The translations under genes were made by a program, and so were the position numbers. A stretch of DNA of 64,000 bases from a virus. Shown here piece by piece: positions 1 to 64,000 of the stretch. The DNA lies in the IMG/VR virus record IMGVR_UViG_3300031841_004047; one strand, written 5' to 3'. Position 1 is the stretch's first letter. Every line of letters starts with the position of its first letter. The notes beneath the pieces were generated by a model that worked only from the letters and a program-made list of their open reading frames with translations, had not been told where the DNA came from and made no database searches.

Positions 1-2052
1 GGTGTTGAATTAACTGGATCTATAACTTTTAATGTCACTGATAACATAAGTATTTTATCAAAGCTATCATCGTTTACACTTAGCTTTATTAGTATCATAG
101 AAAATAGTAGATATACTACATTACTTTTAGACGTTGTAGACACTTCTGATAACAATGATATAACTGATTCTTCTTCAAATAATGTATCTATAACCTCTTA
201 TGGTAATGCTACTGCCGGTACGTTTAGTCCTTATCATGGTGTAGGTTATAGTGGTTTTTTTAATGGAGGTCAGGAATTAAGATACCAACCCTATACAGCA
301 GGGGATTATAATCTTGGTACTAGTAATTTTACAATGGAGGCTTGGGCATACACAACAGCTAATTCAGCGACTCAGGTTCTCTTTTCACAGAGACGTGTTA
401 GTAATGGGGGACCACAAATCCGCGTAACATCAAGTGGTACTGTTCAATATTTTTATTTTAATGGAAACAACGCACAAAATTCGACTGCTATATTTCCTGT
501 TAGACAGTGGAACCATGTGGCTCTGGTTCGCTCTGGAACTGGCGCAGATCAGACTAAAGTATATTTAAATGGTGTAGAAATATTATCTTTCCAAGAGGCG
601 GCCAATTTTAGCAATACTGCTGCTGACTTAACGATAGGTAATTTTTCGCTGTATAGTGAGCCTTGGTATGGTTATATTGCTGATGTTAGAATTGTAAAAG
701 ATGCAGTATATACATCTGACTTTTCTAATTCACTGCCAACAGAAACTTTAACAGCTATTAATAATACTATATTTTTAACTACATTTAATAGTAACTCTAG
801 TAACTATTATTTTGATGATATTACGGGTAATGGAAGAGTAACTTCTAACTTAGGTAGTACCTCAGTGGTTCCAGTTACTCGCTTTGACAGCTTGGAATAC
901 AGGGCAGCTGATAACGGCGGGTCTATATATTTTGATGGGTCTGGAGATTATCTAAGAGCTGATGCTGCATTAAGTTCATTTACTTCAAGCACTAGCACTT
1001 ATACAATTGAAGCTTATATATATCCGACCGCTGCATATAATTCTTCAAATGATTACTTTTTTGGAATCAACAGATCAAGTGATGGTTATAACAATCTTTT
1101 ATTTAGTAGAGGTGGAATATATTCCAATAACACTGCAGTATCCTTAAGTTCAACAATAGGGCAAAATATCTGGAGTCATGTTGCATTAACTAACGATGGA
1201 ACTACATTAAGAGCGTTTGTAAATGGTAGTATAGTAGCCAGCACAACAACTCTACCACAAGCTTTATCAACCTGTGTGCTTGGTTTTGGAGCAGAGTTTG
1301 ATACAGCTAATGGTGGAACACCAGGGAATTATTATACTGGATATATGTCAGATATAAGAATTTCTAATACAGCTCTTTATACAAGCGCATTTTCCCCATC
1401 ATTTTCTCCTTTTACTACACCTTCAGGAACGGTCTTACACATCAAAGGTACTGATGCATCCCTTATTGATAAGTCCCAAAATGATAATTTAAGGCTTTTT
1501 GGAAATACTACTGGTTCAACCGCTCAGGCTAAGTTTGCTAATACTAAGTCAATGTATTTTGATGGAACTGGAGATTATGTAGTAATACAAAATAGTAGTG
1601 TTGCAGATTTTAAAACTGGTGATTTTACTATTGAAACGTGGGTTTATTGTGAAGATACTAATACAAATCAAATAATTGAAACAAGACCAAGCAATACAAA
1701 CGGAGCATATGTTACTATTGCTGTCCAAGCTGGGTCAGGAGTTTATTTTTATACCAACACTACACACCTATTTACAGGTACTAATGGGCGAGTAGGAACT
1801 ATCAATACTGGTCAATGGCATCATGTTGCTTGGGTTCGTTACAATGGAACAATTACTGCATACATTGATGGAGTAAGTGTAGGCTCTGCATCAAACAGTA
1901 CAAACTTTATCCGAAATCGTGTTACAATTGGCTGGAATGCTTACGTTGGAGAAAACACTGGTTCAGTTTATATACAAGATTTGAGAATCACCAAAGATCT
2001 AGCAAGATATACCGCAAACTTTACACCACCAACCGAACCGTTTAAAGGTTAA
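1..2052 (+). CDS. 5'-truncated LamG (concanavalin A-like) repeat fibre/appendage protein, paralogue A
   Basis: Frame 1 is open from base 1 (GVELTGSITFNVTDNISILSKLSSFTLSF...), so the ORF-track start at 334 is internal. Three LamG-like domains (YFDGxGDY..FTIExW..WHHVA..DxRI) and the family C-terminus ARYTANFTPPTEPFKG. Confidence 0.85.
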   Translation, partial: GVELTGSITFNVTDNISILSKLSSFTLSFISIIENSRYTTLLLDVVDTSDNNDITDSSSNNVSITSYGNATAGTFSPYHGVGYSGFFNGGQELRYQPYTAGDYNLGTSNFTMEAWAYTTANSATQVLFSQRRVSNGGPQIRVTSSGTVQYFYFNGNNAQNSTAIFPVRQWNHVALVRSGTGADQTKVYLNGVEILSFQEAANFSNTAADLTIGNFSLYSEPWYGYIADVRIVKDAVYTSDFSNSLPTETLTAINNTIFLTTFNSNSSNYYFDDITGNGRVTSNLGSTSVVPVTRFDSLEYRAADNGGSIYFDGSGDYLRADAALSSFTSSTSTYTIEAYIYPTAAYNSSNDYFFGINRSSDGYNNLLFSRGGIYSNNTAVSLSSTIGQNIWSHVALTNDGTTLRAFVNGSIVASTTTLPQALSTCVLGFGAEFDTANGGTPGNYYTGYMSDIRISNTALYTSAFSPSFSPFTTPSGTVLHIKGTDASLIDKSQNDNLRLFGNTTGSTAQAKFANTKSMYFDGTGDYVVIQNSSVADFKTGDFTIETWVYCEDTNTNQIIETRPSNTNGAYVTIAVQAGSGVYFYTNTTHLFTGTNGRVGTINTGQWHHVAWVRYNGTITAYIDGVSVGSASNSTNFIRNRVTIGWNAYVGENTGSVYIQDLRITKDLARYTANFTPPTEPFKG

Positions 2053-2057
2053 AATCT

Positions 2058-2065
2058 TATAAATA
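2058..2065 (+). promoter_or_regulatory. T4-type late promoter TATAAATA
   Basis: Exact consensus in the intergenic gap before the 2.1-kb gene. Confidence 0.75.
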
Positions 2066-2089
2066 TAACTAATAAATTTACTAAATTAA

Positions 2090-2380
2090 ATGGGAAAACT
2101 GATGGCCGATAATCTTGAGGGACGTCTCGACAGAATAGAGGATAAGATGGACAAAATGGCTGAAGCTCTTGTCACACTTGCTCGTTTTGAAGAGAAGATG
2201 GATGCTTATAATGAGTATCGTCAAAATTCGTGGGAACGAATGAATAAGTTTTCAGAAAAATTAGATAGAATCGAAAAGACAGTTGAAGAGAATGCTCACA
2301 CTGTTGCTATAATTAATAAACTTTTTTGGGTCGCGATTGTGGCGGCTGCTGGCGCAATAGCCACACAGATCTGGATGTAA
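2090..2380 (+). CDS. Coiled-coil protein with C-terminal transmembrane helix (XhlA/holin-like architecture)
   Basis: Heptad-like N-terminus (LDRIEDKMDKMAEAL) and hydrophobic C-terminus (LFWVAIVAAAGAIAT); the true start may be about 2102. Confidence 0.6.
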   Translation: MGKLMADNLEGRLDRIEDKMDKMAEALVTLARFEEKMDAYNEYRQNSWERMNKFSEKLDRIEKTVEENAHTVAIINKLFWVAIVAAAGAIATQIWM

Positions 2381-2390
2381 GGAGAAAAAT

Positions 2391-3803
2391 ATGGAAATCG
2401 ACTATAGAAAATTGGCCAGCGCTTATCTGCAAGTCTTAGACGAATCACAAATCGTGATTCCTGAAGAGATTCCGGCCAATGAAAGAAATGCATTTATGGG
2501 TGCTGCTGCAGCAGCTCATAAAGCTGGAAAATCTCATTTTAATTTTGGTGGTCAAAAGCATAAAGTGACCATGAAAAAAGACACCGCAAAATCTATCAAC
2601 TCTGAAAAAATTCCCGAAGGAGTAGAGAAAGTTGAATGTCCAAAATGTGAAGGGAAAGGTTGTGCTCACTGTGACATGAAAGGTTATCATGTGACGGGTA
2701 CAGCTGATAACAACATTAAAGGCACTGATGAAAAGAAAACTACGGAGAAAGTACAAGAAGGCAATATGAACGGAATGTGCTGTAAGAACTGCGGTGATAT
2801 GTTTGGCCAACCCACAGAAGGTAATTGCACATATGATGCATATGATCCAAAAGGTAAGAACTGGATTGAAGCTGAAAAACAGCACGAGTCTGTAGACGAA
2901 GATGTAAATTTTGTACCACATAGTAACTGTCCTTGTGGTAATGATTGTGATTGTGATCCATGCACTTGTTCAGAAGTAAAAGAAGAAAAACAAATAGATG
3001 AAATTTCTCGTAGTATGACACCAATGAGAAATAGATTTGGTGGAAATGTAGATCCTAAAAAGTTTGATACATATAAGAAACACATGAAAACACATAAGTT
3101 GGATGAACCAACGGTACGTATGATTCATCAAAATCCAGATGATGCTGAATCAAAGCGTATGATGAAGAATCCAAAGTATGCTCAAGCAGTAGGTTTATAT
3201 AAAGCTTCAATGAAAAAAGAAGAAGTAGAACTTGATGAAAAGAAACTAACGCCTAAAGAGATTAAGAGAGCTTTAGCAAGTATTAAGCCTCCTAAAAAGA
3301 AACCAACTTTACCGAAAGCACCTTTTGAGATTCCAAAAGAAAACACTCTGCCAGCTCCAGAAGGTGGTAAGAAAAGAGTTCGCAGCGCAGATAAAAGACC
3401 TGTGAATATAAACGTAGACGGTAAAACAGTAACAAGGATGGAGCCAGTGACAAAACGAACAGCAGCAGCTTATGAAAGCGTAAATCGTGAAAATTGGCTA
3501 GATGCGTTGCAAAATAAAAAATTGCAAGAAGCAGAAGACGCCAAAACTAAAATGAGCAAGCCAACAGCAATTCATCATTCAGACGATGCTACAAGGGATA
3601 CTTTTGATAAGCAACTATCTACTCGTAAAGGTGAAAAAGATTTCGTGGATGCGCATAAGATAGAAACACCGGAGTATGCAGATGTTCTATCGGTAGTGCC
3701 AAAGACCTTTGCTGCTTTTACGGCGGGTGTAAATAGTCCAAAGATGAGAGATAATGATAACCCACAAGGTGATAAAAAGCCAGTGAAAAACGACGGAAAA
3801 TAA
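2391..3803 (+). CDS. Hypothetical modular head/internal protein with Cys-rich modules
   Basis: 470 aa, highly charged, AGGAG RBS; CPKCEGKGCAHC, CCKNC and CPCGNDCDCDPCTC segments; recurring [IVL]xE motifs. Confidence 0.7.
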   Translation: MEIDYRKLASAYLQVLDESQIVIPEEIPANERNAFMGAAAAAHKAGKSHFNFGGQKHKVTMKKDTAKSINSEKIPEGVEKVECPKCEGKGCAHCDMKGYHVTGTADNNIKGTDEKKTTEKVQEGNMNGMCCKNCGDMFGQPTEGNCTYDAYDPKGKNWIEAEKQHESVDEDVNFVPHSNCPCGNDCDCDPCTCSEVKEEKQIDEISRSMTPMRNRFGGNVDPKKFDTYKKHMKTHKLDEPTVRMIHQNPDDAESKRMMKNPKYAQAVGLYKASMKKEEVELDEKKLTPKEIKRALASIKPPKKKPTLPKAPFEIPKENTLPAPEGGKKRVRSADKRPVNINVDGKTVTRMEPVTKRTAAAYESVNRENWLDALQNKKLQEAEDAKTKMSKPTAIHHSDDATRDTFDKQLSTRKGEKDFVDAHKIETPEYADVLSVVPKTFAAFTAGVNSPKMRDNDNPQGDKKPVKNDGK

Positions 3804-3812
3804 AAACCCTAT

Positions 3813-4178
3813 ATGAGATATGATGATCTGAATGATAATAACTTTGCTATATTTGCCGCGAAACATTATCATAACCATAAATGTATTATTATTGAAGAAT
3901 TTCAAGAAGATTTAAACAGATTTAAATATATAAAAAGACTGGTGAATCGTTATTTAGAAAGTGGAAAGCTATCTGAAAGGTTGATACTTAACCACCTGAT
4001 AGTAATTTTTAATTCTTTTGGAATTAAAGCTTCTGTTCATATGCTTCTTCATAAACTAGATGATAAACACTGGCCAGTTGTTAAGCCGTTTCTGATATTG
4101 CTTGGCTACATAAAAAATGATGAGCTGACAGACGTAGTAATGGATAAGGAAGTAATAGAAGTTTTAAGGAAGATTTAA
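3813..4178 (+). CDS. Conserved T4-like phage hypothetical protein
   Basis: LILNHLIVIFNSFG motif recalled from T4-like marine phage hypotheticals; tightly packed in operon. Confidence 0.65.
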   Translation: MRYDDLNDNNFAIFAAKHYHNHKCIIIEEFQEDLNRFKYIKRLVNRYLESGKLSERLILNHLIVIFNSFGIKASVHMLLHKLDDKHWPVVKPFLILLGYIKNDELTDVVMDKEVIEVLRKI

Positions 4179-4179
4179 T

Positions 4180-4767
4180 ATGGGTGTTATACAAAGAGCA
4201 GGTGATCTAGTCTATACCTTTAGGTTCTTAACTTTATTAGTTACTAAGTTTGAAAAAACAAAAGCTTTTCAGCTTGGTCTTATTGATAAAGATGGAAAAA
4301 GAATAAAAGAAGAACCAATCGATACCTCCGATAAAAAAAGTGCTTATACTCCTTTTCATCGGTTAGTATTCAATATAAAAAGACTTATGGCAAAAGTGCC
4401 CGGTGGTAGTTCTTCTCTTGCATCCTATGCTGCTGCTTTATACCTAATTAAAGAAAAGCTAGAACTTTCTGACAAATCTCTAAAACAAATTGTAGAAAAG
4501 TGTGGTTTAGAAACTCTTGATTTTCTGACTGAAAGTAGTGAGTGGTTCGTACTTGAAGACAAGAGTATATCAGCAGGTGTATACAGTCTTAAGTATGATA
4601 AAGTTGTCAACAGTACAGTTGAAGAAATAGTTAGATCAAAAGATAAAATTAGGTTCAACGAAAACACTTACCCGGTTGGACAAATATTTGGTCTTGATAT
4701 ATATGAAGCTACACACATAAATACTAATCAAAAAGTATTCGTTGCTATCGAGGAACTACTAAGATGA
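4180..4767 (+). CDS. Conserved T4-like phage hypothetical protein
   Basis: GLIDKDGKRIK...YTPFHRLVFNIKRL motif; operon packing. Confidence 0.65.
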   Translation: MGVIQRAGDLVYTFRFLTLLVTKFEKTKAFQLGLIDKDGKRIKEEPIDTSDKKSAYTPFHRLVFNIKRLMAKVPGGSSSLASYAAALYLIKEKLELSDKSLKQIVEKCGLETLDFLTESSEWFVLEDKSISAGVYSLKYDKVVNSTVEEIVRSKDKIRFNENTYPVGQIFGLDIYEATHINTNQKVFVAIEELLR

Positions 4768-5021
4768 AACCTGAACATAATTTACGAGCCATGTTACGAT
4801 CTTTAAACAAAGCTTTAAAACCCATAAAGAAGAAAGAAGTAGATGAAGATGTTCCATCTACAAGTACTGCTAATGTTGCTGGGGCTGGTAATGACAGTAG
4901 TACAGTAGTAGTTGATCGTAGAAGACGCAAAGATAAACCTCCCGTTGTTCTTAAAAGATTTCGTGGATTTATGAAGGATCCCTCGGCACCGAAGCCAGAG
5001 GAAAGTTATAAGAAAAAGTAA
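4764..5021 (+). CDS. Small basic hypothetical protein
   Basis: ATGA overlap with the previous gene; EDVPSTSTANVAG motif. Confidence 0.6.
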   Translation: MKPEHNLRAMLRSLNKALKPIKKKEVDEDVPSTSTANVAGAGNDSSTVVVDRRRRKDKPPVVLKRFRGFMKDPSAPKPEESYKKK

Positions 5022-5022
5022 A

Positions 5023-5544
5023 ATGCTTAGAATATATCTTTTGTTATTTGTAATTGGTACTGTTGGCGGAGGAGGATTCCTCGCCTATAAACAGTACAAG
5101 GATATGGAATCTAAAGTCATAGCCCTTTCATCTCAAAATCAACAACTGAAAGACGCCACTGCTCAGCAAGAGGAAGCGATGAAGACGCTACAGTCTGACC
5201 TACAGGCTGCTAACGACGAAATCAGATCCGTAAACGAAGCTTTCAATAGAATTAGACAGCAGAACAATATGCTTGCAGGTAAACTAGCGGACATAGACCT
5301 TGGAGTCATGGCTGTAAGAGATGCCGATGACATCGAGTTCAAAGTTAACAGAGGTACGACGAATGCTGGTAGGTGTTTCGAACTATTAAGTGGAGCCGAA
5401 TTAAACGAACAAGAAAAAGGAGCGCAGAATGCCAAAGACTTTAACCGCGAGTGCCCTTGGCTTTATGATGATTATAAGTCTAGGGGCATGCTCAACGAAA
5501 CAACCGATTCAGGAGATAGCAATATCAACGAAGCCGGTGAATAA
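5023..5544 (+). CDS. Putative inner-membrane spanin (Rz-like)
   Basis: N-terminal TM helix, long coiled coil, two Cys near the C-terminus; overlaps a lipoprotein gene. Confidence 0.6.
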   Translation: MLRIYLLLFVIGTVGGGGFLAYKQYKDMESKVIALSSQNQQLKDATAQQEEAMKTLQSDLQAANDEIRSVNEAFNRIRQQNNMLAGKLADIDLGVMAVRDADDIEFKVNRGTTNAGRCFELLSGAELNEQEKGAQNAKDFNRECPWLYDDYKSRGMLNETTDSGDSNINEAGE

Positions 5545-5824
5545 GCCTGAGCTTGTTCTTCCGAAGGTTGATCAAATAAATATTCGTAACGTAGAGTGGG
5601 TGGTACTAAACGAAGACAACATTGATGAGGAGTTGGAGAAGATAAGAGCCACCGGTCAACCAGTAGGCTTATTTGCTCTAACGGGAAAGGGATACCAGAA
5701 CCTTGCTCTTAACTTCAGTGACATAAGAGCGATGGTTCAACAACAGCAACAGATCATAGCTGCTTATGAGAAGTACTACGTGGAAGCAGAAAAGACTATG
5801 GACTCGGCGGTGAAGGTGCAATGA
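5429..5824 (+). CDS. Putative outer-membrane lipoprotein spanin (Rz1-like)
   Basis: AAGGAG RBS, signal peptide ending in lipobox SLGA-C, Pro-rich segment; 116-bp out-of-frame overlap with the i-spanin candidate. Confidence 0.6.
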   Translation: MPKTLTASALGFMMIISLGACSTKQPIQEIAISTKPVNKPELVLPKVDQINIRNVEWVVLNEDNIDEELEKIRATGQPVGLFALTGKGYQNLALNFSDIRAMVQQQQQIIAAYEKYYVEAEKTMDSAVKVQ

Positions 5825-5964
5825 TAAGTTTACAGATCATAATTTACAACATTTTATTTTTTAGCGCTATATTTGCATTTGGAAAATTTATAGAAACACT
5901 AATGTGGAAAGCAATGGAAGAAGGAAGAAAAAATGTGGGATATGATACAAAACATGGCCAGTGA
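5821..5964 (+). CDS. Small membrane protein (47 aa, MISLQIIIYNILFFSAIFAFGKF...)
   Basis: Manual translation; ATGA overlap with the upstream gene; one hydrophobic helix. Confidence 0.4.
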   Translation: MISLQIIIYNILFFSAIFAFGKFIETLMWKAMEEGRKNVGYDTKHGQ

Positions 5965-6208
5965 CCGCACATGGATCTACACCAGCATAGCGGGTAGCAT
6001 CGCAGGAGCGATGGTTCTGGCGTATTTAAGTACGACTAGACTTGGGCTGTGGGGTTACTCAAAGTTTGATCTAGCGGTAGACTACCTAGTTGAACGCTGG
6101 GGACTCACTTGGCTCGAACAGCCAGAAGATGCCTGGAGAAAAAAATACCCAAAGATAACGGCAAAGATTGATTCTATCGAATCTAGGCTTGATAAACTCG
6201 AAAAATAG
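5933..6208 (+). CDS. Single-TM hypothetical protein
   Basis: RBS-like GGAAG; hydrophobic segment IYTSIAGSIAGAMVLAYL. Confidence 0.6.
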   Translation: MWDMIQNMASDRTWIYTSIAGSIAGAMVLAYLSTTRLGLWGYSKFDLAVDYLVERWGLTWLEQPEDAWRKKYPKITAKIDSIESRLDKLEK

Positions 6209-6216
6209 TATAAATA
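6209..6216 (+). promoter_or_regulatory. T4-type late promoter TATAAATA
   Basis: Exact consensus 26 bp upstream of the 6242 start. Confidence 0.8.
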
Positions 6217-6241
6217 GTAGAAAATAACAAGTGAGTGTATC

Positions 6242-9200
6242 ATGGCTTCAAACGCTAGAAATCTTTCAAAGCTTCTAGGAACTTCAACACAGGTTCCTAC
6301 CACCGCATTACCTCAAGCAATTGCTGATCTTGAAACGATCGGTACTTCCTTAACTGGCGGTGATATTGCACCAAAGAATATTTCATCAAACACTCTCACT
6401 CAATCTTTTGATTCTAATCAGACCGTAAACTTCATAATGTCTGATAGTATTGATACTATAAGCCCTATCATATCTGTATTTAAAGAAGTTCCGCAACCCG
6501 GTGTAAGTAGTAAGGGTAACTGGGACGTCAACGCAAACGCAACTAACTATGACTTTTATGATGAAAAACCTATTTCTTATTCATCGGTTAGTTTAACTCC
6601 AAGTGCAACTGGTGATGGTACTTTTACGAGTAGTAATCCAGTTATTTCAGGGTATGTTATTGCAAACGCTTCATTAGACACAGATAGTTTTGATCCAAGT
6701 TCTCAGGAAACTAGCCCACAAGGTCTTGACATAAGCCCAGATGGTACAAAGCTAATAGTTGTAGGTGACGCAGATGATGCCTTAGACTATTATACGTTGA
6801 GCACGCCTTTTGATCTTAGTTCAGCTACATACGATGGCACAACTTCGGCTATTAATTCAAATCCATATGGTTGTAGATTTAGTTCAACAGGCCATAAAAT
6901 ATTTGTATCTCGAAATCAAGCTGATGATGTGTATGAAATACCTCTTAGTACTAATTATGATGCTTCTACAGCAGGTGCATTTCAAAGTAGTGGAAATCTG
7001 ACCACACTTAGTGGTAACGCTCAAGCTGACTTTAATGGTATTCATTTTAGTTCAGATGGGACAAAAATGTTTAGTTGTGATGAAGCTAACAACAAAGTTC
7101 ATGAATATACTCTTTCAACAGCATGGGATATTACAACTTTATCATATGTTCATGCATTTGATATTTCTTCACAAGATACAATTGTTAATGATTTAGCATT
7201 TACTGACGATGGTACACGTATGTTTATATTGGGTTCGCAAACCGGATATATTTATGAGTACGGCTTAACTCAAGCTTGGGACGTAAGCTCAGCATCTTAC
7301 TCAAATATTAGCCTTGCACAAACAAATGGTAGGGGAATGACATTTAGCAATTCTGGGCAAAAGATGTATCTTTGTAAAATTGGTGCCGCCGAGCTCATCC
7401 GCTACAGTACAAGCTCTTCGACTGCTTTCAATTCATCAGACGTAGGTAAGAAAGTTGTAGGAAACTCTGGTACTGCTGTAATTACTTCTACTGCGGGTGC
7501 ATATACTTCAGTCACGCCTTTTGCGGATACATCAGCCATTTCTTCTTGGCAGTTATTTGGTGCTGAAGGTAAGTCTGATGGGACTGGTATTCAATTGAGC
7601 GGGTATTCAAACAAGTATGATTTAGTAAACGCAACTTATACTACTATATCTCCATATTTGAATCAGGCGGAAGGTTATAATTATATGTCCTTCAAACCAG
7701 ATGGGACTAAAGTTTGGGTAGGAGGTCAGCAATCGGATACTATCTATGAATATAATTTAGGGACTGGTTTTGATTTAAGCACTATAACTTATTCAACAAG
7801 TTTTGCATTTGCTACGTCATCTCAGTCACAAGGCTTTGCTATAAAGTCAGATGGAACAAGGGCATATATTCAGGATTTCAACAGCGCAATTAGACAACTA
7901 GATTTATCAACTGCATGGAATATTTCAACCGCAACATTTAACAGTGTGAGTTTAGGTACTACCGTATATAATAAAGGCCTTTATATCAAACCTGATGGAA
8001 CCAAACTTTATACTATAGGTACAGGAAGTAATATTAGAGAATATACTCTATCCACTCCTTGGGATTTATCAAATTATAGTCTTGATAATACAGTAACCCT
8101 TGCAAGTCCTGTAACTTCAAATGATATATATTTTAGTGCTGACGGGACTAAATTTTTTGTACCTCAATCTACTGGAGGCAGATTCGTTAATGCTTATAGT
8201 TTAAGCACTGCTTGGGATACAAGTAGTACTATTACATTTATAACGAGTTTTAGCCTCCCAGAAATAGGTTCATATACTCCTCAAGCAGTTAGTTTTAATA
8301 CTGATGGTTCGGCAATGTATGTAATAAACGGAGAAAATGCGTCAACTTCTCCAGCCAGAAGGATATTGGAATATGCTACAGGTTCCACTTTACACCCATA
8401 CTCTCAATACTCTCCAGCTCTTACAAATTCTTCTAGCGGTCAAATAAATTCATCTAGTTGGACAGATATTAATTCTATGACATCCGATGAAACTAAAAAT
8501 AGTGGTGATATATTCTATGCAGTTTCAACAGACAATAGAGCAAGCTGGGGTGTAGCAAAAGCTTCAGATGGCGTAAGAAAGATTGCAAGAAATAACTCTG
8601 GAACTTGGCAGTATAATAATAATGCTGGAACACCCGTACTAACTGGATACGATTTTACTAATTTTGCTTACGACAACGTAACAGCATCAACTGGTATATC
8701 CGGCAACAACGAAGAAATAAGATTCAATAACGATGGGACAAAACTATATATTCTTTCTGACAACGGGCCAAACGGTGATGGAGTGTATCAGTTTAGTTTA
8801 TCTACAGCTTATGATATAAGTACCTTATCATATGATAGCGTATACTATAATTCTACTCAAGGTGCCAGCGTAAGAGATATACAATTTAATGCTGATGGTA
8901 CAAAGATGTTTATTCTCCATAGTAACACTAAAACAATTTATAGGTATAGCCTTTCCACAGCATTTAATGTAGGTACTGCATCATATGATAATGTGAGTCT
9001 TTTGGTTAATTATGCGGCCGCCAATGCTCCAATGGGATTTTTCTTTAACGGTGATGCTACAAAACTTTATTTGATTTGGGCCGGTGGTAGTAATAGTGGT
9101 GATAGCACTATATATGAAAGACAACTGCCCGGAGCTTATGATATAAGTTCAGCAACAGCGGTTTCCACATTTCTTTATAATGAACCAGATCTTCCAGCAG

Positions 9201-9847
9201 GCACCACACAAGCATATGCATCTTCAGGACTCTTTAATAATGATGGAACGAAGATGTATCTTAATATTCAAAGAATGCCGGTTTTGTCAAATACAGCCAT
9301 TATAGAATATGATTTATCAACAGCGTATGATCTGACGACAATATCACGTACCAGTATTCAATACTTAACTACCGGAACTGGAAATCCTGGCGCTGGACCT
9401 AGAGGAATGGCTTGGAACGGTGATGGAACAAAATTAATTACACTGAATGAGGCGGGTAATTTATTTAGATTTAGCACAGGTGCAAATACTCTTAGTTATA
9501 GCACATCAGAAACTTGGGTTGATGGCACAAACAACAACGAACATGCCACGCTGCAACAAGCACTAGGAGCACAATCGTTTAACAGAATGAACAAAGCACA
9601 GCTAGATGCAGTGGCTGATGGTTATCACTTTAGTCAGGATAGCGCTGATACTCTGGATCTTATGATTGCTCCTTATGCAGCTTCTGGAGCAAGTCCTATT
9701 TCAGATGGTGTTACAATTAACTATGATGCAGAAGTTTTAGTTAGAGAAGCGGTGGCTGGTACAGACTATATCGCAGAATTTCCATCTCCAAACAGACTGG
9801 ACATCAAGTCGCTCATAAACGGTAACCTCAAGATAAGGGCTCAGTAA
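6242..9847 (+). CDS. Virion appendage protein with multiple beta-propeller repeats
   Basis: About 15 repeats of F(S/N)xDGTK(M/L)F/Y...EYxLSTAWD(I/L)S; N-terminus MASNARNLSKLLG resembles those of other fibre genes. Confidence 0.75.
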   Translation: MASNARNLSKLLGTSTQVPTTALPQAIADLETIGTSLTGGDIAPKNISSNTLTQSFDSNQTVNFIMSDSIDTISPIISVFKEVPQPGVSSKGNWDVNANATNYDFYDEKPISYSSVSLTPSATGDGTFTSSNPVISGYVIANASLDTDSFDPSSQETSPQGLDISPDGTKLIVVGDADDALDYYTLSTPFDLSSATYDGTTSAINSNPYGCRFSSTGHKIFVSRNQADDVYEIPLSTNYDASTAGAFQSSGNLTTLSGNAQADFNGIHFSSDGTKMFSCDEANNKVHEYTLSTAWDITTLSYVHAFDISSQDTIVNDLAFTDDGTRMFILGSQTGYIYEYGLTQAWDVSSASYSNISLAQTNGRGMTFSNSGQKMYLCKIGAAELIRYSTSSSTAFNSSDVGKKVVGNSGTAVITSTAGAYTSVTPFADTSAISSWQLFGAEGKSDGTGIQLSGYSNKYDLVNATYTTISPYLNQAEGYNYMSFKPDGTKVWVGGQQSDTIYEYNLGTGFDLSTITYSTSFAFATSSQSQGFAIKSDGTRAYIQDFNSAIRQLDLSTAWNISTATFNSVSLGTTVYNKGLYIKPDGTKLYTIGTGSNIREYTLSTPWDLSNYSLDNTVTLASPVTSNDIYFSADGTKFFVPQSTGGRFVNAYSLSTAWDTSSTITFITSFSLPEIGSYTPQAVSFNTDGSAMYVINGENASTSPARRILEYATGSTLHPYSQYSPALTNSSSGQINSSSWTDINSMTSDETKNSGDIFYAVSTDNRASWGVAKASDGVRKIARNNSGTWQYNNNAGTPVLTGYDFTNFAYDNVTASTGISGNNEEIRFNNDGTKLYILSDNGPNGDGVYQFSLSTAYDISTLSYDSVYYNSTQGASVRDIQFNADGTKMFILHSNTKTIYRYSLSTAFNVGTASYDNVSLLVNYAAANAPMGFFFNGDATKLYLIWAGGSNSGDSTIYERQLPGAYDISSATAVSTFLYNEPDLPAGTTQAYASSGLFNNDGTKMYLNIQRMPVLSNTAIIEYDLSTAYDLTTISRTSIQYLTTGTGNPGAGPRGMAWNGDGTKLITLNEAGNLFRFSTGANTLSYSTSETWVDGTNNNEHATLQQALGAQSFNRMNKAQLDAVADGYHFSQDSADTLDLMIAPYAASGASPISDGVTINYDAEVLVREAVAGTDYIAEFPSPNRLDIKSLINGNLKIRAQ

Positions 9848-12333
9848 TGGTTAGTAAAGCTTTATCACTCGCAAAACTATTAGGTGACAACAATAAGTTG
9901 TCCACGGATACTTTTGGGGACGATGTTTCTACGATTGAACAAGCTTCAAGCACTGACGTATTAACTAACTTAGGCAATGCTGTTGGAGATCAAAGACTAG
10001 TAGGAAGTAATCTTTATATCTGGAACGGAACGGGCTGGTACAGGATTGCTTTGATTAATCAAACTCCTACATGGGATTCCGGTGGTCAGCCTTCTGGTTC
10101 TTATGTGCTGGATGCAGATAGTCCACAAGATGCTACCGTTATTACGTTAGCAGCAAGTGATCCAGACGGTTTACCAATATCATATAGTTATGTCACATCT
10201 GGTTCAATGGACTCGATGGCAACAATATCTCAAGACTCGAGTATCTTTACAATTACTCCTAAAACAGTTGCGCAAGTAGGAGAAGGCGTTGAATTAACTG
10301 GTAGTATTACTTTCAGAGCATCTGACGGTGTCAATATTCTTCCTTCAGTTTCATCATTTACATTGAGTTTTATTACCAGTCTAGAAAACAGTAGGTACAC
10401 AACTTTATTGGCAACAGCAGTTGATACTAGCGATAATAATAACATAACCGATAGTTCAACTAGCAACCATACGATCACAGTAACTGGTGATGCTCATGCC
10501 GGCACGTTTAGTCCGTATCGGCACGGTGGATATAGCACTTACTTCGATGGAAATGGGGATTATATTGGTGTAGGTTCAGCTATAGTTCCTACAGCATATG
10601 ATACTGATTACACCATTGAAATGTGGATATACCCAACCACTACAGGTTCGAGGGAAGATATATTTAATCAATATGCGGCAACTGCCAGTGGCAGAATGGC
10701 TATAAATATTAATACCGATGCTACTATTTCTTTTTTCCAAAACGGGCTATCCCCAGCGGAAACAAAATCCTCTGCTATATCTGCTAATAACTGGTATCAT
10801 CTAGCAGTAGTTAATTCCAGTGGAACCAGATCTTTTTATGTTAATGGAAGTTTAATTGGGACCGCTACTGGAACCGCAAGTATGTATAACGGAAATACTG
10901 AAATTGGTCGCTTGGGTGATGTAGGTTCAAATTATTTTACAGGTTATATTACTGATGTAAGAGTAGTAAACGGAACCGCGGTATACACTGGCAGTTTTAC
11001 CCCACCAACAGATCGTCTTACCGCTGTAGCAAACACTTCTCTACTTACTTGCCACCTTCCATACATAGCAGATGGTTCTTCTAGCGCTCACTCAATCACA
11101 GTGAACGGCGACACTTCAACAAAACCATTCACTCCTTACGACAACTTAGAATACGCAGCAGCAGATCACGGTGGGTCGGTGGTCTTTGATGGGTCTGGGG
11201 ATTATCTAACATATTCTGCTGGTAATGAAATAGGATTTAGCACAGGTGATTTTACTGTTGAGTTTTGGGCGTACAATAAGTTTTCAACTGGAAGTCTGCA
11301 AAAAATTATTGAAACAAGAACGGCATCAAATTGGATTATCCAGATTGCTTCAACTAACCATTTTCAATGGTACAATGGCTCAACTACTGTATTTAATTAT
11401 GACATTTCTTATACGAAAAATACATGGGCACATTTTGTAGTAACAAGAGATGGGACAACTCTTCGATTGTTTGTAAATGGTAGACTTGTAAGCACTACTA
11501 CAGATAGTGTTTCTTATTCGGTGTCGTCAGGAACTGTATATATTTCTAGAAGATATAACGATAACTTAGATTATTTTTCTGGGTATTTAACTGATTTGCG
11601 AATAGTTAAAGGCAGTGTTGTTACGGAGTATCAAACTTCTTCTACAACTACAGATACCCAAATATTTACCCCACCAACTGCCCCTCTTACAGCAATTACA
11701 GACACTTCACTACTTATCTCAGGTACAGATGCTTCTATTATTGATAAGTCACAAACCAGCAATTTAAAACTTGTTGGAAACACCACTGGTTCAACCGCTC
11801 AGGCTAAGTTTGCGAATACTAAGTCAATGTATTTTGATGGGAACGGGGATAGCGTGTTTGTGCCTTACGAGAGTATCCCCAGCTTTGGAATAATAGAATT
11901 TACTATTGAGGGCTGGATCTATATGAACAACCTTACAGGAAACCAACTGATCGTAGACAAATGGGTTTCTGGCAACTCTCAAGGTTTTCAATTTTATCAT
12001 AGGTCTACAGGGTCATCATTGACGTTTTACGTTGGAAACGTAATCGTTGTTCAAGACCCAAGCAGTTCCAGTATTTCGGCGCAGACATGGCACCACGTTG
12101 CTGTAACTAGAGATTCAGGTGCTAACGTAAGATTATATGTGGATGGCCTTAAAAAAGCTCAGTCCTTTTCCCCTGTAAGTTTAGATAACACGCTTCCTTT
12201 ACGTTTGGGCGCATCGGCAACATCAACCAATTACTTCAATGGTTATATGCAAGATGTCAGGCTGAGTAACAAGGCTCTTTACACTGCTGATGACGAAAGT
12301 AGTAACATCCCATCCGAACCACTGAAAGGATAG
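9847..12333 (+). CDS. Stalk + 3x LamG fibre/appendage protein, paralogue B
   Basis: YIWNGTGWY motif, cadherin/Ig-like ASDPDGLPISYSY...FRASDG, three LamG-like domains. Confidence 0.85.
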   Translation: MVSKALSLAKLLGDNNKLSTDTFGDDVSTIEQASSTDVLTNLGNAVGDQRLVGSNLYIWNGTGWYRIALINQTPTWDSGGQPSGSYVLDADSPQDATVITLAASDPDGLPISYSYVTSGSMDSMATISQDSSIFTITPKTVAQVGEGVELTGSITFRASDGVNILPSVSSFTLSFITSLENSRYTTLLATAVDTSDNNNITDSSTSNHTITVTGDAHAGTFSPYRHGGYSTYFDGNGDYIGVGSAIVPTAYDTDYTIEMWIYPTTTGSREDIFNQYAATASGRMAININTDATISFFQNGLSPAETKSSAISANNWYHLAVVNSSGTRSFYVNGSLIGTATGTASMYNGNTEIGRLGDVGSNYFTGYITDVRVVNGTAVYTGSFTPPTDRLTAVANTSLLTCHLPYIADGSSSAHSITVNGDTSTKPFTPYDNLEYAAADHGGSVVFDGSGDYLTYSAGNEIGFSTGDFTVEFWAYNKFSTGSLQKIIETRTASNWIIQIASTNHFQWYNGSTTVFNYDISYTKNTWAHFVVTRDGTTLRLFVNGRLVSTTTDSVSYSVSSGTVYISRRYNDNLDYFSGYLTDLRIVKGSVVTEYQTSSTTTDTQIFTPPTAPLTAITDTSLLISGTDASIIDKSQTSNLKLVGNTTGSTAQAKFANTKSMYFDGNGDSVFVPYESIPSFGIIEFTIEGWIYMNNLTGNQLIVDKWVSGNSQGFQFYHRSTGSSLTFYVGNVIVVQDPSSSSISAQTWHHVAVTRDSGANVRLYVDGLKKAQSFSPVSLDNTLPLRLGASATSTNYFNGYMQDVRLSNKALYTADDESSNIPSEPLKG

Positions 12334-12337
12334 TACA

Positions 12338-12577
12338 ATGAAAACCTTTAAATCATTTTCAGAAGGATCTGGAAAAAAACCGGAATCGTGGGAAGCTGGT
12401 TATAAAAGACGTGTGGTTAAAACAACAAAACCTGAGCACAAAGAAAAGGGTTATGACTGGAGAATCAAGGGTAAAGATCGTCCTGAGATCTCTATTAAAC
12501 TATACAAGAATAAACCTTCTCAATCAGAGTTTAATAAACAAATGAGAAGAGTAGCGGGACATGAATTTGGAGGCTAA
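12338..12577 (+). CDS. Small basic protein with capsid-targeting-like N-terminus (MKTFKSFSEG)
   Basis: N-terminus resembles the T4 internal protein leaders MKTFKEF / MKTYQEFIAE. Confidence 0.65.
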   Translation: MKTFKSFSEGSGKKPESWEAGYKRRVVKTTKPEHKEKGYDWRIKGKDRPEISIKLYKNKPSQSEFNKQMRRVAGHEFGG

Positions 12578-12579
12578 GA

Positions 12580-15129
12580 ATGCCAAGTAAAAGTAGGTTA
12601 GTATCTAAAGCTTTCAGTACTTCTGGGGTTTTATCGACTATAGCGTCTGAAAACCCGACCGTTGATACAGGAACTACACAAATCGCAAACGTTGATGCTC
12701 TTCCTACTTCAGGAAATGAAACTGGTGATCAACTTTTCATTGAAGCTACTAATAGATTGTATATATGGAACGGGTCTGGCTGGTACAACATAGCTCTTAT
12801 TAATACAAGTCCAACGTGGGATTCTGGAGGGCAACCCGCTGCATCCTATGAGTTAGACGTTGATAGCCCACAAGATGCTACGATAATAAGTTTAGCTGCG
12901 TCTGATGCTGAAGGCTTGCCGATTCAGTATTCATACGTCACGTCTGGATCAATGGACTCGATGGCAACTATCAGCCAAGATTCATCAGTGTTCACAATTA
13001 CTCCAAAAACAGTTGCGCAAGTAGGAGAAGGTGTTGAATTAACTGGTAGTATTACTTTCAGAGCATCTGACGGTGTAAATATTCTTCCTAGTATATCTAG
13101 TTTTGTTCTTAATTTTGTTTTCACTGTAGAAAATAGCAAGTATACAACTCTATTGTTAGAAGCGGTTGATACTTCAGATAACAATAATATAATCGATTCA
13201 TCTTCCAACAACCACGCTATCACGGTAACAGGGGATGCTAGAGCCAGCTCGTATAGTCCGTATCGTCATGGTGGGTATAGTACTTATTTTGATGGGACTG
13301 GAGATAAACTATCCGTATCTAATAATTCAAATTTTGATGTTGGCTCTAATGATTTTACTTTGGAATTTTGGTATTATCCTCAAACATCAGTTCTTAATGG
13401 ATTTATAGCGGGTTATTACTCATCAACAAATAATCAACGTAGTTATGCTATCCGTCACGACGATGTAACCGGTAATTTATCAATGGTCTTTTCTACCGAT
13501 GGAACCTTCCAAAGTGGAAATGCCACTTCAAGTAACATAACACCAACAGACATGAATAATAAATGGAATCATATTGCTATTACAAAATCAGGAACAACAG
13601 CAAAGCTCTGGCATAATGGTAATTTAGTGGCAACTAATTCATCAGCACCAACAACATTATATTCACCGACATCCGGTCCTTTTAATATAGGTACATTTAA
13701 TGATAGCACTTACATACAAGGATATCTAACAGATGTTAGGTTAGTGGTTGGTACGGAATTATACACCAGCAACTTTACTCCACCATCTACACGTCTTACC
13801 GCCATAACAAATACTTCATTACTCACCTGCCATCTCCCGTACTTTGCGGATGGTTCTACCAACAATCATGCTATTACTGTAAGCGGCAATCCTGTAACGA
13901 GTCCGTTTGGTCCCTATGACAACAAAAAATACTCAGCATCAAGTCACGGAGGGTCTGTGTATTTCGATGGGTCTGGGGATTATCTAACTATTTCAAATGA
14001 TACTTCGCTAAACTTAGCAAATACAAGTTTTACGATTGAGTGTTGGGTATTTCCTATGCTTGACTATAGTAACTATAGAACTATTTTTTGTAAGCGGGTC
14101 AGTGGTAGCTTAACTACAAGTTATCAGGGCTATTTAGCCACTAGCACCGGCAGAATTGGATTTTATAATGGGACAGTTTATGAAAGTTCCACTGTTTTAG
14201 TAAGTAATGCTTGGAGCCATTGTGCGTGGGTATATGATGGCACAAATATTAAAATTTTTGTAAATGGCACTCAGGTGCTTTCTCAAACTACAAGTATATC
14301 TGAGATAGATGAGCCTCTCTCTATTGGATTTACAAGAGGATATACTGAAATATTCGGCGGATATATTTCTGATTTTAGAATAGTCAAAGGCACCGCTGTT
14401 TATACTGGTAATTTCACTCCACCAACCTTTCCTCTTACTGCAGTTACAAACACTTCACTACTTCTCTCGGGCACTGACGCATCTATCATAGATAAGTCAC
14501 AAACCAGCAATTTAAAACTTGTTGGAAACACTACTGGTTCAACAACTCAGGTTAAGTTTACGGATACAAAATCTATATATTTTGCTTCAGTCTCGCAGAC
14601 CGATTACGCTAGTTCAAAACATGGTGGACTTTTATCTTTAAGTGGACCATTTACAATTGAATTTTGGTGCAATATGAATACTGGAGGAGCTGTTAATTAT
14701 ACCGCTTTCTTTTATTGGACCGGAACCAATTATGTGGCAAGGTTAACAGATAGTGGATTTGGTAATAGATTACAACTTTGTTTTGACGCTGGGGCACAGA
14801 CTGGTATTTATGCAGTGAATGCAACTCGAACATACTTAGCAGGCCTTGGTTGGTTTCATTTTGCATGGACAAGAGATAATAATAATGATAATAGAATATT
14901 TATTAATGGAAGTATAGTAAATGTTACTGGAGGCTCTAATTGGTCCTCCTATCCATCTCCAAGTTCATTCCCACTAAGTTCTTTTAATGACAATAGAACA
15001 CTTGGCAGTTCTGCTGATTTTGTTTTTGCCGCTGGAGATGGTGGTTATGTTCAAGACTTCAGAGTCACTAAAGGTCTCGCAAGATACACCGCAAACTTTA
15101 CACCGCCAACCGAACCACTTTTAGGATAA
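12580..15129 (+). CDS. Stalk + 3x LamG fibre/appendage protein, paralogue C
   Basis: Same stalk and family C-terminus (DFRVTKGLARYTANFTPPTEPLLG). Confidence 0.85.
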   Translation: MPSKSRLVSKAFSTSGVLSTIASENPTVDTGTTQIANVDALPTSGNETGDQLFIEATNRLYIWNGSGWYNIALINTSPTWDSGGQPAASYELDVDSPQDATIISLAASDAEGLPIQYSYVTSGSMDSMATISQDSSVFTITPKTVAQVGEGVELTGSITFRASDGVNILPSISSFVLNFVFTVENSKYTTLLLEAVDTSDNNNIIDSSSNNHAITVTGDARASSYSPYRHGGYSTYFDGTGDKLSVSNNSNFDVGSNDFTLEFWYYPQTSVLNGFIAGYYSSTNNQRSYAIRHDDVTGNLSMVFSTDGTFQSGNATSSNITPTDMNNKWNHIAITKSGTTAKLWHNGNLVATNSSAPTTLYSPTSGPFNIGTFNDSTYIQGYLTDVRLVVGTELYTSNFTPPSTRLTAITNTSLLTCHLPYFADGSTNNHAITVSGNPVTSPFGPYDNKKYSASSHGGSVYFDGSGDYLTISNDTSLNLANTSFTIECWVFPMLDYSNYRTIFCKRVSGSLTTSYQGYLATSTGRIGFYNGTVYESSTVLVSNAWSHCAWVYDGTNIKIFVNGTQVLSQTTSISEIDEPLSIGFTRGYTEIFGGYISDFRIVKGTAVYTGNFTPPTFPLTAVTNTSLLLSGTDASIIDKSQTSNLKLVGNTTGSTTQVKFTDTKSIYFASVSQTDYASSKHGGLLSLSGPFTIEFWCNMNTGGAVNYTAFFYWTGTNYVARLTDSGFGNRLQLCFDAGAQTGIYAVNATRTYLAGLGWFHFAWTRDNNNDNRIFINGSIVNVTGGSNWSSYPSPSSFPLSSFNDNRTLGSSADFVFAAGDGGYVQDFRVTKGLARYTANFTPPTEPLLG

Positions 15130-15131
15130 AC

Positions 15132-17660
15132 ATGAGTAGGACAAGATCTATATCAAGAGCTTTTGGTTCATCTGGTGTTCTATCAGCCGTTACATCAGCA
15201 GTTCCATTTTTTGATAATCAGAAATCAAGCGTGGCTGGTGTTTCAAACTTACCTGATGTTGGAAATGAGGTTGGTGATCAAGTATTCGTTCAAGCTACAA
15301 ATAGAATCTATTACTGGAACGGATACGGCTGGTACAACATCGCTGTTGTAAACAACAGTCCGACTTGGGATTCAGCAGGACCTCCCAGTTCATCATATAC
15401 GTTAGACGCTGACAGCCCGCAAGATGCTACCGTTATTACTTTATCTGCCTCTGATCCTGATGGACTGCCGTTAAGTTATTCTTACGTAACTAGCGGATCC
15501 ATGGACTCGATGGCCACGATCAGCCAAGACTCAAGTGTCTTTACGATCACTCCTAAAACAGTTGCGCAAGTAGGCGCAGGAGTTGAACTAACTGGATCAA
15601 TTACTTTCAGTGCATCTGATGGAGTTAATATTTTACCTCATGTATCAAGTTTTACACTTAGCTTTATATTCGAAGTTGATAACAGTAGGTATACAACATT
15701 ACTCTTAGACGTTGTAGACACTTCAGACAACAATACCATAGTTGATTCATCATCAAATAATGAAACCATAACTGTTTATGGGAACCCTAGTGCCGGTACG
15801 TTTAGTCCATACCGGCATGGTAGCTACACTAACTATTTTGATGGAACTAATAGTTATATACGTTTTAATAACAATGAATTAGAAATAACCACGGAAGATT
15901 TTACAATTGAAGCATGGATAAATTGTAAAGTAGGAACTACAATGTACATTGCAGCAAATGCTATATGGTACCAAGGAGATAATAGAGGTTGGAGGTTGAG
16001 TATTGATACTTCTGGATTGATAAGTTTAAGTGCCTCTCAAGGTGTTTGGAACACCTTTCCAAATATTTATACTTCTACGAATGCCATAACAAGTGATGAA
16101 TGGAATCATATTGCTATATGCAGAGAATCTGGAGTTATTAGTTCATATATAAATGGTATTAAAGATCCAACGACTGTAACTTATTCTTCCTCACTAAATC
16201 AACTTGGAGATAATGACGGAAGTCCCAACGCAGCTATTTCTTATGTTGGAACTTATTTAGCAGATAATATAATCCGCAACCCTTTTCTTGGAAATATGGC
16301 TGATTTTCATTTTAAACTTGGTTCAGCAAAATATAATTCTAATTTTGATGTTCCAACCGAAAGATTGACTGCTGAAACTGGCACCACTATACTATTATTT
16401 AATGATGGAAGGGAAGTAAAAGATAACTCTGTAAACAACTATTCTTTTACTAATGCCTCAGTAGGTTTTAAGCCTCCGGGTCTCTATGACAACTTGGAAT
16501 ACTTGGCGACAGATCATGGTACATCTATATATTTTGATGGCTCTGGGGATACACTGGAACTACAATCAAGTGTTGCAAACGTGGTGTCAGTCGACTTTAC
16601 TGCCGAGTGCTGGATATATCCACGCGTTCTTGGTGGAGCTATAATGGATAAGGATCATAAACCAAATGTATCTTTTCCATTATGGGCTTTAACTATATCA
16701 AGTACAGGTGTACTTAACAACTTTATTGGTAGCGGTAACGGAACTTCAAGTTCTCAACTAATATCAACTGCAGCGGGTGTCATCAAACTAAATACGTGGC
16801 ACCACATTGTTGTTACTAAAAGCGGAAGTACACTTACAACTTATGTTGATGGTGTTCAAGAATCTAGTGCTACAATAACTGCAAACCTAATTGATGGAGG
16901 AAAGCCTTTTTATATCGGTTCGAGATCAAAGACCGATCAATGGTTTAATGGCTATATAGCAGACCTTCGATTTGTAAAAGGATCTGTTCTCTATACTTCC
17001 AACTTTACACCACCAACAGCGCCTTACACTACTTCTACTGGTCTGGATCTTCATCTCAAAGGAACGGAAGCTTCAATCATAGATAAGTCCCAGACTAATA
17101 ATCTCCAGCTTGTTGGAAACACTACTGGATCAACCACTCAAACTAAGTTTGCTAATACTAAGTCAATGTATTTTGATGGAACTGGAGATTATGTAATAAT
17201 AAATGATACTAACATAGCCAATTTTGGAACAAGTGATTTTACTATTGAAACGTGGGTTTATTGTGAAGATACTAATACAAATCAAATAATTGAAACAAGA
17301 CCAAGCAATACAAACGGATCATATATCTCTGCTGGTATTCAAGCCGGGTCAGGAATTTTCTTTTATACCAATAATGCATACGCACATACAGGTACTAGGA
17401 TAGGGACTATTAATACCGGTCAATGGCACCATGTTGCCTGGGTTCGTTACAATGGAACAATTACTTCATACATTGATGGAGTAAGTGTAGGCTCTGCATC
17501 AAATACTACAAATGTTATTTCAAGTAATACTTATATCGGATGGAATGCTTTTGCTGGAGACAACACTGGTTCAGTTTATATTCAAGATTTTAGAGTTACT
17601 AGAAACATAGCAAGATATACCGCAAACTTTACACCACCAACCGCACCGTTTAAAGGTTAA
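15132..17660 (+). CDS. Stalk + 3x LamG fibre/appendage protein, paralogue D
   Basis: Same architecture; last domain nearly identical to that of paralogue A. Confidence 0.85.
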   Translation: MSRTRSISRAFGSSGVLSAVTSAVPFFDNQKSSVAGVSNLPDVGNEVGDQVFVQATNRIYYWNGYGWYNIAVVNNSPTWDSAGPPSSSYTLDADSPQDATVITLSASDPDGLPLSYSYVTSGSMDSMATISQDSSVFTITPKTVAQVGAGVELTGSITFSASDGVNILPHVSSFTLSFIFEVDNSRYTTLLLDVVDTSDNNTIVDSSSNNETITVYGNPSAGTFSPYRHGSYTNYFDGTNSYIRFNNNELEITTEDFTIEAWINCKVGTTMYIAANAIWYQGDNRGWRLSIDTSGLISLSASQGVWNTFPNIYTSTNAITSDEWNHIAICRESGVISSYINGIKDPTTVTYSSSLNQLGDNDGSPNAAISYVGTYLADNIIRNPFLGNMADFHFKLGSAKYNSNFDVPTERLTAETGTTILLFNDGREVKDNSVNNYSFTNASVGFKPPGLYDNLEYLATDHGTSIYFDGSGDTLELQSSVANVVSVDFTAECWIYPRVLGGAIMDKDHKPNVSFPLWALTISSTGVLNNFIGSGNGTSSSQLISTAAGVIKLNTWHHIVVTKSGSTLTTYVDGVQESSATITANLIDGGKPFYIGSRSKTDQWFNGYIADLRFVKGSVLYTSNFTPPTAPYTTSTGLDLHLKGTEASIIDKSQTNNLQLVGNTTGSTTQTKFANTKSMYFDGTGDYVIINDTNIANFGTSDFTIETWVYCEDTNTNQIIETRPSNTNGSYISAGIQAGSGIFFYTNNAYAHTGTRIGTINTGQWHHVAWVRYNGTITSYIDGVSVGSASNTTNVISSNTYIGWNAFAGDNTGSVYIQDFRVTRNIARYTANFTPPTAPFKG

Positions 17661-17875
17661 TTATAAACTTTAACATTGTTTGGGTCGACCAATACAGGTT
17701 TGCAATAACCAGTTGCCCGGTGTTCTTTTGGAACATCTTTATAGTACTTATAGTTTCCGTATCTTTTTACGAGTTGGCTTGCAAAGTAGTTGCAACGGTT
17801 TACATCCCAAAAATGCATATCTTGACTTATAGTTGACCCGTTTAGTACCAAAACTAAAACAAAAACGTGAGTCAT
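17657..17875 (-). CDS. Small secreted/membrane hypothetical protein (MTHVFVLVLVL...)
   Basis: ATG at 17875 overlaps the stop of the upstream minus-strand gene; hydrophobic N-terminus and two Cys. Confidence 0.6.
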   Translation of the reverse strand: MTHVFVLVLVLNGSTISQDMHFWDVNRCNYFASQLVKRYGNYKYYKDVPKEHRATGYCKPVLVDPNNVKVYN

Positions 17876-18357
17876 TAGAACCAACCAGCCCCGGTTCCTA
17901 CTAGCCAGAATCCTCCAAATACAATTGCAAATAATGCTAATACCAAACCTATTATGGCACAGTTTTCAAAGAAGGCTCTTCTTGCTTCCATTTGTCGATA
18001 AACTGTTTCTTCACGTTCCTTTTTTATCTTGCGTCGAAGCTCAATCATTTCTTTCCAAGTGCCGTATCCAAACCTTATGTTTAACATATCCTGAAGTTGT
18101 TTTTCTTGTTCTTCCATCTTCTTTTTATGAACAAGAATTTCGAGTGCTTCTTGTTCTATAGAACCACCCTTAAATACCTTTGAAAACATTGAAGGATTTT
18201 TACGTTGAGTCTCAGCTCTGCTTAAATCAGCAGCAGCGCCATACCACTTACCAAGTTGTCCTACAACATCTTCTATTTCACGTCCTGCATTTACAAGTTT
18301 TTTTACTCCATTGAATGCGGCCGTAGCAGCAGTAATGGCAGTGATCGGATCGATCAT
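17875..18357 (-). CDS. Hypothetical protein with C-terminal TM helix (MIDPITAITAATAAF...)
   Basis: GAGGA RBS on the minus strand, coiled coil plus TM; downstream of a minus-strand late promoter. Confidence 0.75.
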   Translation of the reverse strand: MIDPITAITAATAAFNGVKKLVNAGREIEDVVGQLGKWYGAAADLSRAETQRKNPSMFSKVFKGGSIEQEALEILVHKKKMEEQEKQLQDMLNIRFGYGTWKEMIELRRKIKKEREETVYRQMEARRAFFENCAIIGLVLALFAIVFGGFWLVGTGAGWF

Positions 18358-18387
18358 GCTAAGTTCCTCGTTTCCTTTTCCTAACTG

Positions 18388-18395
18388 TATTTATA
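18388..18395 (-). promoter_or_regulatory. T4-type late promoter TATAAATA (minus strand)
   Basis: tatttata on the + strand, 30 bp upstream of the 18357 start. Confidence 0.75.
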
Positions 18396-18403
18396 TTATA
18401 CGG

Positions 18404-18432
18404 TTTACAAAAACGAATATATAGTTTATAAT
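18404..18432 (+). promoter_or_regulatory. Sigma70-type early promoter TTTACA-17-TATAAT
   Basis: Exact 17-bp spacing; divergent from the late promoter; precedes the gap operon. Confidence 0.8.
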
Positions 18433-18452
18433 AGTTAAAACGGAGAGGTTAT

Positions 18453-18599
18453 ATGTTTGAAGTTGTAATTGCAGAATCAAAAGAAGTTATCATGACATCC
18501 AGTCGTAAAGAAGACGCCGAAGCTTGCTTAAGATCACTTCTTGAAGTAGATAAGGTGGATGCTTTTATTAGACAAACTAAAGTATTGTTAAATGAATAA
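18453..18599 (+). CDS. Small hypothetical protein (48 aa, MFEVVIAESKEVIM...)
   Basis: Manual translation; GGAGAGG RBS; TAATG overlap with the next gene. Confidence 0.65.
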   Translation: MFEVVIAESKEVIMTSSRKEDAEACLRSLLEVDKVDAFIRQTKVLLNE

Positions 18600-18838
18600 T
18601 GTCTGATTATGAAGCAGAAAAAATAGTTAAGAAGACTTTAGCCGTACGAAGGAAAATAAGAGAATTCTATAGTGAGTTTCCTCAGTACTGTCCATATGGT
18701 TATAAGTTGAAAGATAATCCCACGAAAGCTCAGACTAATAAAACTATAACTAAAAAAGTTATGGCAAAATATGTTGAACCTGAAGTTGTTGAATTAGTCG
18801 ATGATATAAAAGCCAAATTAAAAATGAGAACAAAATGA
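18599..18838 (+). CDS. Hypothetical protein
   Basis: Translationally coupled on both sides. Confidence 0.6.
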   Translation: MSDYEAEKIVKKTLAVRRKIREFYSEFPQYCPYGYKLKDNPTKAQTNKTITKKVMAKYVEPEVVELVDDIKAKLKMRTK

Positions 18839-19803
18839 GAGTTGGTATAAACGGTTTTGGTAGAATTGGCCGATGTCTTGCTAGGCATATAATGCAGGAC
18901 AGAGACGACATGGAACTTGTACAGATAAATGCTAGTGGAGATCCAGAGCAGAACATCCACCTTTTAAAGTATGATAGCGTTCATGGAAGATTTACTCCAA
19001 GGGAAGATCTGACGTATAAGATAAGCTGGAGTCATTCACGTGATAATAAATTTTTAAGTTGGGATGATGTTGATGTGGTATTTGAATGTACTGGTGCTTA
19101 TAACGACGGAGATGTTGCGGTTCATCACATTAATTACGGTAAAGCAAAAAAGGTCTTAATTAGTGCTCCAGCAGTCAACGTAGATAGAACTGTTGTATAC
19201 GGCGTAAACGATAACGAATTAAAATCATCAGATAAAATTGTAAGCAACGCTAGTTGTACGACTAATTGTTTAGCTCCACTGGCAAAAGTATTAGATCAGG
19301 CTTTTGGAATTGAAAGCGGGCAGATGACAACGGTTCATAGTTTTACGGGTGATCAAGGCACAATAGATCGAAGACATAGGGATATGTACAGAGCTCGAGC
19401 TGCTGGATCTAATATGATACCAACAAGTACTGGAGCTGCAAAGGCTTTAAAACACGTTTATCCAAAGCTTGAAGGTAAGATAATGGGTAGCGCCATACGT
19501 GTTCCAACTCAAAACGTAAGCTGTGTGGATCTTACGGTTAATTTAAATACAGACGTCACCAAAGAACTCATTAATGACACAATGTCTCTTGCAAGTCAAA
19601 ATGGATTCAAAGGCATTATTGGTTATGAAGAACTCCCTTTGGTGAGTAGTGATTTTAATACTACAGTTGAGAGCTGCATTTTTGCTCCTGAACAAACTAG
19701 AGTCGTAAATAAAAGAATGGTCAGAGTCTTAGCGTGGTACGATAACGAATGGGCCTTTAGCTGTAGAATGGCAGACGTAGGAAAAAAAATGCAATTAATG
19801 TGA
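18835..19803 (+). CDS. gap: Type I glyceraldehyde-3-phosphate dehydrogenase (auxiliary metabolic gene)
   Basis: GINGFGRIG dinucleotide-binding loop, YDSVHG, catalytic NASCTTNC, TTVHS, IPTSTGAAK, RVPT, WYDNEW. Confidence 0.95.
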   Translation: MRVGINGFGRIGRCLARHIMQDRDDMELVQINASGDPEQNIHLLKYDSVHGRFTPREDLTYKISWSHSRDNKFLSWDDVDVVFECTGAYNDGDVAVHHINYGKAKKVLISAPAVNVDRTVVYGVNDNELKSSDKIVSNASCTTNCLAPLAKVLDQAFGIESGQMTTVHSFTGDQGTIDRRHRDMYRARAAGSNMIPTSTGAAKALKHVYPKLEGKIMGSAIRVPTQNVSCVDLTVNLNTDVTKELINDTMSLASQNGFKGIIGYEELPLVSSDFNTTVESCIFAPEQTRVVNKRMVRVLAWYDNEWAFSCRMADVGKKMQLM

Positions 19804-19806
19804 TTA

Positions 19807-19851
19807 AAATGCATTTTAGCTGTTTACTTTTCATGAAAACTAGTTTATAGT
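19807..19851 (+). promoter_or_regulatory. Early promoter TTTACT-17-TATAGT with upstream AAATGCATTT
   Basis: GTTTAC at 19822-19827, -10 at 19846-19851. Confidence 0.75.
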
Positions 19852-19882
19852 TATTCTATCAAATGAAAAGAGGAATAAAATT

Positions 19883-20842
19883 ATGGCACATATGGTTGAA
19901 ACAATGGCATACGCAGGAGAACTACCTTGGCACGGTCTTGGTGTTCCAGTAAGTAATGATCTTACACCTGCTCAAATGCAGCAAAAAGCAGGCCTTGACT
20001 GGAATGTTGAAAAGGTGGATGCTTTCGTAAACATTGGTGGTCAACAAGTAAAAACTGGACAGCAAGCACTTGTACGTACAAGTGATAATACAATCCTTAC
20101 CAACGTAGGTGAGGGCTGGAACCCAGTTCAAAACTCTGAAGCTTTTGATTTCTTCACCGACTTCGTAATGGAAGGTGATATGGAGATGCATACGGCTGGA
20201 TCGTTGAAGAATGGTCAGATCGTATGGGCTCTAGCAAAAGTAAAAGAGTCTTTTGATATTTTTGGTGAGGATCGTGTAGACGCATACTTCTTGTTTTCAA
20301 ATCCACATCAGTACGGTAAAGCAATTGATGTTCGATTTACGCCAATCCGTGTTGTCTGCAACAATACGCTCACGATGAGCTTAAATACCGAGTCAGAGCG
20401 TGCTGTAAAGATCGGTCACCGTACATCATTCGATGCTGACTTAGTAAAAGAAAAGCTTGGACTCGCAACCGAAAAGTTTGCGAAGTATAAAGAGATGGCA
20501 CAATTTCTTGGTTCCAAGCGTTTCAAAGTTGAAGATCTTATTCAGTACTACAATGAGGTGCTTCCTTCAACTTCACGTAAAGAAGCTGAACCACTAGCAG
20601 TTACTGCGTATGATGATCTTTCACGTGGAGCAAAGATGTGCTACGATGCACTTGAAACTCAACCTGGTGCTGAATACGGTGCTGGAACATGGTGGCAAGC
20701 TTTTAACTCTGTCACTTACTTCACTGATCATCATCAAGGACGTAACGCAGAAAATCGTCTACACTCACAGTGGTTTGGTGGAAATCAGCTGAAAAAAGTA
20801 AAAGCTGCTGAGAAAGCAGTCCAATACGCGATGGCCTCTTAA
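19883..20842 (+). CDS. DUF932 / TIGR03299-like phage-plasmid protein
   Basis: PWHGLG...AGLDW, TAGSLKNG, TPIRVVCNNTL, TWWQAFNSVT motifs. Confidence 0.85.
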   Translation: MAHMVETMAYAGELPWHGLGVPVSNDLTPAQMQQKAGLDWNVEKVDAFVNIGGQQVKTGQQALVRTSDNTILTNVGEGWNPVQNSEAFDFFTDFVMEGDMEMHTAGSLKNGQIVWALAKVKESFDIFGEDRVDAYFLFSNPHQYGKAIDVRFTPIRVVCNNTLTMSLNTESERAVKIGHRTSFDADLVKEKLGLATEKFAKYKEMAQFLGSKRFKVEDLIQYYNEVLPSTSRKEAEPLAVTAYDDLSRGAKMCYDALETQPGAEYGAGTWWQAFNSVTYFTDHHQGRNAENRLHSQWFGGNQLKKVKAAEKAVQYAMAS

Positions 20843-20858
20843 GGCCATCAACCCTTTT
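20830..20858 (+). terminator. Possible intrinsic terminator
   Basis: GATGGCC-6-GGCCATC hairpin (stop codon in the loop) followed by aacccttttt. Confidence 0.4.
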
Positions 20859-20875
20859 TGTAATGGAGAACTATA

Positions 20876-21454
20876 ATGAATAGTAAAGAACATAGTTATT
20901 TGGTTAATAATGCGATAAAAAATCCTAAATTGACAGCCATCGGGAAAAAATTTCTCGTTGATGAGCTAAATGTGGCAATTCAAAAAGTCGATATGACTAA
21001 ACTGAAAAGCACTAAAAAAGGATATGTAGGTGGGTCAAGTTTACGTATCTCAGAACATTTAAGAGTCTTATCTCGTAGTGATACAAAAAGATTTAGGGAA
21101 GCTATTGGTAACACCATCACTGAGATGCTCAAAAACCCTGAAAAGTATGGTTTGAACGATTCATTGAGTAAGTTGAAGAAAGTAGAAAAACATCATGATC
21201 ATGCTCTTGGATCTTCGGATGAAACAGAAAATCGAAAACGTCCAGCGTGGTTTTTTGGTTATTCAATAGAAGAACAAAAAGATGATATGCAGGTGGGTCT
21301 ATCTGGTTTTAATCCTGAGTTTGTAGCATCAAATGAAAATTTAAAATGGTTAGACGATCTATCACCAGAAAATCGAAAACGGCTTGCGCATTATGGTTGT
21401 AAAGCTGCAACATCAGACGAACTTTGTGAAGAGCTGTTTAATCGTGCTTCTTAA
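20876..21454 (+). CDS. Hypothetical protein (weak HNH-like HHDH...EN pattern)
   Basis: GGAGA RBS; 192 aa. Confidence 0.6.
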   Translation: MNSKEHSYLVNNAIKNPKLTAIGKKFLVDELNVAIQKVDMTKLKSTKKGYVGGSSLRISEHLRVLSRSDTKRFREAIGNTITEMLKNPEKYGLNDSLSKLKKVEKHHDHALGSSDETENRKRPAWFFGYSIEEQKDDMQVGLSGFNPEFVASNENLKWLDDLSPENRKRLAHYGCKAATSDELCEELFNRAS

Positions 21455-21458
21455 ATAC

Positions 21459-21466
21459 TATAAATA
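21459..21466 (+). promoter_or_regulatory. T4-type late promoter TATAAATA
   Basis: Exact consensus, intergenic. Confidence 0.7.
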
Positions 21467-21492
21467 TATGTAGTAATAACAATAAAGGGAAT

Positions 21493-21687
21493 ATGGCGAT
21501 GTTTAGCATCGAGTTAGACATCCCTAATCACCTGCCAATGGGAGACTTATCTCAATTTGCAAGTGATAACAACGTTACATTTGAAATCGTAAAAGTTGAG
21601 GGACGCAAGTCGACCGTGAAGTTCACGGCTCGCAATAAAGATTCATTTGAAAAATTTAAGGAGCTGGTTGAAGAAAGCATTAGATAA
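21493..21687 (+). CDS. Small hypothetical protein
   Basis: AAGGGA RBS. Confidence 0.55.
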   Translation: MAMFSIELDIPNHLPMGDLSQFASDNNVTFEIVKVEGRKSTVKFTARNKDSFEKFKELVEESIR

Positions 21688-21704
21688 TATTACAAAACTG
21701 TTAC
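21687..21704 (+). promoter_or_regulatory. Pho-box-like direct repeat ATATTACAAAACTGTTAC
   Basis: Half-sites 11 bp apart; about 13/18 match to CTGTCATAWAWCTGTMAY; 60 bp upstream of the transporter start. Confidence 0.45.
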
Positions 21705-21764
21705 AAGAACTTTGACTATGTGTTAATATATAAAATTGTAATTAACTATAGGAGAAAAATTACA

Positions 21765-22727
21765 ATGGAACTTGTAACTCTCTGGATGGCAGTCGGATTC
21801 TTATTCGCTGCCTATTCAGTTATTGCCAACGATTCTGTACAGACTCTCGGTACTTGGATCGCATCAAACAATGAGAGATTTAATTGGAAAGTTATGTGGG
21901 GAGCAGCAAGTGCAGTACTGCTCTACACCTTATGGTACGGTTGGTACATGAACGGAGGCGACATTAGTTACGGTCGTCTAAATAAGATTCCGTTTCAAGA
22001 AATCCAATGGTACCATGCAGCTGCACCAGGTTTGCTTTTAATACTAACAAGAATAGGCGTACCGGTAAGTACGTCTTTTTTAGTTTTATCTGCTTTCGCT
22101 TCAACGTTCGTTCTTGAAAAAATGCTTATGAAATCTATGATGGGGTATGCTGTTGCAGCAGTAGCGGCATATGCTATATGGATTATAGTTAGTAGGATAT
22201 TAGATGAAGCAAAACCAGTAAAAGAAGAACATAAGAAATTATGGCGAATAGGCCAATGGGTAACTACTGGATTTCTTTGGTTCACTTGGTTAAGCCACGA
22301 TATGGCTAATATTGCCGTTTTTCTTCCAAGACAGATACCGATTGATTTAATGATTGTTGTCAGTTCAGTATTTGTTTTTGGTCTCTGGTATATGTTTCGA
22401 GAAGGTGGAGGTAAGATCCAAAGAATTGTTCTTGAAAAACATAATACACGTTATGTCAGATCGGCCACAATTATTGATCTGGTGTATTGGCTTATTTTAT
22501 TTTTCTTTAAAGAACTAAACGATATTCCAATGTCGACAACTTGGGTATTTGTTGGTTTACTATGTGGTAGAGAATTAGCAATGGCAACCGTCACGGGTAA
22601 AGAAAAATTTAAAGTCGTTTTTCCTTTAATAGGAAAGGACTTTCTAAAAATGATGGTAGGACTTGCGGCTTCAGTCGGCGTGGTGCTTGCTATACATTAC
22701 ATAATAGTACCTAATGGTCTTCACTAA
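21765..22727 (+). CDS. PiT/PHO4-like multi-pass membrane transporter (putative phosphate permease)
   Basis: Start MELVTL at 21765 after AGGAG; about 9-10 TM helices; two-fold repeated signature ANDSVQTLG...PVSTS and SHDMANIA...PMSTT, matching the PiT pattern GANDxAN...PVSTTH. Confidence 0.65.
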   Translation: MELVTLWMAVGFLFAAYSVIANDSVQTLGTWIASNNERFNWKVMWGAASAVLLYTLWYGWYMNGGDISYGRLNKIPFQEIQWYHAAAPGLLLILTRIGVPVSTSFLVLSAFASTFVLEKMLMKSMMGYAVAAVAAYAIWIIVSRILDEAKPVKEEHKKLWRIGQWVTTGFLWFTWLSHDMANIAVFLPRQIPIDLMIVVSSVFVFGLWYMFREGGGKIQRIVLEKHNTRYVRSATIIDLVYWLILFFFKELNDIPMSTTWVFVGLLCGRELAMATVTGKEKFKVVFPLIGKDFLKMMVGLAASVGVVLAIHYIIVPNGLH

Positions 22728-22757
22728 AAAAGGGGAGCTTCGGCTCCCCTTTCTTTT
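22728..22757. terminator. Bidirectional intrinsic terminator with UUCG tetraloop
   Basis: AAAAGGGGAGC-TTCG-GCTCCCCTTT flanked by A and T runs, between convergent genes. Confidence 0.9.
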
Positions 22758-22778
22758 CCCTTAATTTTCACTGGCTAA

Positions 22779-23012
22779 TTATTTTTTATTCCAAATATGC
22801 CAGAGTACTGCTAATGCAACTAGACCGACCAGTCCTTGATCACTAAAGTTTGATAGTAGTCCTAGGATGTTTCCCGTTACATTTACGTCTGGCCAGAACG
22901 GAATGTTCATTCCGTTGAATAAAATTTCTAGTACAATCCCCAGACCAATTAAACTTACGCCTGCAGATGCTAGCGCGCTGGCCCATCCCTTGATTGAATT
23001 TAGTACTTCCAT
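22779..23012 (-). CDS. Small two-TM membrane protein
   Basis: GGGAG RBS on the minus strand; two hydrophobic helices. Confidence 0.75.
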   Translation of the reverse strand: MEVLNSIKGWASALASAGVSLIGLGIVLEILFNGMNIPFWPDVNVTGNILGLLSNFSDQGLVGLVALAVLWHIWNKK

Positions 23013-23160
23013 TTTTTTCTCTCCCTTAATTGTTTTGAGAATTTTTGACTGTATAAGTTATTGTACTTTATACCTTGTCATGGTTTTATTTATCATTAAT
23101 TTAAATTTAAGAATTTTAAACTGTGACAAAAATATTACACATTATCTTAAAATACAAAAA

Positions 23161-23244
23161 AAATGCATTTCCGTGCATTTAACTGTTTACTTTTCATGAG
23201 AACTATGGTAGATTGATATCATGATAAGGAAAGGAAACAAAATG
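23161..23244 (+). promoter_or_regulatory. Early promoter cassette (AAATGCATTT; TTTACT-17-TAGATT with extended TG; leader and RBS)
   Basis: 23185-23244 matches 51385-51444 at 49/60 positions. Confidence 0.8.
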
Positions 23245-23556
23245 AAAATCATCGTAAAGCACATGGATCGCAACGAAATCACCGGCGACGTGGAAGGTTT
23301 CACACCTGTAGCGGAAGTTAATGCCCCTTGGTTTGCGAGTGATATTGAAAAAGCACTCGAGTATGCATTCCGTTGGACCAACAACTTAATGGGTAGCTGG
23401 TCTAAAAAAATTGGTGAAGACGCTAACGATGATGTCACTGTACTTGTTGAGCGTGAAGATGGTTTAGGTCTTCGTTCTACTTCAATGGGCGATCGTATGG
23501 AAGTCGATGGAGTTGAGTATAGAGTTGCAATGGTAGGTTTTAAGGAGGTAGTGTAA
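23242..23556 (+). CDS. Early hypothetical protein (MKIIVKHMDR...)
   Basis: Start reassigned to 23242 after AAGGAAAGGA RBS. Confidence 0.7.
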   Translation: MKIIVKHMDRNEITGDVEGFTPVAEVNAPWFASDIEKALEYAFRWTNNLMGSWSKKIGEDANDDVTVLVEREDGLGLRSTSMGDRMEVDGVEYRVAMVGFKEVV

Positions 23557-23954
23557 TGTATACTTACTCTGACGATATCATCTCTGATCTCCACAAAGAC
23601 GTTCGTGGCTATCGCCCTACTGCTTCTTGGTGGCAGATGTGGAATGCTCTTGGTAAAGCTGAGAAGCAAAACGTTTGGGATGCTCTTTGCAATGAGCTTG
23701 AAACAAAAATCGAGCATGAAAAAATTGCTGAAGAAAAAGCTGTAGCTGAGTTCAAAGAACGGATTGAACAAGCTCAAGTTTGGGGAGCCAGAGATTACTT
23801 TGATGCTCTTCGCTGGATCACTGGCTGTGAGACTTTTTATCACGTTCAAGACATTGAACATTTCGTATGGGAACAGGGTATCTTATTCACCGACTTTGGT
23901 AAGCAACTTATCAAAGACATAGCAAAAGTGACTGAATATAAGGAGTACGCATGA
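23556..23954 (+). CDS. Early hypothetical protein (SDLHKDVRGYRP motif)
   Basis: AAGGAGG RBS; TAATG coupling. Confidence 0.75.
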   Translation: MYTYSDDIISDLHKDVRGYRPTASWWQMWNALGKAEKQNVWDALCNELETKIEHEKIAEEKAVAEFKERIEQAQVWGARDYFDALRWITGCETFYHVQDIEHFVWEQGILFTDFGKQLIKDIAKVTEYKEYA

Positions 23955-24124
23955 AACCAGATAATTATGCAATCAGATCATATGTAAAAGGAGATGATGA
24001 AAATCAATTGGTACTTGTAGAAGTAGCTAGTGGATTTACCTATGAACAGGCTAAATCATATGCTTCTAATCTAAATGAGTCTAAGACTCTTGCTTATGTA
24101 AGAATTCAAAAACTGGAGGAATAA
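23951..24124 (+). CDS. Small hypothetical protein (57 aa, MKPDNYAIRSYV...)
   Basis: Manual translation; AGGAG RBS; ATGA overlap. Confidence 0.65.
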   Translation: MKPDNYAIRSYVKGDDENQLVLVEVASGFTYEQAKSYASNLNESKTLAYVRIQKLEE

Positions 24125-24385
24125 ATGGGTATTTGCATTGATAACACTAGAACTGACGCTTATGTCGGGACTTTCTATAAATCTGATAAAGAAGATATGA
24201 AGCAATTAGAAACTGTTCGCTCTATAGTTTCTAGAATAAATAAAGATCTACGTACAAGTGGCTTCAATTATCAATTCTATGTTAAATGTCAAGGACGCGG
24301 GCATCGTCTTGGTGTTCACCGCTATAATCAATCCTTGCCTCTTTCTTTCGCAGATAAGATGGATGCATATATCTATCGTAGATAA
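24125..24385 (+). CDS. Hypothetical protein
   Basis: GGAGG RBS; adjacent to the previous stop. Confidence 0.7.
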   Translation: MGICIDNTRTDAYVGTFYKSDKEDMKQLETVRSIVSRINKDLRTSGFNYQFYVKCQGRGHRLGVHRYNQSLPLSFADKMDAYIYRR

Positions 24386-24411
24386 TAAATTTCCTTTCAT
24401 ATCCCCGACTT

Positions 24412-24436
24412 GGAGCCGATTGGCTCCTTTCTTTTT
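24412..24436 (+). terminator. Intrinsic terminator
   Basis: GGAGCC-GATT-GGCTCC followed by tttcttttt. Confidence 0.7.
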
Positions 24437-24437
24437 A

Positions 24438-24445
24438 TATAAATA
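24438..24445 (+). promoter_or_regulatory. T4-type late promoter TATAAATA
   Basis: Directly after the terminator, at the head of the internal-protein cluster. Confidence 0.85.
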
Positions 24446-24470
24446 GATAAAAATCTTGTAGGAAAGTCAA

Positions 24471-25874
24471 ATGAAAAAATTTAGACATTTTATTTTGGAG
24501 GAAGCAATGATTTTCAGCAAAATGAGTCGCAATGAGTGGGAGAAGGTAAAAGCAAGATCTAACGATTTGCGTACTGATATCCTTAAAGATGCGATTAAAG
24601 CTGGTGATCCTGTTTCTGACATAAATGGAAATGACTTAAATATTGCCAATAGTTCTGACAACATGAGTGCTATCGATGACTTTCTAAAGGGTGATGCAGC
24701 TTTTTTCGAATTAAAACTCACCAATGGCAAAAAGATAAAATCAAATGACATAGGTAAATCTCCTTTATTCGGTGGAATGGGTAAAGGAGCTGGTATGACT
24801 GGACAGACAGCAGAAGCTGAATCTTTACAATGTATATACCTTGCAGCAATTATTGGTGAAGGATCTAAAAACGCTTTCTCACATTTTACATTTGATAAGT
24901 TAAGTGAATATAAAAATAAAGTCGATGTAGATGTTGACTTCGACAAGTACATGGCATTAGACTCTTCTTGGCATGAATCAGCTTATGTCACTGCTCTAGC
25001 TTTGATTAAAAACAAATATGTTGGCAAAAATCATGTCTTTCATAGAGGTTCTAAAACTATGAATGCAATTTATGCAAAAAAGACTCAGGCTTTAAAAAAT
25101 CAAGGCATGCCACCTATGCAAAATGATAAATGGAATCCTGGAGATATTTGGGCTGTAAAAAAAGGTGTTGATGTTAATAAAGCTATTGACTCTACGACAA
25201 TTGCATCTTGTAATGCTTCAATACTTAAGAATTTTTTAAGCACTGATATAGTTGGTATATCGCTTAAGAAAATAAAAGGATTGGATAAAAAATCAAAAGT
25301 TTCAGAATATAATATAGAGGAAACTATTTTAGATACTCACACATTTAAATCAATAACTTTAGAAACAGCAAAAGGTAAAGGTATATTCTCATCTAAATAT
25401 GGATTTCTTTATTTTGATAATGGTGGTAAAATGGATATTAGAGCTCCAAATTTATTTTCTGCTATTAACTTTGAGATTCAAGGGAAGGGTGCTAGAGGTG
25501 GTAGAACAGGATATACGCAAATAATGTATTCATCAAAAACACATCTTAAAAAGACTTTACCTTCTAACATAGAACTTAAAACAGAAGCGAATGAACTAGC
25601 TAAATCTAACAGGTCAAAAGTAAAAGTTAATAATTTTTGGAAAATGGTAAAGAAGATTCATCCATCGATGAATGAAGGACAATTTATAGAAGGTCTAGAA
25701 TCCAAGAAAGGACAAGGGCACTTTATTCATGCAATCCTTGGCGCCACATACATAGCATACGCGATATTAACTTCAACTAAAGCTCAGCAAGATGATTTTG
25801 TAAGTGAAATAGTAAATGTCGCAGGAGCTAAAACAAACGATTCTTCGGCTTATGTAAAAGTAGAGGAAGGTTGA
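24471..25874 (+). CDS. Putative packaged internal protein, possible PD-(D/E)xK-like nuclease fold
   Basis: Leader MKKFRHFILEEA; WNPGDIW...IVGISLKK motif. Confidence 0.6.
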   Translation: MKKFRHFILEEAMIFSKMSRNEWEKVKARSNDLRTDILKDAIKAGDPVSDINGNDLNIANSSDNMSAIDDFLKGDAAFFELKLTNGKKIKSNDIGKSPLFGGMGKGAGMTGQTAEAESLQCIYLAAIIGEGSKNAFSHFTFDKLSEYKNKVDVDVDFDKYMALDSSWHESAYVTALALIKNKYVGKNHVFHRGSKTMNAIYAKKTQALKNQGMPPMQNDKWNPGDIWAVKKGVDVNKAIDSTTIASCNASILKNFLSTDIVGISLKKIKGLDKKSKVSEYNIEETILDTHTFKSITLETAKGKGIFSSKYGFLYFDNGGKMDIRAPNLFSAINFEIQGKGARGGRTGYTQIMYSSKTHLKKTLPSNIELKTEANELAKSNRSKVKVNNFWKMVKKIHPSMNEGQFIEGLESKKGQGHFIHAILGATYIAYAILTSTKAQQDDFVSEIVNVAGAKTNDSSAYVKVEEG

Positions 25875-26167
25875 TGATAAAATTTAAAGACTATATATCA
25901 GAAGGTGTAAAACTTAAGTTAATCCGTGGTAGAAACATGGACGTTCTAAAGATGTGGAACAAAGGTGACAGTAAATGGGTTGAACTTAGAGGTAAGCCTG
26001 GGTTTGAAACAAGGTACGATCCAAAAGATCCCTTGCATAAAGCGATCACTGCATTAGGTAAATCGGCTAATATATCAGATTTTATGAACGGTAACGAGGT
26101 AAGCATAAATCCAAAACATCCTGATGGAAAGAAAGCTTTAGAAACAATAAAAAGGTTAATGAAATGA
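25871..26167 (+). CDS. Small putative internal protein (MMIKFKDYISEG)
   Basis: Targeting-like leader; ATGA overlaps. Confidence 0.65.
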   Translation: MMIKFKDYISEGVKLKLIRGRNMDVLKMWNKGDSKWVELRGKPGFETRYDPKDPLHKAITALGKSANISDFMNGNEVSINPKHPDGKKALETIKRLMK

Positions 26168-27699
26168 CGCAATTTAGTGTAAGCAGACAAAGACATTTTG
26201 GAATTAATAATACAGATATTCATGAAGTGATGATGCTTTCTGATCGGTATGGTAATATCCATTCTTTAGGCGCATCAGCAACTTCAGCGTTTGGTGAGCC
26301 AGTATCTGTTCCTATCACACCGGTTATACAACTTGATAGTCTATATGGATTTGACCCAAGAGAATTTCAATTATTTTCATTTGGTACAGGTTCAAATGAA
26401 GCTACTGGGACACTGTTTAAATGTCACACGGGCACTGGAGCATTTGGATACGGAGTTATTCGTTCGAATAGAATCCTTCGTTATCGTCCTGGGCAAGGAG
26501 CAATGTGCAGGTTTACTGCAGCATACGAAAATCCTCAAGAAAATGTTACGATTCGTGCTGGGTTCTTTGCTCAAGAGCAAGCCTTAAATATTGGTTATGA
26601 TGGAACAAAGTTTGGTGTACTCCGGCAAAACGGAGGTAAAGCTCATATTCATGTATTTACTGTTACAACTGGTGGAACTGGTACTGTTAATATTACACTT
26701 AATGATGTTACAACAAATGTTTCAATTGCTTCTGCAGATACCACAGAAGTTGCAAAAACAATTGCTGGAGAATCTTTTGCTGGGTGGACAGTAGAACAAT
26801 GTGATAACAAAGTATTCTTCTTGTCAAATTCAGTTGGTCCTCTTTCAGGTGCATTTACTTATGGTGGTACTGGCACCGCTACATCCGAAGTGGCGCAAAC
26901 AGGTGTTGCTCATACAAATAACTGGACATACCAAGAAGATTTTAATCTCGATAAACTGGACGGTGAAGGCCCGAGCAGGGTCTTGATTGATCCGTCCAAA
27001 TTAAATATTTTTCAGATAAGTTTTAGGTGGTTAGGAGCTGGAGAGGTTAGATATGCTATAGAAGATCCTCAAACTGGCGACCTCATCTTTTTTCATCATG
27101 AACACTATAGTAATCGAAACACTGATGTGCACTTGGATAATCCATCGTTCAGACTTGGTTATATTGCAGCCAATCTAAGTGCTAGTACATTGCCTCTGGA
27201 TTCTCATGTAACTGGAGCTTCGATGATGGCCTCGATTGAAGGAGTTACATTAGATACTGCATATACTAGTGCTGCTGGAACATCTAAAACCTCTCTAGCT
27301 AATAATACTTCACACGATCTTATTACTCTTAAAAATTCAATAATACATCGGGATAAGATTAATCTGAAAAATGTGAAATTAAAAACATTAAATATTGCTG
27401 CTCAAGGAAATGATCCTATTCAAGTCTATTTGGTTTTAAACGCCACTAAAAGCGTAACAAATACATACAATTTAGTAGCAGAATATAGTAGTGTGCTTCA
27501 AGACGTATCACCAGGAACCTACACACTTGCTAATGAACATGTTGCATCACAGTTTGTTATTGCAGCAGGTGGTGCATCTCAAATAGACTTAGATAAATTA
27601 GAAGTGGTTATACCGCCTGGAAGTACCATAAGTGTTATTTGCTCTTCAAGTCAGTCTATACAAAGTATTGCAACTTCTATAACATGGATAGAGGTATAA
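26164..27699 (+). CDS. Virion structural protein (beta-rich, possibly lectin-like)
   Basis: SAFGEP...RYRPGQG...DKLDGxGPS...FRWLGAG motifs recalled from marine phage structural proteins. Confidence 0.65.
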   Translation: MTQFSVSRQRHFGINNTDIHEVMMLSDRYGNIHSLGASATSAFGEPVSVPITPVIQLDSLYGFDPREFQLFSFGTGSNEATGTLFKCHTGTGAFGYGVIRSNRILRYRPGQGAMCRFTAAYENPQENVTIRAGFFAQEQALNIGYDGTKFGVLRQNGGKAHIHVFTVTTGGTGTVNITLNDVTTNVSIASADTTEVAKTIAGESFAGWTVEQCDNKVFFLSNSVGPLSGAFTYGGTGTATSEVAQTGVAHTNNWTYQEDFNLDKLDGEGPSRVLIDPSKLNIFQISFRWLGAGEVRYAIEDPQTGDLIFFHHEHYSNRNTDVHLDNPSFRLGYIAANLSASTLPLDSHVTGASMMASIEGVTLDTAYTSAAGTSKTSLANNTSHDLITLKNSIIHRDKINLKNVKLKTLNIAAQGNDPIQVYLVLNATKSVTNTYNLVAEYSSVLQDVSPGTYTLANEHVASQFVIAAGGASQIDLDKLEVVIPPGSTISVICSSSQSIQSIATSITWIEV

Positions 27700-27729
27700 G
27701 GCACCAAAAAGGATTAAAGGACTTATGAA

Positions 27730-28959
27730 ATGAAAAGCTTTAAGCAAACTATATCAGAACAAAAAAACACACATATGACTCATATTGAAGATAGAGTTCT
27801 TTATGGTGGTGTAAAAGGAACAAGAGAAGCAATCTTTGCTCTTAGAGATTTAAGAGATATGCTTGGTGGTACTAAGGAAGGAAATGTAAGTGTTAAATGG
27901 GATGGTGCTCCTGCTGTTTTCGCTGGTATTGATCCGAGTGATAATAAATTTTTCGTTGCCAAAAAAGGCATATTCAACAAGAATCCTAAGGTCTATAAAT
28001 CTGCAGCTGACGTTGATGCTGATACTTCTGGTGATCTTGCTGACAAGCTCAAAGATGCACTCAAATACTTGCCCGATCTTGGAATCAAAGGGGTTGTTCA
28101 AGGAGACTTTTTGTTCAGCGCAAGTGATGTATCTACTCAAAAAATAAAAGGTAAGACATATGTTACATTTCACCCGAATACTATCATTTATGCTGTTCCG
28201 GCAGATTCTGAAGGAGCCAAAGAGATTAAGAATGCTAAAATCGGAATTGTATGGCACACCACATATACGGGTTCTTCATTTGAAAACATGAAAGCTAGTT
28301 ACGGCGTTGATGTGAGTAAATTTAAAAAATCAAAGAATGTTTGGTCTCAGGATGCTATGCTTCGAGATGCCACATCAGTTACCATGTCTAAGAAGGAAAC
28401 GGAGGAAGTAAATGAACATCTTTCGGAAATTGGGAAACTCTTTAACCAAATATCTGGTAACACCCTTAGAGCGCTTGAAGCCGACCAGGCCCTTGCTCAA
28501 ACAATTGAAACTTTCAACAACACCTTTGTTAGGAAAGGCGAAGTTATTGGAAACTCTACAGCACACGTCAATAAACTCATCAGATACATCCATGACAAAT
28601 ATGAAAAAGAGATCCTCAAACGCCAGTCTCAACGCGGTAAAGATGCGCAAATTGCGAAAAGAAAAGAAGTCATGAAGTTTTTTTCAGACAGCAATAAATC
28701 GAACTTGGTAAAACTATTTGATCTACAAAAATTAATCGTAGTAGTAAAAATGAAACTTATAAATATACTAAACAGATTACAGAATATTGATACATTTGTT
28801 AAAACAAGTAAAGGATTCAAGACTACTGGTCATGAAGGTTATGTAGCAATTGATAAACTAGGTGGTGACGCGGTAAAGATTGTTGATAGATTAGAATTTT
28901 CATACAACAACTTTTCGCCAAACGTTTTAAAAGGATGGGATAAACCGGGAAGAAATTAG
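27730..28959 (+). CDS. Ligase-like covalent nucleotidyltransferase-fold protein with targeting-like leader
   Basis: Motif I-like SVKWDGAP (K56), III-like VQGDFLF, IV-like HEGYVA, V-like VKIVDR; leader MKSFKQTISE. Confidence 0.6.
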   Translation: MKSFKQTISEQKNTHMTHIEDRVLYGGVKGTREAIFALRDLRDMLGGTKEGNVSVKWDGAPAVFAGIDPSDNKFFVAKKGIFNKNPKVYKSAADVDADTSGDLADKLKDALKYLPDLGIKGVVQGDFLFSASDVSTQKIKGKTYVTFHPNTIIYAVPADSEGAKEIKNAKIGIVWHTTYTGSSFENMKASYGVDVSKFKKSKNVWSQDAMLRDATSVTMSKKETEEVNEHLSEIGKLFNQISGNTLRALEADQALAQTIETFNNTFVRKGEVIGNSTAHVNKLIRYIHDKYEKEILKRQSQRGKDAQIAKRKEVMKFFSDSNKSNLVKLFDLQKLIVVVKMKLINILNRLQNIDTFVKTSKGFKTTGHEGYVAIDKLGGDAVKIVDRLEFSYNNFSPNVLKGWDKPGRN

Positions 28960-29400
28960 ATGCTAAGATTAAAAGATTTAATGCGTCCAGAACCAGTTGA
29001 CGCTAAAGCTCCAGAAGAATCTGATGAAGTAAAATATAGACGTCATAGAAGACGTACTATGGATGAGCAACCAGATGAAGCATTAAATATGCAGCAGAGG
29101 CTTCAAAGAGCTCGTGCTTTTAGAAGAAATAGATCAAAGATAAAGATCGGAAGAGAAAGAGCGAAAAGAAGATTTGCTAGTAAAGAAGTCTTGAAAAAAA
29201 GAGCTCGTAGAGCCGCAAGAAATATGATAGTTCAAAAACTTACTAAGGGCATGAGTAAAGATGAGTTAACCTTTGCCCGCCGTCAAGAAATTGAAAAAAG
29301 ACTAGATAAAATGGGTCCAAGAATTGATAAACTTGCAATGAAGCTTCTTCCTAAGTTAAGAAAAGCCGAAGCCGAAAGAAAAAGAGGCGGTAAATCATGA
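28960..29400 (+). CDS. Very basic Arg/Lys-rich protein (putative core/DNA-binding)
   Basis: RARAFRRNRSKIKIGRERAKRR; helical and basic. Confidence 0.65.
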   Translation: MLRLKDLMRPEPVDAKAPEESDEVKYRRHRRRTMDEQPDEALNMQQRLQRARAFRRNRSKIKIGRERAKRRFASKEVLKKRARRAARNMIVQKLTKGMSKDELTFARRQEIEKRLDKMGPRIDKLAMKLLPKLRKAEAERKRGGKS

Positions 29401-30716
29401 TTAATTCATTCTCTCGGTTTTTAGTTGAAGAAGAAAAAGTAGTCTATTTTGCTTTTGGGCGTATGAACCCTCCTACTATTGGTCATGGTAAACTGATGGA
29501 TAAGCTATCATCGATTGCCGGGAAAAATCCATATTTCTTATATCTTTCTCAATCTCATGATGGTAAAGATAACCCAGTAGATTATAACTCAAAAATTAAA
29601 TTTATTCGTAAGATGTTTCCAAAACATGCTCGTCAAGTCTTACTTAATAAAAATGTAAAGACACCATTTGATGCTTTAAGTAATTTATATAATCAGGGAT
29701 ATAGAAAAGTAGTGATGGTAGCCGGAAGTGATAGAGTAGATGAGTATAAAATTAGACTTAATAAGTATAACGCTTCCAAGGGTTCACATGGTTTCTATAA
29801 CTTTAAAGACGGCATTCAAGTAGTAAGTGCTGGGCAGAGAGATCCGGATAGTTCTGGAGCTGAAGGAGCTTCGGGAACTAAACAAAGAATGTATGCTAAA
29901 GATAACGACTTCGTTAAATTTTCTCAAGGTCTTCCAAAAGATATGTCTAACTCAGACGCAAAGGGTTTATTTAATTCTGTAAGAAAAGGTCTAGGGTTAA
30001 AAGAGGAGACTGAATTTAGAAACGCATTGAAGCTTGATAGCGTATCTGAAAGAAGAGAATCTTTTGTATCCGGTGAATTGTTTAACGTGGGTGACACCGT
30101 TGTCATAACGGAATCTGAAGAAATTGCAACCATAACGTTTAGAGGCTCCAACTACTTAATTCTTGAAAAATCAAACAATACCATCGTTAGAAAATGGTTA
30201 AGCGATGTTGAACCACTCGATGAGGCATATGAGATAGGTACTAAAGATTACGTGATTCATTTAGCAAAAGGCACACCTGGTCAGTATCCTGCCAGTTTTG
30301 ATATTAAGGGTGAACCAAACAAAGCTGATGTAGGAGAAAAAACCACGTCACCTCAAGATCCTGATATTAAAGACAGACCCGGTAGCCAACCTAAAGGTTA
30401 TTATGGAAAAGATGCTAGAGGTAAAGAGATGTCTAAGTCTACCAAGACAGCAAGAGCAAGACATTTTGAAAAGGGTGCTGAAAAAGATTCAAGGGATAGG
30501 TCTGCATATAAGAAAGCACCAGGTGATCATGGTGCTAAAACTAAGTTGAGCAAACACACTATAAAATTTAGACAGATGTATGGTGAAGATGCCATAAAAA
30601 TTGCGCAAGCAAGAATAGACAGAGAAAAAGAATCTGACGCGTTGAAGCATGATCGCATGTTAGATAGAGCAAGGTTGGCAAAGGCTAGAGCAAAGAACAG
30701 GAGTACTAAGCCATGA
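29397..30716 (+). CDS. HxGH-superfamily nucleotidyltransferase (phage cytidylyltransferase-like) with C-terminal extensions
   Basis: FGRMNPPTIGH, VAGSDRV, VVSAGQRDPD, GASGTKQR; leader MINSFSRFLVEE. Confidence 0.8.
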   Translation: MINSFSRFLVEEEKVVYFAFGRMNPPTIGHGKLMDKLSSIAGKNPYFLYLSQSHDGKDNPVDYNSKIKFIRKMFPKHARQVLLNKNVKTPFDALSNLYNQGYRKVVMVAGSDRVDEYKIRLNKYNASKGSHGFYNFKDGIQVVSAGQRDPDSSGAEGASGTKQRMYAKDNDFVKFSQGLPKDMSNSDAKGLFNSVRKGLGLKEETEFRNALKLDSVSERRESFVSGELFNVGDTVVITESEEIATITFRGSNYLILEKSNNTIVRKWLSDVEPLDEAYEIGTKDYVIHLAKGTPGQYPASFDIKGEPNKADVGEKTTSPQDPDIKDRPGSQPKGYYGKDARGKEMSKSTKTARARHFEKGAEKDSRDRSAYKKAPGDHGAKTKLSKHTIKFRQMYGEDAIKIAQARIDREKESDALKHDRMLDRARLAKARAKNRSTKP

Positions 30717-30973
30717 AAACATTTAAGCAGCATAATATCGAAGAAGACGCCACTGCAGCTCTTAAGAAAAAAGCAGAAAAGTCTGGTATGCCGCTTGGTG
30801 TGCTAAGACAAGTCTATAATCGTGGAGTTGCTGCTTGGAGAACTGGCCATAGACCCGGTACTACTCCTGAACAATGGGGACATGCCAGAGTTAATTCATT
30901 CGTCACTAAATCATCAGGCACATGGGGTAAAGCAGACAAAGATCTGGCTGATAAAGTAAGAGGTAAAAAATGA
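30713..30973 (+). CDS. Small conserved viral protein with targeting-like leader (MKTFKQHNIEE)
   Basis: LRQVYNRGVAAW...QWGHARVNSF motif. Confidence 0.7.
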   Translation: MKTFKQHNIEEDATAALKKKAEKSGMPLGVLRQVYNRGVAAWRTGHRPGTTPEQWGHARVNSFVTKSSGTWGKADKDLADKVRGKK

Positions 30974-32274
30974 AACAAGAATTCGATGATATCTACGTAT
31001 CAGAAGCAGTAGATGCTGGTGAATACGACTACGAAGGTGACATGGCGAAGACTCAGCTGGTCACTATCGCCGACGCTGCTGAAGAGCTCCATGACATGCT
31101 TGAAGATGATGAAAATCTTCCGGAATGGTGTCAGAACAAAATCACTAAAGCGATGGATTACCTCGATACCGTTCGTGACTATATGATAGCGAAAGATACT
31201 GATGAAGAACCCGGCGATGAAAATCCAAATGAAGCCGTAGTTAATGAAGGTAACATGGCATCAGCAGCAAAAGAGTTGGAAGCTTATGCACGTAAGTCCG
31301 GTGGAATTGATAAAAATGACTTTATTAAAGCGGCTATGATGATGAAAAGAAATCAAAAGAAACAGCTTGATAAGTTTGTAGATGAGTTGGACACAGAACC
31401 ACGTGAAAAGATTCAATCGGTCATGCAGAAACATATCAAAGAAGCGAAGCTTTCTGATGCAGAAAAAAGTGAATTAGAAGATCTTATTTTAGGTCTCAAA
31501 ATTTATTCTGATCCATATTCAATGAATCCACAATACAAATATGTTAAACCAACATTAGATAAGATTAAAAAGAAATTTGGTGATAAGATTTATAACGACC
31601 TTAAAAAAGCAGTAGATTCTGGTAATTGGCATTCGCCAAAGTATGGTATGGCTCGTGGTACATATGGGGCAGACAGACTAGCGTGGAAAAAACCAACCAC
31701 TATCAAAAAAGATGGTAAAATAGACGCACGTTCGGCTAAATCAACTAAAAGATCCATTAAATACAACCTGAAAAGTACACCTAAAGACCCTAAGAGACTT
31801 GGTGAAGAAAATACAAATGCATCAGTAAAAATAGAACTTGATGAAAAGATTCAATCGGTCATGCAGAAACATATCAAAGAAGCTTATAGTGAACCACAAG
31901 GCCAAGCTAAAAGAATGATGTCTCCTTTGAAAAAAATGAGAATGGACAAAGAGAAAAAAGATAGAGATAGTGATGGTAAACTAAAACCAGGTGTTATCGT
32001 AAAAAAAGAACAAGTTGAAGAAGGTGGAATGAAGCGTATAGCTCAAGCGCAGGGTGGCACAAAGCAGGATAGAAGTGACGCTGCCATTAATAAAGGTGGT
32101 CTTCAAACATTTAAAAAGAAACCAACAACTGAAAAGCTCAAAGTATCTGATGGAGTTGGCGCTTGGATTGAAGACTTCTATAAAAGTAACGCTCCACAAT
32201 TTAAGGGTAAGTCAAGAGAAGAACGGCGTGATATGGCTTTAGCCGCTTACTTATCAGCTAAGAAAGGTGACTAA
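30970..32274 (+). CDS. Modular internal-head-type protein
   Basis: EYDYEGDMAKTQL...LPEWCQNKITKA module; modules bounded by [IVL]xE motifs; internal 42-bp direct repeat. Confidence 0.7.
   Translation: MKQEFDDIYVSEAVDAGEYDYEGDMAKTQLVTIADAAEELHDMLEDDENLPEWCQNKITKAMDYLDTVRDYMIAKDTDEEPGDENPNEAVVNEGNMASAAKELEAYARKSGGIDKNDFIKAAMMMKRNQKKQLDKFVDELDTEPREKIQSVMQKHIKEAKLSDAEKSELEDLILGLKIYSDPYSMNPQYKYVKPTLDKIKKKFGDKIYNDLKKAVDSGNWHSPKYGMARGTYGADRLAWKKPTTIKKDGKIDARSAKSTKRSIKYNLKSTPKDPKRLGEENTNASVKIELDEKIQSVMQKHIKEAYSEPQGQAKRMMSPLKKMRMDKEKKDRDSDGKLKPGVIVKKEQVEEGGMKRIAQAQGGTKQDRSDAAINKGGLQTFKKKPTTEKLKVSDGVGAWIEDFYKSNAPQFKGKSREERRDMALAAYLSAKKGD
31404..31883 (+). repeat. Perfect 42-bp direct repeat (31404-31445 and 31842-31883)
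   Basis: tgaaaagattcaatcggtcatgcagaaacatatcaaagaagc occurs twice in frame (EKIQSVMQKHIKEA). Confidence 0.9.
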
Positions 32275-32625
32275 ATGAAAACGTTTAATAGGTTCGTTAG
32301 CATAGATGATCACTGCGAGAACTGTAATCTTTATGAGGATTTAGAAATTACAGAAGCCGAGTATCAGGGTAAGAAAGTTAAGTTAAATGATCCAATTAGA
32401 ACTTCTGAAAATCCAAGTAAGAAGTTCAAAGTATATACGAAGGGTCCAAACGGTAACGTTGTAGTTGTTCGGTTCGGTGATCCAAACATGGAGATTAAAA
32501 GAGATGATCCTAAGAGGAGAGCTTCCTTCCGTGCTAGACATAACTGTGATGATCCCGGACCTAAATGGAAAGCAAGATACTGGTCGTGTTATCAATGGAG
32601 AGGCGGAGCGAAAGTAGACAACTAG
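32275..32625 (+). CDS. Conserved viral hypothetical protein with targeting-like leader (MKTFNRFV)
   Basis: RFGDPNMEIKRDDPKRRASFRARHNC...KARYWSC motif. Confidence 0.75.
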   Translation: MKTFNRFVSIDDHCENCNLYEDLEITEAEYQGKKVKLNDPIRTSENPSKKFKVYTKGPNGNVVVVRFGDPNMEIKRDDPKRRASFRARHNCDDPGPKWKARYWSCYQWRGGAKVDN

Positions 32626-32661
32626 TAATAAATACTGATGTAACAAAGGAAAAGTAAAAGT

Positions 32662-35600
32662 ATGTCAAAGGCCAGTTTATTTTCCAAGCTCGCTGCCGGG
32701 GAAGGAAACCTAATACCAGATTCCGATGAGGGTCGTGATCTTGGTTCCGCATCAAAAAAATGGAAAGACTTATATCTTTCCGGTAGCTCACTTATTCTTG
32801 GAAATGTAACACTTAAAGATTCTGGTGGCTCGCCCACTTTTGTCAATGCAGGAGGGGATCCTGTAAAGATTGACCTGTCTGCTATGACAACCGCGGATCT
32901 TTCCGAAGATGCCAATTTTCCATACTTTACAAACACAAGAGCAAGATCTGCGTTTTCCATTCAATCTGGTAATTATAATTATGATTCTGCAACTGGTGTT
33001 ATTACAATACCAGAAACTACAGATCATATCACTGAGGGGTCAAACTTATATTATACAAATACAAGAGTAGAAACACTAGTCAATCCAATGATAGACTCAG
33101 CAATAAATGCTCTTGTTAATGGCGCGCCAGGGCAACTTAACACACTTGACGAACTTGCAGCTGCATTAAATGACGATTCTGATTTCGCCAACACAGTAAC
33201 TGCTAATATAGCAACAAAGCTTCCGATAAGACATGATATTACAGTCACTGTAGCAAGCGGTACTAATGAGTATGGAACTGGCAATAAATATCATTTTGAA
33301 GGAGTAGTAAGTCCTTACTTACATCTTCAACCGGGTAGAACATACAGGTTTGATCAATCAGACGCATCAAACTCTGGTCACCCTTTAAGGTTTTCTACAA
33401 ATGCAAACAATAGCCCCAGTGCCACGTATTCTACTGGTGTAACAGTAGTTGGAACTCCGGGTTCTTCTGGAGCATACACGGAGATTGCTGTTACCGCAGG
33501 CACGCCACCTCTACACTACTACTGTACTAATCATTCCGGTATGGGTGCTTCTTCACCAGCTGGATCTATTTTTGACGGACAATGGTCTAGTCTTACAGGT
33601 ACTCCTACTACAATATCAGGCTACGGTATCACTGATGCGTTTGACGGAGCTTTTAGTTCTTTATCTGGTACTCCTACTACAATATCAGGCTACGGTATCA
33701 CTGATGCGTTTGACGGTCAGTACTCATCATTGACTGGTGCACCAACAACTTATGCTTGGTCTACAATTACTGCAACACCAACTACAATATCTGGTTACGG
33801 TATTACTGATGCTCAAGCTACATTAGTGTCTGGAACCAACATTAAAACCATCAATGGTAATACACTTCTTGGTTCGGGTGATCTCGTTATAAGTGGTGGT
33901 GGTTCCGGAGGAACGGATTCAGCAACTGTTTCAGCCATTATCTTAGCCGACGTTGACTCGGCCTATGTTCAAGCTAGACAGTCTGGTGGTGGTTCTGGTA
34001 TTAGTTTATCGGAAGCAAGAGCCGGTATATCTGTTACTACAGGATCCGCATCTGGCGGAGGTACTTTATCATATGATAATACTACCGGTGTTCTAACATT
34101 TCAACCGTCTACGAATACTGGGGGCGGTGGAAGTGGTACAGTAGATTCAGCTCAAACAATATCTCTTATTACAAGTACTATAGACTCTGCATATGTTCAA
34201 GCAAGAGAAGCTGGAGCGGCATTATTTAGTGTAAACGGCGGCGTTGATACATTTAAATTTACGTCTGACTCTGGACAGACTACATTTACTGGAGCGGACA
34301 GCGCAGGTAACACTCTATCGTTTGATCCAATAAACGTTAATGTTTTCTTAAACGGTATCTTCCTACAAAAAGGGGTTGATTATACCACGACTGGAAACAA
34401 CACTATTACGTTTATACCCGGTCTTGATATAAATCAAGATGTTATAATTCAAAACATAGATGTAAAATCTTCTTCAGCTCTTGTATCAGGCGGCGTAAAC
34501 ACGTATGTGTACACGGCTGACTCGGCACAAACAGTGTTCAATGGAGCAGACGGGTCAGGTAACACTTTACAGTTTACTGGAAATAATATTGTAGCATACT
34601 TAAACGGTGTTTTACTTCAACGCAGTGCTGATTATAATTTATCAAATGAAAATACTCTTACACTGACGTTTGATGCTGCAACTGGTGATGAAATTTCAAT
34701 CGTATCATTTGATCCTACGAGCACTGATAACTTAGCATCCTACTTTGATTCAAATTATATTACAAGTAGAGTTAATTCTTTATATCCGGCTCGTGGTTCA
34801 GTAGAAAATTTCTTCTATACAGCAACAGAAGGTCAGCTAACATTCAGTGGAAATGATGCAAATGGTAATCCATTGCAGTTTAGTCAAGACAATAAAAATG
34901 TATTAGTCTCAGTAAACGGTGTTCTCTTAATTCAAGGTACAGACTACACAACGAGTGCTTCAACTAATACTCTTACTCTTGTAGACTCGGCAGCCGCTGG
35001 AGATCAGGTTTATATCAATACATTCTCTACATTATTTAAATCAACTGGTCTTGATTCTGCTGATATGGAAAAAGTAATCGATTCCGACTTTATAACGAGT
35101 AGAATTAGTGGAATTTATCCTATAACAAATACTGTTACAAGATTTAAGTTTACTTCGGATTCTAATCAATCTATATTTACTGGAGCAGACAGTGCTGGTA
35201 ATGTATTATCATTTGATAACCAGAACGTTAATGTATTCTTAAACGGCATATTCTTAGAGAAAGATGCTGATTATACTGTCTCTGGTGGTAACACAATTAC
35301 AATGACACCGCCGCTTCCTATAGATCAAGATGTAGTAATACAAAACTTTACGATTAGATCACAAGCAGTTGTAGATTCATCAACGATTCTTGATGTTCTT
35401 AATGATGGTGTTCTACAGTCACAGGTTGATTCGGCATACATCACACAGAGAATGGGGGCGATATACGGCGGAGCAAGATCAGTAGACAAATTCTTCTTTA
35501 CATCAACTGAAGGACAATCTACTTTCACTGGAGCTGACAGTGCAGGTAACACTCTGTACTTTACTTCTGGAGCTGAAAACGTATTCCTTAACGGAATCTA

Positions 35601-36627
35601 TTTACAGAGCGGTCTAGATTATAGTACTTCAGGCACTGGATCCATAACGATTCTTGATTCTCTTAATGCTGGTCAAAAACTAATAGTTAACAACTTTGAT
35701 ACTAAGTTTGCGGTAGATTTAGCAACATCCGTTGTAGACTCGTCATATGTTATAGCAAGAATACCAAGACATTCTGCTAACGCTAACATTGATACCTTTA
35801 AGTTTACGACCGCAACTCCTGCTACATCAATATCCGGTAATGACTCAGCTGGTAACACTCTATCGTTTGATTCAGACGCTATGCTGGTGTTCTATAATGG
35901 TATCAACCTGATTAAAGGCGATGACTTTACAACCACTGGTAACACAATAAACTTAACGACTTCGACAGATTCCGGTGGTGAGATCGCTGTTTATAGCTTC
36001 GATAAGTATTTCCAAACTCAGTTGAGTTCTATTGATTCAGCCTATGTTACAGCAAGAATACCACAGTATGGTGCTACTTCTACGGTTGATCGTTATAGGT
36101 TTGTTGCAACTGCAAACCAAACGGTATTTAGTGGAACAGACACCGACGGTGGAACACTTTCTTACACGGCTAATCAAGTTCAAGTATTCTTAAACGGTAT
36201 CTTACTTACACCCACTACAGATTATACCGCTTCGAATGGAACTTCAATAACGTTAACAGATCCAGCTGATGCAGGATTTGAAATTATCGTATATGATTAT
36301 ACAAAACAATTTAATGTTAACGTTATTGAGCCAAGTAGCGTTAGTTGGCAGATTGTTACTACTACACCGTTTACCGCTCCTTCAAACTCTAAATTAATTG
36401 TTAACACTTCATCACCGAAAACTATTAATCTTCCGACATCGCCTTCTTTAGGAAATGAAATAAGAATAGTTGACGGTGATGGAACAGCAGCTACTAATAA
36501 TATTACTATTTCTTCACCGGATAAAATTATAGGCAGTGATTCAGATCTTATTATAGATATAAATGAAGCAAACATTGAGCTTGTTTATTATAATGCAACT
36601 CGTGGTTGGATACTAACAGATAAGTAG
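32662..36627 (+). CDS. Long tail-fibre/baseplate-like protein with cupredoxin-like domain and about 7 beta-rich repeats
   Basis: YRFDQSDASNSGHPLRF...YYCTNHSGMG domain, TPTTISGYGITDA repeats, repeats FTxxxGQTxFTGADSAGNxLxF...VFLNG...DY, C-terminal INLPTSPSLGNEIRIVD. Confidence 0.8.
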   Translation: MSKASLFSKLAAGEGNLIPDSDEGRDLGSASKKWKDLYLSGSSLILGNVTLKDSGGSPTFVNAGGDPVKIDLSAMTTADLSEDANFPYFTNTRARSAFSIQSGNYNYDSATGVITIPETTDHITEGSNLYYTNTRVETLVNPMIDSAINALVNGAPGQLNTLDELAAALNDDSDFANTVTANIATKLPIRHDITVTVASGTNEYGTGNKYHFEGVVSPYLHLQPGRTYRFDQSDASNSGHPLRFSTNANNSPSATYSTGVTVVGTPGSSGAYTEIAVTAGTPPLHYYCTNHSGMGASSPAGSIFDGQWSSLTGTPTTISGYGITDAFDGAFSSLSGTPTTISGYGITDAFDGQYSSLTGAPTTYAWSTITATPTTISGYGITDAQATLVSGTNIKTINGNTLLGSGDLVISGGGSGGTDSATVSAIILADVDSAYVQARQSGGGSGISLSEARAGISVTTGSASGGGTLSYDNTTGVLTFQPSTNTGGGGSGTVDSAQTISLITSTIDSAYVQAREAGAALFSVNGGVDTFKFTSDSGQTTFTGADSAGNTLSFDPINVNVFLNGIFLQKGVDYTTTGNNTITFIPGLDINQDVIIQNIDVKSSSALVSGGVNTYVYTADSAQTVFNGADGSGNTLQFTGNNIVAYLNGVLLQRSADYNLSNENTLTLTFDAATGDEISIVSFDPTSTDNLASYFDSNYITSRVNSLYPARGSVENFFYTATEGQLTFSGNDANGNPLQFSQDNKNVLVSVNGVLLIQGTDYTTSASTNTLTLVDSAAAGDQVYINTFSTLFKSTGLDSADMEKVIDSDFITSRISGIYPITNTVTRFKFTSDSNQSIFTGADSAGNVLSFDNQNVNVFLNGIFLEKDADYTVSGGNTITMTPPLPIDQDVVIQNFTIRSQAVVDSSTILDVLNDGVLQSQVDSAYITQRMGAIYGGARSVDKFFFTSTEGQSTFTGADSAGNTLYFTSGAENVFLNGIYLQSGLDYSTSGTGSITILDSLNAGQKLIVNNFDTKFAVDLATSVVDSSYVIARIPRHSANANIDTFKFTTATPATSISGNDSAGNTLSFDSDAMLVFYNGINLIKGDDFTTTGNTINLTTSTDSGGEIAVYSFDKYFQTQLSSIDSAYVTARIPQYGATSTVDRYRFVATANQTVFSGTDTDGGTLSYTANQVQVFLNGILLTPTTDYTASNGTSITLTDPADAGFEIIVYDYTKQFNVNVIEPSSVSWQIVTTTPFTAPSNSKLIVNTSSPKTINLPTSPSLGNEIRIVDGDGTAATNNITISSPDKIIGSDSDLIIDINEANIELVYYNATRGWILTDK
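33598..33716 (+). repeat. 50-bp identical repeat at 69-bp period (33598-33647, 33667-33716)
   Basis: Encodes GTPTTISGYGITDAFDG fibre repeats; a third, degenerate copy follows. Confidence 0.85.
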
Positions 36628-36633
36628 GTAAAT

Positions 36634-37935
36634 ATGGCAAGATTATCAGACATAAAAACTAACGAGATTACTGAAGACCTAGGAGTAAGCGGTAGTGCTT
36701 CTCCTGTTGTTAATGCTGCAGCTTTACCTACTACGGGTAATACTGTTGGTGATTTTAAAATTACAGAAGATAATAAAGCATTATATGTATGGAATGGAAT
36801 AGAATGGGATAGAATTTATTCTGGTGCTCAAGAAAACGTAGAATGGACTACAGAACCACCTGACCTATTAAAATTAAGTAATAATGGATCTACATCTACA
36901 CTAACAGGTATTGCCAGTGATCCAGATTCTTTTCCTATACATTATACGTATGATATGAATCCGTCTAATCCATTACAAGTTACAAATGTAGTTAATAATA
37001 GTGATGGAACATATACTTTAACACCATCAACAAATGAAAACCACGCAGGTTCTTTTATTTTTAGATCAAAAGCAAATGATGGAACATCGGTAATAAAAAA
37101 GAGTACAACCGTTGATCTTAGCTTCGTATATAGTAGTATTGGAGCAGCATATACCGCTGGAAAAGCAGATGGCGTCTACGATTTTCAAGTGACTGGTGTT
37201 AATAATGATCAACCATTCAGTGCTAGATATGCATCTTATAACAATAAAGGATGGATTGAAATACTGTTTTGTGAAGTTGCAGATAGAAGCCATCCGTTTG
37301 GTGGTACTTCTGGTTCAAATTATAATGCAAACGAAGCCTGGGATGCTACTTCTAATTCTGGTTGGGATAATACAAAATCTCATGTAATCGGTTATATGAA
37401 ATCTCATAGAAATACTGTTGCTACAATGGGTCCAAACGCCACGGCGGCAGGTGGGTTAGACTACACCGCGAGTAGCGCGTTTATGATGTTAGGGCCCAAC
37501 ATTAGTGCTACAGATATCTTATTTACTACAAAAAGTAGTAAAACAGCAAATGGTGTAGCTGCAACAGGCGCTAATCAAAATAGTGAATATCCAGCACTTG
37601 CATCTACAGGAATTACTAGTGCTTCGGTTCGAACCCAACTCATAGACTACTTTACTGGAAATGGTCGTGGATTTCAAGCTTACAGTGGATGGGACAACAA
37701 GACTGCAAATTTGGGAATAACTTTAACCACTAGAGATAATTCTGCTAGGGATCCAACTCACTGGATGATAGTAACTGGTAGGACTTCTTCATCAACTTTT
37801 TTTCCAAACTATGGATTTAGAGACGATCCGACGTATGGTGGATCGAATGTTGGTAACTGGGAAGACACTACAACACAAAAAACATATCCAATTAGTTCTA
37901 CAAACGTTATGAGTATATGGATAACAGACGGTTAA
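36634..37935 (+). CDS. Divergent stalk + unknown head appendage protein
   Basis: LPTTGNxxGD...YVWNGxEWDRI and ASDPDSFPIHY cadherin-like stalk; unique C-terminal domain. Confidence 0.75.
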   Translation: MARLSDIKTNEITEDLGVSGSASPVVNAAALPTTGNTVGDFKITEDNKALYVWNGIEWDRIYSGAQENVEWTTEPPDLLKLSNNGSTSTLTGIASDPDSFPIHYTYDMNPSNPLQVTNVVNNSDGTYTLTPSTNENHAGSFIFRSKANDGTSVIKKSTTVDLSFVYSSIGAAYTAGKADGVYDFQVTGVNNDQPFSARYASYNNKGWIEILFCEVADRSHPFGGTSGSNYNANEAWDATSNSGWDNTKSHVIGYMKSHRNTVATMGPNATAAGGLDYTASSAFMMLGPNISATDILFTTKSSKTANGVAATGANQNSEYPALASTGITSASVRTQLIDYFTGNGRGFQAYSGWDNKTANLGITLTTRDNSARDPTHWMIVTGRTSSSTFFPNYGFRDDPTYGGSNVGNWEDTTTQKTYPISSTNVMSIWITDG

Positions 37936-37948
37936 TAGGGAATAAAAA

Positions 37949-39358
37949 ATGGCAACTAGAGCAAGAAACTTAGCAAACTTACTTGGAAGCGGTTCTAGGA
38001 CTGAGTTGACTATACCCGTATCATCGATACCAGAAGGTGTAGGCGGCGCTGCCCCTGTAGCTAATGACGCTGCTTTACCTACAACCGGTAACTCAACTGG
38101 GGATCTTAAATTTAATGAGGCCAAGAAAACAGTTCATGTTTGGGATGGTACAGAATGGGACAGAATTTCTAGTGGAATAGATGAAAGTCCAATTATACTA
38201 ACAGAACCACCAACATCACACAATCTTAATTTTGATGGCACTACTAGTACCGTTACAATGGTTGCAGAAGACCCAGAAGGATTTGATATATCGTATGATA
38301 TTGTTTATAAAAATACAGGAAATACAAGACCATCTCAACTTTCTACAGACACCACAGTAAATACAAGTGGAGTTTATACATTTACTCCAACCACAAATCA
38401 GGCCGATGAGGGAAATTTCACTGCAAGATTAAGTGCATCTGATGGAATAAAAACCACTACTAGATTTGTAGATTTTACACTTGCATTTCCTTTTACTTCA
38501 GATGAAGTTCTTATTGTTGCTGGTGGTGGTTCGGGTGGTCAAGGCGGCGGTGGCGGTGCAGGCGGCCTTCTTTACTTTGGAACAAATACCACTCCCAAAA
38601 CTCCAAATGGCAGTGCTCCAGTGTTTCGGAAACATGTTCCATATACAATAACGGTTGGAGATGGCGGCAATATCAATAATTTTGGGCCCTTAGGTTGGGG
38701 TGGTGAGCATGGTAAAAATAGTTTAATAAGTGGAGATGGATTAACCACATCTACCTATACTGCAATTGGCGGTGGTGGCGGCGCAGCCGGCAATTACACA
38801 AATGGTTCTAATAATAGCGCAGGATTTATTGGTGGTGACGGTGGTTCTGGTGGAGGTGGTGGCGGTAACTACGCAGGAAGCGGACCCTTAATGCCTGGTG
38901 GTTCTGGAATTTCTGGACAGGGTTATGATGGTGGAGCTGGGTCGGCGGTAGCAAACAGTCCCGCCGGTGCTGGCGGCGGTGCTGGTGCTGTAGGTGGCGA
39001 CCATACTACAAAAGTTGGTGGTGTTGGATTAGAGTACGACATCACTGGAACCGCTACTTATTATGCTGGCGGTGGCGGCGGTGGCAGTTATAATGCTGGT
39101 GAAGGTTCAGGCGGCCTTGGTGGAGGTGGTGCTGGTTTTACACACAACACCTACAATACCACTACAGATGATGGAACTCCAAACACAGGTGGCGGTGGAG
39201 GTGGTGGTTCTGGTTCCAATTCTAATGGTGGCTCTGGCATTGTAATTATAAAAATACCAAATGTTATAACCGCAACAGGAACTGGTTTTACTGAAACCAC
39301 CACTGGCAATTCAAAGGTCTTATCCTTCACTTCTTCTGGAAGTGTGATATTTAGTTAA
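37949..39358 (+). CDS. Divergent stalk + glycine-rich head appendage protein
   Basis: Stalk with AEDPEGFDISY...SASDG; head VLIVAGGGSGG...GGGGAGG...GGSGIVII. Confidence 0.8.
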   Translation: MATRARNLANLLGSGSRTELTIPVSSIPEGVGGAAPVANDAALPTTGNSTGDLKFNEAKKTVHVWDGTEWDRISSGIDESPIILTEPPTSHNLNFDGTTSTVTMVAEDPEGFDISYDIVYKNTGNTRPSQLSTDTTVNTSGVYTFTPTTNQADEGNFTARLSASDGIKTTTRFVDFTLAFPFTSDEVLIVAGGGSGGQGGGGGAGGLLYFGTNTTPKTPNGSAPVFRKHVPYTITVGDGGNINNFGPLGWGGEHGKNSLISGDGLTTSTYTAIGGGGGAAGNYTNGSNNSAGFIGGDGGSGGGGGGNYAGSGPLMPGGSGISGQGYDGGAGSAVANSPAGAGGGAGAVGGDHTTKVGGVGLEYDITGTATYYAGGGGGGSYNAGEGSGGLGGGGAGFTHNTYNTTTDDGTPNTGGGGGGGSGSNSNGGSGIVIIKIPNVITATGTGFTETTTGNSKVLSFTSSGSVIFS

Positions 39359-39401
39359 ATATTTGATAACTATCAAGATGTTAATACTTAGGGAATAAAA
39401 A

Positions 39402-41135
39402 ATGGCAACTAGAGCAAGAAACTTAGCAAACTTATTGGGAGGGGGTGAAGTTACAGTTCCCGCATCTAAGTTATCTGATGAAATATCTACTATCGAACAA
39501 GTTTCAAACACTGATGATTTAACTGCAATTGGTAACACTATTGGTGATCAAAGAATTGTCGGAAATAGCCTTTACATCTGGAATGGAACAGGCTGGTTTA
39601 GAATTGCCCTAATAAATGAGACTCCCACTTGGGATTCTGGTGGTCAACCTCTGTCTTCATATGATTTAAGCTCGGATAGCCCACAAACAGCTACAATAAT
39701 TACTCTTGCTGCTACAGATCCAGATGGTCTTCCTATAAATTATTCTTATATAACCGGCGGCTCGATGGATTCTATTGCTACTATATCTCAAGATTCTTCC
39801 GTATTTACAATCACACCAAAAACAGCAGCTCAAGCTCCGGATGGTGGTACTGGAACAATCACCTTTAGGGCTTCTGATGGTGTTAACATTCTACCTCAAG
39901 TATCAAGCTTTACTTTGGCATTTCCCGCCGATTGGTCTTTAGCCACACAGCAGGCTAAATTGCAAGGTTCAACTGTAGAACAATATGCGCAATTTGGGGG
40001 AGATGCTGCTCTTTCTGATGATGGAAACACGGCTATTATCAGTGCTCCGGTTGAAGATCCTCTTGGTGTTAACTCTGGTGCCGCTTATATCTTTACTAGA
40101 TCGGGTACAACTTGGACGGAACAAGCAAAAATAACGGCAAGTGATGGTGGGGTCGATCAACAATTTGGATATTCAGTTTCTATCTCCGATGATGGAAACA
40201 CAGTTATTGTTGGAACAAACGCAGCTGCAAACTCTAACTATTACAATGGATCTGCTTATATTTTCACACGTTCTGGCTCAACTTGGTCTCAACAAGCTAA
40301 GCTGGTGGCAGGCGATCCACAGGCAGGTGTTAATTTCGGTAGAGCTATTTCTATCTCCGGTGATGGAAACACTGTTCTTGTTTGCGCACATGGGGATGAT
40401 ACAGGTGGTACTAATGCCGGCTCCGCTTATGTTTTCACACGTTCTGGCTCAACTTGGTCACAACAAGCTAAAATTCAGGCAGATGTTATTGGGTCGAATG
40501 ATCAATTCGGGTTTAGCGGCTCGCTCAATGGTGATGGAAATACGGCTATTATAGGCGCAAATTTAGAAACCACTACAGTCTCAAATCAAGGAGCTGCTTA
40601 TATTTTCACACGTTCTGGCTCAACTTGGTCTCAACAAGCAAAAATAGTGGCGAGTGACCCAGGCGCTTCTGATTATTTTGGTTGGGAAGTATCTATTTCA
40701 GAAGATGGAAACACAGTTGTTGTCGGAGCTTATAATAATGACGAAGTAGACACAAATGCTGGTGCCGCTTATATCTTTACTAGATCGGGTACAACTTGGT
40801 CTCAACAAGCAAAATTAACGGCAAGCGATGGCGCTGCCAATGATTGGCTCGGGTATACGGTTGATATTTCTAATAATGGAAACACGGCTGTTGTCGGCAG
40901 TCAACAAGAAGATAGTGTTGCGGCTGACTCTGGGGCTGTTTATATTTACTATCGTTCTGGAACAACTTGGTCGCAACAAGCTAAATTAAAAGCCAGTGAC
41001 GCTCAAACAAGTGATAAACTTACAGCCACGTCTGTAACTATATCCGGTGACGGAAAGACGATCATTGCGTGTGCTTCCCTCGAGGACACTGGAGGCATTA
41101 GTGCTGGGTCAGCATATGTGTTTATTGGAGGTTAA
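39402..41135 (+). CDS. Stalk + FG-GAP (integrin-like) 7-bladed beta-propeller appendage protein
   Basis: Stalk nearly identical to the LamG paralogues; 7 repeats of FGxxVxISxDGNTxxVGA...GAAYIFTRSGxTWSQQAK. Confidence 0.85.
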   Translation: MATRARNLANLLGGGEVTVPASKLSDEISTIEQVSNTDDLTAIGNTIGDQRIVGNSLYIWNGTGWFRIALINETPTWDSGGQPLSSYDLSSDSPQTATIITLAATDPDGLPINYSYITGGSMDSIATISQDSSVFTITPKTAAQAPDGGTGTITFRASDGVNILPQVSSFTLAFPADWSLATQQAKLQGSTVEQYAQFGGDAALSDDGNTAIISAPVEDPLGVNSGAAYIFTRSGTTWTEQAKITASDGGVDQQFGYSVSISDDGNTVIVGTNAAANSNYYNGSAYIFTRSGSTWSQQAKLVAGDPQAGVNFGRAISISGDGNTVLVCAHGDDTGGTNAGSAYVFTRSGSTWSQQAKIQADVIGSNDQFGFSGSLNGDGNTAIIGANLETTTVSNQGAAYIFTRSGSTWSQQAKIVASDPGASDYFGWEVSISEDGNTVVVGAYNNDEVDTNAGAAYIFTRSGTTWSQQAKLTASDGAANDWLGYTVDISNNGNTAVVGSQQEDSVAADSGAVYIYYRSGTTWSQQAKLKASDAQTSDKLTATSVTISGDGKTIIACASLEDTGGISAGSAYVFIGG

Positions 41136-41141
41136 TAGAGC

Positions 41142-41297
41142 ATGCCGTACAATGCAGTTTACTTAGCGAATCTACATGGTTATATTCAAGACTTCAGAGT
41201 TACTAAAGGTCTCGCAAGATACACCTCAAACTTTACACCACCAACAGCACCGCTAAAAGAATTAATTATAAAATTCTATAAAAAATACTATATGTGA
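41142..41297 (+). pseudogene. Orphan fragment of the LamG-paralogue C-terminus
   Basis: Encodes GYIQDFRVTKGLARYTSNFTPPTAPLK, the conserved family terminus, with no upstream domains. Confidence 0.75.
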
Positions 41298-41331
41298 CAA
41301 AAAAGATACAAAAAAACACCATATATTGTAG

Positions 41332-41360
41332 TTTACAAAAACCGAGCTTTAATATATAAT
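41332..41360 (+). promoter_or_regulatory. Early promoter TTTACA-17-TATAAT
   Basis: Exact spacing; upstream of the RNR gene. Confidence 0.8.
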
Positions 41361-41402
41361 ACTACAAGAAAAATAAAAATCCATATAAGAAGAGGAATTG
41401 AG

Positions 41403-43619
41403 ATGCAAACTAAGTTTGTTGACACTAGGCAGTTGTTGTCTGAAGCAAAATTTTATGACGGTTATTCAAGATTTAATGATGAAAAGAATAGGTATGAAAC
41501 ATGGGATGAGGCCGTTGATCGTGTTATGAGTATGCACGAAAACTTTTATTCATCTAAAATGAATAACCTTACCGACTACATCGAAGAAGCGAGAGATGCT
41601 TACAAGAAACAATACGTCCTTGGTGCTCAACGTGCACTTCAGTTTGGTGGAGAACAAATCTTAAAACATCAGATGAGGATGTATAACTGTACCTCTTCTT
41701 ATGCTGATAGATCTGAGTTTTTTGGAGAAATCTTTTATATTCTACTATGTGGTGCTGGTGCTGGATTCTCGGTACAGACACATCATGTGAATAAACTTCC
41801 AAAAGTACAAAAAAGAACTAAAGCCCCAAAAACTCATGTTGTGGATGATTCTATCGAGGGATGGGCTAAAGCTGTTGACGTGCTTCTTTCATCATATTTT
41901 ATCGATGGTGGTAAACATCCAGAATATCAAGGTCGTAGAATCTATTTTGATCTATCTCAGATTCGTCCAAAAGGCGCAAAGATTTCCGGTGGATTTAAAG
42001 CACCGGGTCCGGATGGATTACGTCTAGCACTCGATAAGATTGAGCACTTGCTTGAAGCCGCAGTGGTTGATATGAAAGAGCCTATTTCTCTTCGTCCTAT
42101 TCAAGTATATGACATTGTTATGCACGAAGCAGACGCAGTTCTTTCCGGAGGTGTTCGTCGTTCAGCAACCATTTGCTTGTTCTCACCAAACGATGAAGAA
42201 ATGATGAATGCTAAAACTGGTAACTGGTTCATGGATAATCCACAGCGTGGTCGTTCAAATAACTCAGCGGTGATAGTAAGAGATGAAGCGACTCCTGAGG
42301 AGTTTAACACTCTTATGGAAAAAGTAAAGCAGTTCGGCGAACCCGGTTTTGTGTTTGTAAAATCAAGAGAGCATACTACAAACCCATGTGTTGAGATTGG
42401 AATGTTCCCACAGATCGATGGACAGTCCGGCTGGCAGGGCTGTAACCTGACCGAAATCAATGGTGGCAAGTGTACATCGTCTGATGAGTTCTATAAAGCT
42501 TGCAGAGCTGCATCTATTCTTGGTACACTTCAGGCTGGTTACACCGATTTTAAATTCTTGTCAGAAACATCAAAGAAAATCTTTGACCGGGAAGCATTGA
42601 TTGGTGCTTCAATCACGGGTTGGATGAATAACCCACACGTTCTTTTCGATGAAGAAGTATTGTCAAGAGGAGCTGAAATTGTTAAGCAAGTTAATAGAGA
42701 AGTTGCTGAAGCTATTGGAATCAATCCTGCGGCCAGAACCACGTGTGTAAAACCATCAGGTAACGCATCAGTACTACTGCAAACCGGTTCAGGTATTCAT
42801 GCAGAACACGCACCAATGTATATCCGCAACGTTCAAATGAACAAGGAATCAGAAGTAACTCAAGCGATTGAAAGAACTAATCCATACATGGTGGAAGAAT
42901 CAGTATGGAGTGCTAATGGAACCGACGTCGTCGTTTCATTTCCAATTCTACCAAAAGAAGGATCAATGTACAAAGACGAGTTACTCGGGGTTAGTCACTT
43001 AGAAAAAGTAAAACTCGCGCAAGCTTCATGGGTTGAAGCTGGAACAAATCCAGAGCTATGCGCTGATGAGGGTGTAAGACATAACGTCTCAAACACAATC
43101 ATCGTAGATGATTGGGATGAGGTAGAAAAGTATGTTTTTGAAAACCGTCATTCTTTTGCAGGGATTTCTTTCTTGCCAATGACAGGTGACAAAGACTATA
43201 ACCAAGCTCCAAACACGGCTGTTATCACGGCGCAGGAAATGGTTGAAAAATATGATACAGCGGCGATATTCGCTTCTGGTCTTGTGGTAGACGCATTGAA
43301 TGCTTTCTCAAACTTATGGCAAGCATGTTCCACCGCTCAAGGTATGGGAGACGATCTAACTCTTGATAGTGCTGAAAACGCATTGAAGAGAGACTGGGTT
43401 CGTAGGTTTAATAATTTTGCAGATAATTATTTGAAAGGAGACGTTAAGCAAGCAGAACATTGTTTAAAAGACTCTTATCTTCTTCATAAGTGGAATAAAA
43501 TCAATAAGAACTTTAAACCAATCGAGTGGAAGTATGATCTCACCGAGAAGAAGTATACAGATGTTGATACGTTAGGAGCAGCCGCCTGTGCAGGCGGGGC
43601 GTGTGAAATAGACTTCTAG
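41403..43619 (+). CDS. nrdJ: Ribonucleotide reductase, probably class II monomeric B12-dependent (RTPR/NrdJm)
   Basis: YNC, GAGAGFS, RPKG..I.GG.A.GP, GGVRRSA, TNPCVEI, GCNLTEIN, KPSG, C-terminal CAGGAC; no ATP cone; no nrdB in the window. Confidence 0.75.
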   Translation: MQTKFVDTRQLLSEAKFYDGYSRFNDEKNRYETWDEAVDRVMSMHENFYSSKMNNLTDYIEEARDAYKKQYVLGAQRALQFGGEQILKHQMRMYNCTSSYADRSEFFGEIFYILLCGAGAGFSVQTHHVNKLPKVQKRTKAPKTHVVDDSIEGWAKAVDVLLSSYFIDGGKHPEYQGRRIYFDLSQIRPKGAKISGGFKAPGPDGLRLALDKIEHLLEAAVVDMKEPISLRPIQVYDIVMHEADAVLSGGVRRSATICLFSPNDEEMMNAKTGNWFMDNPQRGRSNNSAVIVRDEATPEEFNTLMEKVKQFGEPGFVFVKSREHTTNPCVEIGMFPQIDGQSGWQGCNLTEINGGKCTSSDEFYKACRAASILGTLQAGYTDFKFLSETSKKIFDREALIGASITGWMNNPHVLFDEEVLSRGAEIVKQVNREVAEAIGINPAARTTCVKPSGNASVLLQTGSGIHAEHAPMYIRNVQMNKESEVTQAIERTNPYMVEESVWSANGTDVVVSFPILPKEGSMYKDELLGVSHLEKVKLAQASWVEAGTNPELCADEGVRHNVSNTIIVDDWDEVEKYVFENRHSFAGISFLPMTGDKDYNQAPNTAVITAQEMVEKYDTAAIFASGLVVDALNAFSNLWQACSTAQGMGDDLTLDSAENALKRDWVRRFNNFADNYLKGDVKQAEHCLKDSYLLHKWNKINKNFKPIEWKYDLTEKKYTDVDTLGAAACAGGACEIDF

Positions 43620-43627
43620 GAGATACA

Positions 43628-43777
43628 ATGAGATACTATTACGTTGAGTGTGACTTATGTGAAAGTGAGTCACAGGTTTCTATAGACAACACTACTACAC
43701 CCGAACCAGAATATTGTCCTATATGTGGCACTGAAGCACGTACAGAACTAATTGATGGAGATGAGGATTCGTATTAG
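43628..43777 (+). CDS. Small zinc-ribbon protein (49 aa, CDLC...CPICG)
   Basis: Manual translation; AGGAG RBS. Confidence 0.7.
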   Translation: MRYYYVECDLCESESQVSIDNTTTPEPEYCPICGTEARTELIDGDEDSY

Positions 43778-43800
43778 TATATAAAAAAATTAAGAAATTA

Positions 43801-43808
43801 TATAAATA
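43801..43808 (+). promoter_or_regulatory. T4-type late promoter TATAAATA overlapped by a hairpin
   Basis: AAATAGTCC (43804-12) pairs with GGACTATTT (43824-32), followed by a T run. Confidence 0.7.
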
Positions 43809-43865
43809 GTCCTATACATTATGGGACTATTTTTTTATATACATTGATTTAAGAAAGGAAAAACT

Positions 43866-44072
43866 ATGTCAGTAGGAACATACAGCCAGTTTATGGATAT
43901 AAACAACCCGTTGTCTATTCCAGTACATGATTTTTTGGAAAATGCGTATGACGTTAATGGTAATCTATTAACTGTAATATATAAAAATGGAGGACCTTCC
44001 GGAAGAGTTGTATGTACTCTTACTATGACATATGACGGTAGTGGTAATCTATTAACTCTTACAAGGGCGTAG
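43866..44072 (+). CDS. Small late protein with two YDxxGNLLT repeats
   Basis: GAAAGGA RBS; downstream of the late promoter. Confidence 0.65.
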   Translation: MSVGTYSQFMDINNPLSIPVHDFLENAYDVNGNLLTVIYKNGGPSGRVVCTLTMTYDGSGNLLTLTRA

Positions 44073-44076
44073 TAAC

Positions 44077-44400
44077 ATGCCATATAAATTTAATCCACTG
44101 TCCGGTAAGTTTGATTTAACATCTACGAACATTATCACGAGTACTGTTCAAAGCTTAGACTTAACTGATGATACATTATCCATTAGCAACGGTAATAGTG
44201 TTGATCTTTCTGGATACGTTGATAGTGCTAGTATTAATACAGTTATTTCAAATACTACAATAATTCAAGAACTTCAGGACGGAAGTAACTGGACACTGCC
44301 CGGGCCCTACACAAATGAACAGAACGCGGCTAATGGCGGTGTTGCAATAGGTCAAGCATATTATGATAATGGTGGAACCGTTAGAGTTAGACTAACTTAA
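44077..44400 (+). CDS. Small structural-type hypothetical protein
   Basis: TLSISNGNSVDL and YTNEQNAANGGVAIGQAYY motifs. Confidence 0.65.
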   Translation: MPYKFNPLSGKFDLTSTNIITSTVQSLDLTDDTLSISNGNSVDLSGYVDSASINTVISNTTIIQELQDGSNWTLPGPYTNEQNAANGGVAIGQAYYDNGGTVRVRLT

Positions 44401-44421
44401 TTTACATAAAGAGTAAGTGTA

Positions 44422-44898
44422 TTGTGGTATTTTAATGATGAAGAATTCGATCCTCTCAAGTATTCATACGAAAACTTGGCGGGTTTCGTTTATATGATTA
44501 CTGATCTAACAAATAACAAGAAATATATCGGTAAGAAAAACTTTTGGGCGATTCAGAGATTAAAACCTCTAAAAGGAAAGACGAGAAAAAGAGTAGTTAA
44601 AAAAGAATCTGATTGGATGACATATCATGGTTCTAACGAAGAAGTAAAATACCTTGTTGAAACAGAAGGTAGCAAGAGATTTAAAAGAGAAATTCTCAGA
44701 CTTTGCAAAAGTAAAGGAGAAATGACTTATTTTGAGATGAAAGAACAGTTCGATCGTGAAGTATTATTTAGTGATGAGTATTATAATGAGTTCATTGGAG
44801 GAAAAATTCATTCTAAACACGTCAAAGGGATAATAACACGAGGAGAAACCCATGGCCCATCAGAACGAGTACGATGTACACATAGTCAAAGTAGTTGA
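44422..44898 (+). CDS. GIY-YIG family endonuclease
   Basis: GFVYMITDLTNNKKYIGKK, YHGS, FKREIL, E...YYN; TTG start uncertain. Confidence 0.8.
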   Translation: MWYFNDEEFDPLKYSYENLAGFVYMITDLTNNKKYIGKKNFWAIQRLKPLKGKTRKRVVKKESDWMTYHGSNEEVKYLVETEGSKRFKREILRLCKSKGEMTYFEMKEQFDREVLFSDEYYNEFIGGKIHSKHVKGIITRGETHGPSERVRCTHSQSS

Positions 44899-45334
44899 CG
44901 GTGATACAGTTGATGTAGATATTGATTTAGGATTTAAAATTCAACTTAAAGATGAAAGAGTTAGAATCATGGGTATTGATACTCCTGAATCAAGAACATC
45001 TGACCAAGTAGAAAAACTATTTGGACTTGCTGCTAAAAATAGATTATACCAGTTATTAGAAAAAGATGCTAAACTTATTACAACCGAAGATAAAGACGGC
45101 GAAGATATGAAAGGTAAGTTTGGTCGTATACTTGGAGATTTCCGTGCAGCTGATGGTCGTTTGGTTACGGAGATTATGATAGAAGAAGGACATTGTGTTC
45201 CTTACTTCGGTGGATCAAAGGAAGAAGTTCAAGCTCAGCATATGAAAAATAGACAAAGACTTATCAGCGAAGGTGTTGTATCACAGCAAGAAGTAGATGA
45301 AGCTGAAATGGAAAACAAAAAGAAAACTAGTTAA
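44852..45334 (+). CDS. Staphylococcal/thermonuclease-family nuclease
   Basis: VVDGDTVD, RVRIMGIDTPE, GKFGRILG; GAGGAG RBS. Confidence 0.85.
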   Translation: MAHQNEYDVHIVKVVDGDTVDVDIDLGFKIQLKDERVRIMGIDTPESRTSDQVEKLFGLAAKNRLYQLLEKDAKLITTEDKDGEDMKGKFGRILGDFRAADGRLVTEIMIEEGHCVPYFGGSKEEVQAQHMKNRQRLISEGVVSQQEVDEAEMENKKKTS

Positions 45335-45647
45335 GTTTAGAAAAAAGTGGCGAGATTTATGGACTGTTGACAGCATGGTCGACATATGCGTTGATAGTTT
45401 CTTAGTTGTATTTGAAGTGATATACTCTCCAGTACTTATAGTTGTTCGTTTAATTCGCCACTTCTTCCTTGAGTTTATTATAGATGGTGTAAAATATTAC
45501 ATAAAAAAATTCATATATTGGAACAGATCATTACCCCCGAAGAAACAAAAAAGAAACTTTTGGATAGGTATGTTTATTATATTTGGTTTACCTATAATAC
45601 TAATTATCCTTTTAGTTATCCTTTTAATCGGTTTACTTTTCTATTAA
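45297..45647 (+). CDS. Membrane hypothetical protein
   Basis: Hydrophobic internal and C-terminal helices. Confidence 0.55.
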   Translation: MKLKWKTKRKLVKFRKKWRDLWTVDSMVDICVDSFLVVFEVIYSPVLIVVRLIRHFFLEFIIDGVKYYIKKFIYWNRSLPPKKQKRNFWIGMFIIFGLPIILIILLVILLIGLLFY

Positions 45648-45649
45648 AA

Positions 45650-45667
45650 TATATTACTAGTAATATA
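45650..45667. promoter_or_regulatory. Perfect 18-bp palindrome TATATTACTAGTAATATA downstream of a GTTTACTTTTC box
   Basis: Self-complementary; GTTTAC at 45631-45636. Confidence 0.5.
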
Positions 45668-45690
45668 CCAGATACGGAAAGGAAAACAAT

Positions 45691-45861
45691 ATGACTCTCA
45701 ATTCTCATAATAACATTACTCCTCTTACCTCAATCCCTTCTCACATAACAATTACTAAATGTCCTCCACAAAAATATACTCCATCAAAACCACGACCTTA
45801 TCTTAACGGAAAATCTTTATCCTCGGCAACTCAAAGACATGGTTGGGCTCCTGGGTTTTAA
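45691..45861 (+). CDS. Small hypothetical protein (56 aa, MTLNSHNNITP...RHGWAPGF)
   Basis: Manual translation; GGAAAGGA RBS; G-poor. Confidence 0.55.
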   Translation: MTLNSHNNITPLTSIPSHITITKCPPQKYTPSKPRPYLNGKSLSSATQRHGWAPGF

Positions 45862-45915
45862 TAAATTAAATTATTACTAAAATAAGGATTTTATTCTTTT
45901 TACAAAGGACTCAAA

Positions 45916-46128
45916 ATGGACTATACCATAACATCTGACATCGCCTACACTACATCTAAATCTCAAATTAAACAATTCGCTATGGAACATGGGTGTAACC
46001 TTTCCTCTTTTCAAAAAAATGGTCCAGGTGGTGGAAACCACGTCGTAACATTTACATCTAAAAATTTAAATCACATCCAAGATTTATGTGATCAACTAAA
46101 TCTTCCTTATTCAAAAATTATTTCATAA
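45916..46128 (+). CDS. Small hypothetical protein
   Basis: AAAGGA RBS; G-poor codon usage. Confidence 0.65.
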   Translation: MDYTITSDIAYTTSKSQIKQFAMEHGCNLSSFQKNGPGGGNHVVTFTSKNLNHIQDLCDQLNLPYSKIIS

Positions 46129-46134
46129 TAAAGG

Positions 46135-46163
46135 TTTACTTTTCATCTTATCTGTGTTATAAT
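46135..46163 (+). promoter_or_regulatory. Early promoter TTTACT-17-TATAAT with extended TG
   Basis: Exact spacing; upstream of rnh. Confidence 0.85.
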
Positions 46164-46188
46164 GGTTTTGAAACAAAAAGGTTAGGCT

Positions 46189-47040
46189 ATGATACTTATT
46201 GACTATTCAGGAATTTCAATTGCACCCATTGCAATTGGTCACGTTGGTATAGACGAGAATTTAATTCGTCATATGATTCTTAACACGATACGTATGTATC
46301 GATCCAAATTCAAAGACAAGTATGGTGAAGTAGTCATCGTCGCTGATGCTGGTGGTAACTGGCGAAAAGAAGTTTATCCCGAGTACAAAGCTAAAAGAGC
46401 AGAAAGTAGAGAGAAATCAAGCATAGATTGGGATGAAGCTTTTAGAATCATTGGAATGGTTCGTGAAGAAATTAAAGAAAACTTTCCGTATAAAGTCATT
46501 CATCAATGGGGATGTGAAGCTGATGATACTATAGCAGAAATTGTAAAGTGGACTCAAGAGTTTGGTAATCATGAAGAAGTCATGATTGTTTCAGCGGATA
46601 AAGATTTCAAGCAGCTTCAAAAATATGATAACGTTAGACAGTTCTCTACTGTTACTAAAAAGTTTGTAGATGAGTCAAACCCTCGTCTTTATCTCGCTGA
46701 ACACATCTTAAAGGGTGATGCTGGTGACGGAGTACCTAACGTTTTATCTGATGATAAGTGTTTGCTGGAAGGCAGAAGACAAAATGTTCTTTCAAAGAAA
46801 AAGAAAGAAGCATTACTGAAAGATCCTAAAGCACTTGGTGAAGAAATCTATCGTAACTACTTACGTAATAAAAAAATGATAGATTTAACGGAAAGTTCTG
46901 CATGCCCTGAAAGTATAAGAAAAGAAATTATAAATAACTTTGAACAGCAGGATCCTTGGAAGAACAAGAGTAAGGTTTTTCCTTTCCTAATTCAAAAAAG
47001 GTGTAAGCTGTTACTTGAAAGTGTACAGGAGTTTATATAA
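46189..47040 (+). CDS. rnh: T4-type RNase H / 5'-3' exonuclease
   Basis: ILIDYS, WRKEVYPEYKAKR, EADD, VSADKDFKQL, LKGDAGDGVPN. Confidence 0.9.
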   Translation: MILIDYSGISIAPIAIGHVGIDENLIRHMILNTIRMYRSKFKDKYGEVVIVADAGGNWRKEVYPEYKAKRAESREKSSIDWDEAFRIIGMVREEIKENFPYKVIHQWGCEADDTIAEIVKWTQEFGNHEEVMIVSADKDFKQLQKYDNVRQFSTVTKKFVDESNPRLYLAEHILKGDAGDGVPNVLSDDKCLLEGRRQNVLSKKKKEALLKDPKALGEEIYRNYLRNKKMIDLTESSACPESIRKEIINNFEQQDPWKNKSKVFPFLIQKRCKLLLESVQEFI

Positions 47041-47043
47041 TTT

Positions 47044-47457
47044 ATGATACATCTATATGAAGTTATTGAAAAAGTAAAAGATTTAAAAACAAAGGAAGAA
47101 AAAATAAACTTTCTTCGAAAAAATGAAAGCTGGGCTTTAAAAGATTTATTGAAAGGATCATATGATCCATCCATCGAATGGCTCATTCCAAAGGGTAAAC
47201 CTCCCTTTGAGCATAATCTCGGTGAGAGTATTCCTACGACACTTCTCAAAGAAAACACCCAATTCAGATATTTCGTGAAGGGTGGTCCCGGTCAAAAAAT
47301 GATGAAAGCTAAAAGAGAGAAGATTTATCTTGCTCTCCTTGAAGGCATTCATCCAAAAGATGCTGAACTAGTAATTTCAATGATATCAAAGAAAAGTATA
47401 GTTGGTATACCTAAAAAAGTTGCTAAAGAGGCGTTTCCGGGTTTGATTAATGATTAA
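47044..47457 (+). CDS. Conserved T4-like hypothetical protein following rnh
   Basis: YDPSIEWLIPKGKPP...LLEGIHPKDA motif. Confidence 0.75.
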   Translation: MIHLYEVIEKVKDLKTKEEKINFLRKNESWALKDLLKGSYDPSIEWLIPKGKPPFEHNLGESIPTTLLKENTQFRYFVKGGPGQKMMKAKREKIYLALLEGIHPKDAELVISMISKKSIVGIPKKVAKEAFPGLIND

Positions 47458-47489
47458 CAATTCAACCATTAAGCATGGAGATTTCTCGT

Positions 47490-47645
47490 ATGACTCAACT
47501 CGAAAGACTTCAGAAAGATTACAACGAACTTGAAAATTTTGAACAAACATTAAGGCAGGAAGGCGCTGACGAATTGGTAAAAAAAGTATCAAGAAAACGT
47601 GAATTTTTAGAAGGCTATATAGAGGGAATGGAGAGACAGAAATAA
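47490..47645 (+). CDS. Small coiled-coil hypothetical protein (51 aa)
   Basis: Manual translation; GGAGA RBS. Confidence 0.6.
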   Translation: MTQLERLQKDYNELENFEQTLRQEGADELVKKVSRKREFLEGYIEGMERQK

Positions 47646-47653
47646 CTTTTTGG

Positions 47654-47682
47654 TTTACATCTTATGGAATCTGTGATAGAAT
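47654..47682 (+). promoter_or_regulatory. Early promoter TTTACA-17-TAGAAT with extended TG
   Basis: Exact spacing. Confidence 0.8.
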
Positions 47683-47708
47683 ACTAGTATAACAACTAGG
47701 AAACAAAA

Positions 47709-48266
47709 ATGAATCTTTTTATACTTGACGAAAATCCGATAAAAGCGGCTCAATTACAGTGTGACAAACATGTCGTAAAAATGATAATTGAGTCCGCTCA
47801 AATGTTATCAACTGCTCATCGTATGCTCGATGGTTACGTAGAAAAGCGACCATCGAAGTCTGGTAAACGCATAATTAATTATTGGGTTCATCCAAAACCA
47901 ATCATGGAGGAACGACTATACAAGGCGGTTCATCACAATCATCCCTGCACAGTATGGACAATGCAAACCGATGGTAACTATCATTGGCACTACGATCATT
48001 TCATAGCTTTACTTGACGAATATACTCATCGCTACAATAAAGAACACAGTACGGCAAAGCTAACTGAAACTTTGTTGCAACCTCCAAGAAATATTCCACA
48101 GGGAAAACTTACACCGTTTGCTCTTGCTATGAAAAATGAACCACAATGTATTCATGAAGGTGATCCAGTTCGTTCATATCAAGAGTATTACCAGACAAAG
48201 CAAGATCGTTTTAAGATGGCTTGGACGAATCGTGATATACCGGAGTGGTTCAATGTGGCAGCTTGA
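47709..48266 (+). CDS. Pyrimidine-dimer DNA glycosylase / endonuclease V-family protein
   Basis: MNLFILDENP...CDKHVVKMIIESAQMLS, HHNHPCTVW. Confidence 0.7.
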   Translation: MNLFILDENPIKAAQLQCDKHVVKMIIESAQMLSTAHRMLDGYVEKRPSKSGKRIINYWVHPKPIMEERLYKAVHHNHPCTVWTMQTDGNYHWHYDHFIALLDEYTHRYNKEHSTAKLTETLLQPPRNIPQGKLTPFALAMKNEPQCIHEGDPVRSYQEYYQTKQDRFKMAWTNRDIPEWFNVAA

Positions 48267-48462
48267 ATATGATATTCTAGAAGAACTAGAATGGGGACAA
48301 GGAATGAAGATGCGATTGTGTCAAGCTCATGGAAGTAGAAATAAAGTCGTTCAGATCTGGTCTTCACTATCAAAGAACTGGAAGAATATGTATAGATATG
48401 ATGTCAATAATAATTGGAATTGGTGGAAGAACTATGCCGAGTTATACTCTAAAAGACATTAA
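48253..48462 (+). CDS. Small Trp-rich hypothetical protein (MWQLEYDILEE...)
   Basis: Start reassigned to 48253 after GGAG. Confidence 0.55.
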   Translation: MWQLEYDILEELEWGQGMKMRLCQAHGSRNKVVQIWSSLSKNWKNMYRYDVNNNWNWWKNYAELYSKRH

Positions 48463-48667
48463 GAACAATCATACTTGGGACGTTGTTTGCAGCTGGGATG
48501 AACTTCAAACAGTTCTTGATGAAATGCCTGATGTTGTTCAAGTTCTATCGGCTCCTAAAATAGTTAGTAGTGTAGGTAACTTACACTCTAAAGTTCCAAG
48601 TGGATTCAAAGAAGTTTTAAATAAAGTTAAAGCTGGTTCAGGAAGAGAAAATACTATTAAAACATGA
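48434..48667 (+). CDS. Conserved T4-like small protein (MPSYTLKD...GFKEVLNKVK)
   Basis: Start reassigned to 48434; ATGA overlap with phoH. Confidence 0.7.
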   Translation: MPSYTLKDIKNNHTWDVVCSWDELQTVLDEMPDVVQVLSAPKIVSSVGNLHSKVPSGFKEVLNKVKAGSGRENTIKT

Positions 48668-49353
48668 AAAAGAATAATGCGTTAATTGTTTCAAATGATG
48701 AATTAGAAAACATCGAACCTTCTACAGAAAATCAAAGTAAAGCTTTTAAAGCTTGGAAGGATGGTTATAACTTAGTTTTAAGTGGTTCCGCGGGTACTGG
48801 AAAAACATACATTGCTCTTTATCTGGCATTTAAAGAGCTTTTAGATAATCCTGATATATACAGACAGGTGATGATTCTTAGGTCTATGGTTGCAACCAGA
48901 GATAACGGACACTTACCTGGGACTAAATCTGAAAAGGAAGCTCCGTATCAATTACCATATAAAAATATTTGTCATGAGCTTTTTGGATATACGGGAGCTT
49001 ATGGTAAGCTTTCTTCTTCGAACAAACTGGTCTTTGAGACTACTTCTTATATTAGAGGTGCAACTTTTGATCAGACAATTATAATCGTAGATGAAATGCA
49101 AAACTTAAACTTTCATGAGTTAGACTCAGTAATAACTAGGTTTGGGAATGACTGTAGAATTATTTTCGCTGGTGACTATTATCAAACGGATTTTAAGTAT
49201 ACAGATGATAAAGAAGGGATCATAAAGTTTATAAGTATAGTTGAGCAAATGAGATTTTTTAGAGTTATCAACTTTGGTTGGGAAGACATTATTAGATCAG
49301 ACCTTGTAAGAGATTATATCATGACGAAAGAGATGCTAAACATAGGAGCATAA
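48664..49353 (+). CDS. phoH: PhoH-family ATPase
   Basis: GSAGTGKT, RSMVATRDNGHLPG, YIRGATF, IVDEMQN, GDYYQTD. Confidence 0.92.
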   Translation: MKKNNALIVSNDELENIEPSTENQSKAFKAWKDGYNLVLSGSAGTGKTYIALYLAFKELLDNPDIYRQVMILRSMVATRDNGHLPGTKSEKEAPYQLPYKNICHELFGYTGAYGKLSSSNKLVFETTSYIRGATFDQTIIIVDEMQNLNFHELDSVITRFGNDCRIIFAGDYYQTDFKYTDDKEGIIKFISIVEQMRFFRVINFGWEDIIRSDLVRDYIMTKEMLNIGA

Positions 49354-49354
49354 A

Positions 49355-49495
49355 ATGGAAAACGATAATGTAATTGAATTTCGTCAATTGTCTGAAGTTG
49401 ATAAGCAATTTTTAAAAATTGAAAAACAAAGAGAAGAAATTGAAAAACAAAGGGAAGAAATAAATGCTAAATTGGATAAAACAAAGAATTGGTGA
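49355..49495 (+). CDS. Small hypothetical protein (46 aa) with a 21-bp tandem duplication (IEKQREE x2)
   Basis: Manual translation; AGGAG RBS. Confidence 0.5.
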   Translation: MENDNVIEFRQLSEVDKQFLKIEKQREEIEKQREEINAKLDKTKNW

Positions 49496-49625
49496 AAGAA
49501 GTACATTGTCGGGACTAGCACTTGTAGTATTAGGTGTTCTTGTATTATTCTTAGCACCTTTAGCAAAGATCGCGGCTGGACTCGCTATACTATATGGTCT
49601 ATGGGAAATATGGAATGGAGAATAA
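49464..49625 (+). CDS. Two-TM small protein, holin candidate (53 aa)
   Basis: MLNWIKQRIGERSTLSGLALVVLGVLVLFLAPLAKIAAGLAILYGLWEIWNGE; near the endolysin. Confidence 0.55.
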   Translation: MLNWIKQRIGERSTLSGLALVVLGVLVLFLAPLAKIAAGLAILYGLWEIWNGE

Positions 49626-49884
49626 ACCCATCCTAATAACAATTTACGGAAAACCTAACTGCGACTGGTGCGATAGAGCTAAAAAATTATGTGAAGACTA
49701 TAGATTTGATTATGAGTACAAAGACGTTTCATACGTTGAACATAAAGAAGAACTTAAACTTTTAGTACCGGATGTAAAGACCGTTCCTCAGATATTTAAA
49801 GGAAAAAAATATATCGGAGGATTTTCAGAATTTGCGTCAGAAATGGAAAACACAATAGGAGGCTATGGAGAAAATGCCATTTAA
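49615..49884 (+). CDS. grx: Glutaredoxin
   Basis: IYGKPNCDWC, TVPQIF, YIGGF. Confidence 0.88.
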   Translation: MENKPILITIYGKPNCDWCDRAKKLCEDYRFDYEYKDVSYVEHKEELKLLVPDVKTVPQIFKGKKYIGGFSEFASEMENTIGGYGENAI

Positions 49885-50758
49885 TTTTGATTTCACTAGA
49901 GATCATCTAGCTAAAATTATCCCAGGCAATAACGATGTGGATGCTTGGTATGAAGCTTTATGTGATATTCTACCAAAATACGGTGTCACAACAGAGCGTA
50001 GAGTTGCTCACTTTTTGAGTCAATGCGCTCATGAAAGCGGTAACTTTAAAAAACTTGAAGAAAACTTAAACTATTCAGCTAAAGCTTTGAGAGCAGTCTT
50101 TGGTCGTTACTTTGGTGATGCGCCGAAAAGAGACGCGGATGAGTATCATCGTCAGCCTGAAATGATCGCTAACTATGTTTACATGGACGAGTTTCGTAAA
50201 TATAAAATGGGTAACGTAAACGAAGGTGATGGTTGGCTATTCAGAGGCCGTGGACTAAAGCAGCTAACTGGTCGTGATAACTATACTCGTTTTGGTGATT
50301 CTATCGGTATTAGCGCTGAGGAAGCTGCAGAATACGTTGCTACACCAAAGGGAGCGGTTGAGTCGGCGTGTTGGTTCTGGGATGCAAATAACCTAAATGA
50401 TATCGCGGATACTGATGACGTGGTTAAGATGACCAAGAAAATTAATGGCGGTAATATCGGTCTTGAAGATAGACAAAAAAGATACATTAATGCTATGGAA
50501 GTACTTGGTATGTCAGCGGATATGGTGGCCGATAACGATGACGATGACATCGAAGACATCATTGATGATATCGGTGTGCTACGGAAAGGCTCTCGTGGAG
50601 AGGGAGTAAAGATTATGCAAGAAGCGCTCGGTATCGGTGCTGATGGTGTATTTGGCCCAGGCACAGAAAGAGCGCTTAAAGAGTGGCAAGCTGCTAACGG
50701 TCTAACCGCGGATGGTGTTGCTGGTCCCGCAACTTTTGGAAAACTACTAGAGGATTAA
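49865..50758 (+). CDS. Endolysin: glycoside hydrolase family 19 + C-terminal PG-binding domain
   Basis: AHFLSQCAHES, ENLNYS, FRGRGLKQLTGRDNY, INGGNIG; LRKGSRGEGVK..Q..L..DGVFGPGT repeats; start may be 49874. Confidence 0.9.
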   Translation: MEKMPFNFDFTRDHLAKIIPGNNDVDAWYEALCDILPKYGVTTERRVAHFLSQCAHESGNFKKLEENLNYSAKALRAVFGRYFGDAPKRDADEYHRQPEMIANYVYMDEFRKYKMGNVNEGDGWLFRGRGLKQLTGRDNYTRFGDSIGISAEEAAEYVATPKGAVESACWFWDANNLNDIADTDDVVKMTKKINGGNIGLEDRQKRYINAMEVLGMSADMVADNDDDDIEDIIDDIGVLRKGSRGEGVKIMQEALGIGADGVFGPGTERALKEWQAANGLTADGVAGPATFGKLLED

Positions 50759-50759
50759 A

Positions 50760-50924
50760 ATGGCTAAGTTCAGTCGATACGATTCACGTAACAAAAAGAA
50801 AAATAGAAATAAAAATCTTTCTCTACAAAAAGACAAAAGAATAAAATCCGTAGAGAACCAAGAAAAATGGAACGTAGTTGTAAAAAAATATGAACTAGAA
50901 TCTGTAGCACGCAAAGGCCAGTAA
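50760..50924 (+). CDS. Small basic hypothetical protein (54 aa, MAKFSRYDSRNKKK...)
   Basis: Manual translation; GAGGA RBS; TAATG coupling. Confidence 0.65.
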   Translation: MAKFSRYDSRNKKKNRNKNLSLQKDKRIKSVENQEKWNVVVKKYELESVARKGQ

Positions 50925-51367
50925 TGATAAGACTTATAGGAATGGACGAGCTGGATATTCTCGCAAAGGATCCGGTTCGTCCACACGTTAATAAACTTGA
51001 TGTTGGTAAGCAAGTTTATGTACTAGATGATTTATCCGCAGTAATATGCACGTGTTACTGCAACGATATACCAACAAGTGAAAAAGAACTTGAAAAATTT
51101 AAAGATGTGGAAGGCGACATCATAGTCGCCTACACTGTTTGGAGCAGCGCAAAAGGCGCTGGTAGAACAATAGTCTTGGCTCTAAGGGATTTGGTTTTGA
51201 ATAATCCAAATATTAGAAGACTAGTGACAATGAGTCCTAAGACCGAGATGGCTAAGAAGTTTCATTTGAGTAACGGAGCGTTCTGGCTTCGTGAAAATGT
51301 AGAAACAGACAACTATGAGTATAACTTATACCGTGACAAAAATGTAACACTTTCACATTATAATTAA
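50924..51367 (+). CDS. Putative GNAT-fold protein
   Basis: AYTVWS..KGAGR and SPKTEMAKKFH..NG resemble acetyl-CoA-binding motifs A/B. Confidence 0.5.
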   Translation: MIRLIGMDELDILAKDPVRPHVNKLDVGKQVYVLDDLSAVICTCYCNDIPTSEKELEKFKDVEGDIIVAYTVWSSAKGAGRTIVLALRDLVLNNPNIRRLVTMSPKTEMAKKFHLSNGAFWLRENVETDNYEYNLYRDKNVTLSHYN

Positions 51368-51369
51368 AA

Positions 51370-51444
51370 AAATGCATTTTAGGGGTTTACTTTTCATAAG
51401 AATTAGTTTATTCTAGTATCATGATAAGGAAAGGAAACCAAATG
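51370..51444 (+). promoter_or_regulatory. Early promoter cassette (AAATGCATTT; TTTACT-17-TATTCT; leader and RBS)
   Basis: Near-copy of the cassette at 23185-23244. Confidence 0.8.
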
Positions 51445-51648
51445 CTTTTACCAAACGGATCAGTGATCAAACAAGACGTAATCGATAGCTTCAACAGAGC
51501 GATTGAAGATGATTTCAATCTTCGTCCTGGTTTTGCTACAACCGACTTTTGGAACTTCGTTGAGTCTGATATGTACATGGATCTTTCTGGTATCTATGCT
51601 TCATCTTACATAGATGAGTGTTTTGAAGCTTTGGCAGATAATGTATAA
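51442..51648 (+). CDS. Early hypothetical protein (MLLPNG...)
   Basis: Start reassigned to 51442. Confidence 0.7.
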   Translation: MLLPNGSVIKQDVIDSFNRAIEDDFNLRPGFATTDFWNFVESDMYMDLSGIYASSYIDECFEALADNV

Positions 51649-51658
51649 GGAGGAAGAA

Positions 51659-51913
51659 ATGTTTAGAATGTCAGATTTCCATAAAATTGAAATGACTCTA
51701 GAAGAAGCAAAGAATACTCTTTGCCGGTTGACTCCTATACAAGGTTTGTTGGAGGGAATGACATATATGAATGAGCAGTGGGACAATTATCTAGAAACAT
51801 ATGATACCCCATCCGCTGAATTTATGGATGATTATGAGTTTTATGACTGCTGGCAGTATGAGTGCAGTGCATATAACAAAGTTTTCGAATATATGTCACC
51901 GTTGTTTAAATGA
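51659..51913 (+). CDS. Acidic hypothetical protein
   Basis: AAGGAGG RBS before the ATG at 51659. Confidence 0.65.
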   Translation: MFRMSDFHKIEMTLEEAKNTLCRLTPIQGLLEGMTYMNEQWDNYLETYDTPSAEFMDDYEFYDCWQYECSAYNKVFEYMSPLFK

Positions 51914-51923
51914 AAGGAAAAAA

Positions 51924-52511
51924 ATGCTTAATAATATGAATAAAGTGATACTGACTGACTGCGACGGTGTACTTATGAATTGGGAGTATGCCTTCAATGT
52001 CTGGATGCATACTCAAGGTTATAAGATGGTTGAGGGTGGTGGCGCTCATTACGATATGGGTGATCGCTATGGCCTTGATCATAAAGATAAGAAAAAAATT
52101 GTAAGACAGTTTAACGAGTCTGCTGCGATTGGTTTTCTTCCACCTTTACGTGATGCGATGTATTACGTTGATCTACTTCATCGTAAACATGGTTATGTGT
52201 TTCATATGATCACGTCATTGTCAAAAGACGAATCCGCTCAAAAGCTTCGTATATTAAATACTAAAAAATTGTTTGGTGAAACTGCTTTCGAAAAATTTAT
52301 CTTTGCTGACACTGGTGAAGATAAAGATGAGTATCTAGAACCATATCGTGGTAGTGGATACATATGGATTGAAGATAAAGTTGAGAATGCTCTACTTGGC
52401 GATACACTGGGTCTTGAAAGTCTTATTGTGGAACATGAGCATAATATGTGGAAAACTATTCTACCGTTCTTTAAAAACTGGAAGGAAATCTATGAGTACA
52501 TCACTGGCTGA
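51924..52511 (+). CDS. HAD-superfamily 5'(3')-deoxyribonucleotidase-like protein
   Basis: ILTDCDGVL (DxD motif I), ITSL, K, WIED; start reassigned to 51924. Confidence 0.8.
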   Translation: MLNNMNKVILTDCDGVLMNWEYAFNVWMHTQGYKMVEGGGAHYDMGDRYGLDHKDKKKIVRQFNESAAIGFLPPLRDAMYYVDLLHRKHGYVFHMITSLSKDESAQKLRILNTKKLFGETAFEKFIFADTGEDKDEYLEPYRGSGYIWIEDKVENALLGDTLGLESLIVEHEHNMWKTILPFFKNWKEIYEYITG

Positions 52512-52704
52512 ATTACTCGTATTAAGGTCTGAATACGAAGACTTAGTTCGAAACTTTGATATTTCTGAAGATAAGCGCGCAGGAGTTATAAATAGCCTAG
52601 AATGGTTTAAACGCTACGGTAATCGTAAAAATAGATTTAGACCCGGCTATGATCGCGCAGTAGAAATTTGTAGCATCATACTTGGGGAGTATAAAAAGGA
52701 ATAA
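52492..52704 (+). CDS. Hypothetical protein (MSTSLAELLVLRSEY...)
   Basis: Start reassigned after GAAGGA. Confidence 0.65.
   Translation: MSTSLAELLVLRSEYEDLVRNFDISEDKRAGVINSLEWFKRYGNRKNRFRPGYDRAVEICSIILGEYKKE
52587..52594 (+). promoter_or_regulatory. Late promoter TATAAATA embedded in the upstream ORF
   Basis: Only consensus site seen before the structural block at 52839. Confidence 0.5.
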
Positions 52705-52838
52705 TAGATGCTATTAAGAAGAATTATTTTTCAGCAACTTCTTAATTCTACAAATCATATCTCTACGATTATGCTGTCGCATATTACGAGTAACTTTAAT
52801 AAGTTATTCTCATTATGTAATCGTGGAGAGTTCTTTAA

Positions 52839-55800
52839 ATGACTATTATTTACAACTACTTGTCAAATCTTCCAGTAGATGCTGAAGAATTTGACGAAGC
52901 TTATGTTGAAGAGACGGGTGATAGAAGAGCATGGCTTCGTACTCCTGGTACTACTAATTATTCTTGGGCCTTTCCTCCTGGTTCTTTTATATATCAAGAT
53001 GAAGACTTTTTAGATTCTTTGAATAATCAGAATAAGGGTTTTCAGCTTAGTTTCTGGTATGAAACTACTGATAGAGATGACTTTATGACAAATGGGTCTC
53101 CTCTATTTTCATTTGATAGAATAGGAAACACTGAAGAAGCTTCTCCTTTCTCAAAAATTTTAGATCGTTCATCTAATAACTCTACATTGATTTTAAATGA
53201 TCAAAATACAGTTGAGGTTATTGCCAATACTCCCTTTAAACGTAATGAATGGGATGTAGCTATTGTTTCAAATACTACATCTGAAAATGAACCTTTTGCA
53301 AATAAGTGGTTGCCTGATAATGGACTTCAATACGACAGCGATCCTTTAACTGGACAATCGGGTAGAATAGTTGGCCCTGGTTCATTATGGTTTAGAGGAA
53401 ATAATAATCCAACATTAATTAGATCGGATTCTTCGTTAATTAACTTTACTGATCCATTTGCACCATTTACCATATCAACCTATCATGATGCACAAGTAGG
53501 AACAGAAACTCATCACAACACTAGTTCGGGTATAGCATCCCGTCTAATTAGACCTAGTGATGTGTATAAATTTACAACTCTTGTTAACTTTGAAGGATCA
53601 GATCCTCAAAGCGGTACCTTTAAGATCGATGCAGACGGTATAACACATCATGGTGTTAATTTCAAGATAGTTGATAGTACAAACATAGATAGATTTCAAG
53701 ATGAACTTGCTCCATCCTCAACTGCTGGTTTCAAGCATAAGCACCATCTTTTTGCTTATGATGGATATGATTATTACTACTATAACAGAAACTCTTTACT
53801 ATATTCTGATGTTAATTATTCCATTCCAAACTCCGTTCAGCCATTAAAAACTATTATAGATCCGAATCATCATATAGAACTTGGAGACTTAAGTGGAAAC
53901 GAGTTCTTTAGGGATAGAGATGCTGGTTTTCAGATTAAAGTTCCGTTTCCATACTCATCTGTAGGAGGAATAAATCAAAACGGTGTTTTATTCACCGTTG
54001 GTGATTATCCAAATAGAACTAGAATTGAGCTAACAAATGATAGTAACGGAACTGCCGGTAGAGTTTTACAGTTTGAATGTGGAAACTTAGTTGGAACTAC
54101 TACTGACATTCCTTTAGCTTTTAATTCTCCTGGTTTTAGAGATGGTCCGGAACACATAGTTTCATGGGACTACGACATATCAGAAGGTAAAATAAGACTG
54201 TGGATAGACGGAAGTCTTAAGATACTTAAAGTTGGTGGTACGTGGGCTGGAGATGCTTGGGCTAAAGAAGGAGCCAGTAATCCAATAACAGCCGTAAATG
54301 AAATTTCACCTATAACTAATAGTTCAATACGACAGATTGATACAACTTATGGACCTGCCTTCAGGTATGGTTACGGTGGAACCACTCTTACTTCCCCAAT
54401 AGCTACAGCTAATGCTGAAGGTAATGTGGATTTTAAATATAGGAGAAACAATTTTGGTGGTTATACTTCTTTTTCTATAGGAGCCTCAGGTACTAGTGGT
54501 CCTATACTTCCAATTAATCAAAATAAAATATACTATTTTGAAGTTGCAACCTCGGCGAATATTGGAAGAACTATAAAGTATCAAGCAACACTTCAAGATG
54601 CCGGATGGGATGGTAATTCTAATAATGGATTTCTTACTAATGCCGATAGAGGTGTTAATAATAATTATGATCCTAGATTAACAAATGTTCATCAGCATCC
54701 TTATGGTGATTTAGCGCTATGGTTTTTGGACGGAGCAACAAAACATACAGTCACGACTCAAAAATACGCTAATAGAATTCACCAAGGAAGTACTGTAATT
54801 TTGCCTAACTATATAAGACATAGTTGGATAATTGATACAGCATCTTCAACACCAAGAGGTCTTTATTTTGAAAATGGTGTATATAGACAGAAATATGATT
54901 TAGATTTACCAAATTATGCTCTTCAGGGTGGTGGTGTAATACTAGCATTCAATGGATGGGATCTCGGTGGAACTGAGAACGACAACAATAGCATAAATAT
55001 AATATTCAATAGAGATAATTGGTCGTATGATCCGATTTCCCTTTTTAATTCTTATGCAGATGTTACTTCAGGAATAAGTCCTATAGCAAAAAGTAATGGT
55101 GTCTATTCTGGTCAGAATTTTATCGATTGGCCGGTAAGTGATGCTAATACAAGAAATAGTTTAGGAAATAAGTTAAGATATTATCATTGTACATTTTCTT
55201 CATTCGAAAATCAAAAAGTAGTTATTGGAGGAGAAAGAAGCTACTCAAATCCTGATAAAGAGCATGGTTTAACATACGCTCAAGCTCATGTAGCTAGGAC
55301 GGGAGGGCAGATTCGTACTATCTCAAATACTGCTGAGCTAGATGCAGCTTTATATAGCTACAATGTTAATAGTACTGGCAAAACTGTTTCTAAAGGGTCT
55401 GCACAAGATGGAGACGCTCTCCTTCTAGAACCGGGATACTACGAAATATTAGGTATTGAAGTTTCACCCGAAGGAGTAAATATTGGAAGTGATGTGAGAA
55501 GTACTTCAATATTTTCAATATATGAAAATCTTTTAATATGTGGGAATACAGATACACCTGCATCTGTTCGTGTTTTATATGTAAACGAGTATACTCATCT
55601 TGCCAACTATGCTGGAAGACCCGATTTTTCAGGATCAGTTACAGGAAAACACATATTTGAAGGAAGGAGCGGATTTACTAATACTTTAGCATTCTTAGAT
55701 TTAAGTCAAGAAGTTCAATCAAGATATACAGGTATTGGTCGTGATCCTGCTTTATTCTACAACGGTGGTGGAGGAAAAATATATAAATGCAGAATTGATT

Positions 55801-57503
55801 ATTCTACATATGATGCATCTGGACCATCAACTCCAAATTCTTTCATAACATATGACAATGCTGAATATGATAATGTTATTACAAAAAGAATTATAGAAAA
55901 CTGTCAACTAGTACTTTCAACTGATCGATTTTGGAACTATTATTATCCTCATAATCAAGTAGCGACGCGCAAAAATCATCATAAACTTTTAATTGCCAAT
56001 ACTTCTTCAAATGTAATAATATCAAATTCTACAGTTGTGTATTCTGATCCAAACTTAGCCATCAATGATCCGTATAGATGGAGGAGTTATGGACATAATA
56101 GATTCTTACTTTCCAGCAGCGGTGGGAAATATTTGTATGGAACTTTAAGAAACTTTCATATATTCAGTGAGAGAATAAATCCCTGGTTAAACGATAATGA
56201 TTCGGTTCAACCGGGTCTTGATCTTCTTAGAACAAGCTATTTAAAAAACACAGGAATACTTAACAATCCGACTCCTAGCACCGAGCTTCTCATTCAGACA
56301 GAAGGAAGCTATAAGACAAGATTGAGACTAGATGATAACGGAATTGTTACGATGTATGATGGTATATTTGAAGATAATGTAACAAACTACCCTTCTACTA
56401 GAAAGTCTACTGGCGGATGGATCTATACTACTGTTCAGTATCATCCTCCGTCAAATAGTTTAAAGATAGCTATGAGAAATCAAGATGGAACCGATGACTC
56501 AATCACCTTTCCGTTTTTTAATTCAAATCCTAATCAAGACTCAAACTTTCTTTCAAATACTATACTAAGAATAGGTGCATCACAAGTATGGGACTCGACC
56601 CAAGGAATATTTGAAAATAAAACTTTACCCGTCACATTTGTAAATGGTTACAAGCAGTATCATGAGTTATTGTTTCAGACTGAGACGAGTGCTGATAGTC
56701 CTCTTGGAAACTTATTTCATTTCCCAACGAATATTCCGGCAATAAACCCTCAATATTTTGATAGTGCTAATTATGATTTCTTTTTAGCAAGAACTGAGGG
56801 TACGACAACACTGCCCAATGACATACTAAATGGTATGAGTTTTCAAGGATCAATAGACCCAAGAATAGATGCTCCTTACCCAGCCGGTGTTATAAGATGG
56901 CATGTGAATGCGATATATAAGAAAGATTCTAATGATGGATTCACTTATTTCAAAGATTCTAATTATACTCGTGGCGGCATAACAAATACTTTAACTACCG
57001 CGGTGTTCAGCGATTCTTACTACTCAGATCCCACAGTAGGACCTCCTTTAGATGTAGTGTTAAATTTTAAAAGAGAAGATGACCTGGGTAATCCTATAGT
57101 ATGGAACATCGATGAAATAAATAAAGTTGCTGATAGATTAAGAATCGGTCAGGACAGCACCAGCACTAAGTTTTTAATCAGGCAAGTAAACAAAAGCTCT
57201 CAGTTTGGTGACAATCATTCTGCTACTATTAATTTTTCATGTAAGATGGCTGACTTATCGGATAGCTCAGATCCATTGTTTTTTAAAGATGAAATTAGAA
57301 CAATACTACGACCTATTGAAAGACATACTGTATATTATAATAGATTCGTAACAGAAGTAGTAGGTCAAGATAACTTCCCTTGGTTCAATCAATTGATTGA
57401 GATGGAAAGAGCAGATAGTACAGTCATAGATTCAGACTTTACGTTCCACGATGACTCATATCCATCTATAGGACTATATTCAACGATAGGATCACTACCA
57501 TGA
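52839..57503 (+). CDS. Large multidomain virion protein (LamG-like, SPRY-like and beta-helix-like segments)
   Basis: 1554 aa, N/S/T/G-rich; FQLSFWY, YYFEV, GDALLLEPGYY motifs. Confidence 0.7.
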   Translation: MTIIYNYLSNLPVDAEEFDEAYVEETGDRRAWLRTPGTTNYSWAFPPGSFIYQDEDFLDSLNNQNKGFQLSFWYETTDRDDFMTNGSPLFSFDRIGNTEEASPFSKILDRSSNNSTLILNDQNTVEVIANTPFKRNEWDVAIVSNTTSENEPFANKWLPDNGLQYDSDPLTGQSGRIVGPGSLWFRGNNNPTLIRSDSSLINFTDPFAPFTISTYHDAQVGTETHHNTSSGIASRLIRPSDVYKFTTLVNFEGSDPQSGTFKIDADGITHHGVNFKIVDSTNIDRFQDELAPSSTAGFKHKHHLFAYDGYDYYYYNRNSLLYSDVNYSIPNSVQPLKTIIDPNHHIELGDLSGNEFFRDRDAGFQIKVPFPYSSVGGINQNGVLFTVGDYPNRTRIELTNDSNGTAGRVLQFECGNLVGTTTDIPLAFNSPGFRDGPEHIVSWDYDISEGKIRLWIDGSLKILKVGGTWAGDAWAKEGASNPITAVNEISPITNSSIRQIDTTYGPAFRYGYGGTTLTSPIATANAEGNVDFKYRRNNFGGYTSFSIGASGTSGPILPINQNKIYYFEVATSANIGRTIKYQATLQDAGWDGNSNNGFLTNADRGVNNNYDPRLTNVHQHPYGDLALWFLDGATKHTVTTQKYANRIHQGSTVILPNYIRHSWIIDTASSTPRGLYFENGVYRQKYDLDLPNYALQGGGVILAFNGWDLGGTENDNNSINIIFNRDNWSYDPISLFNSYADVTSGISPIAKSNGVYSGQNFIDWPVSDANTRNSLGNKLRYYHCTFSSFENQKVVIGGERSYSNPDKEHGLTYAQAHVARTGGQIRTISNTAELDAALYSYNVNSTGKTVSKGSAQDGDALLLEPGYYEILGIEVSPEGVNIGSDVRSTSIFSIYENLLICGNTDTPASVRVLYVNEYTHLANYAGRPDFSGSVTGKHIFEGRSGFTNTLAFLDLSQEVQSRYTGIGRDPALFYNGGGGKIYKCRIDYSTYDASGPSTPNSFITYDNAEYDNVITKRIIENCQLVLSTDRFWNYYYPHNQVATRKNHHKLLIANTSSNVIISNSTVVYSDPNLAINDPYRWRSYGHNRFLLSSSGGKYLYGTLRNFHIFSERINPWLNDNDSVQPGLDLLRTSYLKNTGILNNPTPSTELLIQTEGSYKTRLRLDDNGIVTMYDGIFEDNVTNYPSTRKSTGGWIYTTVQYHPPSNSLKIAMRNQDGTDDSITFPFFNSNPNQDSNFLSNTILRIGASQVWDSTQGIFENKTLPVTFVNGYKQYHELLFQTETSADSPLGNLFHFPTNIPAINPQYFDSANYDFFLARTEGTTTLPNDILNGMSFQGSIDPRIDAPYPAGVIRWHVNAIYKKDSNDGFTYFKDSNYTRGGITNTLTTAVFSDSYYSDPTVGPPLDVVLNFKREDDLGNPIVWNIDEINKVADRLRIGQDSTSTKFLIRQVNKSSQFGDNHSATINFSCKMADLSDSSDPLFFKDEIRTILRPIERHTVYYNRFVTEVVGQDNFPWFNQLIEMERADSTVIDSDFTFHDDSYPSIGLYSTIGSLP

Positions 57504-59992
57504 CGACCAATAATATCAGATATTTAAAAGAAAATGGTATTGCTTTTGTTGAAGATAAATCTCAGTTTTTTGAGTTTATCGATAGTCAATGGGTTAGCAT
57601 AGGATCTTTCACTGAAAATTATACTTCTGTTAGTTTAGATTCAGATGGTTACTTGCAGTTTACATTCGAATCAGACTATGATCCAGTTCAAAATGCTTTT
57701 TCACCTCTCATATCATTAACATCTACTGATAACTCAAATAATCCTATAAGTTATACTTTAACTTCCGTTAACCCTTTAAATGGTGGTGGAATAATAAAAA
57801 ATATATCTGGAGCTAATAACACCTATACAGTAAACCCAAATAAACTTGACAACGACTTAGGGAAAGACCAAGTAGTTAAAATAGAAACCAGCTCCATTCC
57901 GGATTTAGGGTTTGACAGTATAGACAGTGACTATTTTGCGGATAACTATATAACTAAGCTATCGGCTGAAATCTACTACAACTACTACGGTGCTAATATT
58001 TCTTCAACTAATCACACTAAAATATCGAAGTTAATAAACATTGCAACACCATCAGTAGAATATATGGCTTTAGCTCCTGCTCCTCTTGGATCTCAGGATA
58101 TTAAAGGACTTCACTTTAAGCCAGACGGTACTAAGATATATACCGTAAGGAATTCTTCCGTAGCTTATATAGAACAGTATGATTTGTCTAAACCCTTTGA
58201 TGTGACTTCTTTAGATTCAACCACTTATAAAAAATATGAGTTTTATCAGGGACCTAACAGCGATAAAATAAGTGATTTATTTTTAAGCTTGAATGGAGAC
58301 AAGATGTTTCTCGTATCTTCTTCTTTCGCAAAAATATATGAGTTATATCTTACTACACCATTTGATGTTTCAACCGCTAAGTTTGAATCATCAGAATTAA
58401 TAAATGACAAACTTAAAAATCCTCTTTCTCTCACACTTCCGGGAACACGATACTCCGCAAGCATGAGACCCGGAGGAAATGATTTTGAAATTGTTCAAAA
58501 TGGAATGACTGCTGTCTCTTTAAGTGATAATGTCATATACTCTTGGCAAGTAGGTGATAGTGACAAATCGCAAAATTATGATATATCTTTCTCGGGAAAA
58601 GCTATTTCTGGATCATCAATTAATAACTATAGGTCTCTTAGTCTTGGCGGGAATTTGTATCAGCGATCACAAACTTTTGATGGTTGGGCATCTACTTATA
58701 ATTTCAGAAACGGTGCTGTACGATATTATGCCTCCGGATGGAAGTATTACTATCCTCATAATGCCGCTAAAAGTTGCTTCACCTTTAGTCCAGCAATATT
58801 CGTAGATTCAAGCGGTAACAGTTATAACTACATGTACTATGCTTCAACAGTTGCAGGTTATTCTGGAAAAATATGGCAGTATAAATTGAGTGACCCCTAC
58901 AACATATCTTCAGCTTCAGCGACAAATCTTAAAAGTAGAACACACACTATTGGATTCGTTCAAGGTCATGAGTATGTAAACAATGGAGATAACGGTATCC
59001 AAAAAATAAGATGGTCAGGTGACGGGTCTAAGTTATTTTTACTTGATACCTATAGACATAAGATTTACTCGTACCTAACGAATGAACCGTATATGATATC
59101 TCAACTAAGTTCAAACGACAGCGCTTCTACAAGAACTCTTCAGCCTATATCTTCATCAATTATTGGAGAGGGAGGCTACCATCAAGAGATGAACCTAAGT
59201 CCAGAGATCCCGACAAATCCGTCGGAATTGAGCTATATAGACGCAAAGGGTGGGGCAGTTAACGTTTCAGGTTTAAATTACTTTGATTTCAATAAAGATG
59301 GAACTAAGCTTATAGTAAATAATCATAAAGACGTCTATGAGTATCAGTTAACTGCTGCATATGACATTTCAACTGCCTCACATATTAGAACTCATACTAA
59401 CCTTCAGCAGTATATGAGTAAAGGAAGTGCTGTTAAGATAGATGATTCAGATGAAACAAATTTATATGTTTCTACTTCTAATGTTATAACTCAATTTACT
59501 ATTGATTCTTTTTCTGATATTAGCTCAGCAGTTTTAAGGTTCGACAGCGATGGTTTAGATGTTCAGTCAATCGAATCCACTCCTAATGCTTTAACTATGA
59601 ATGATTCTGGAACGATAGTTTTACTGGGTGGTAATACCAACAACAATATTCATAGGATAGACTTGAATACATCAAATAAGATTACTGATGCTAACTTATC
59701 TCTTTCTTCTACTTTTATCAGCCCACCAAATATCACTAACTTATCAGGATTAACCACTAACTCTACTTTTACAAAACTTTTTGCTACCTCAGATAAGATT
59801 ATTTACCAAATTAGTATGAGTGATAGCTTTAATCTTTCGACATACGATTCTATTTCATACTTGACACCTCAGGCTAATAACAATATAAACGGAATGAGAT
59901 GGAATAACATTGGTTCTCAGTTTACAATATGTGGCGATAACGAAGTAGAGAAGTATAAAACTAAAAATGCATATCAAGTAATTCCTATATAA
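57500..59992 (+). CDS. Beta-propeller repeat virion protein
   Basis: FKPDGTKIY...QYDLSKPFDV repeats like those of 6242..9847; ATGA overlap. Confidence 0.75.
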   Translation: MTTNNIRYLKENGIAFVEDKSQFFEFIDSQWVSIGSFTENYTSVSLDSDGYLQFTFESDYDPVQNAFSPLISLTSTDNSNNPISYTLTSVNPLNGGGIIKNISGANNTYTVNPNKLDNDLGKDQVVKIETSSIPDLGFDSIDSDYFADNYITKLSAEIYYNYYGANISSTNHTKISKLINIATPSVEYMALAPAPLGSQDIKGLHFKPDGTKIYTVRNSSVAYIEQYDLSKPFDVTSLDSTTYKKYEFYQGPNSDKISDLFLSLNGDKMFLVSSSFAKIYELYLTTPFDVSTAKFESSELINDKLKNPLSLTLPGTRYSASMRPGGNDFEIVQNGMTAVSLSDNVIYSWQVGDSDKSQNYDISFSGKAISGSSINNYRSLSLGGNLYQRSQTFDGWASTYNFRNGAVRYYASGWKYYYPHNAAKSCFTFSPAIFVDSSGNSYNYMYYASTVAGYSGKIWQYKLSDPYNISSASATNLKSRTHTIGFVQGHEYVNNGDNGIQKIRWSGDGSKLFLLDTYRHKIYSYLTNEPYMISQLSSNDSASTRTLQPISSSIIGEGGYHQEMNLSPEIPTNPSELSYIDAKGGAVNVSGLNYFDFNKDGTKLIVNNHKDVYEYQLTAAYDISTASHIRTHTNLQQYMSKGSAVKIDDSDETNLYVSTSNVITQFTIDSFSDISSAVLRFDSDGLDVQSIESTPNALTMNDSGTIVLLGGNTNNNIHRIDLNTSNKITDANLSLSSTFISPPNITNLSGLTTNSTFTKLFATSDKIIYQISMSDSFNLSTYDSISYLTPQANNNINGMRWNNIGSQFTICGDNEVEKYKTKNAYQVIPI

Positions 59993-59995
59993 ATA
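59988..59995 (+). promoter_or_regulatory. T4-type late promoter TATAAATA
   Basis: Overlaps the upstream stop codon, 36 bp before the 60031 start. Confidence 0.8.
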
Positions 59996-60030
59996 GAATA
60001 AATTAAGATGTATATCTTCGGAGTCTAAAT

Positions 60031-62556
60031 ATGCCAAGTAAAGCGTTTAAGTTAGCGGAATCTATAGTTAGTAATCCGGTAATGAACGATATTGTTACAA
60101 ACACTACAGCCGTGCCAGCGACAATCACTGCTCAGATTGCAACATCTACTGATCAGGGTGTTTCGACAGTAGCTGATTTACCAGATACAGGAAACAATCC
60201 TGGTGATATACAGCTAGTAGAAGCTACAAATAGACTTTATGTTTGGAATGGATCGGGATGGTATAACATCGCTTTGATCAATCAAACTCCTACGTGGGAC
60301 TCCGGTGGACAACCTTCCGGTTCTTATGTGCTGGATAACGACAGTCCTCAAGATGCAACCGTCATAACCCTTGCTGCATCCGATCCAGACGGTCTTCCTA
60401 TATCGTACTCCTATGTAACCAGTGGATCAATGGATTCAATGGCAACCATCGGTCAAGACTCAAGCGTCTTTACGATCACTCCTAAAACAGTTGCGCAAGT
60501 AGGAGAAGGTGTTGAACTAACTGGATCTATCACATTTAGAGCAAGTGACGGTGTAAATATTCTTCCTAGTGTATCAAGCTTTACTCTTAGTTTTGTTACT
60601 TTAATAGAAAATAGTAATCATACTACTTTACTAGCAACAGCAGTTGATACTAGCGATAACAACAACATTACGGATTCTTCAACTAACAACCATACGATTA
60701 CGGTAGCTGGCGATGCTCATGCTGGGACGTTTAGTCCTTATCGGCATGGTGGGTATAGCACATATTTTGATGGGACTGGAGATCGTTTGTCTATTGCTCA
60801 CTCTACTGAATTGCAACTTGGAACTACATCTGCGTTTACTGCCGAATTTTGGGTATATATTCCAACCACCAACGCTGACTATAGTGTACTATTAGGTAAA
60901 GGGTTGAATACAGGAACTGCTGAATGGTATTTAGAACTAATGGCCGATGGAGCTATTGATTTATTTTTATCAAACAATGGAACTAACTATAATTATCTTA
61001 AAAACACTGTCACTGGAGTATTACAACATAATACTTGGTATCACATTGCGCTAGTTAGAGAAAATACCAGTACAATTAAAGTTTATACCAACGGCGTACA
61101 ATCGTATTCAAATACTTCAGTTTCTGACTGGAATATTGACACAGGGATTGTTCAAGTTGGCGGGTATTTTGATGGATCAACAAACCTCGCATCCAACACA
61201 TATCTTACTGATGTCCGTATTGTTAAGGGAACGGCGGTTTATACTTCTAACTTTACTCCACCAACTGAACGCCTTACAGCAATCACAAATACAACTCTGC
61301 TTATTGGCCACCTTCCGTACATAGCAGACGGTTCTTCTAATGCTCACTCAATCACAGTAAACGGCAACACCTCAACAAAACCATTCACCCCTTACGACAA
61401 CTTAGAATACGCAGCAACAGATCACGGTGCTTCTATTTTCTTAGATGGAACTGGAGATTATTTAACAATAAATGATACTAACATAGCCAATTTTGGAACG
61501 AACGATTTTACTATAGAAGCGTGGGTTTATTGTAATGATACAGCTGCGAATCAAATTGTTGAAACGAGGCCATTCAGCACAAACGGAGCATATGTTACTA
61601 TTGCGGTCGGTAATACTATTGGAGTTTTAATATCTACTAATAGTGCCGAAATATTTCCTGGTGGTGTTGGAACCATTAATGTAGGTCAATGGCATCATGT
61701 CGCTTGGGTTCGTAATAGTGGTACAATCAGTGTGTATGTTGATGGCACAAGTGTAGGGTCAGCATCAAATAGTACAAACTTTATTTCAAGTAATGTTGGT
61801 ATTGGATGGAATGCTTACATTGGCGAAAACACTGGTTCAGTTTATATCAGCGATTTACGAATAGTCAAAGGTACTGCTGTTTATACTGGCAATTTCACTC
61901 CACCAACCACCACTCTTACAGCAATCACAAACACTTCACTACTTATCTCAGGTACTGACGCATCTATCATAGATAAATCTCAAGGGAACAATCTAAAACT
62001 TGTTGGAAACACCACTGGCTCAACGACTCAGGTTAAGTTTGCTGGTAGTAAATCTATGTATTTTGATGGGAACGGAGATAAAATTAATCTTGATGCAAAC
62101 AACTCTTTATATAACTTATCTTATGGGCAAGGCGATTTTACTATTGAAGGCTGGTTTTATTTCAATAGTTACTCTAGCAACCCTAAGTTATACATTGATA
62201 TTGGTAGTGCTTCAACATACTGGCAGTTGTATTATGTAAATGGTACAGGATTAACTTTTCGAGCAAACAACACAGGTATAAATGTTAATGCAGGAAGTAC
62301 ATTATCTTTAAATACTTGGTATTATATTGCTTTAGTGCGTAACAGCAGCACCTACAATGTTTATGTTGACGGCACTAGTGTTATTAGTACGACAACTACA
62401 CATCAAATTGGGAACTATAGCGAAAAAGCTATAGGGGGTACTGCATTGGATGCGACAGCTAGTTTAGATGGTTACATTCAAGATTTTCGTATTACTAAAG
62501 GACTCGCAAGATACACCTCAAACTTTACACCACCAACAGAATCTCTAAAAGGATAA
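60031..62556 (+). CDS. Stalk + 3x LamG fibre/appendage protein, paralogue E
   Basis: Same stalk and family C-terminus. Confidence 0.85.
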   Translation: MPSKAFKLAESIVSNPVMNDIVTNTTAVPATITAQIATSTDQGVSTVADLPDTGNNPGDIQLVEATNRLYVWNGSGWYNIALINQTPTWDSGGQPSGSYVLDNDSPQDATVITLAASDPDGLPISYSYVTSGSMDSMATIGQDSSVFTITPKTVAQVGEGVELTGSITFRASDGVNILPSVSSFTLSFVTLIENSNHTTLLATAVDTSDNNNITDSSTNNHTITVAGDAHAGTFSPYRHGGYSTYFDGTGDRLSIAHSTELQLGTTSAFTAEFWVYIPTTNADYSVLLGKGLNTGTAEWYLELMADGAIDLFLSNNGTNYNYLKNTVTGVLQHNTWYHIALVRENTSTIKVYTNGVQSYSNTSVSDWNIDTGIVQVGGYFDGSTNLASNTYLTDVRIVKGTAVYTSNFTPPTERLTAITNTTLLIGHLPYIADGSSNAHSITVNGNTSTKPFTPYDNLEYAATDHGASIFLDGTGDYLTINDTNIANFGTNDFTIEAWVYCNDTAANQIVETRPFSTNGAYVTIAVGNTIGVLISTNSAEIFPGGVGTINVGQWHHVAWVRNSGTISVYVDGTSVGSASNSTNFISSNVGIGWNAYIGENTGSVYISDLRIVKGTAVYTGNFTPPTTTLTAITNTSLLISGTDASIIDKSQGNNLKLVGNTTGSTTQVKFAGSKSMYFDGNGDKINLDANNSLYNLSYGQGDFTIEGWFYFNSYSSNPKLYIDIGSASTYWQLYYVNGTGLTFRANNTGINVNAGSTLSLNTWYYIALVRNSSTYNVYVDGTSVISTTTTHQIGNYSEKAIGGTALDATASLDGYIQDFRITKGLARYTSNFTPPTESLKG

Positions 62557-62562
62557 TTAGAA

Positions 62563-64000
62563 ATGCCATCAAATGCTTTTCAACTTGGTAAGCTTTTAAT
62601 GAGTTCAGGAAAAGTTGAAATTTCTCCTGAAAACGTGAGCGATGATTTTTCAACAATTGAGCAAGTTTCAAGTACTGATGCTTTAAGCGCATCAGGAAAT
62701 GCAGTTGGGGATCAAAGAATTGTAGGAAACAACCTTTATATCTGGAACGGATCCGGCTGGTATAGGATTGCTTTGATTAATGAGACTCCTACGTGGGACT
62801 CCGGTGGACAACCTTCTACTTCTTATATACTTGATACTGACAGTCCACAAGACGCTACCGTTATTACACTTGCCGCCAGTGATCCTGATGGTTTGCCGAT
62901 TCAGTATTCTTACGTAACTGGTGGATCTATGGATAGCATGGCAACCATTAGTCAAGACTCCAGTGTATTTACAATTGTACCTAAAACAGTTTCAGAAGTT
63001 GGAGAAGGCGCTGAATTAACAGGCAGTATTACTTTCAGAGCAAGCGATGGTATAAATATTTTACCTCAGGTATCAAGCTTTACTTTAAACTTTATTTCTG
63101 TTGTCGAAAACAGTAGGTATACAACTTTACTGGCGACAGCAGTTGATACATCAGACAACAATAATATAACTGATAGTTCAACTAATAATCATACGATCAC
63201 AGTAACGGGTGATGCTCATGCAGGTACGTTTAGTCCTTATCGGCATGGTGGGTATAGCACGTACTTCGATGGAAATGGGGATTATATAAATGCACCAAGT
63301 TCACATTCTAGCTTTGCTTTAGGAACAAATGATTTCACTTACGAATGTTGGTTTTACCCTCAAAATTTAACTGGTTGTTTAGTTTCTAAACATTCTGCTG
63401 GTGCGCCTCAGTGGTTTGAACTTAGAGTATCAAGTGGATACATATACGTTGGAATAGCGTTTTCAAATGCGTGGGGTCCGATGCAGACGGGAACAATACC
63501 AGTTCCAGCAAATAAATGGTGTCACGTTGCACTTGTCAGAAACGGTTCATCTTTTAGTGTATTTGTTAATGGCGTTCTGGATATAAGTATATCTAACACG
63601 GGTTCTATATCAAATAATACCAGCTATCCTTTCCGTATTGGAGCAAGAGGTGCTGCAGATCTACCATATAATGGATATATAAGTGATGCCCGGTTGGTTA
63701 ATGGTACTGCACTATATACTTCTAACTTTACTCCACCAACAGAACGCCTTACTGCCATAACGAACACTTCTGTGCTGACCTGCCACCTTCCATACATAGC
63801 TGATGGTTCTTCCAACGCTCATGCAATCACAATAAACGGTAACACCTCAACAAAACCATTTGGCCCATACGACTACGCTAATTACTCAGAAAGCATTAAC
63901 GGTGGGTCTGTGTACTTTGATGGGTCAGATTATTTACAGCTATCTGCCACAGCAACTGACCTTCTTCCCGAAACATCAAACACAACAATCGAAGCGTGGG
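62563..64000 (+). CDS. 3'-truncated stalk + LamG fibre/appendage protein, paralogue F
   Basis: Manual translation MPSNAFQLGKLL...NLYIWNGSGWYRIALINETPTWDSGGQP...ASDPDGLP; open to the window end and missing from the ORF track. Confidence 0.85.
   Translation, partial: MPSNAFQLGKLLMSSGKVEISPENVSDDFSTIEQVSSTDALSASGNAVGDQRIVGNNLYIWNGSGWYRIALINETPTWDSGGQPSTSYILDTDSPQDATVITLAASDPDGLPIQYSYVTGGSMDSMATISQDSSVFTIVPKTVSEVGEGAELTGSITFRASDGINILPQVSSFTLNFISVVENSRYTTLLATAVDTSDNNNITDSSTNNHTITVTGDAHAGTFSPYRHGGYSTYFDGNGDYINAPSSHSSFALGTNDFTYECWFYPQNLTGCLVSKHSAGAPQWFELRVSSGYIYVGIAFSNAWGPMQTGTIPVPANKWCHVALVRNGSSFSVFVNGVLDISISNTGSISNNTSYPFRIGARGAADLPYNGYISDARLVNGTALYTSNFTPPTERLTAITNTSVLTCHLPYIADGSSNAHAITINGNTSTKPFGPYDYANYSESINGGSVYFDGSDYLQLSATATDLLPETSNTTIEAW

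What the first reader, a model, noticed from the sequence alone, without database searches (positions are those of the whole stretch)
18835..19803. Phage-encoded GAPDH with an NADP-type cofactor signature in an early operon
Seen: intact catalytic motif; INAS instead of IND at the Asp32 position; DRRH instead of DLPH at 186-190; translationally coupled behind a perfect sigma70 promoter. Known: Asp32 enforces NAD specificity, and B. subtilis NADP-dependent GapB has INAS. GAPDH is rarely reported as a phage gene. Inference: the enzyme redirects triose-phosphate flux to make NADPH for glutaredoxin/RNR-driven dNTP synthesis, a different route from cyanophage zwf/gnd/talC/cp12. The DRRHxDxYRARAA loop resembles, from memory, Rhodobacterales paralogues.
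Basis: partly seen in the sequence, partly recalled or inferred. Interest (0 to 1): 0.74.

Follow-up and report, generated by a model that had tools for sequence, protein, structure and literature searches.

The report
Phage GAPDH with NADP-type cofactor pocket
A marine T4-like phage carries an intact sugar-metabolism enzyme (GAPDH) whose cofactor pocket looks built for NADP(H); it belongs to a large family found on uncultured phage DNA, and its usual neighbours there suggest it helps build sugar phosphates for nucleotides rather than generate NADPH.

Summary
ORF 18835-19803(+) is an intact type I GAPDH (TIGR01534 above cut-off; model TM 0.92 to solved GAPDHs). It has Ala at the Asp32 site (INAS, as in B. 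subtilis GapB, PDB 8wwz) and Arg-Arg at S-loop 187-188. It sits third in an overlapping ORF array behind a GTTTACA-17-TATAAT promoter (11 of 12, not perfect).

It is not a chimera. The window is T4-like phage DNA, and the gene's GC3 matches its neighbours. 39 low-GC IMG/VR loci carry relatives, three of them on contigs with a gp23 capsid gene.

All 168 sequences sampled around the phage clade (viral loci plus unnamed metagenome proteins) keep Ala32, two basic residues at 187-188, Arg77 and Cys/His. Their sister group is a Rhodobacteraceae paralogue with the same signature, sitting in tandem with a classical Asp32 gap.

The proposed direction (making NADPH for RNR) is not supported. In 22 non-redundant viral loci gap lies within 4.5 kb of PckA in 9 and close to (within ~0.8 kb of) a class I aldolase in 6. 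Prs occurs on 4 of 5 large contigs. This points to NADPH-consuming gluconeogenesis toward PRPP. None of these partner genes lies in this window.

Virus-encoded gap was already reported from viromes in 2013. This scan's first readers flagged the same gene type on other phage DNA.

The parts
18404..18432 (+). Promoter-like site GTTTACA-17-TATAAT in the divergent intergenic region ahead of the ORF array
   Evidence: 11 of 12 matches to the sigma-70 consensus. One of 4 such + strand sites against 0.38 expected. An AGGAGAGG-like ribosome-binding site follows.
18453..18599 (+). Small ORF (48 aa), first in the array; no family match
   Evidence: Sequence read. No Pfam hit. Its stop overlaps the next start (TAATG).
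18599..18838 (+). 79-aa ORF, no family match. Its last 7 codons lie inside the gap cassette leader and its stop overlaps the gap start (ATGA).
   Evidence: A 53%-identical homologue lies upstream of gap in L004/L005.
18815..19809 (.). Block of 91.6% nucleotide identity to three IMG/VR contigs (L001-L003). It covers exactly gap plus a 20-nt leader, and the flanks are unrelated. This is a single-gene cassette.
   Evidence: blastn; alignments of both borders.
18835..19803 (+). gap: type I phosphorylating GAPDH, 322 aa, with Ala at the Asp32 site, Arg-Arg at 187-188, and an 11-residue deletion after YDSVHGR
19883..20842 (+). DUF932 protein, next gene on the same strand; often near gap in related phage contigs
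   Evidence: Pfam PF06067 at 6.6e-41; phrog_1221; homologues in L001, L002, L021 and L031-33.
20830..20849 (+). Terminator-like hairpin (8 pairs) followed by a T run at the end of the DUF932 gene; possible end of the transcription unit
   Evidence: This is a consensus scan only.

Best explanation
The gene is a working, phage-owned type I GAPDH, an auxiliary metabolic gene of a marine T4-like (Kyanoviridae-like) myophage. It belongs to an old, strongly conserved GAPDH clade found on viral contigs and on unnamed metagenome proteins that interleave with them. Its sister group is a GapB-like paralogue of Rhodobacteraceae. The cofactor pocket lacks the Asp32 carboxylate that excludes NADP, and it presents two basic S-loop residues (187-188) plus Arg77 toward the 2'-phosphate. 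The enzyme most likely uses NADP(H). It is probably transcribed early from a GTTTACA/TATAAT promoter, the class also found ahead of the RNR gene. During infection it most likely runs in the reductive (gluconeogenic) direction, 1,3-bisphosphoglycerate + NADPH to glyceraldehyde-3-phosphate. That would pull carbon from organic and TCA-cycle acids up to triose, hexose and pentose phosphates and PRPP for nucleotide and sugar-nucleotide synthesis. In related phages the same job is shared with phage PckA, class I aldolase and Prs. Shown here: gene integrity, viral ownership, conservation of the signature, the phylogeny, the neighbour statistics and the cassette borders. Inferred: cofactor preference, reaction direction and timing.
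For: Identity and integrity.

Viral ownership:
- Phage genes lie on both sides.
- gap GC3 is 0.294 against 0.264 +/- 0.037 for the other window genes.
- 39 low-GC IMG/VR loci carry relatives.
- A gp23 capsid gene lies on the same contig in G006, G008 and G010.
- There are 65 synonymous against 10 non-synonymous codon differences versus L001.

Signature: 168 of 168 sequences sampled around the phage clade (29 viral loci, 139 metagenome proteins) have Ala32, Ser/Thr33, two basic residues at 187-188, Arg at the 77 site and Cys/His. Only 1 of 119 nearest 50%-cluster representatives has a basic pair there.

Literature: D34A and G188T/P189K or G188V/P189R give E. coli GapA NADP+ activity (PMC9145139). 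Positions 188 and 77 contact the 2'-phosphate (PMC3728087). GapB is the NADP-preferring gluconeogenic form in several bacteria (PMC12663938).

Phylogeny: the NA-type versus IND-type split has support 100, the Rhodobacteraceae clade 96, and the core phage clade 99.

Direction:
- PckA (318 bits) lies within 4.5 kb of gap in 9 of 22 non-redundant viral loci.
- Class I FBA (3.7e-45 to PDB 2iqt) lies close to gap (0 to ~0.8 kb) in 6 of 22, directly abutting it in L022.
- The contig whose gap is 81% identical to this one also has gp23 and PckA.
- Prs is present on 4 of 5 large contigs.

Promoter class.
Against: No enzyme assay exists for any member of this clade or for the Rhodobacteraceae paralogue. 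Ala32 mutants of NAD enzymes are dual-specific rather than NADP-specific. This window has no pckA, fba or prs in its 64 kb, and the rest of the genome could not be seen. The module argument is therefore by association with relatives at 59-81% identity. GAPDH is reversible, and NADP-dependent GAPDHs raise the NADPH yield when glycolytic flux is imposed. The host is unknown. The promoter scan as a whole is not enriched over shuffles in this region (12 found against 17.8 expected).
Confidence: 0.55

Rival explanations
1. One reading: the enzyme runs oxidatively (glyceraldehyde-3-phosphate + NADP+ + Pi to 1,3-bisphosphoglycerate + NADPH). Lower glycolysis or the ED pathway then yields NADPH for RNR-linked dNTP synthesis.
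For: The NADP-type pocket is the same evidence as above. The promoter class is shared with the class II-like RNR gene at 41403-43619. Swapping NAD-GAPDH for NADP-GAPDH raises the NADPH yield about 1.8-fold in E. coli (PMC12663938). Cyanophages set a precedent for boosting NADPH (PMC4053976). This window itself shows no gluconeogenic partner genes.
Against: The commonest neighbour in related phages is PckA, the gluconeogenic entry step, together with class I FBA and Prs. GapB-type enzymes are assigned to gluconeogenesis wherever tested. From general biochemistry, high cellular NADPH/NADP+ ratios favour the reductive direction. No glutaredoxin or thioredoxin was found in the window.
Confidence: 0.25
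2. A dual-cofactor 'redox valve': together with the host's NAD-GAPDH the phage enzyme forms a cycle that shuttles reducing equivalents between the NAD and NADP pools, with little net carbon flux.
For: Ala32 variants are typically dual-specific. Rhodobacteraceae keep an NA-type and an IND-type gene in tandem, so the two forms do coexist in cells.
Against: There is no direct evidence. The cycle would normally dissipate NADPH (inference from usual pool ratios). It does not explain the linkage to PckA, FBA and Prs.
Confidence: 0.08
3. An ordinary NAD-dependent glycolytic booster: the signature is misleading and the enzyme simply adds GAPDH capacity for ATP production.
For: GAPDH is reversible and the core chemistry is intact. 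A second, IND-type phage GAPDH lineage exists (L035-L038), so phages do carry NAD-type gap as well.
Against: Removing Asp32 cut NAD+ efficiency about 450-fold in E. coli GapA. Ala32 and the basic pair are invariant in 168 of 168 sequences, which argues for selection on an NADP pocket.
Confidence: 0.07
4. Assembly chimera or host contamination: the gap gene is bacterial DNA joined to a phage contig.
For: Most GAPDH hits in the INPHARED phage collection look like host contamination. One clade member sits on a contig binned as a Gemmatimonadota MAG (L040).
Against: Composition and GC3 match the phage, whereas the cellular relatives have about 58-60% GC. Phage genes flank the gene on both sides. 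The same gene at 97-98% amino-acid identity lies on three independent viral contigs from different samples. Relatives share contigs with gp23. No sampled cellular genome has a match above 63% identity.
Confidence: 0.02

Closest known systems
Bacillus subtilis GapB (NADP-preferring gluconeogenic GAPDH; PDB 8wwz)
   Same: Same fold and chemistry. The INAS motif at the Asp32 site is identical. The S-loop 187-188 is not Leu-Pro. A gluconeogenic role is suggested by context.
   Different: Only about 48% identical. Not an orthologue: NF005830 scores 373.8 bits against a cut-off of 546, and the tree groups the gene with alphaproteobacterial GAPDHs. GapB has Asn-Pro at 187-188 where this protein has Arg-Arg. 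The phage enzyme is 11 residues shorter.
Rhodobacteraceae GapB-like paralogue (Ruegeria, Sulfitobacter, Planktomarina and others), first gene of a tandem gap pair near tkt
   Same: Closest cellular relative (57-62% identity). It has Ala32-Thr33 and Arg-Arg at 187-188 and the DRRHxDLYRARAA loop. It is the sister clade in the tree.
   Different: It is chromosomal, about 58-60% GC and 333 aa. It has Tyr where the phage clade has Arg77. It is paired with an Asp32-type paralogue 0.3 kb downstream. I found no biochemical study of it.
Virus-encoded gap and other central-carbon AMGs in marine viromes (Hurwitz, Hallam & Sullivan 2013, PMC4053976); PHROG phrog_21942
   Same: gap is listed among carbon genes validated as virus-encoded by linkage, alongside fba and prs. 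The window protein matches phrog_21942 at 9.4e-101.
   Different: That work gives no cofactor signature, phylogeny or gluconeogenic module, and the PHROG is labelled 'unknown function'.
Cyanophage carbon AMGs (talC, zwf, gnd, cp12)
   Same: The overall logic is the same: re-plumb host carbon toward nucleotide precursors early in infection.
   Different: Those genes push carbon through the oxidative pentose-phosphate pathway to make NADPH. Here the context (PckA, FBA, Prs) points upward through gluconeogenesis with NADPH spent. This gap also lacks the CP12-regulated Gap2/GapA signature (Asp32 kept, Ser188).

Membership tests
Type I phosphorylating GAPDH (TIGR01534; Pfam PF00044 + PF02800) | Whole-protein HMM score above the curated cut-off | tested here: met
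   TIGR01534 scores 381.6 bits against 367.2. Both Pfam domains score far above their cut-offs.
Type I phosphorylating GAPDH (TIGR01534; Pfam PF00044 + PF02800) | Catalytic Cys149/His176 and the phosphate-site residues (Thr179, Arg195, Arg231 regions) | tested here: met
   C141, H168, T171, R188 and R222 (window numbering) are invariant across 43 aligned relatives. Cys/His are kept in 168 of 168 sequences.
Type I phosphorylating GAPDH (TIGR01534; Pfam PF00044 + PF02800) | GAPDH two-domain fold | tested here: met
   The AF2 model has pLDDT 87.7 and pTM 0.87. Foldseek gives TM 0.89-0.93 to many solved GAPDHs. The S-loop has low confidence in the monomer model.
Type I phosphorylating GAPDH (TIGR01534; Pfam PF00044 + PF02800) | Measured G3P-oxidising, phosphate-dependent activity | not testable with these tools
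   Needs an enzyme assay.
NADP(H)-using GAPDH of the GapB type (EC 1.2.1.13 / 1.2.1.59) | No acidic residue at position 32 | tested here: met
   Ala aligns with Asp32 of 3doc and with Ala of GapB 8wwz. It is invariant in the clade.
NADP(H)-using GAPDH of the GapB type (EC 1.2.1.13 / 1.2.1.59) | S-loop 187-188 is not Leu-Pro and can contact a 2'-phosphate | tested here: met
   Arg-Arg here; RR, KR, KK or RK in all 168 relatives. Basic substitutions at these positions raise NADP+ activity in E. coli GapA.
NADP(H)-using GAPDH of the GapB type (EC 1.2.1.13 / 1.2.1.59) | Measured preference for NADP(H) over NAD(H) | not testable with these tools
   Needs kinetics. No characterised member of this clade was found in the literature searches.
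NADP(H)-using GAPDH of the GapB type (EC 1.2.1.13 / 1.2.1.59) | Orthology with Firmicutes GapB | tested here: not met
   NF005830 scores 373.8 against a cut-off of 546. The tree places the gene with alphaproteobacterial GAPDHs. The signature is therefore convergent or separately derived.
Erythrose-4-phosphate dehydrogenase (Epd) | Score above the NF010058 / TIGR01532 cut-offs | tested here: not met
   322.7 against 539, and 312.5 against 530.6.
ArsJ-associated GAPDH (arsenate resistance) | Score above the NF033735 cut-off and an adjacent ArsJ transporter | tested here: not met
   320.2 against 450. The neighbours are small ORFs and a DUF932 gene. The nearby permease (21720-22727) is PiT-like, not ArsJ.
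Calvin-cycle Gap2/GapA (CP12-regulated, dual cofactor) | Asp32 retained, with Thr33, Ser188 and Arg77 | tested here: not met
   Ala32 and Arg188 here; only the Arg77 site matches. Features as described in PMC3728087.
Phage auxiliary metabolic gene | The gene sits among phage genes and recurs on viral contigs that carry hallmark genes | tested here: met

The most novel reading that the evidence does not exclude
Uncultured marine T4-like and jumbo phages of heterotrophic bacteria carry a virus-owned gluconeogenic route made of PckA, an NADP-type GAPDH, class I aldolase and Prs. It lifts carbon from TCA-cycle acids to PRPP and mirrors the pentose-phosphate strategy of cyanophages. The GAPDH is a separate clade seen on phage DNA, fixed for Ala32 plus a basic pair at 187-188, that moves between phage genomes as a single-gene cassette. 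This window holds one such cassette.
Probability: 0.4. Interest if true: 0.65.

Novelty: new member of a known kind. Interest (0 to 1): 0.45.

Why it matters
Phage metabolic genes show which host reactions limit virus production. Nearly all worked examples come from cyanophages, which steer carbon into the oxidative pentose-phosphate pathway. A widespread phage GAPDH fixed for an NADP-type pocket, often linked to PckA, aldolase and Prs, suggests a different bottleneck in phages of oligotrophic heterotrophs: getting carbon from organic acids up to sugar phosphates. The enzyme is small, intact and easy to express, so cofactor preference and direction can be tested directly. The same assay would also characterise an unstudied GapB-like paralogue of marine Rhodobacteraceae.

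Tried and rejected
- Chimera or contamination: rejected on composition, flanking genes and recurrence on viral contigs.
- Epd and ArsJ-type GAPDH: both below their cut-offs.
- A functional operon with the PiT-like permease at 21720-22727: the two genes co-occur in 12 loci, but at variable distance and order. I read this as shared residence in a variable region, not coupling.
- Megablast of 20 kb of the window against isolate phages: no match.
- Isolate phages with this gap or this PckA: only contamination-like or distant hits.
The 170-346 kb metagenome contigs that carry close relatives could therefore not be inspected.
- No whole genome is held for the window, so pckA, fba and prs elsewhere in this phage could not be checked.
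- The listing of cluster members gave no useful names.
- The search of 50%-identity representatives collapsed the clade and gave only a motif census.
- PHROG scan of the L040 'Gemmatimonadota' contig: inconclusive.
- Pelagimyophage and OM43-phage papers do not mention gap, pckA or aldolase.
- The direction of transfer between phages and Rhodobacteraceae cannot be read from an unrooted sister relationship.
- The 301-genome alphaproteobacterial sample included two unpublished genomes (G053, G253).

Full report
**What is there.**
ORF 18835-19803(+) encodes a 322-aa protein. It has both GAPDH Pfam domains and scores 381.6 bits on TIGR01534 (type I GAPDH, cut-off 367.2). It falls below the cut-offs for Epd, ArsJ-associated GAPDH and the other GAPDH equivalogs. 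The best solved relatives are Brucella GAPDH 3doc (1.8e-97) and 8wwz (1.7e-95); Foldseek names 8wwz as B. subtilis GapB. An AF2 model (pLDDT 87.7, pTM 0.87) superposes on many GAPDH structures at TM 0.89-0.93. The catalytic Cys and His and the phosphate-site residues are invariant across relatives.

**The two motifs.**
INAS aligns with IND of 3doc and with INAS of GapB, and IDRRH aligns with LDTMH and IDNPH. Position 32 is therefore Ala, and 187-188 are Arg-Arg.

**Upstream region.**
A GTTTACA-17-TATAAT site lies at 18404-18432 (11 of 12 matches). It is followed by three ORFs whose stops and starts overlap: 18453-18599, 18599-18838 and gap. Sites of the form TTTAC[AT]-N16-18-TATAAT occur 4 times on the + strand and never on the - strand, against 0.38 expected. 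Two of the others sit directly ahead of the RNR gene (41332) and the exonuclease gene (46135). From memory, GTTTAC is the -35 element of T4 early promoters. 'Early operon' is plausible, but it is an inference.

**It is phage DNA, not a chimera.**
- The window carries baseplate-wedge-like and virion proteins, DUF6267, a cytidyltransferase, a class II-like RNR, an exonuclease, a SegE-like GIY-YIG endonuclease, PhoH and an endolysin.
- Its DUF6267 protein is 67% identical to that of Phage C48C1 (Kyanoviridae). Next come T4-like phages of Stenotrophomonas, OM43 and SAR11.
- GC is even across the window. gap GC3 (0.294) lies within one SD of the other genes (0.264 +/- 0.037). The closest cellular genes have about 58-60% GC.
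- A pattern-seeded scan of IMG/VR returned 39 loci encoding relatives at 45-98% identity, all with 30-40% GC.
- A gp23-type capsid gene lies on the same contig in G006, G008 and G010. G010 carries a gap 81% identical to this one.
- CheckV estimates imply genomes of about 180-200 kb for some carriers and about 360 kb for others.

**A mobile cassette.**
Nucleotide identity to L001-L003 is 91.6% over exactly 18815-19809. This covers the ORF plus a 20-nt leader. Identity vanishes at both borders, and the neighbouring genes of those contigs match other parts of the window at only 41-59% amino-acid identity. Within the block, 65 codon differences are synonymous and 10 are not. The gene therefore moves between phage genomes as a unit and is under purifying selection.

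**Family and signature.**
- The tree (81 rows, LG+C20 PMSF) splits Asp32-type from Ala32-type GAPDHs with support 100. Within the Ala32 type, the Rhodobacteraceae sequences form one clade (96).
- All viral-contig and metagenome sequences fall on the other side of that branch (65). The core of 37 has support 99 in the first tree.
- Across 29 viral and 139 metagenome sequences, 168 of 168 have Ala32, Ser or Thr33, a basic pair at 187-188, Arg at the site aligned with Arg77, and Cys/His.
- The Rhodobacteraceae paralogue has Ala32-Thr33 and RR or KR in 72 of 73 sequences, but Tyr at the 77 site.
- That paralogue lies 0.3 kb upstream of a second gap that has Asp32 in 59 of 59 sequences. Transketolase lies nearby. 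These genomes hold 3-4 GAPDH genes each.
- In a sample of 301 Alphaproteobacteria the best identity to the window protein was 62%, with three more at 58-59% and the rest at 56% or below.
- Among 119 nearest 50%-cluster representatives many lack Asp32, but only one has a basic pair at 187-188.
- The core phage clade has an 11-residue deletion after YDSVHGR. One phage lineage (L031-L033) keeps full length.

**Cofactor.**
Published mutagenesis shows that replacing this Asp with Ala gives E. coli GapA NADP+ activity and cuts NAD+ efficiency about 450-fold. G188T/P189K and G188V/P189R add NADP+ activity (PMC9145139). In plastid enzymes residue 188 of the neighbouring subunit and Arg77 contact the 2'-phosphate (PMC3728087). 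I therefore put NADP(H) use at about 0.8. It is an inference from sequence, and dual specificity is possible.

**Direction.**
A lead from earlier first-reader notes of this scan was tested here. I took 127 neighbour ORFs within 4.5 kb of gap in 22 non-redundant viral loci.
- The commonest Pfam family was PEPCK_ATP, with 9 loci and a best score of 318 bits.
- A 265-270-aa protein within about 0.8 kb of gap in 6 loci, abutting it in L022, is a class I aldolase. Its Pfam match is weak, but it scores 3.7e-45 over its full length to PDB 2iqt.
- Prs, a KdsA-like enzyme, UDP-glucose dehydrogenase and ThyX also recur.
- G010 has gp23, gap, the aldolase and PckA on one 82-kb contig.
- Prs is present on 4 of 5 large contigs.

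[quoted passage not shown] This favours NADPH-consuming, upward flux toward PRPP. It is less well supported. This window has no pckA, fba or prs and no glutaredoxin, and the rest of the genome is not available.

**What is known.**
Hurwitz et al. 2013 list gap among carbon genes validated as virus-encoded in Pacific Ocean viromes. PHROGs holds a GAPDH family of 'unknown function'. No genuine isolate phage in INPHARED carries this gap or this PckA. Papers on pelagimyophages and OM43 myophages do not mention them. I found no description of the NADP-type signature, of the link to the Rhodobacteraceae paralogue, or of the PckA-gap-FBA association. My literature reach is limited.

**Verdict.**
This is a new member of a known kind (a phage central-carbon AMG), of moderate interest.

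Noticed in passing
window 21720-22727 (+): Membrane protein with a weak PHO4/PiT match. Its nearest Atlas clusters are named 'phosphate/sulfate permease' and are mostly viral. It is 74-88% identical in 12 gap-bearing viral loci, which is more conserved than gap itself, at variable distance and order. A strong terminator-like hairpin follows at 22729-22752.
   Followed up: partly
window 41332, 46135, 34611 (+): Further copies of the GTTTAC[AT]-N16-17-TATAAT promoter-like class. Two lie directly upstream of the RNR gene (41403) and the exonuclease gene (46189). All four are on the + strand, against 0.38 expected.
   Followed up: partly
L035-L038 (IMG/VR), gap at 10001-11005: A second, independent phage GAPDH lineage, 45% identical, with a classical Asp32 (VND...DSHH) signature. 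It lies on T4-like contigs with gp23 (G006).
   Followed up: no
L041-L119, e.g. L043 4995-5996 and 6294-7298: Marine Rhodobacteraceae carry a tandem gap pair: an Ala32/Arg-Arg type followed about 0.3 kb later by an Asp32 type. Transketolase lies about 2 kb upstream. These genomes hold 3-4 GAPDH genes each. I found no biochemical characterisation.
   Followed up: partly
L040 (contig CAZQGS010000032.1, binned as a Gemmatimonadota MAG): A 163-kb contig with 40% GC carries a phage-clade gap (63% identity, Lys-Pro at 187-188) among ORFs with almost no family matches. No gp23 was found in the MAG. It may be a mis-binned large phage.
   Followed up: partly
window 9847-12333, 12580-15129, 15132-17660, 57500-59992, 60031-62556: A series of 830-850-aa paralogous virion proteins. 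The two read in full (12580-15129, 15132-17660) share a conserved N-terminal third and repeated domains ending in a YTxNFTPPT-like motif; 9847-12333 matches baseplate-wedge and virion-protein PHROGs. The two 3' genes (57500-59992, 60031-62556) are grouped by size and position only. They look like diversified host-recognition modules.
   Followed up: no
window 44422-44898 and 48664-49353: A SegE-like GIY-YIG homing endonuclease and a PhoH gene. The endonuclease type could be relevant to the cassette-like mobility of genes such as gap.
   Followed up: no
window gap residues about 55-65; alignment A2: The core phage GAPDH clade lacks 11 residues of the hairpin after YDSVHGR that all cellular relatives and phage lineage L031-L033 retain.
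   Followed up: partly
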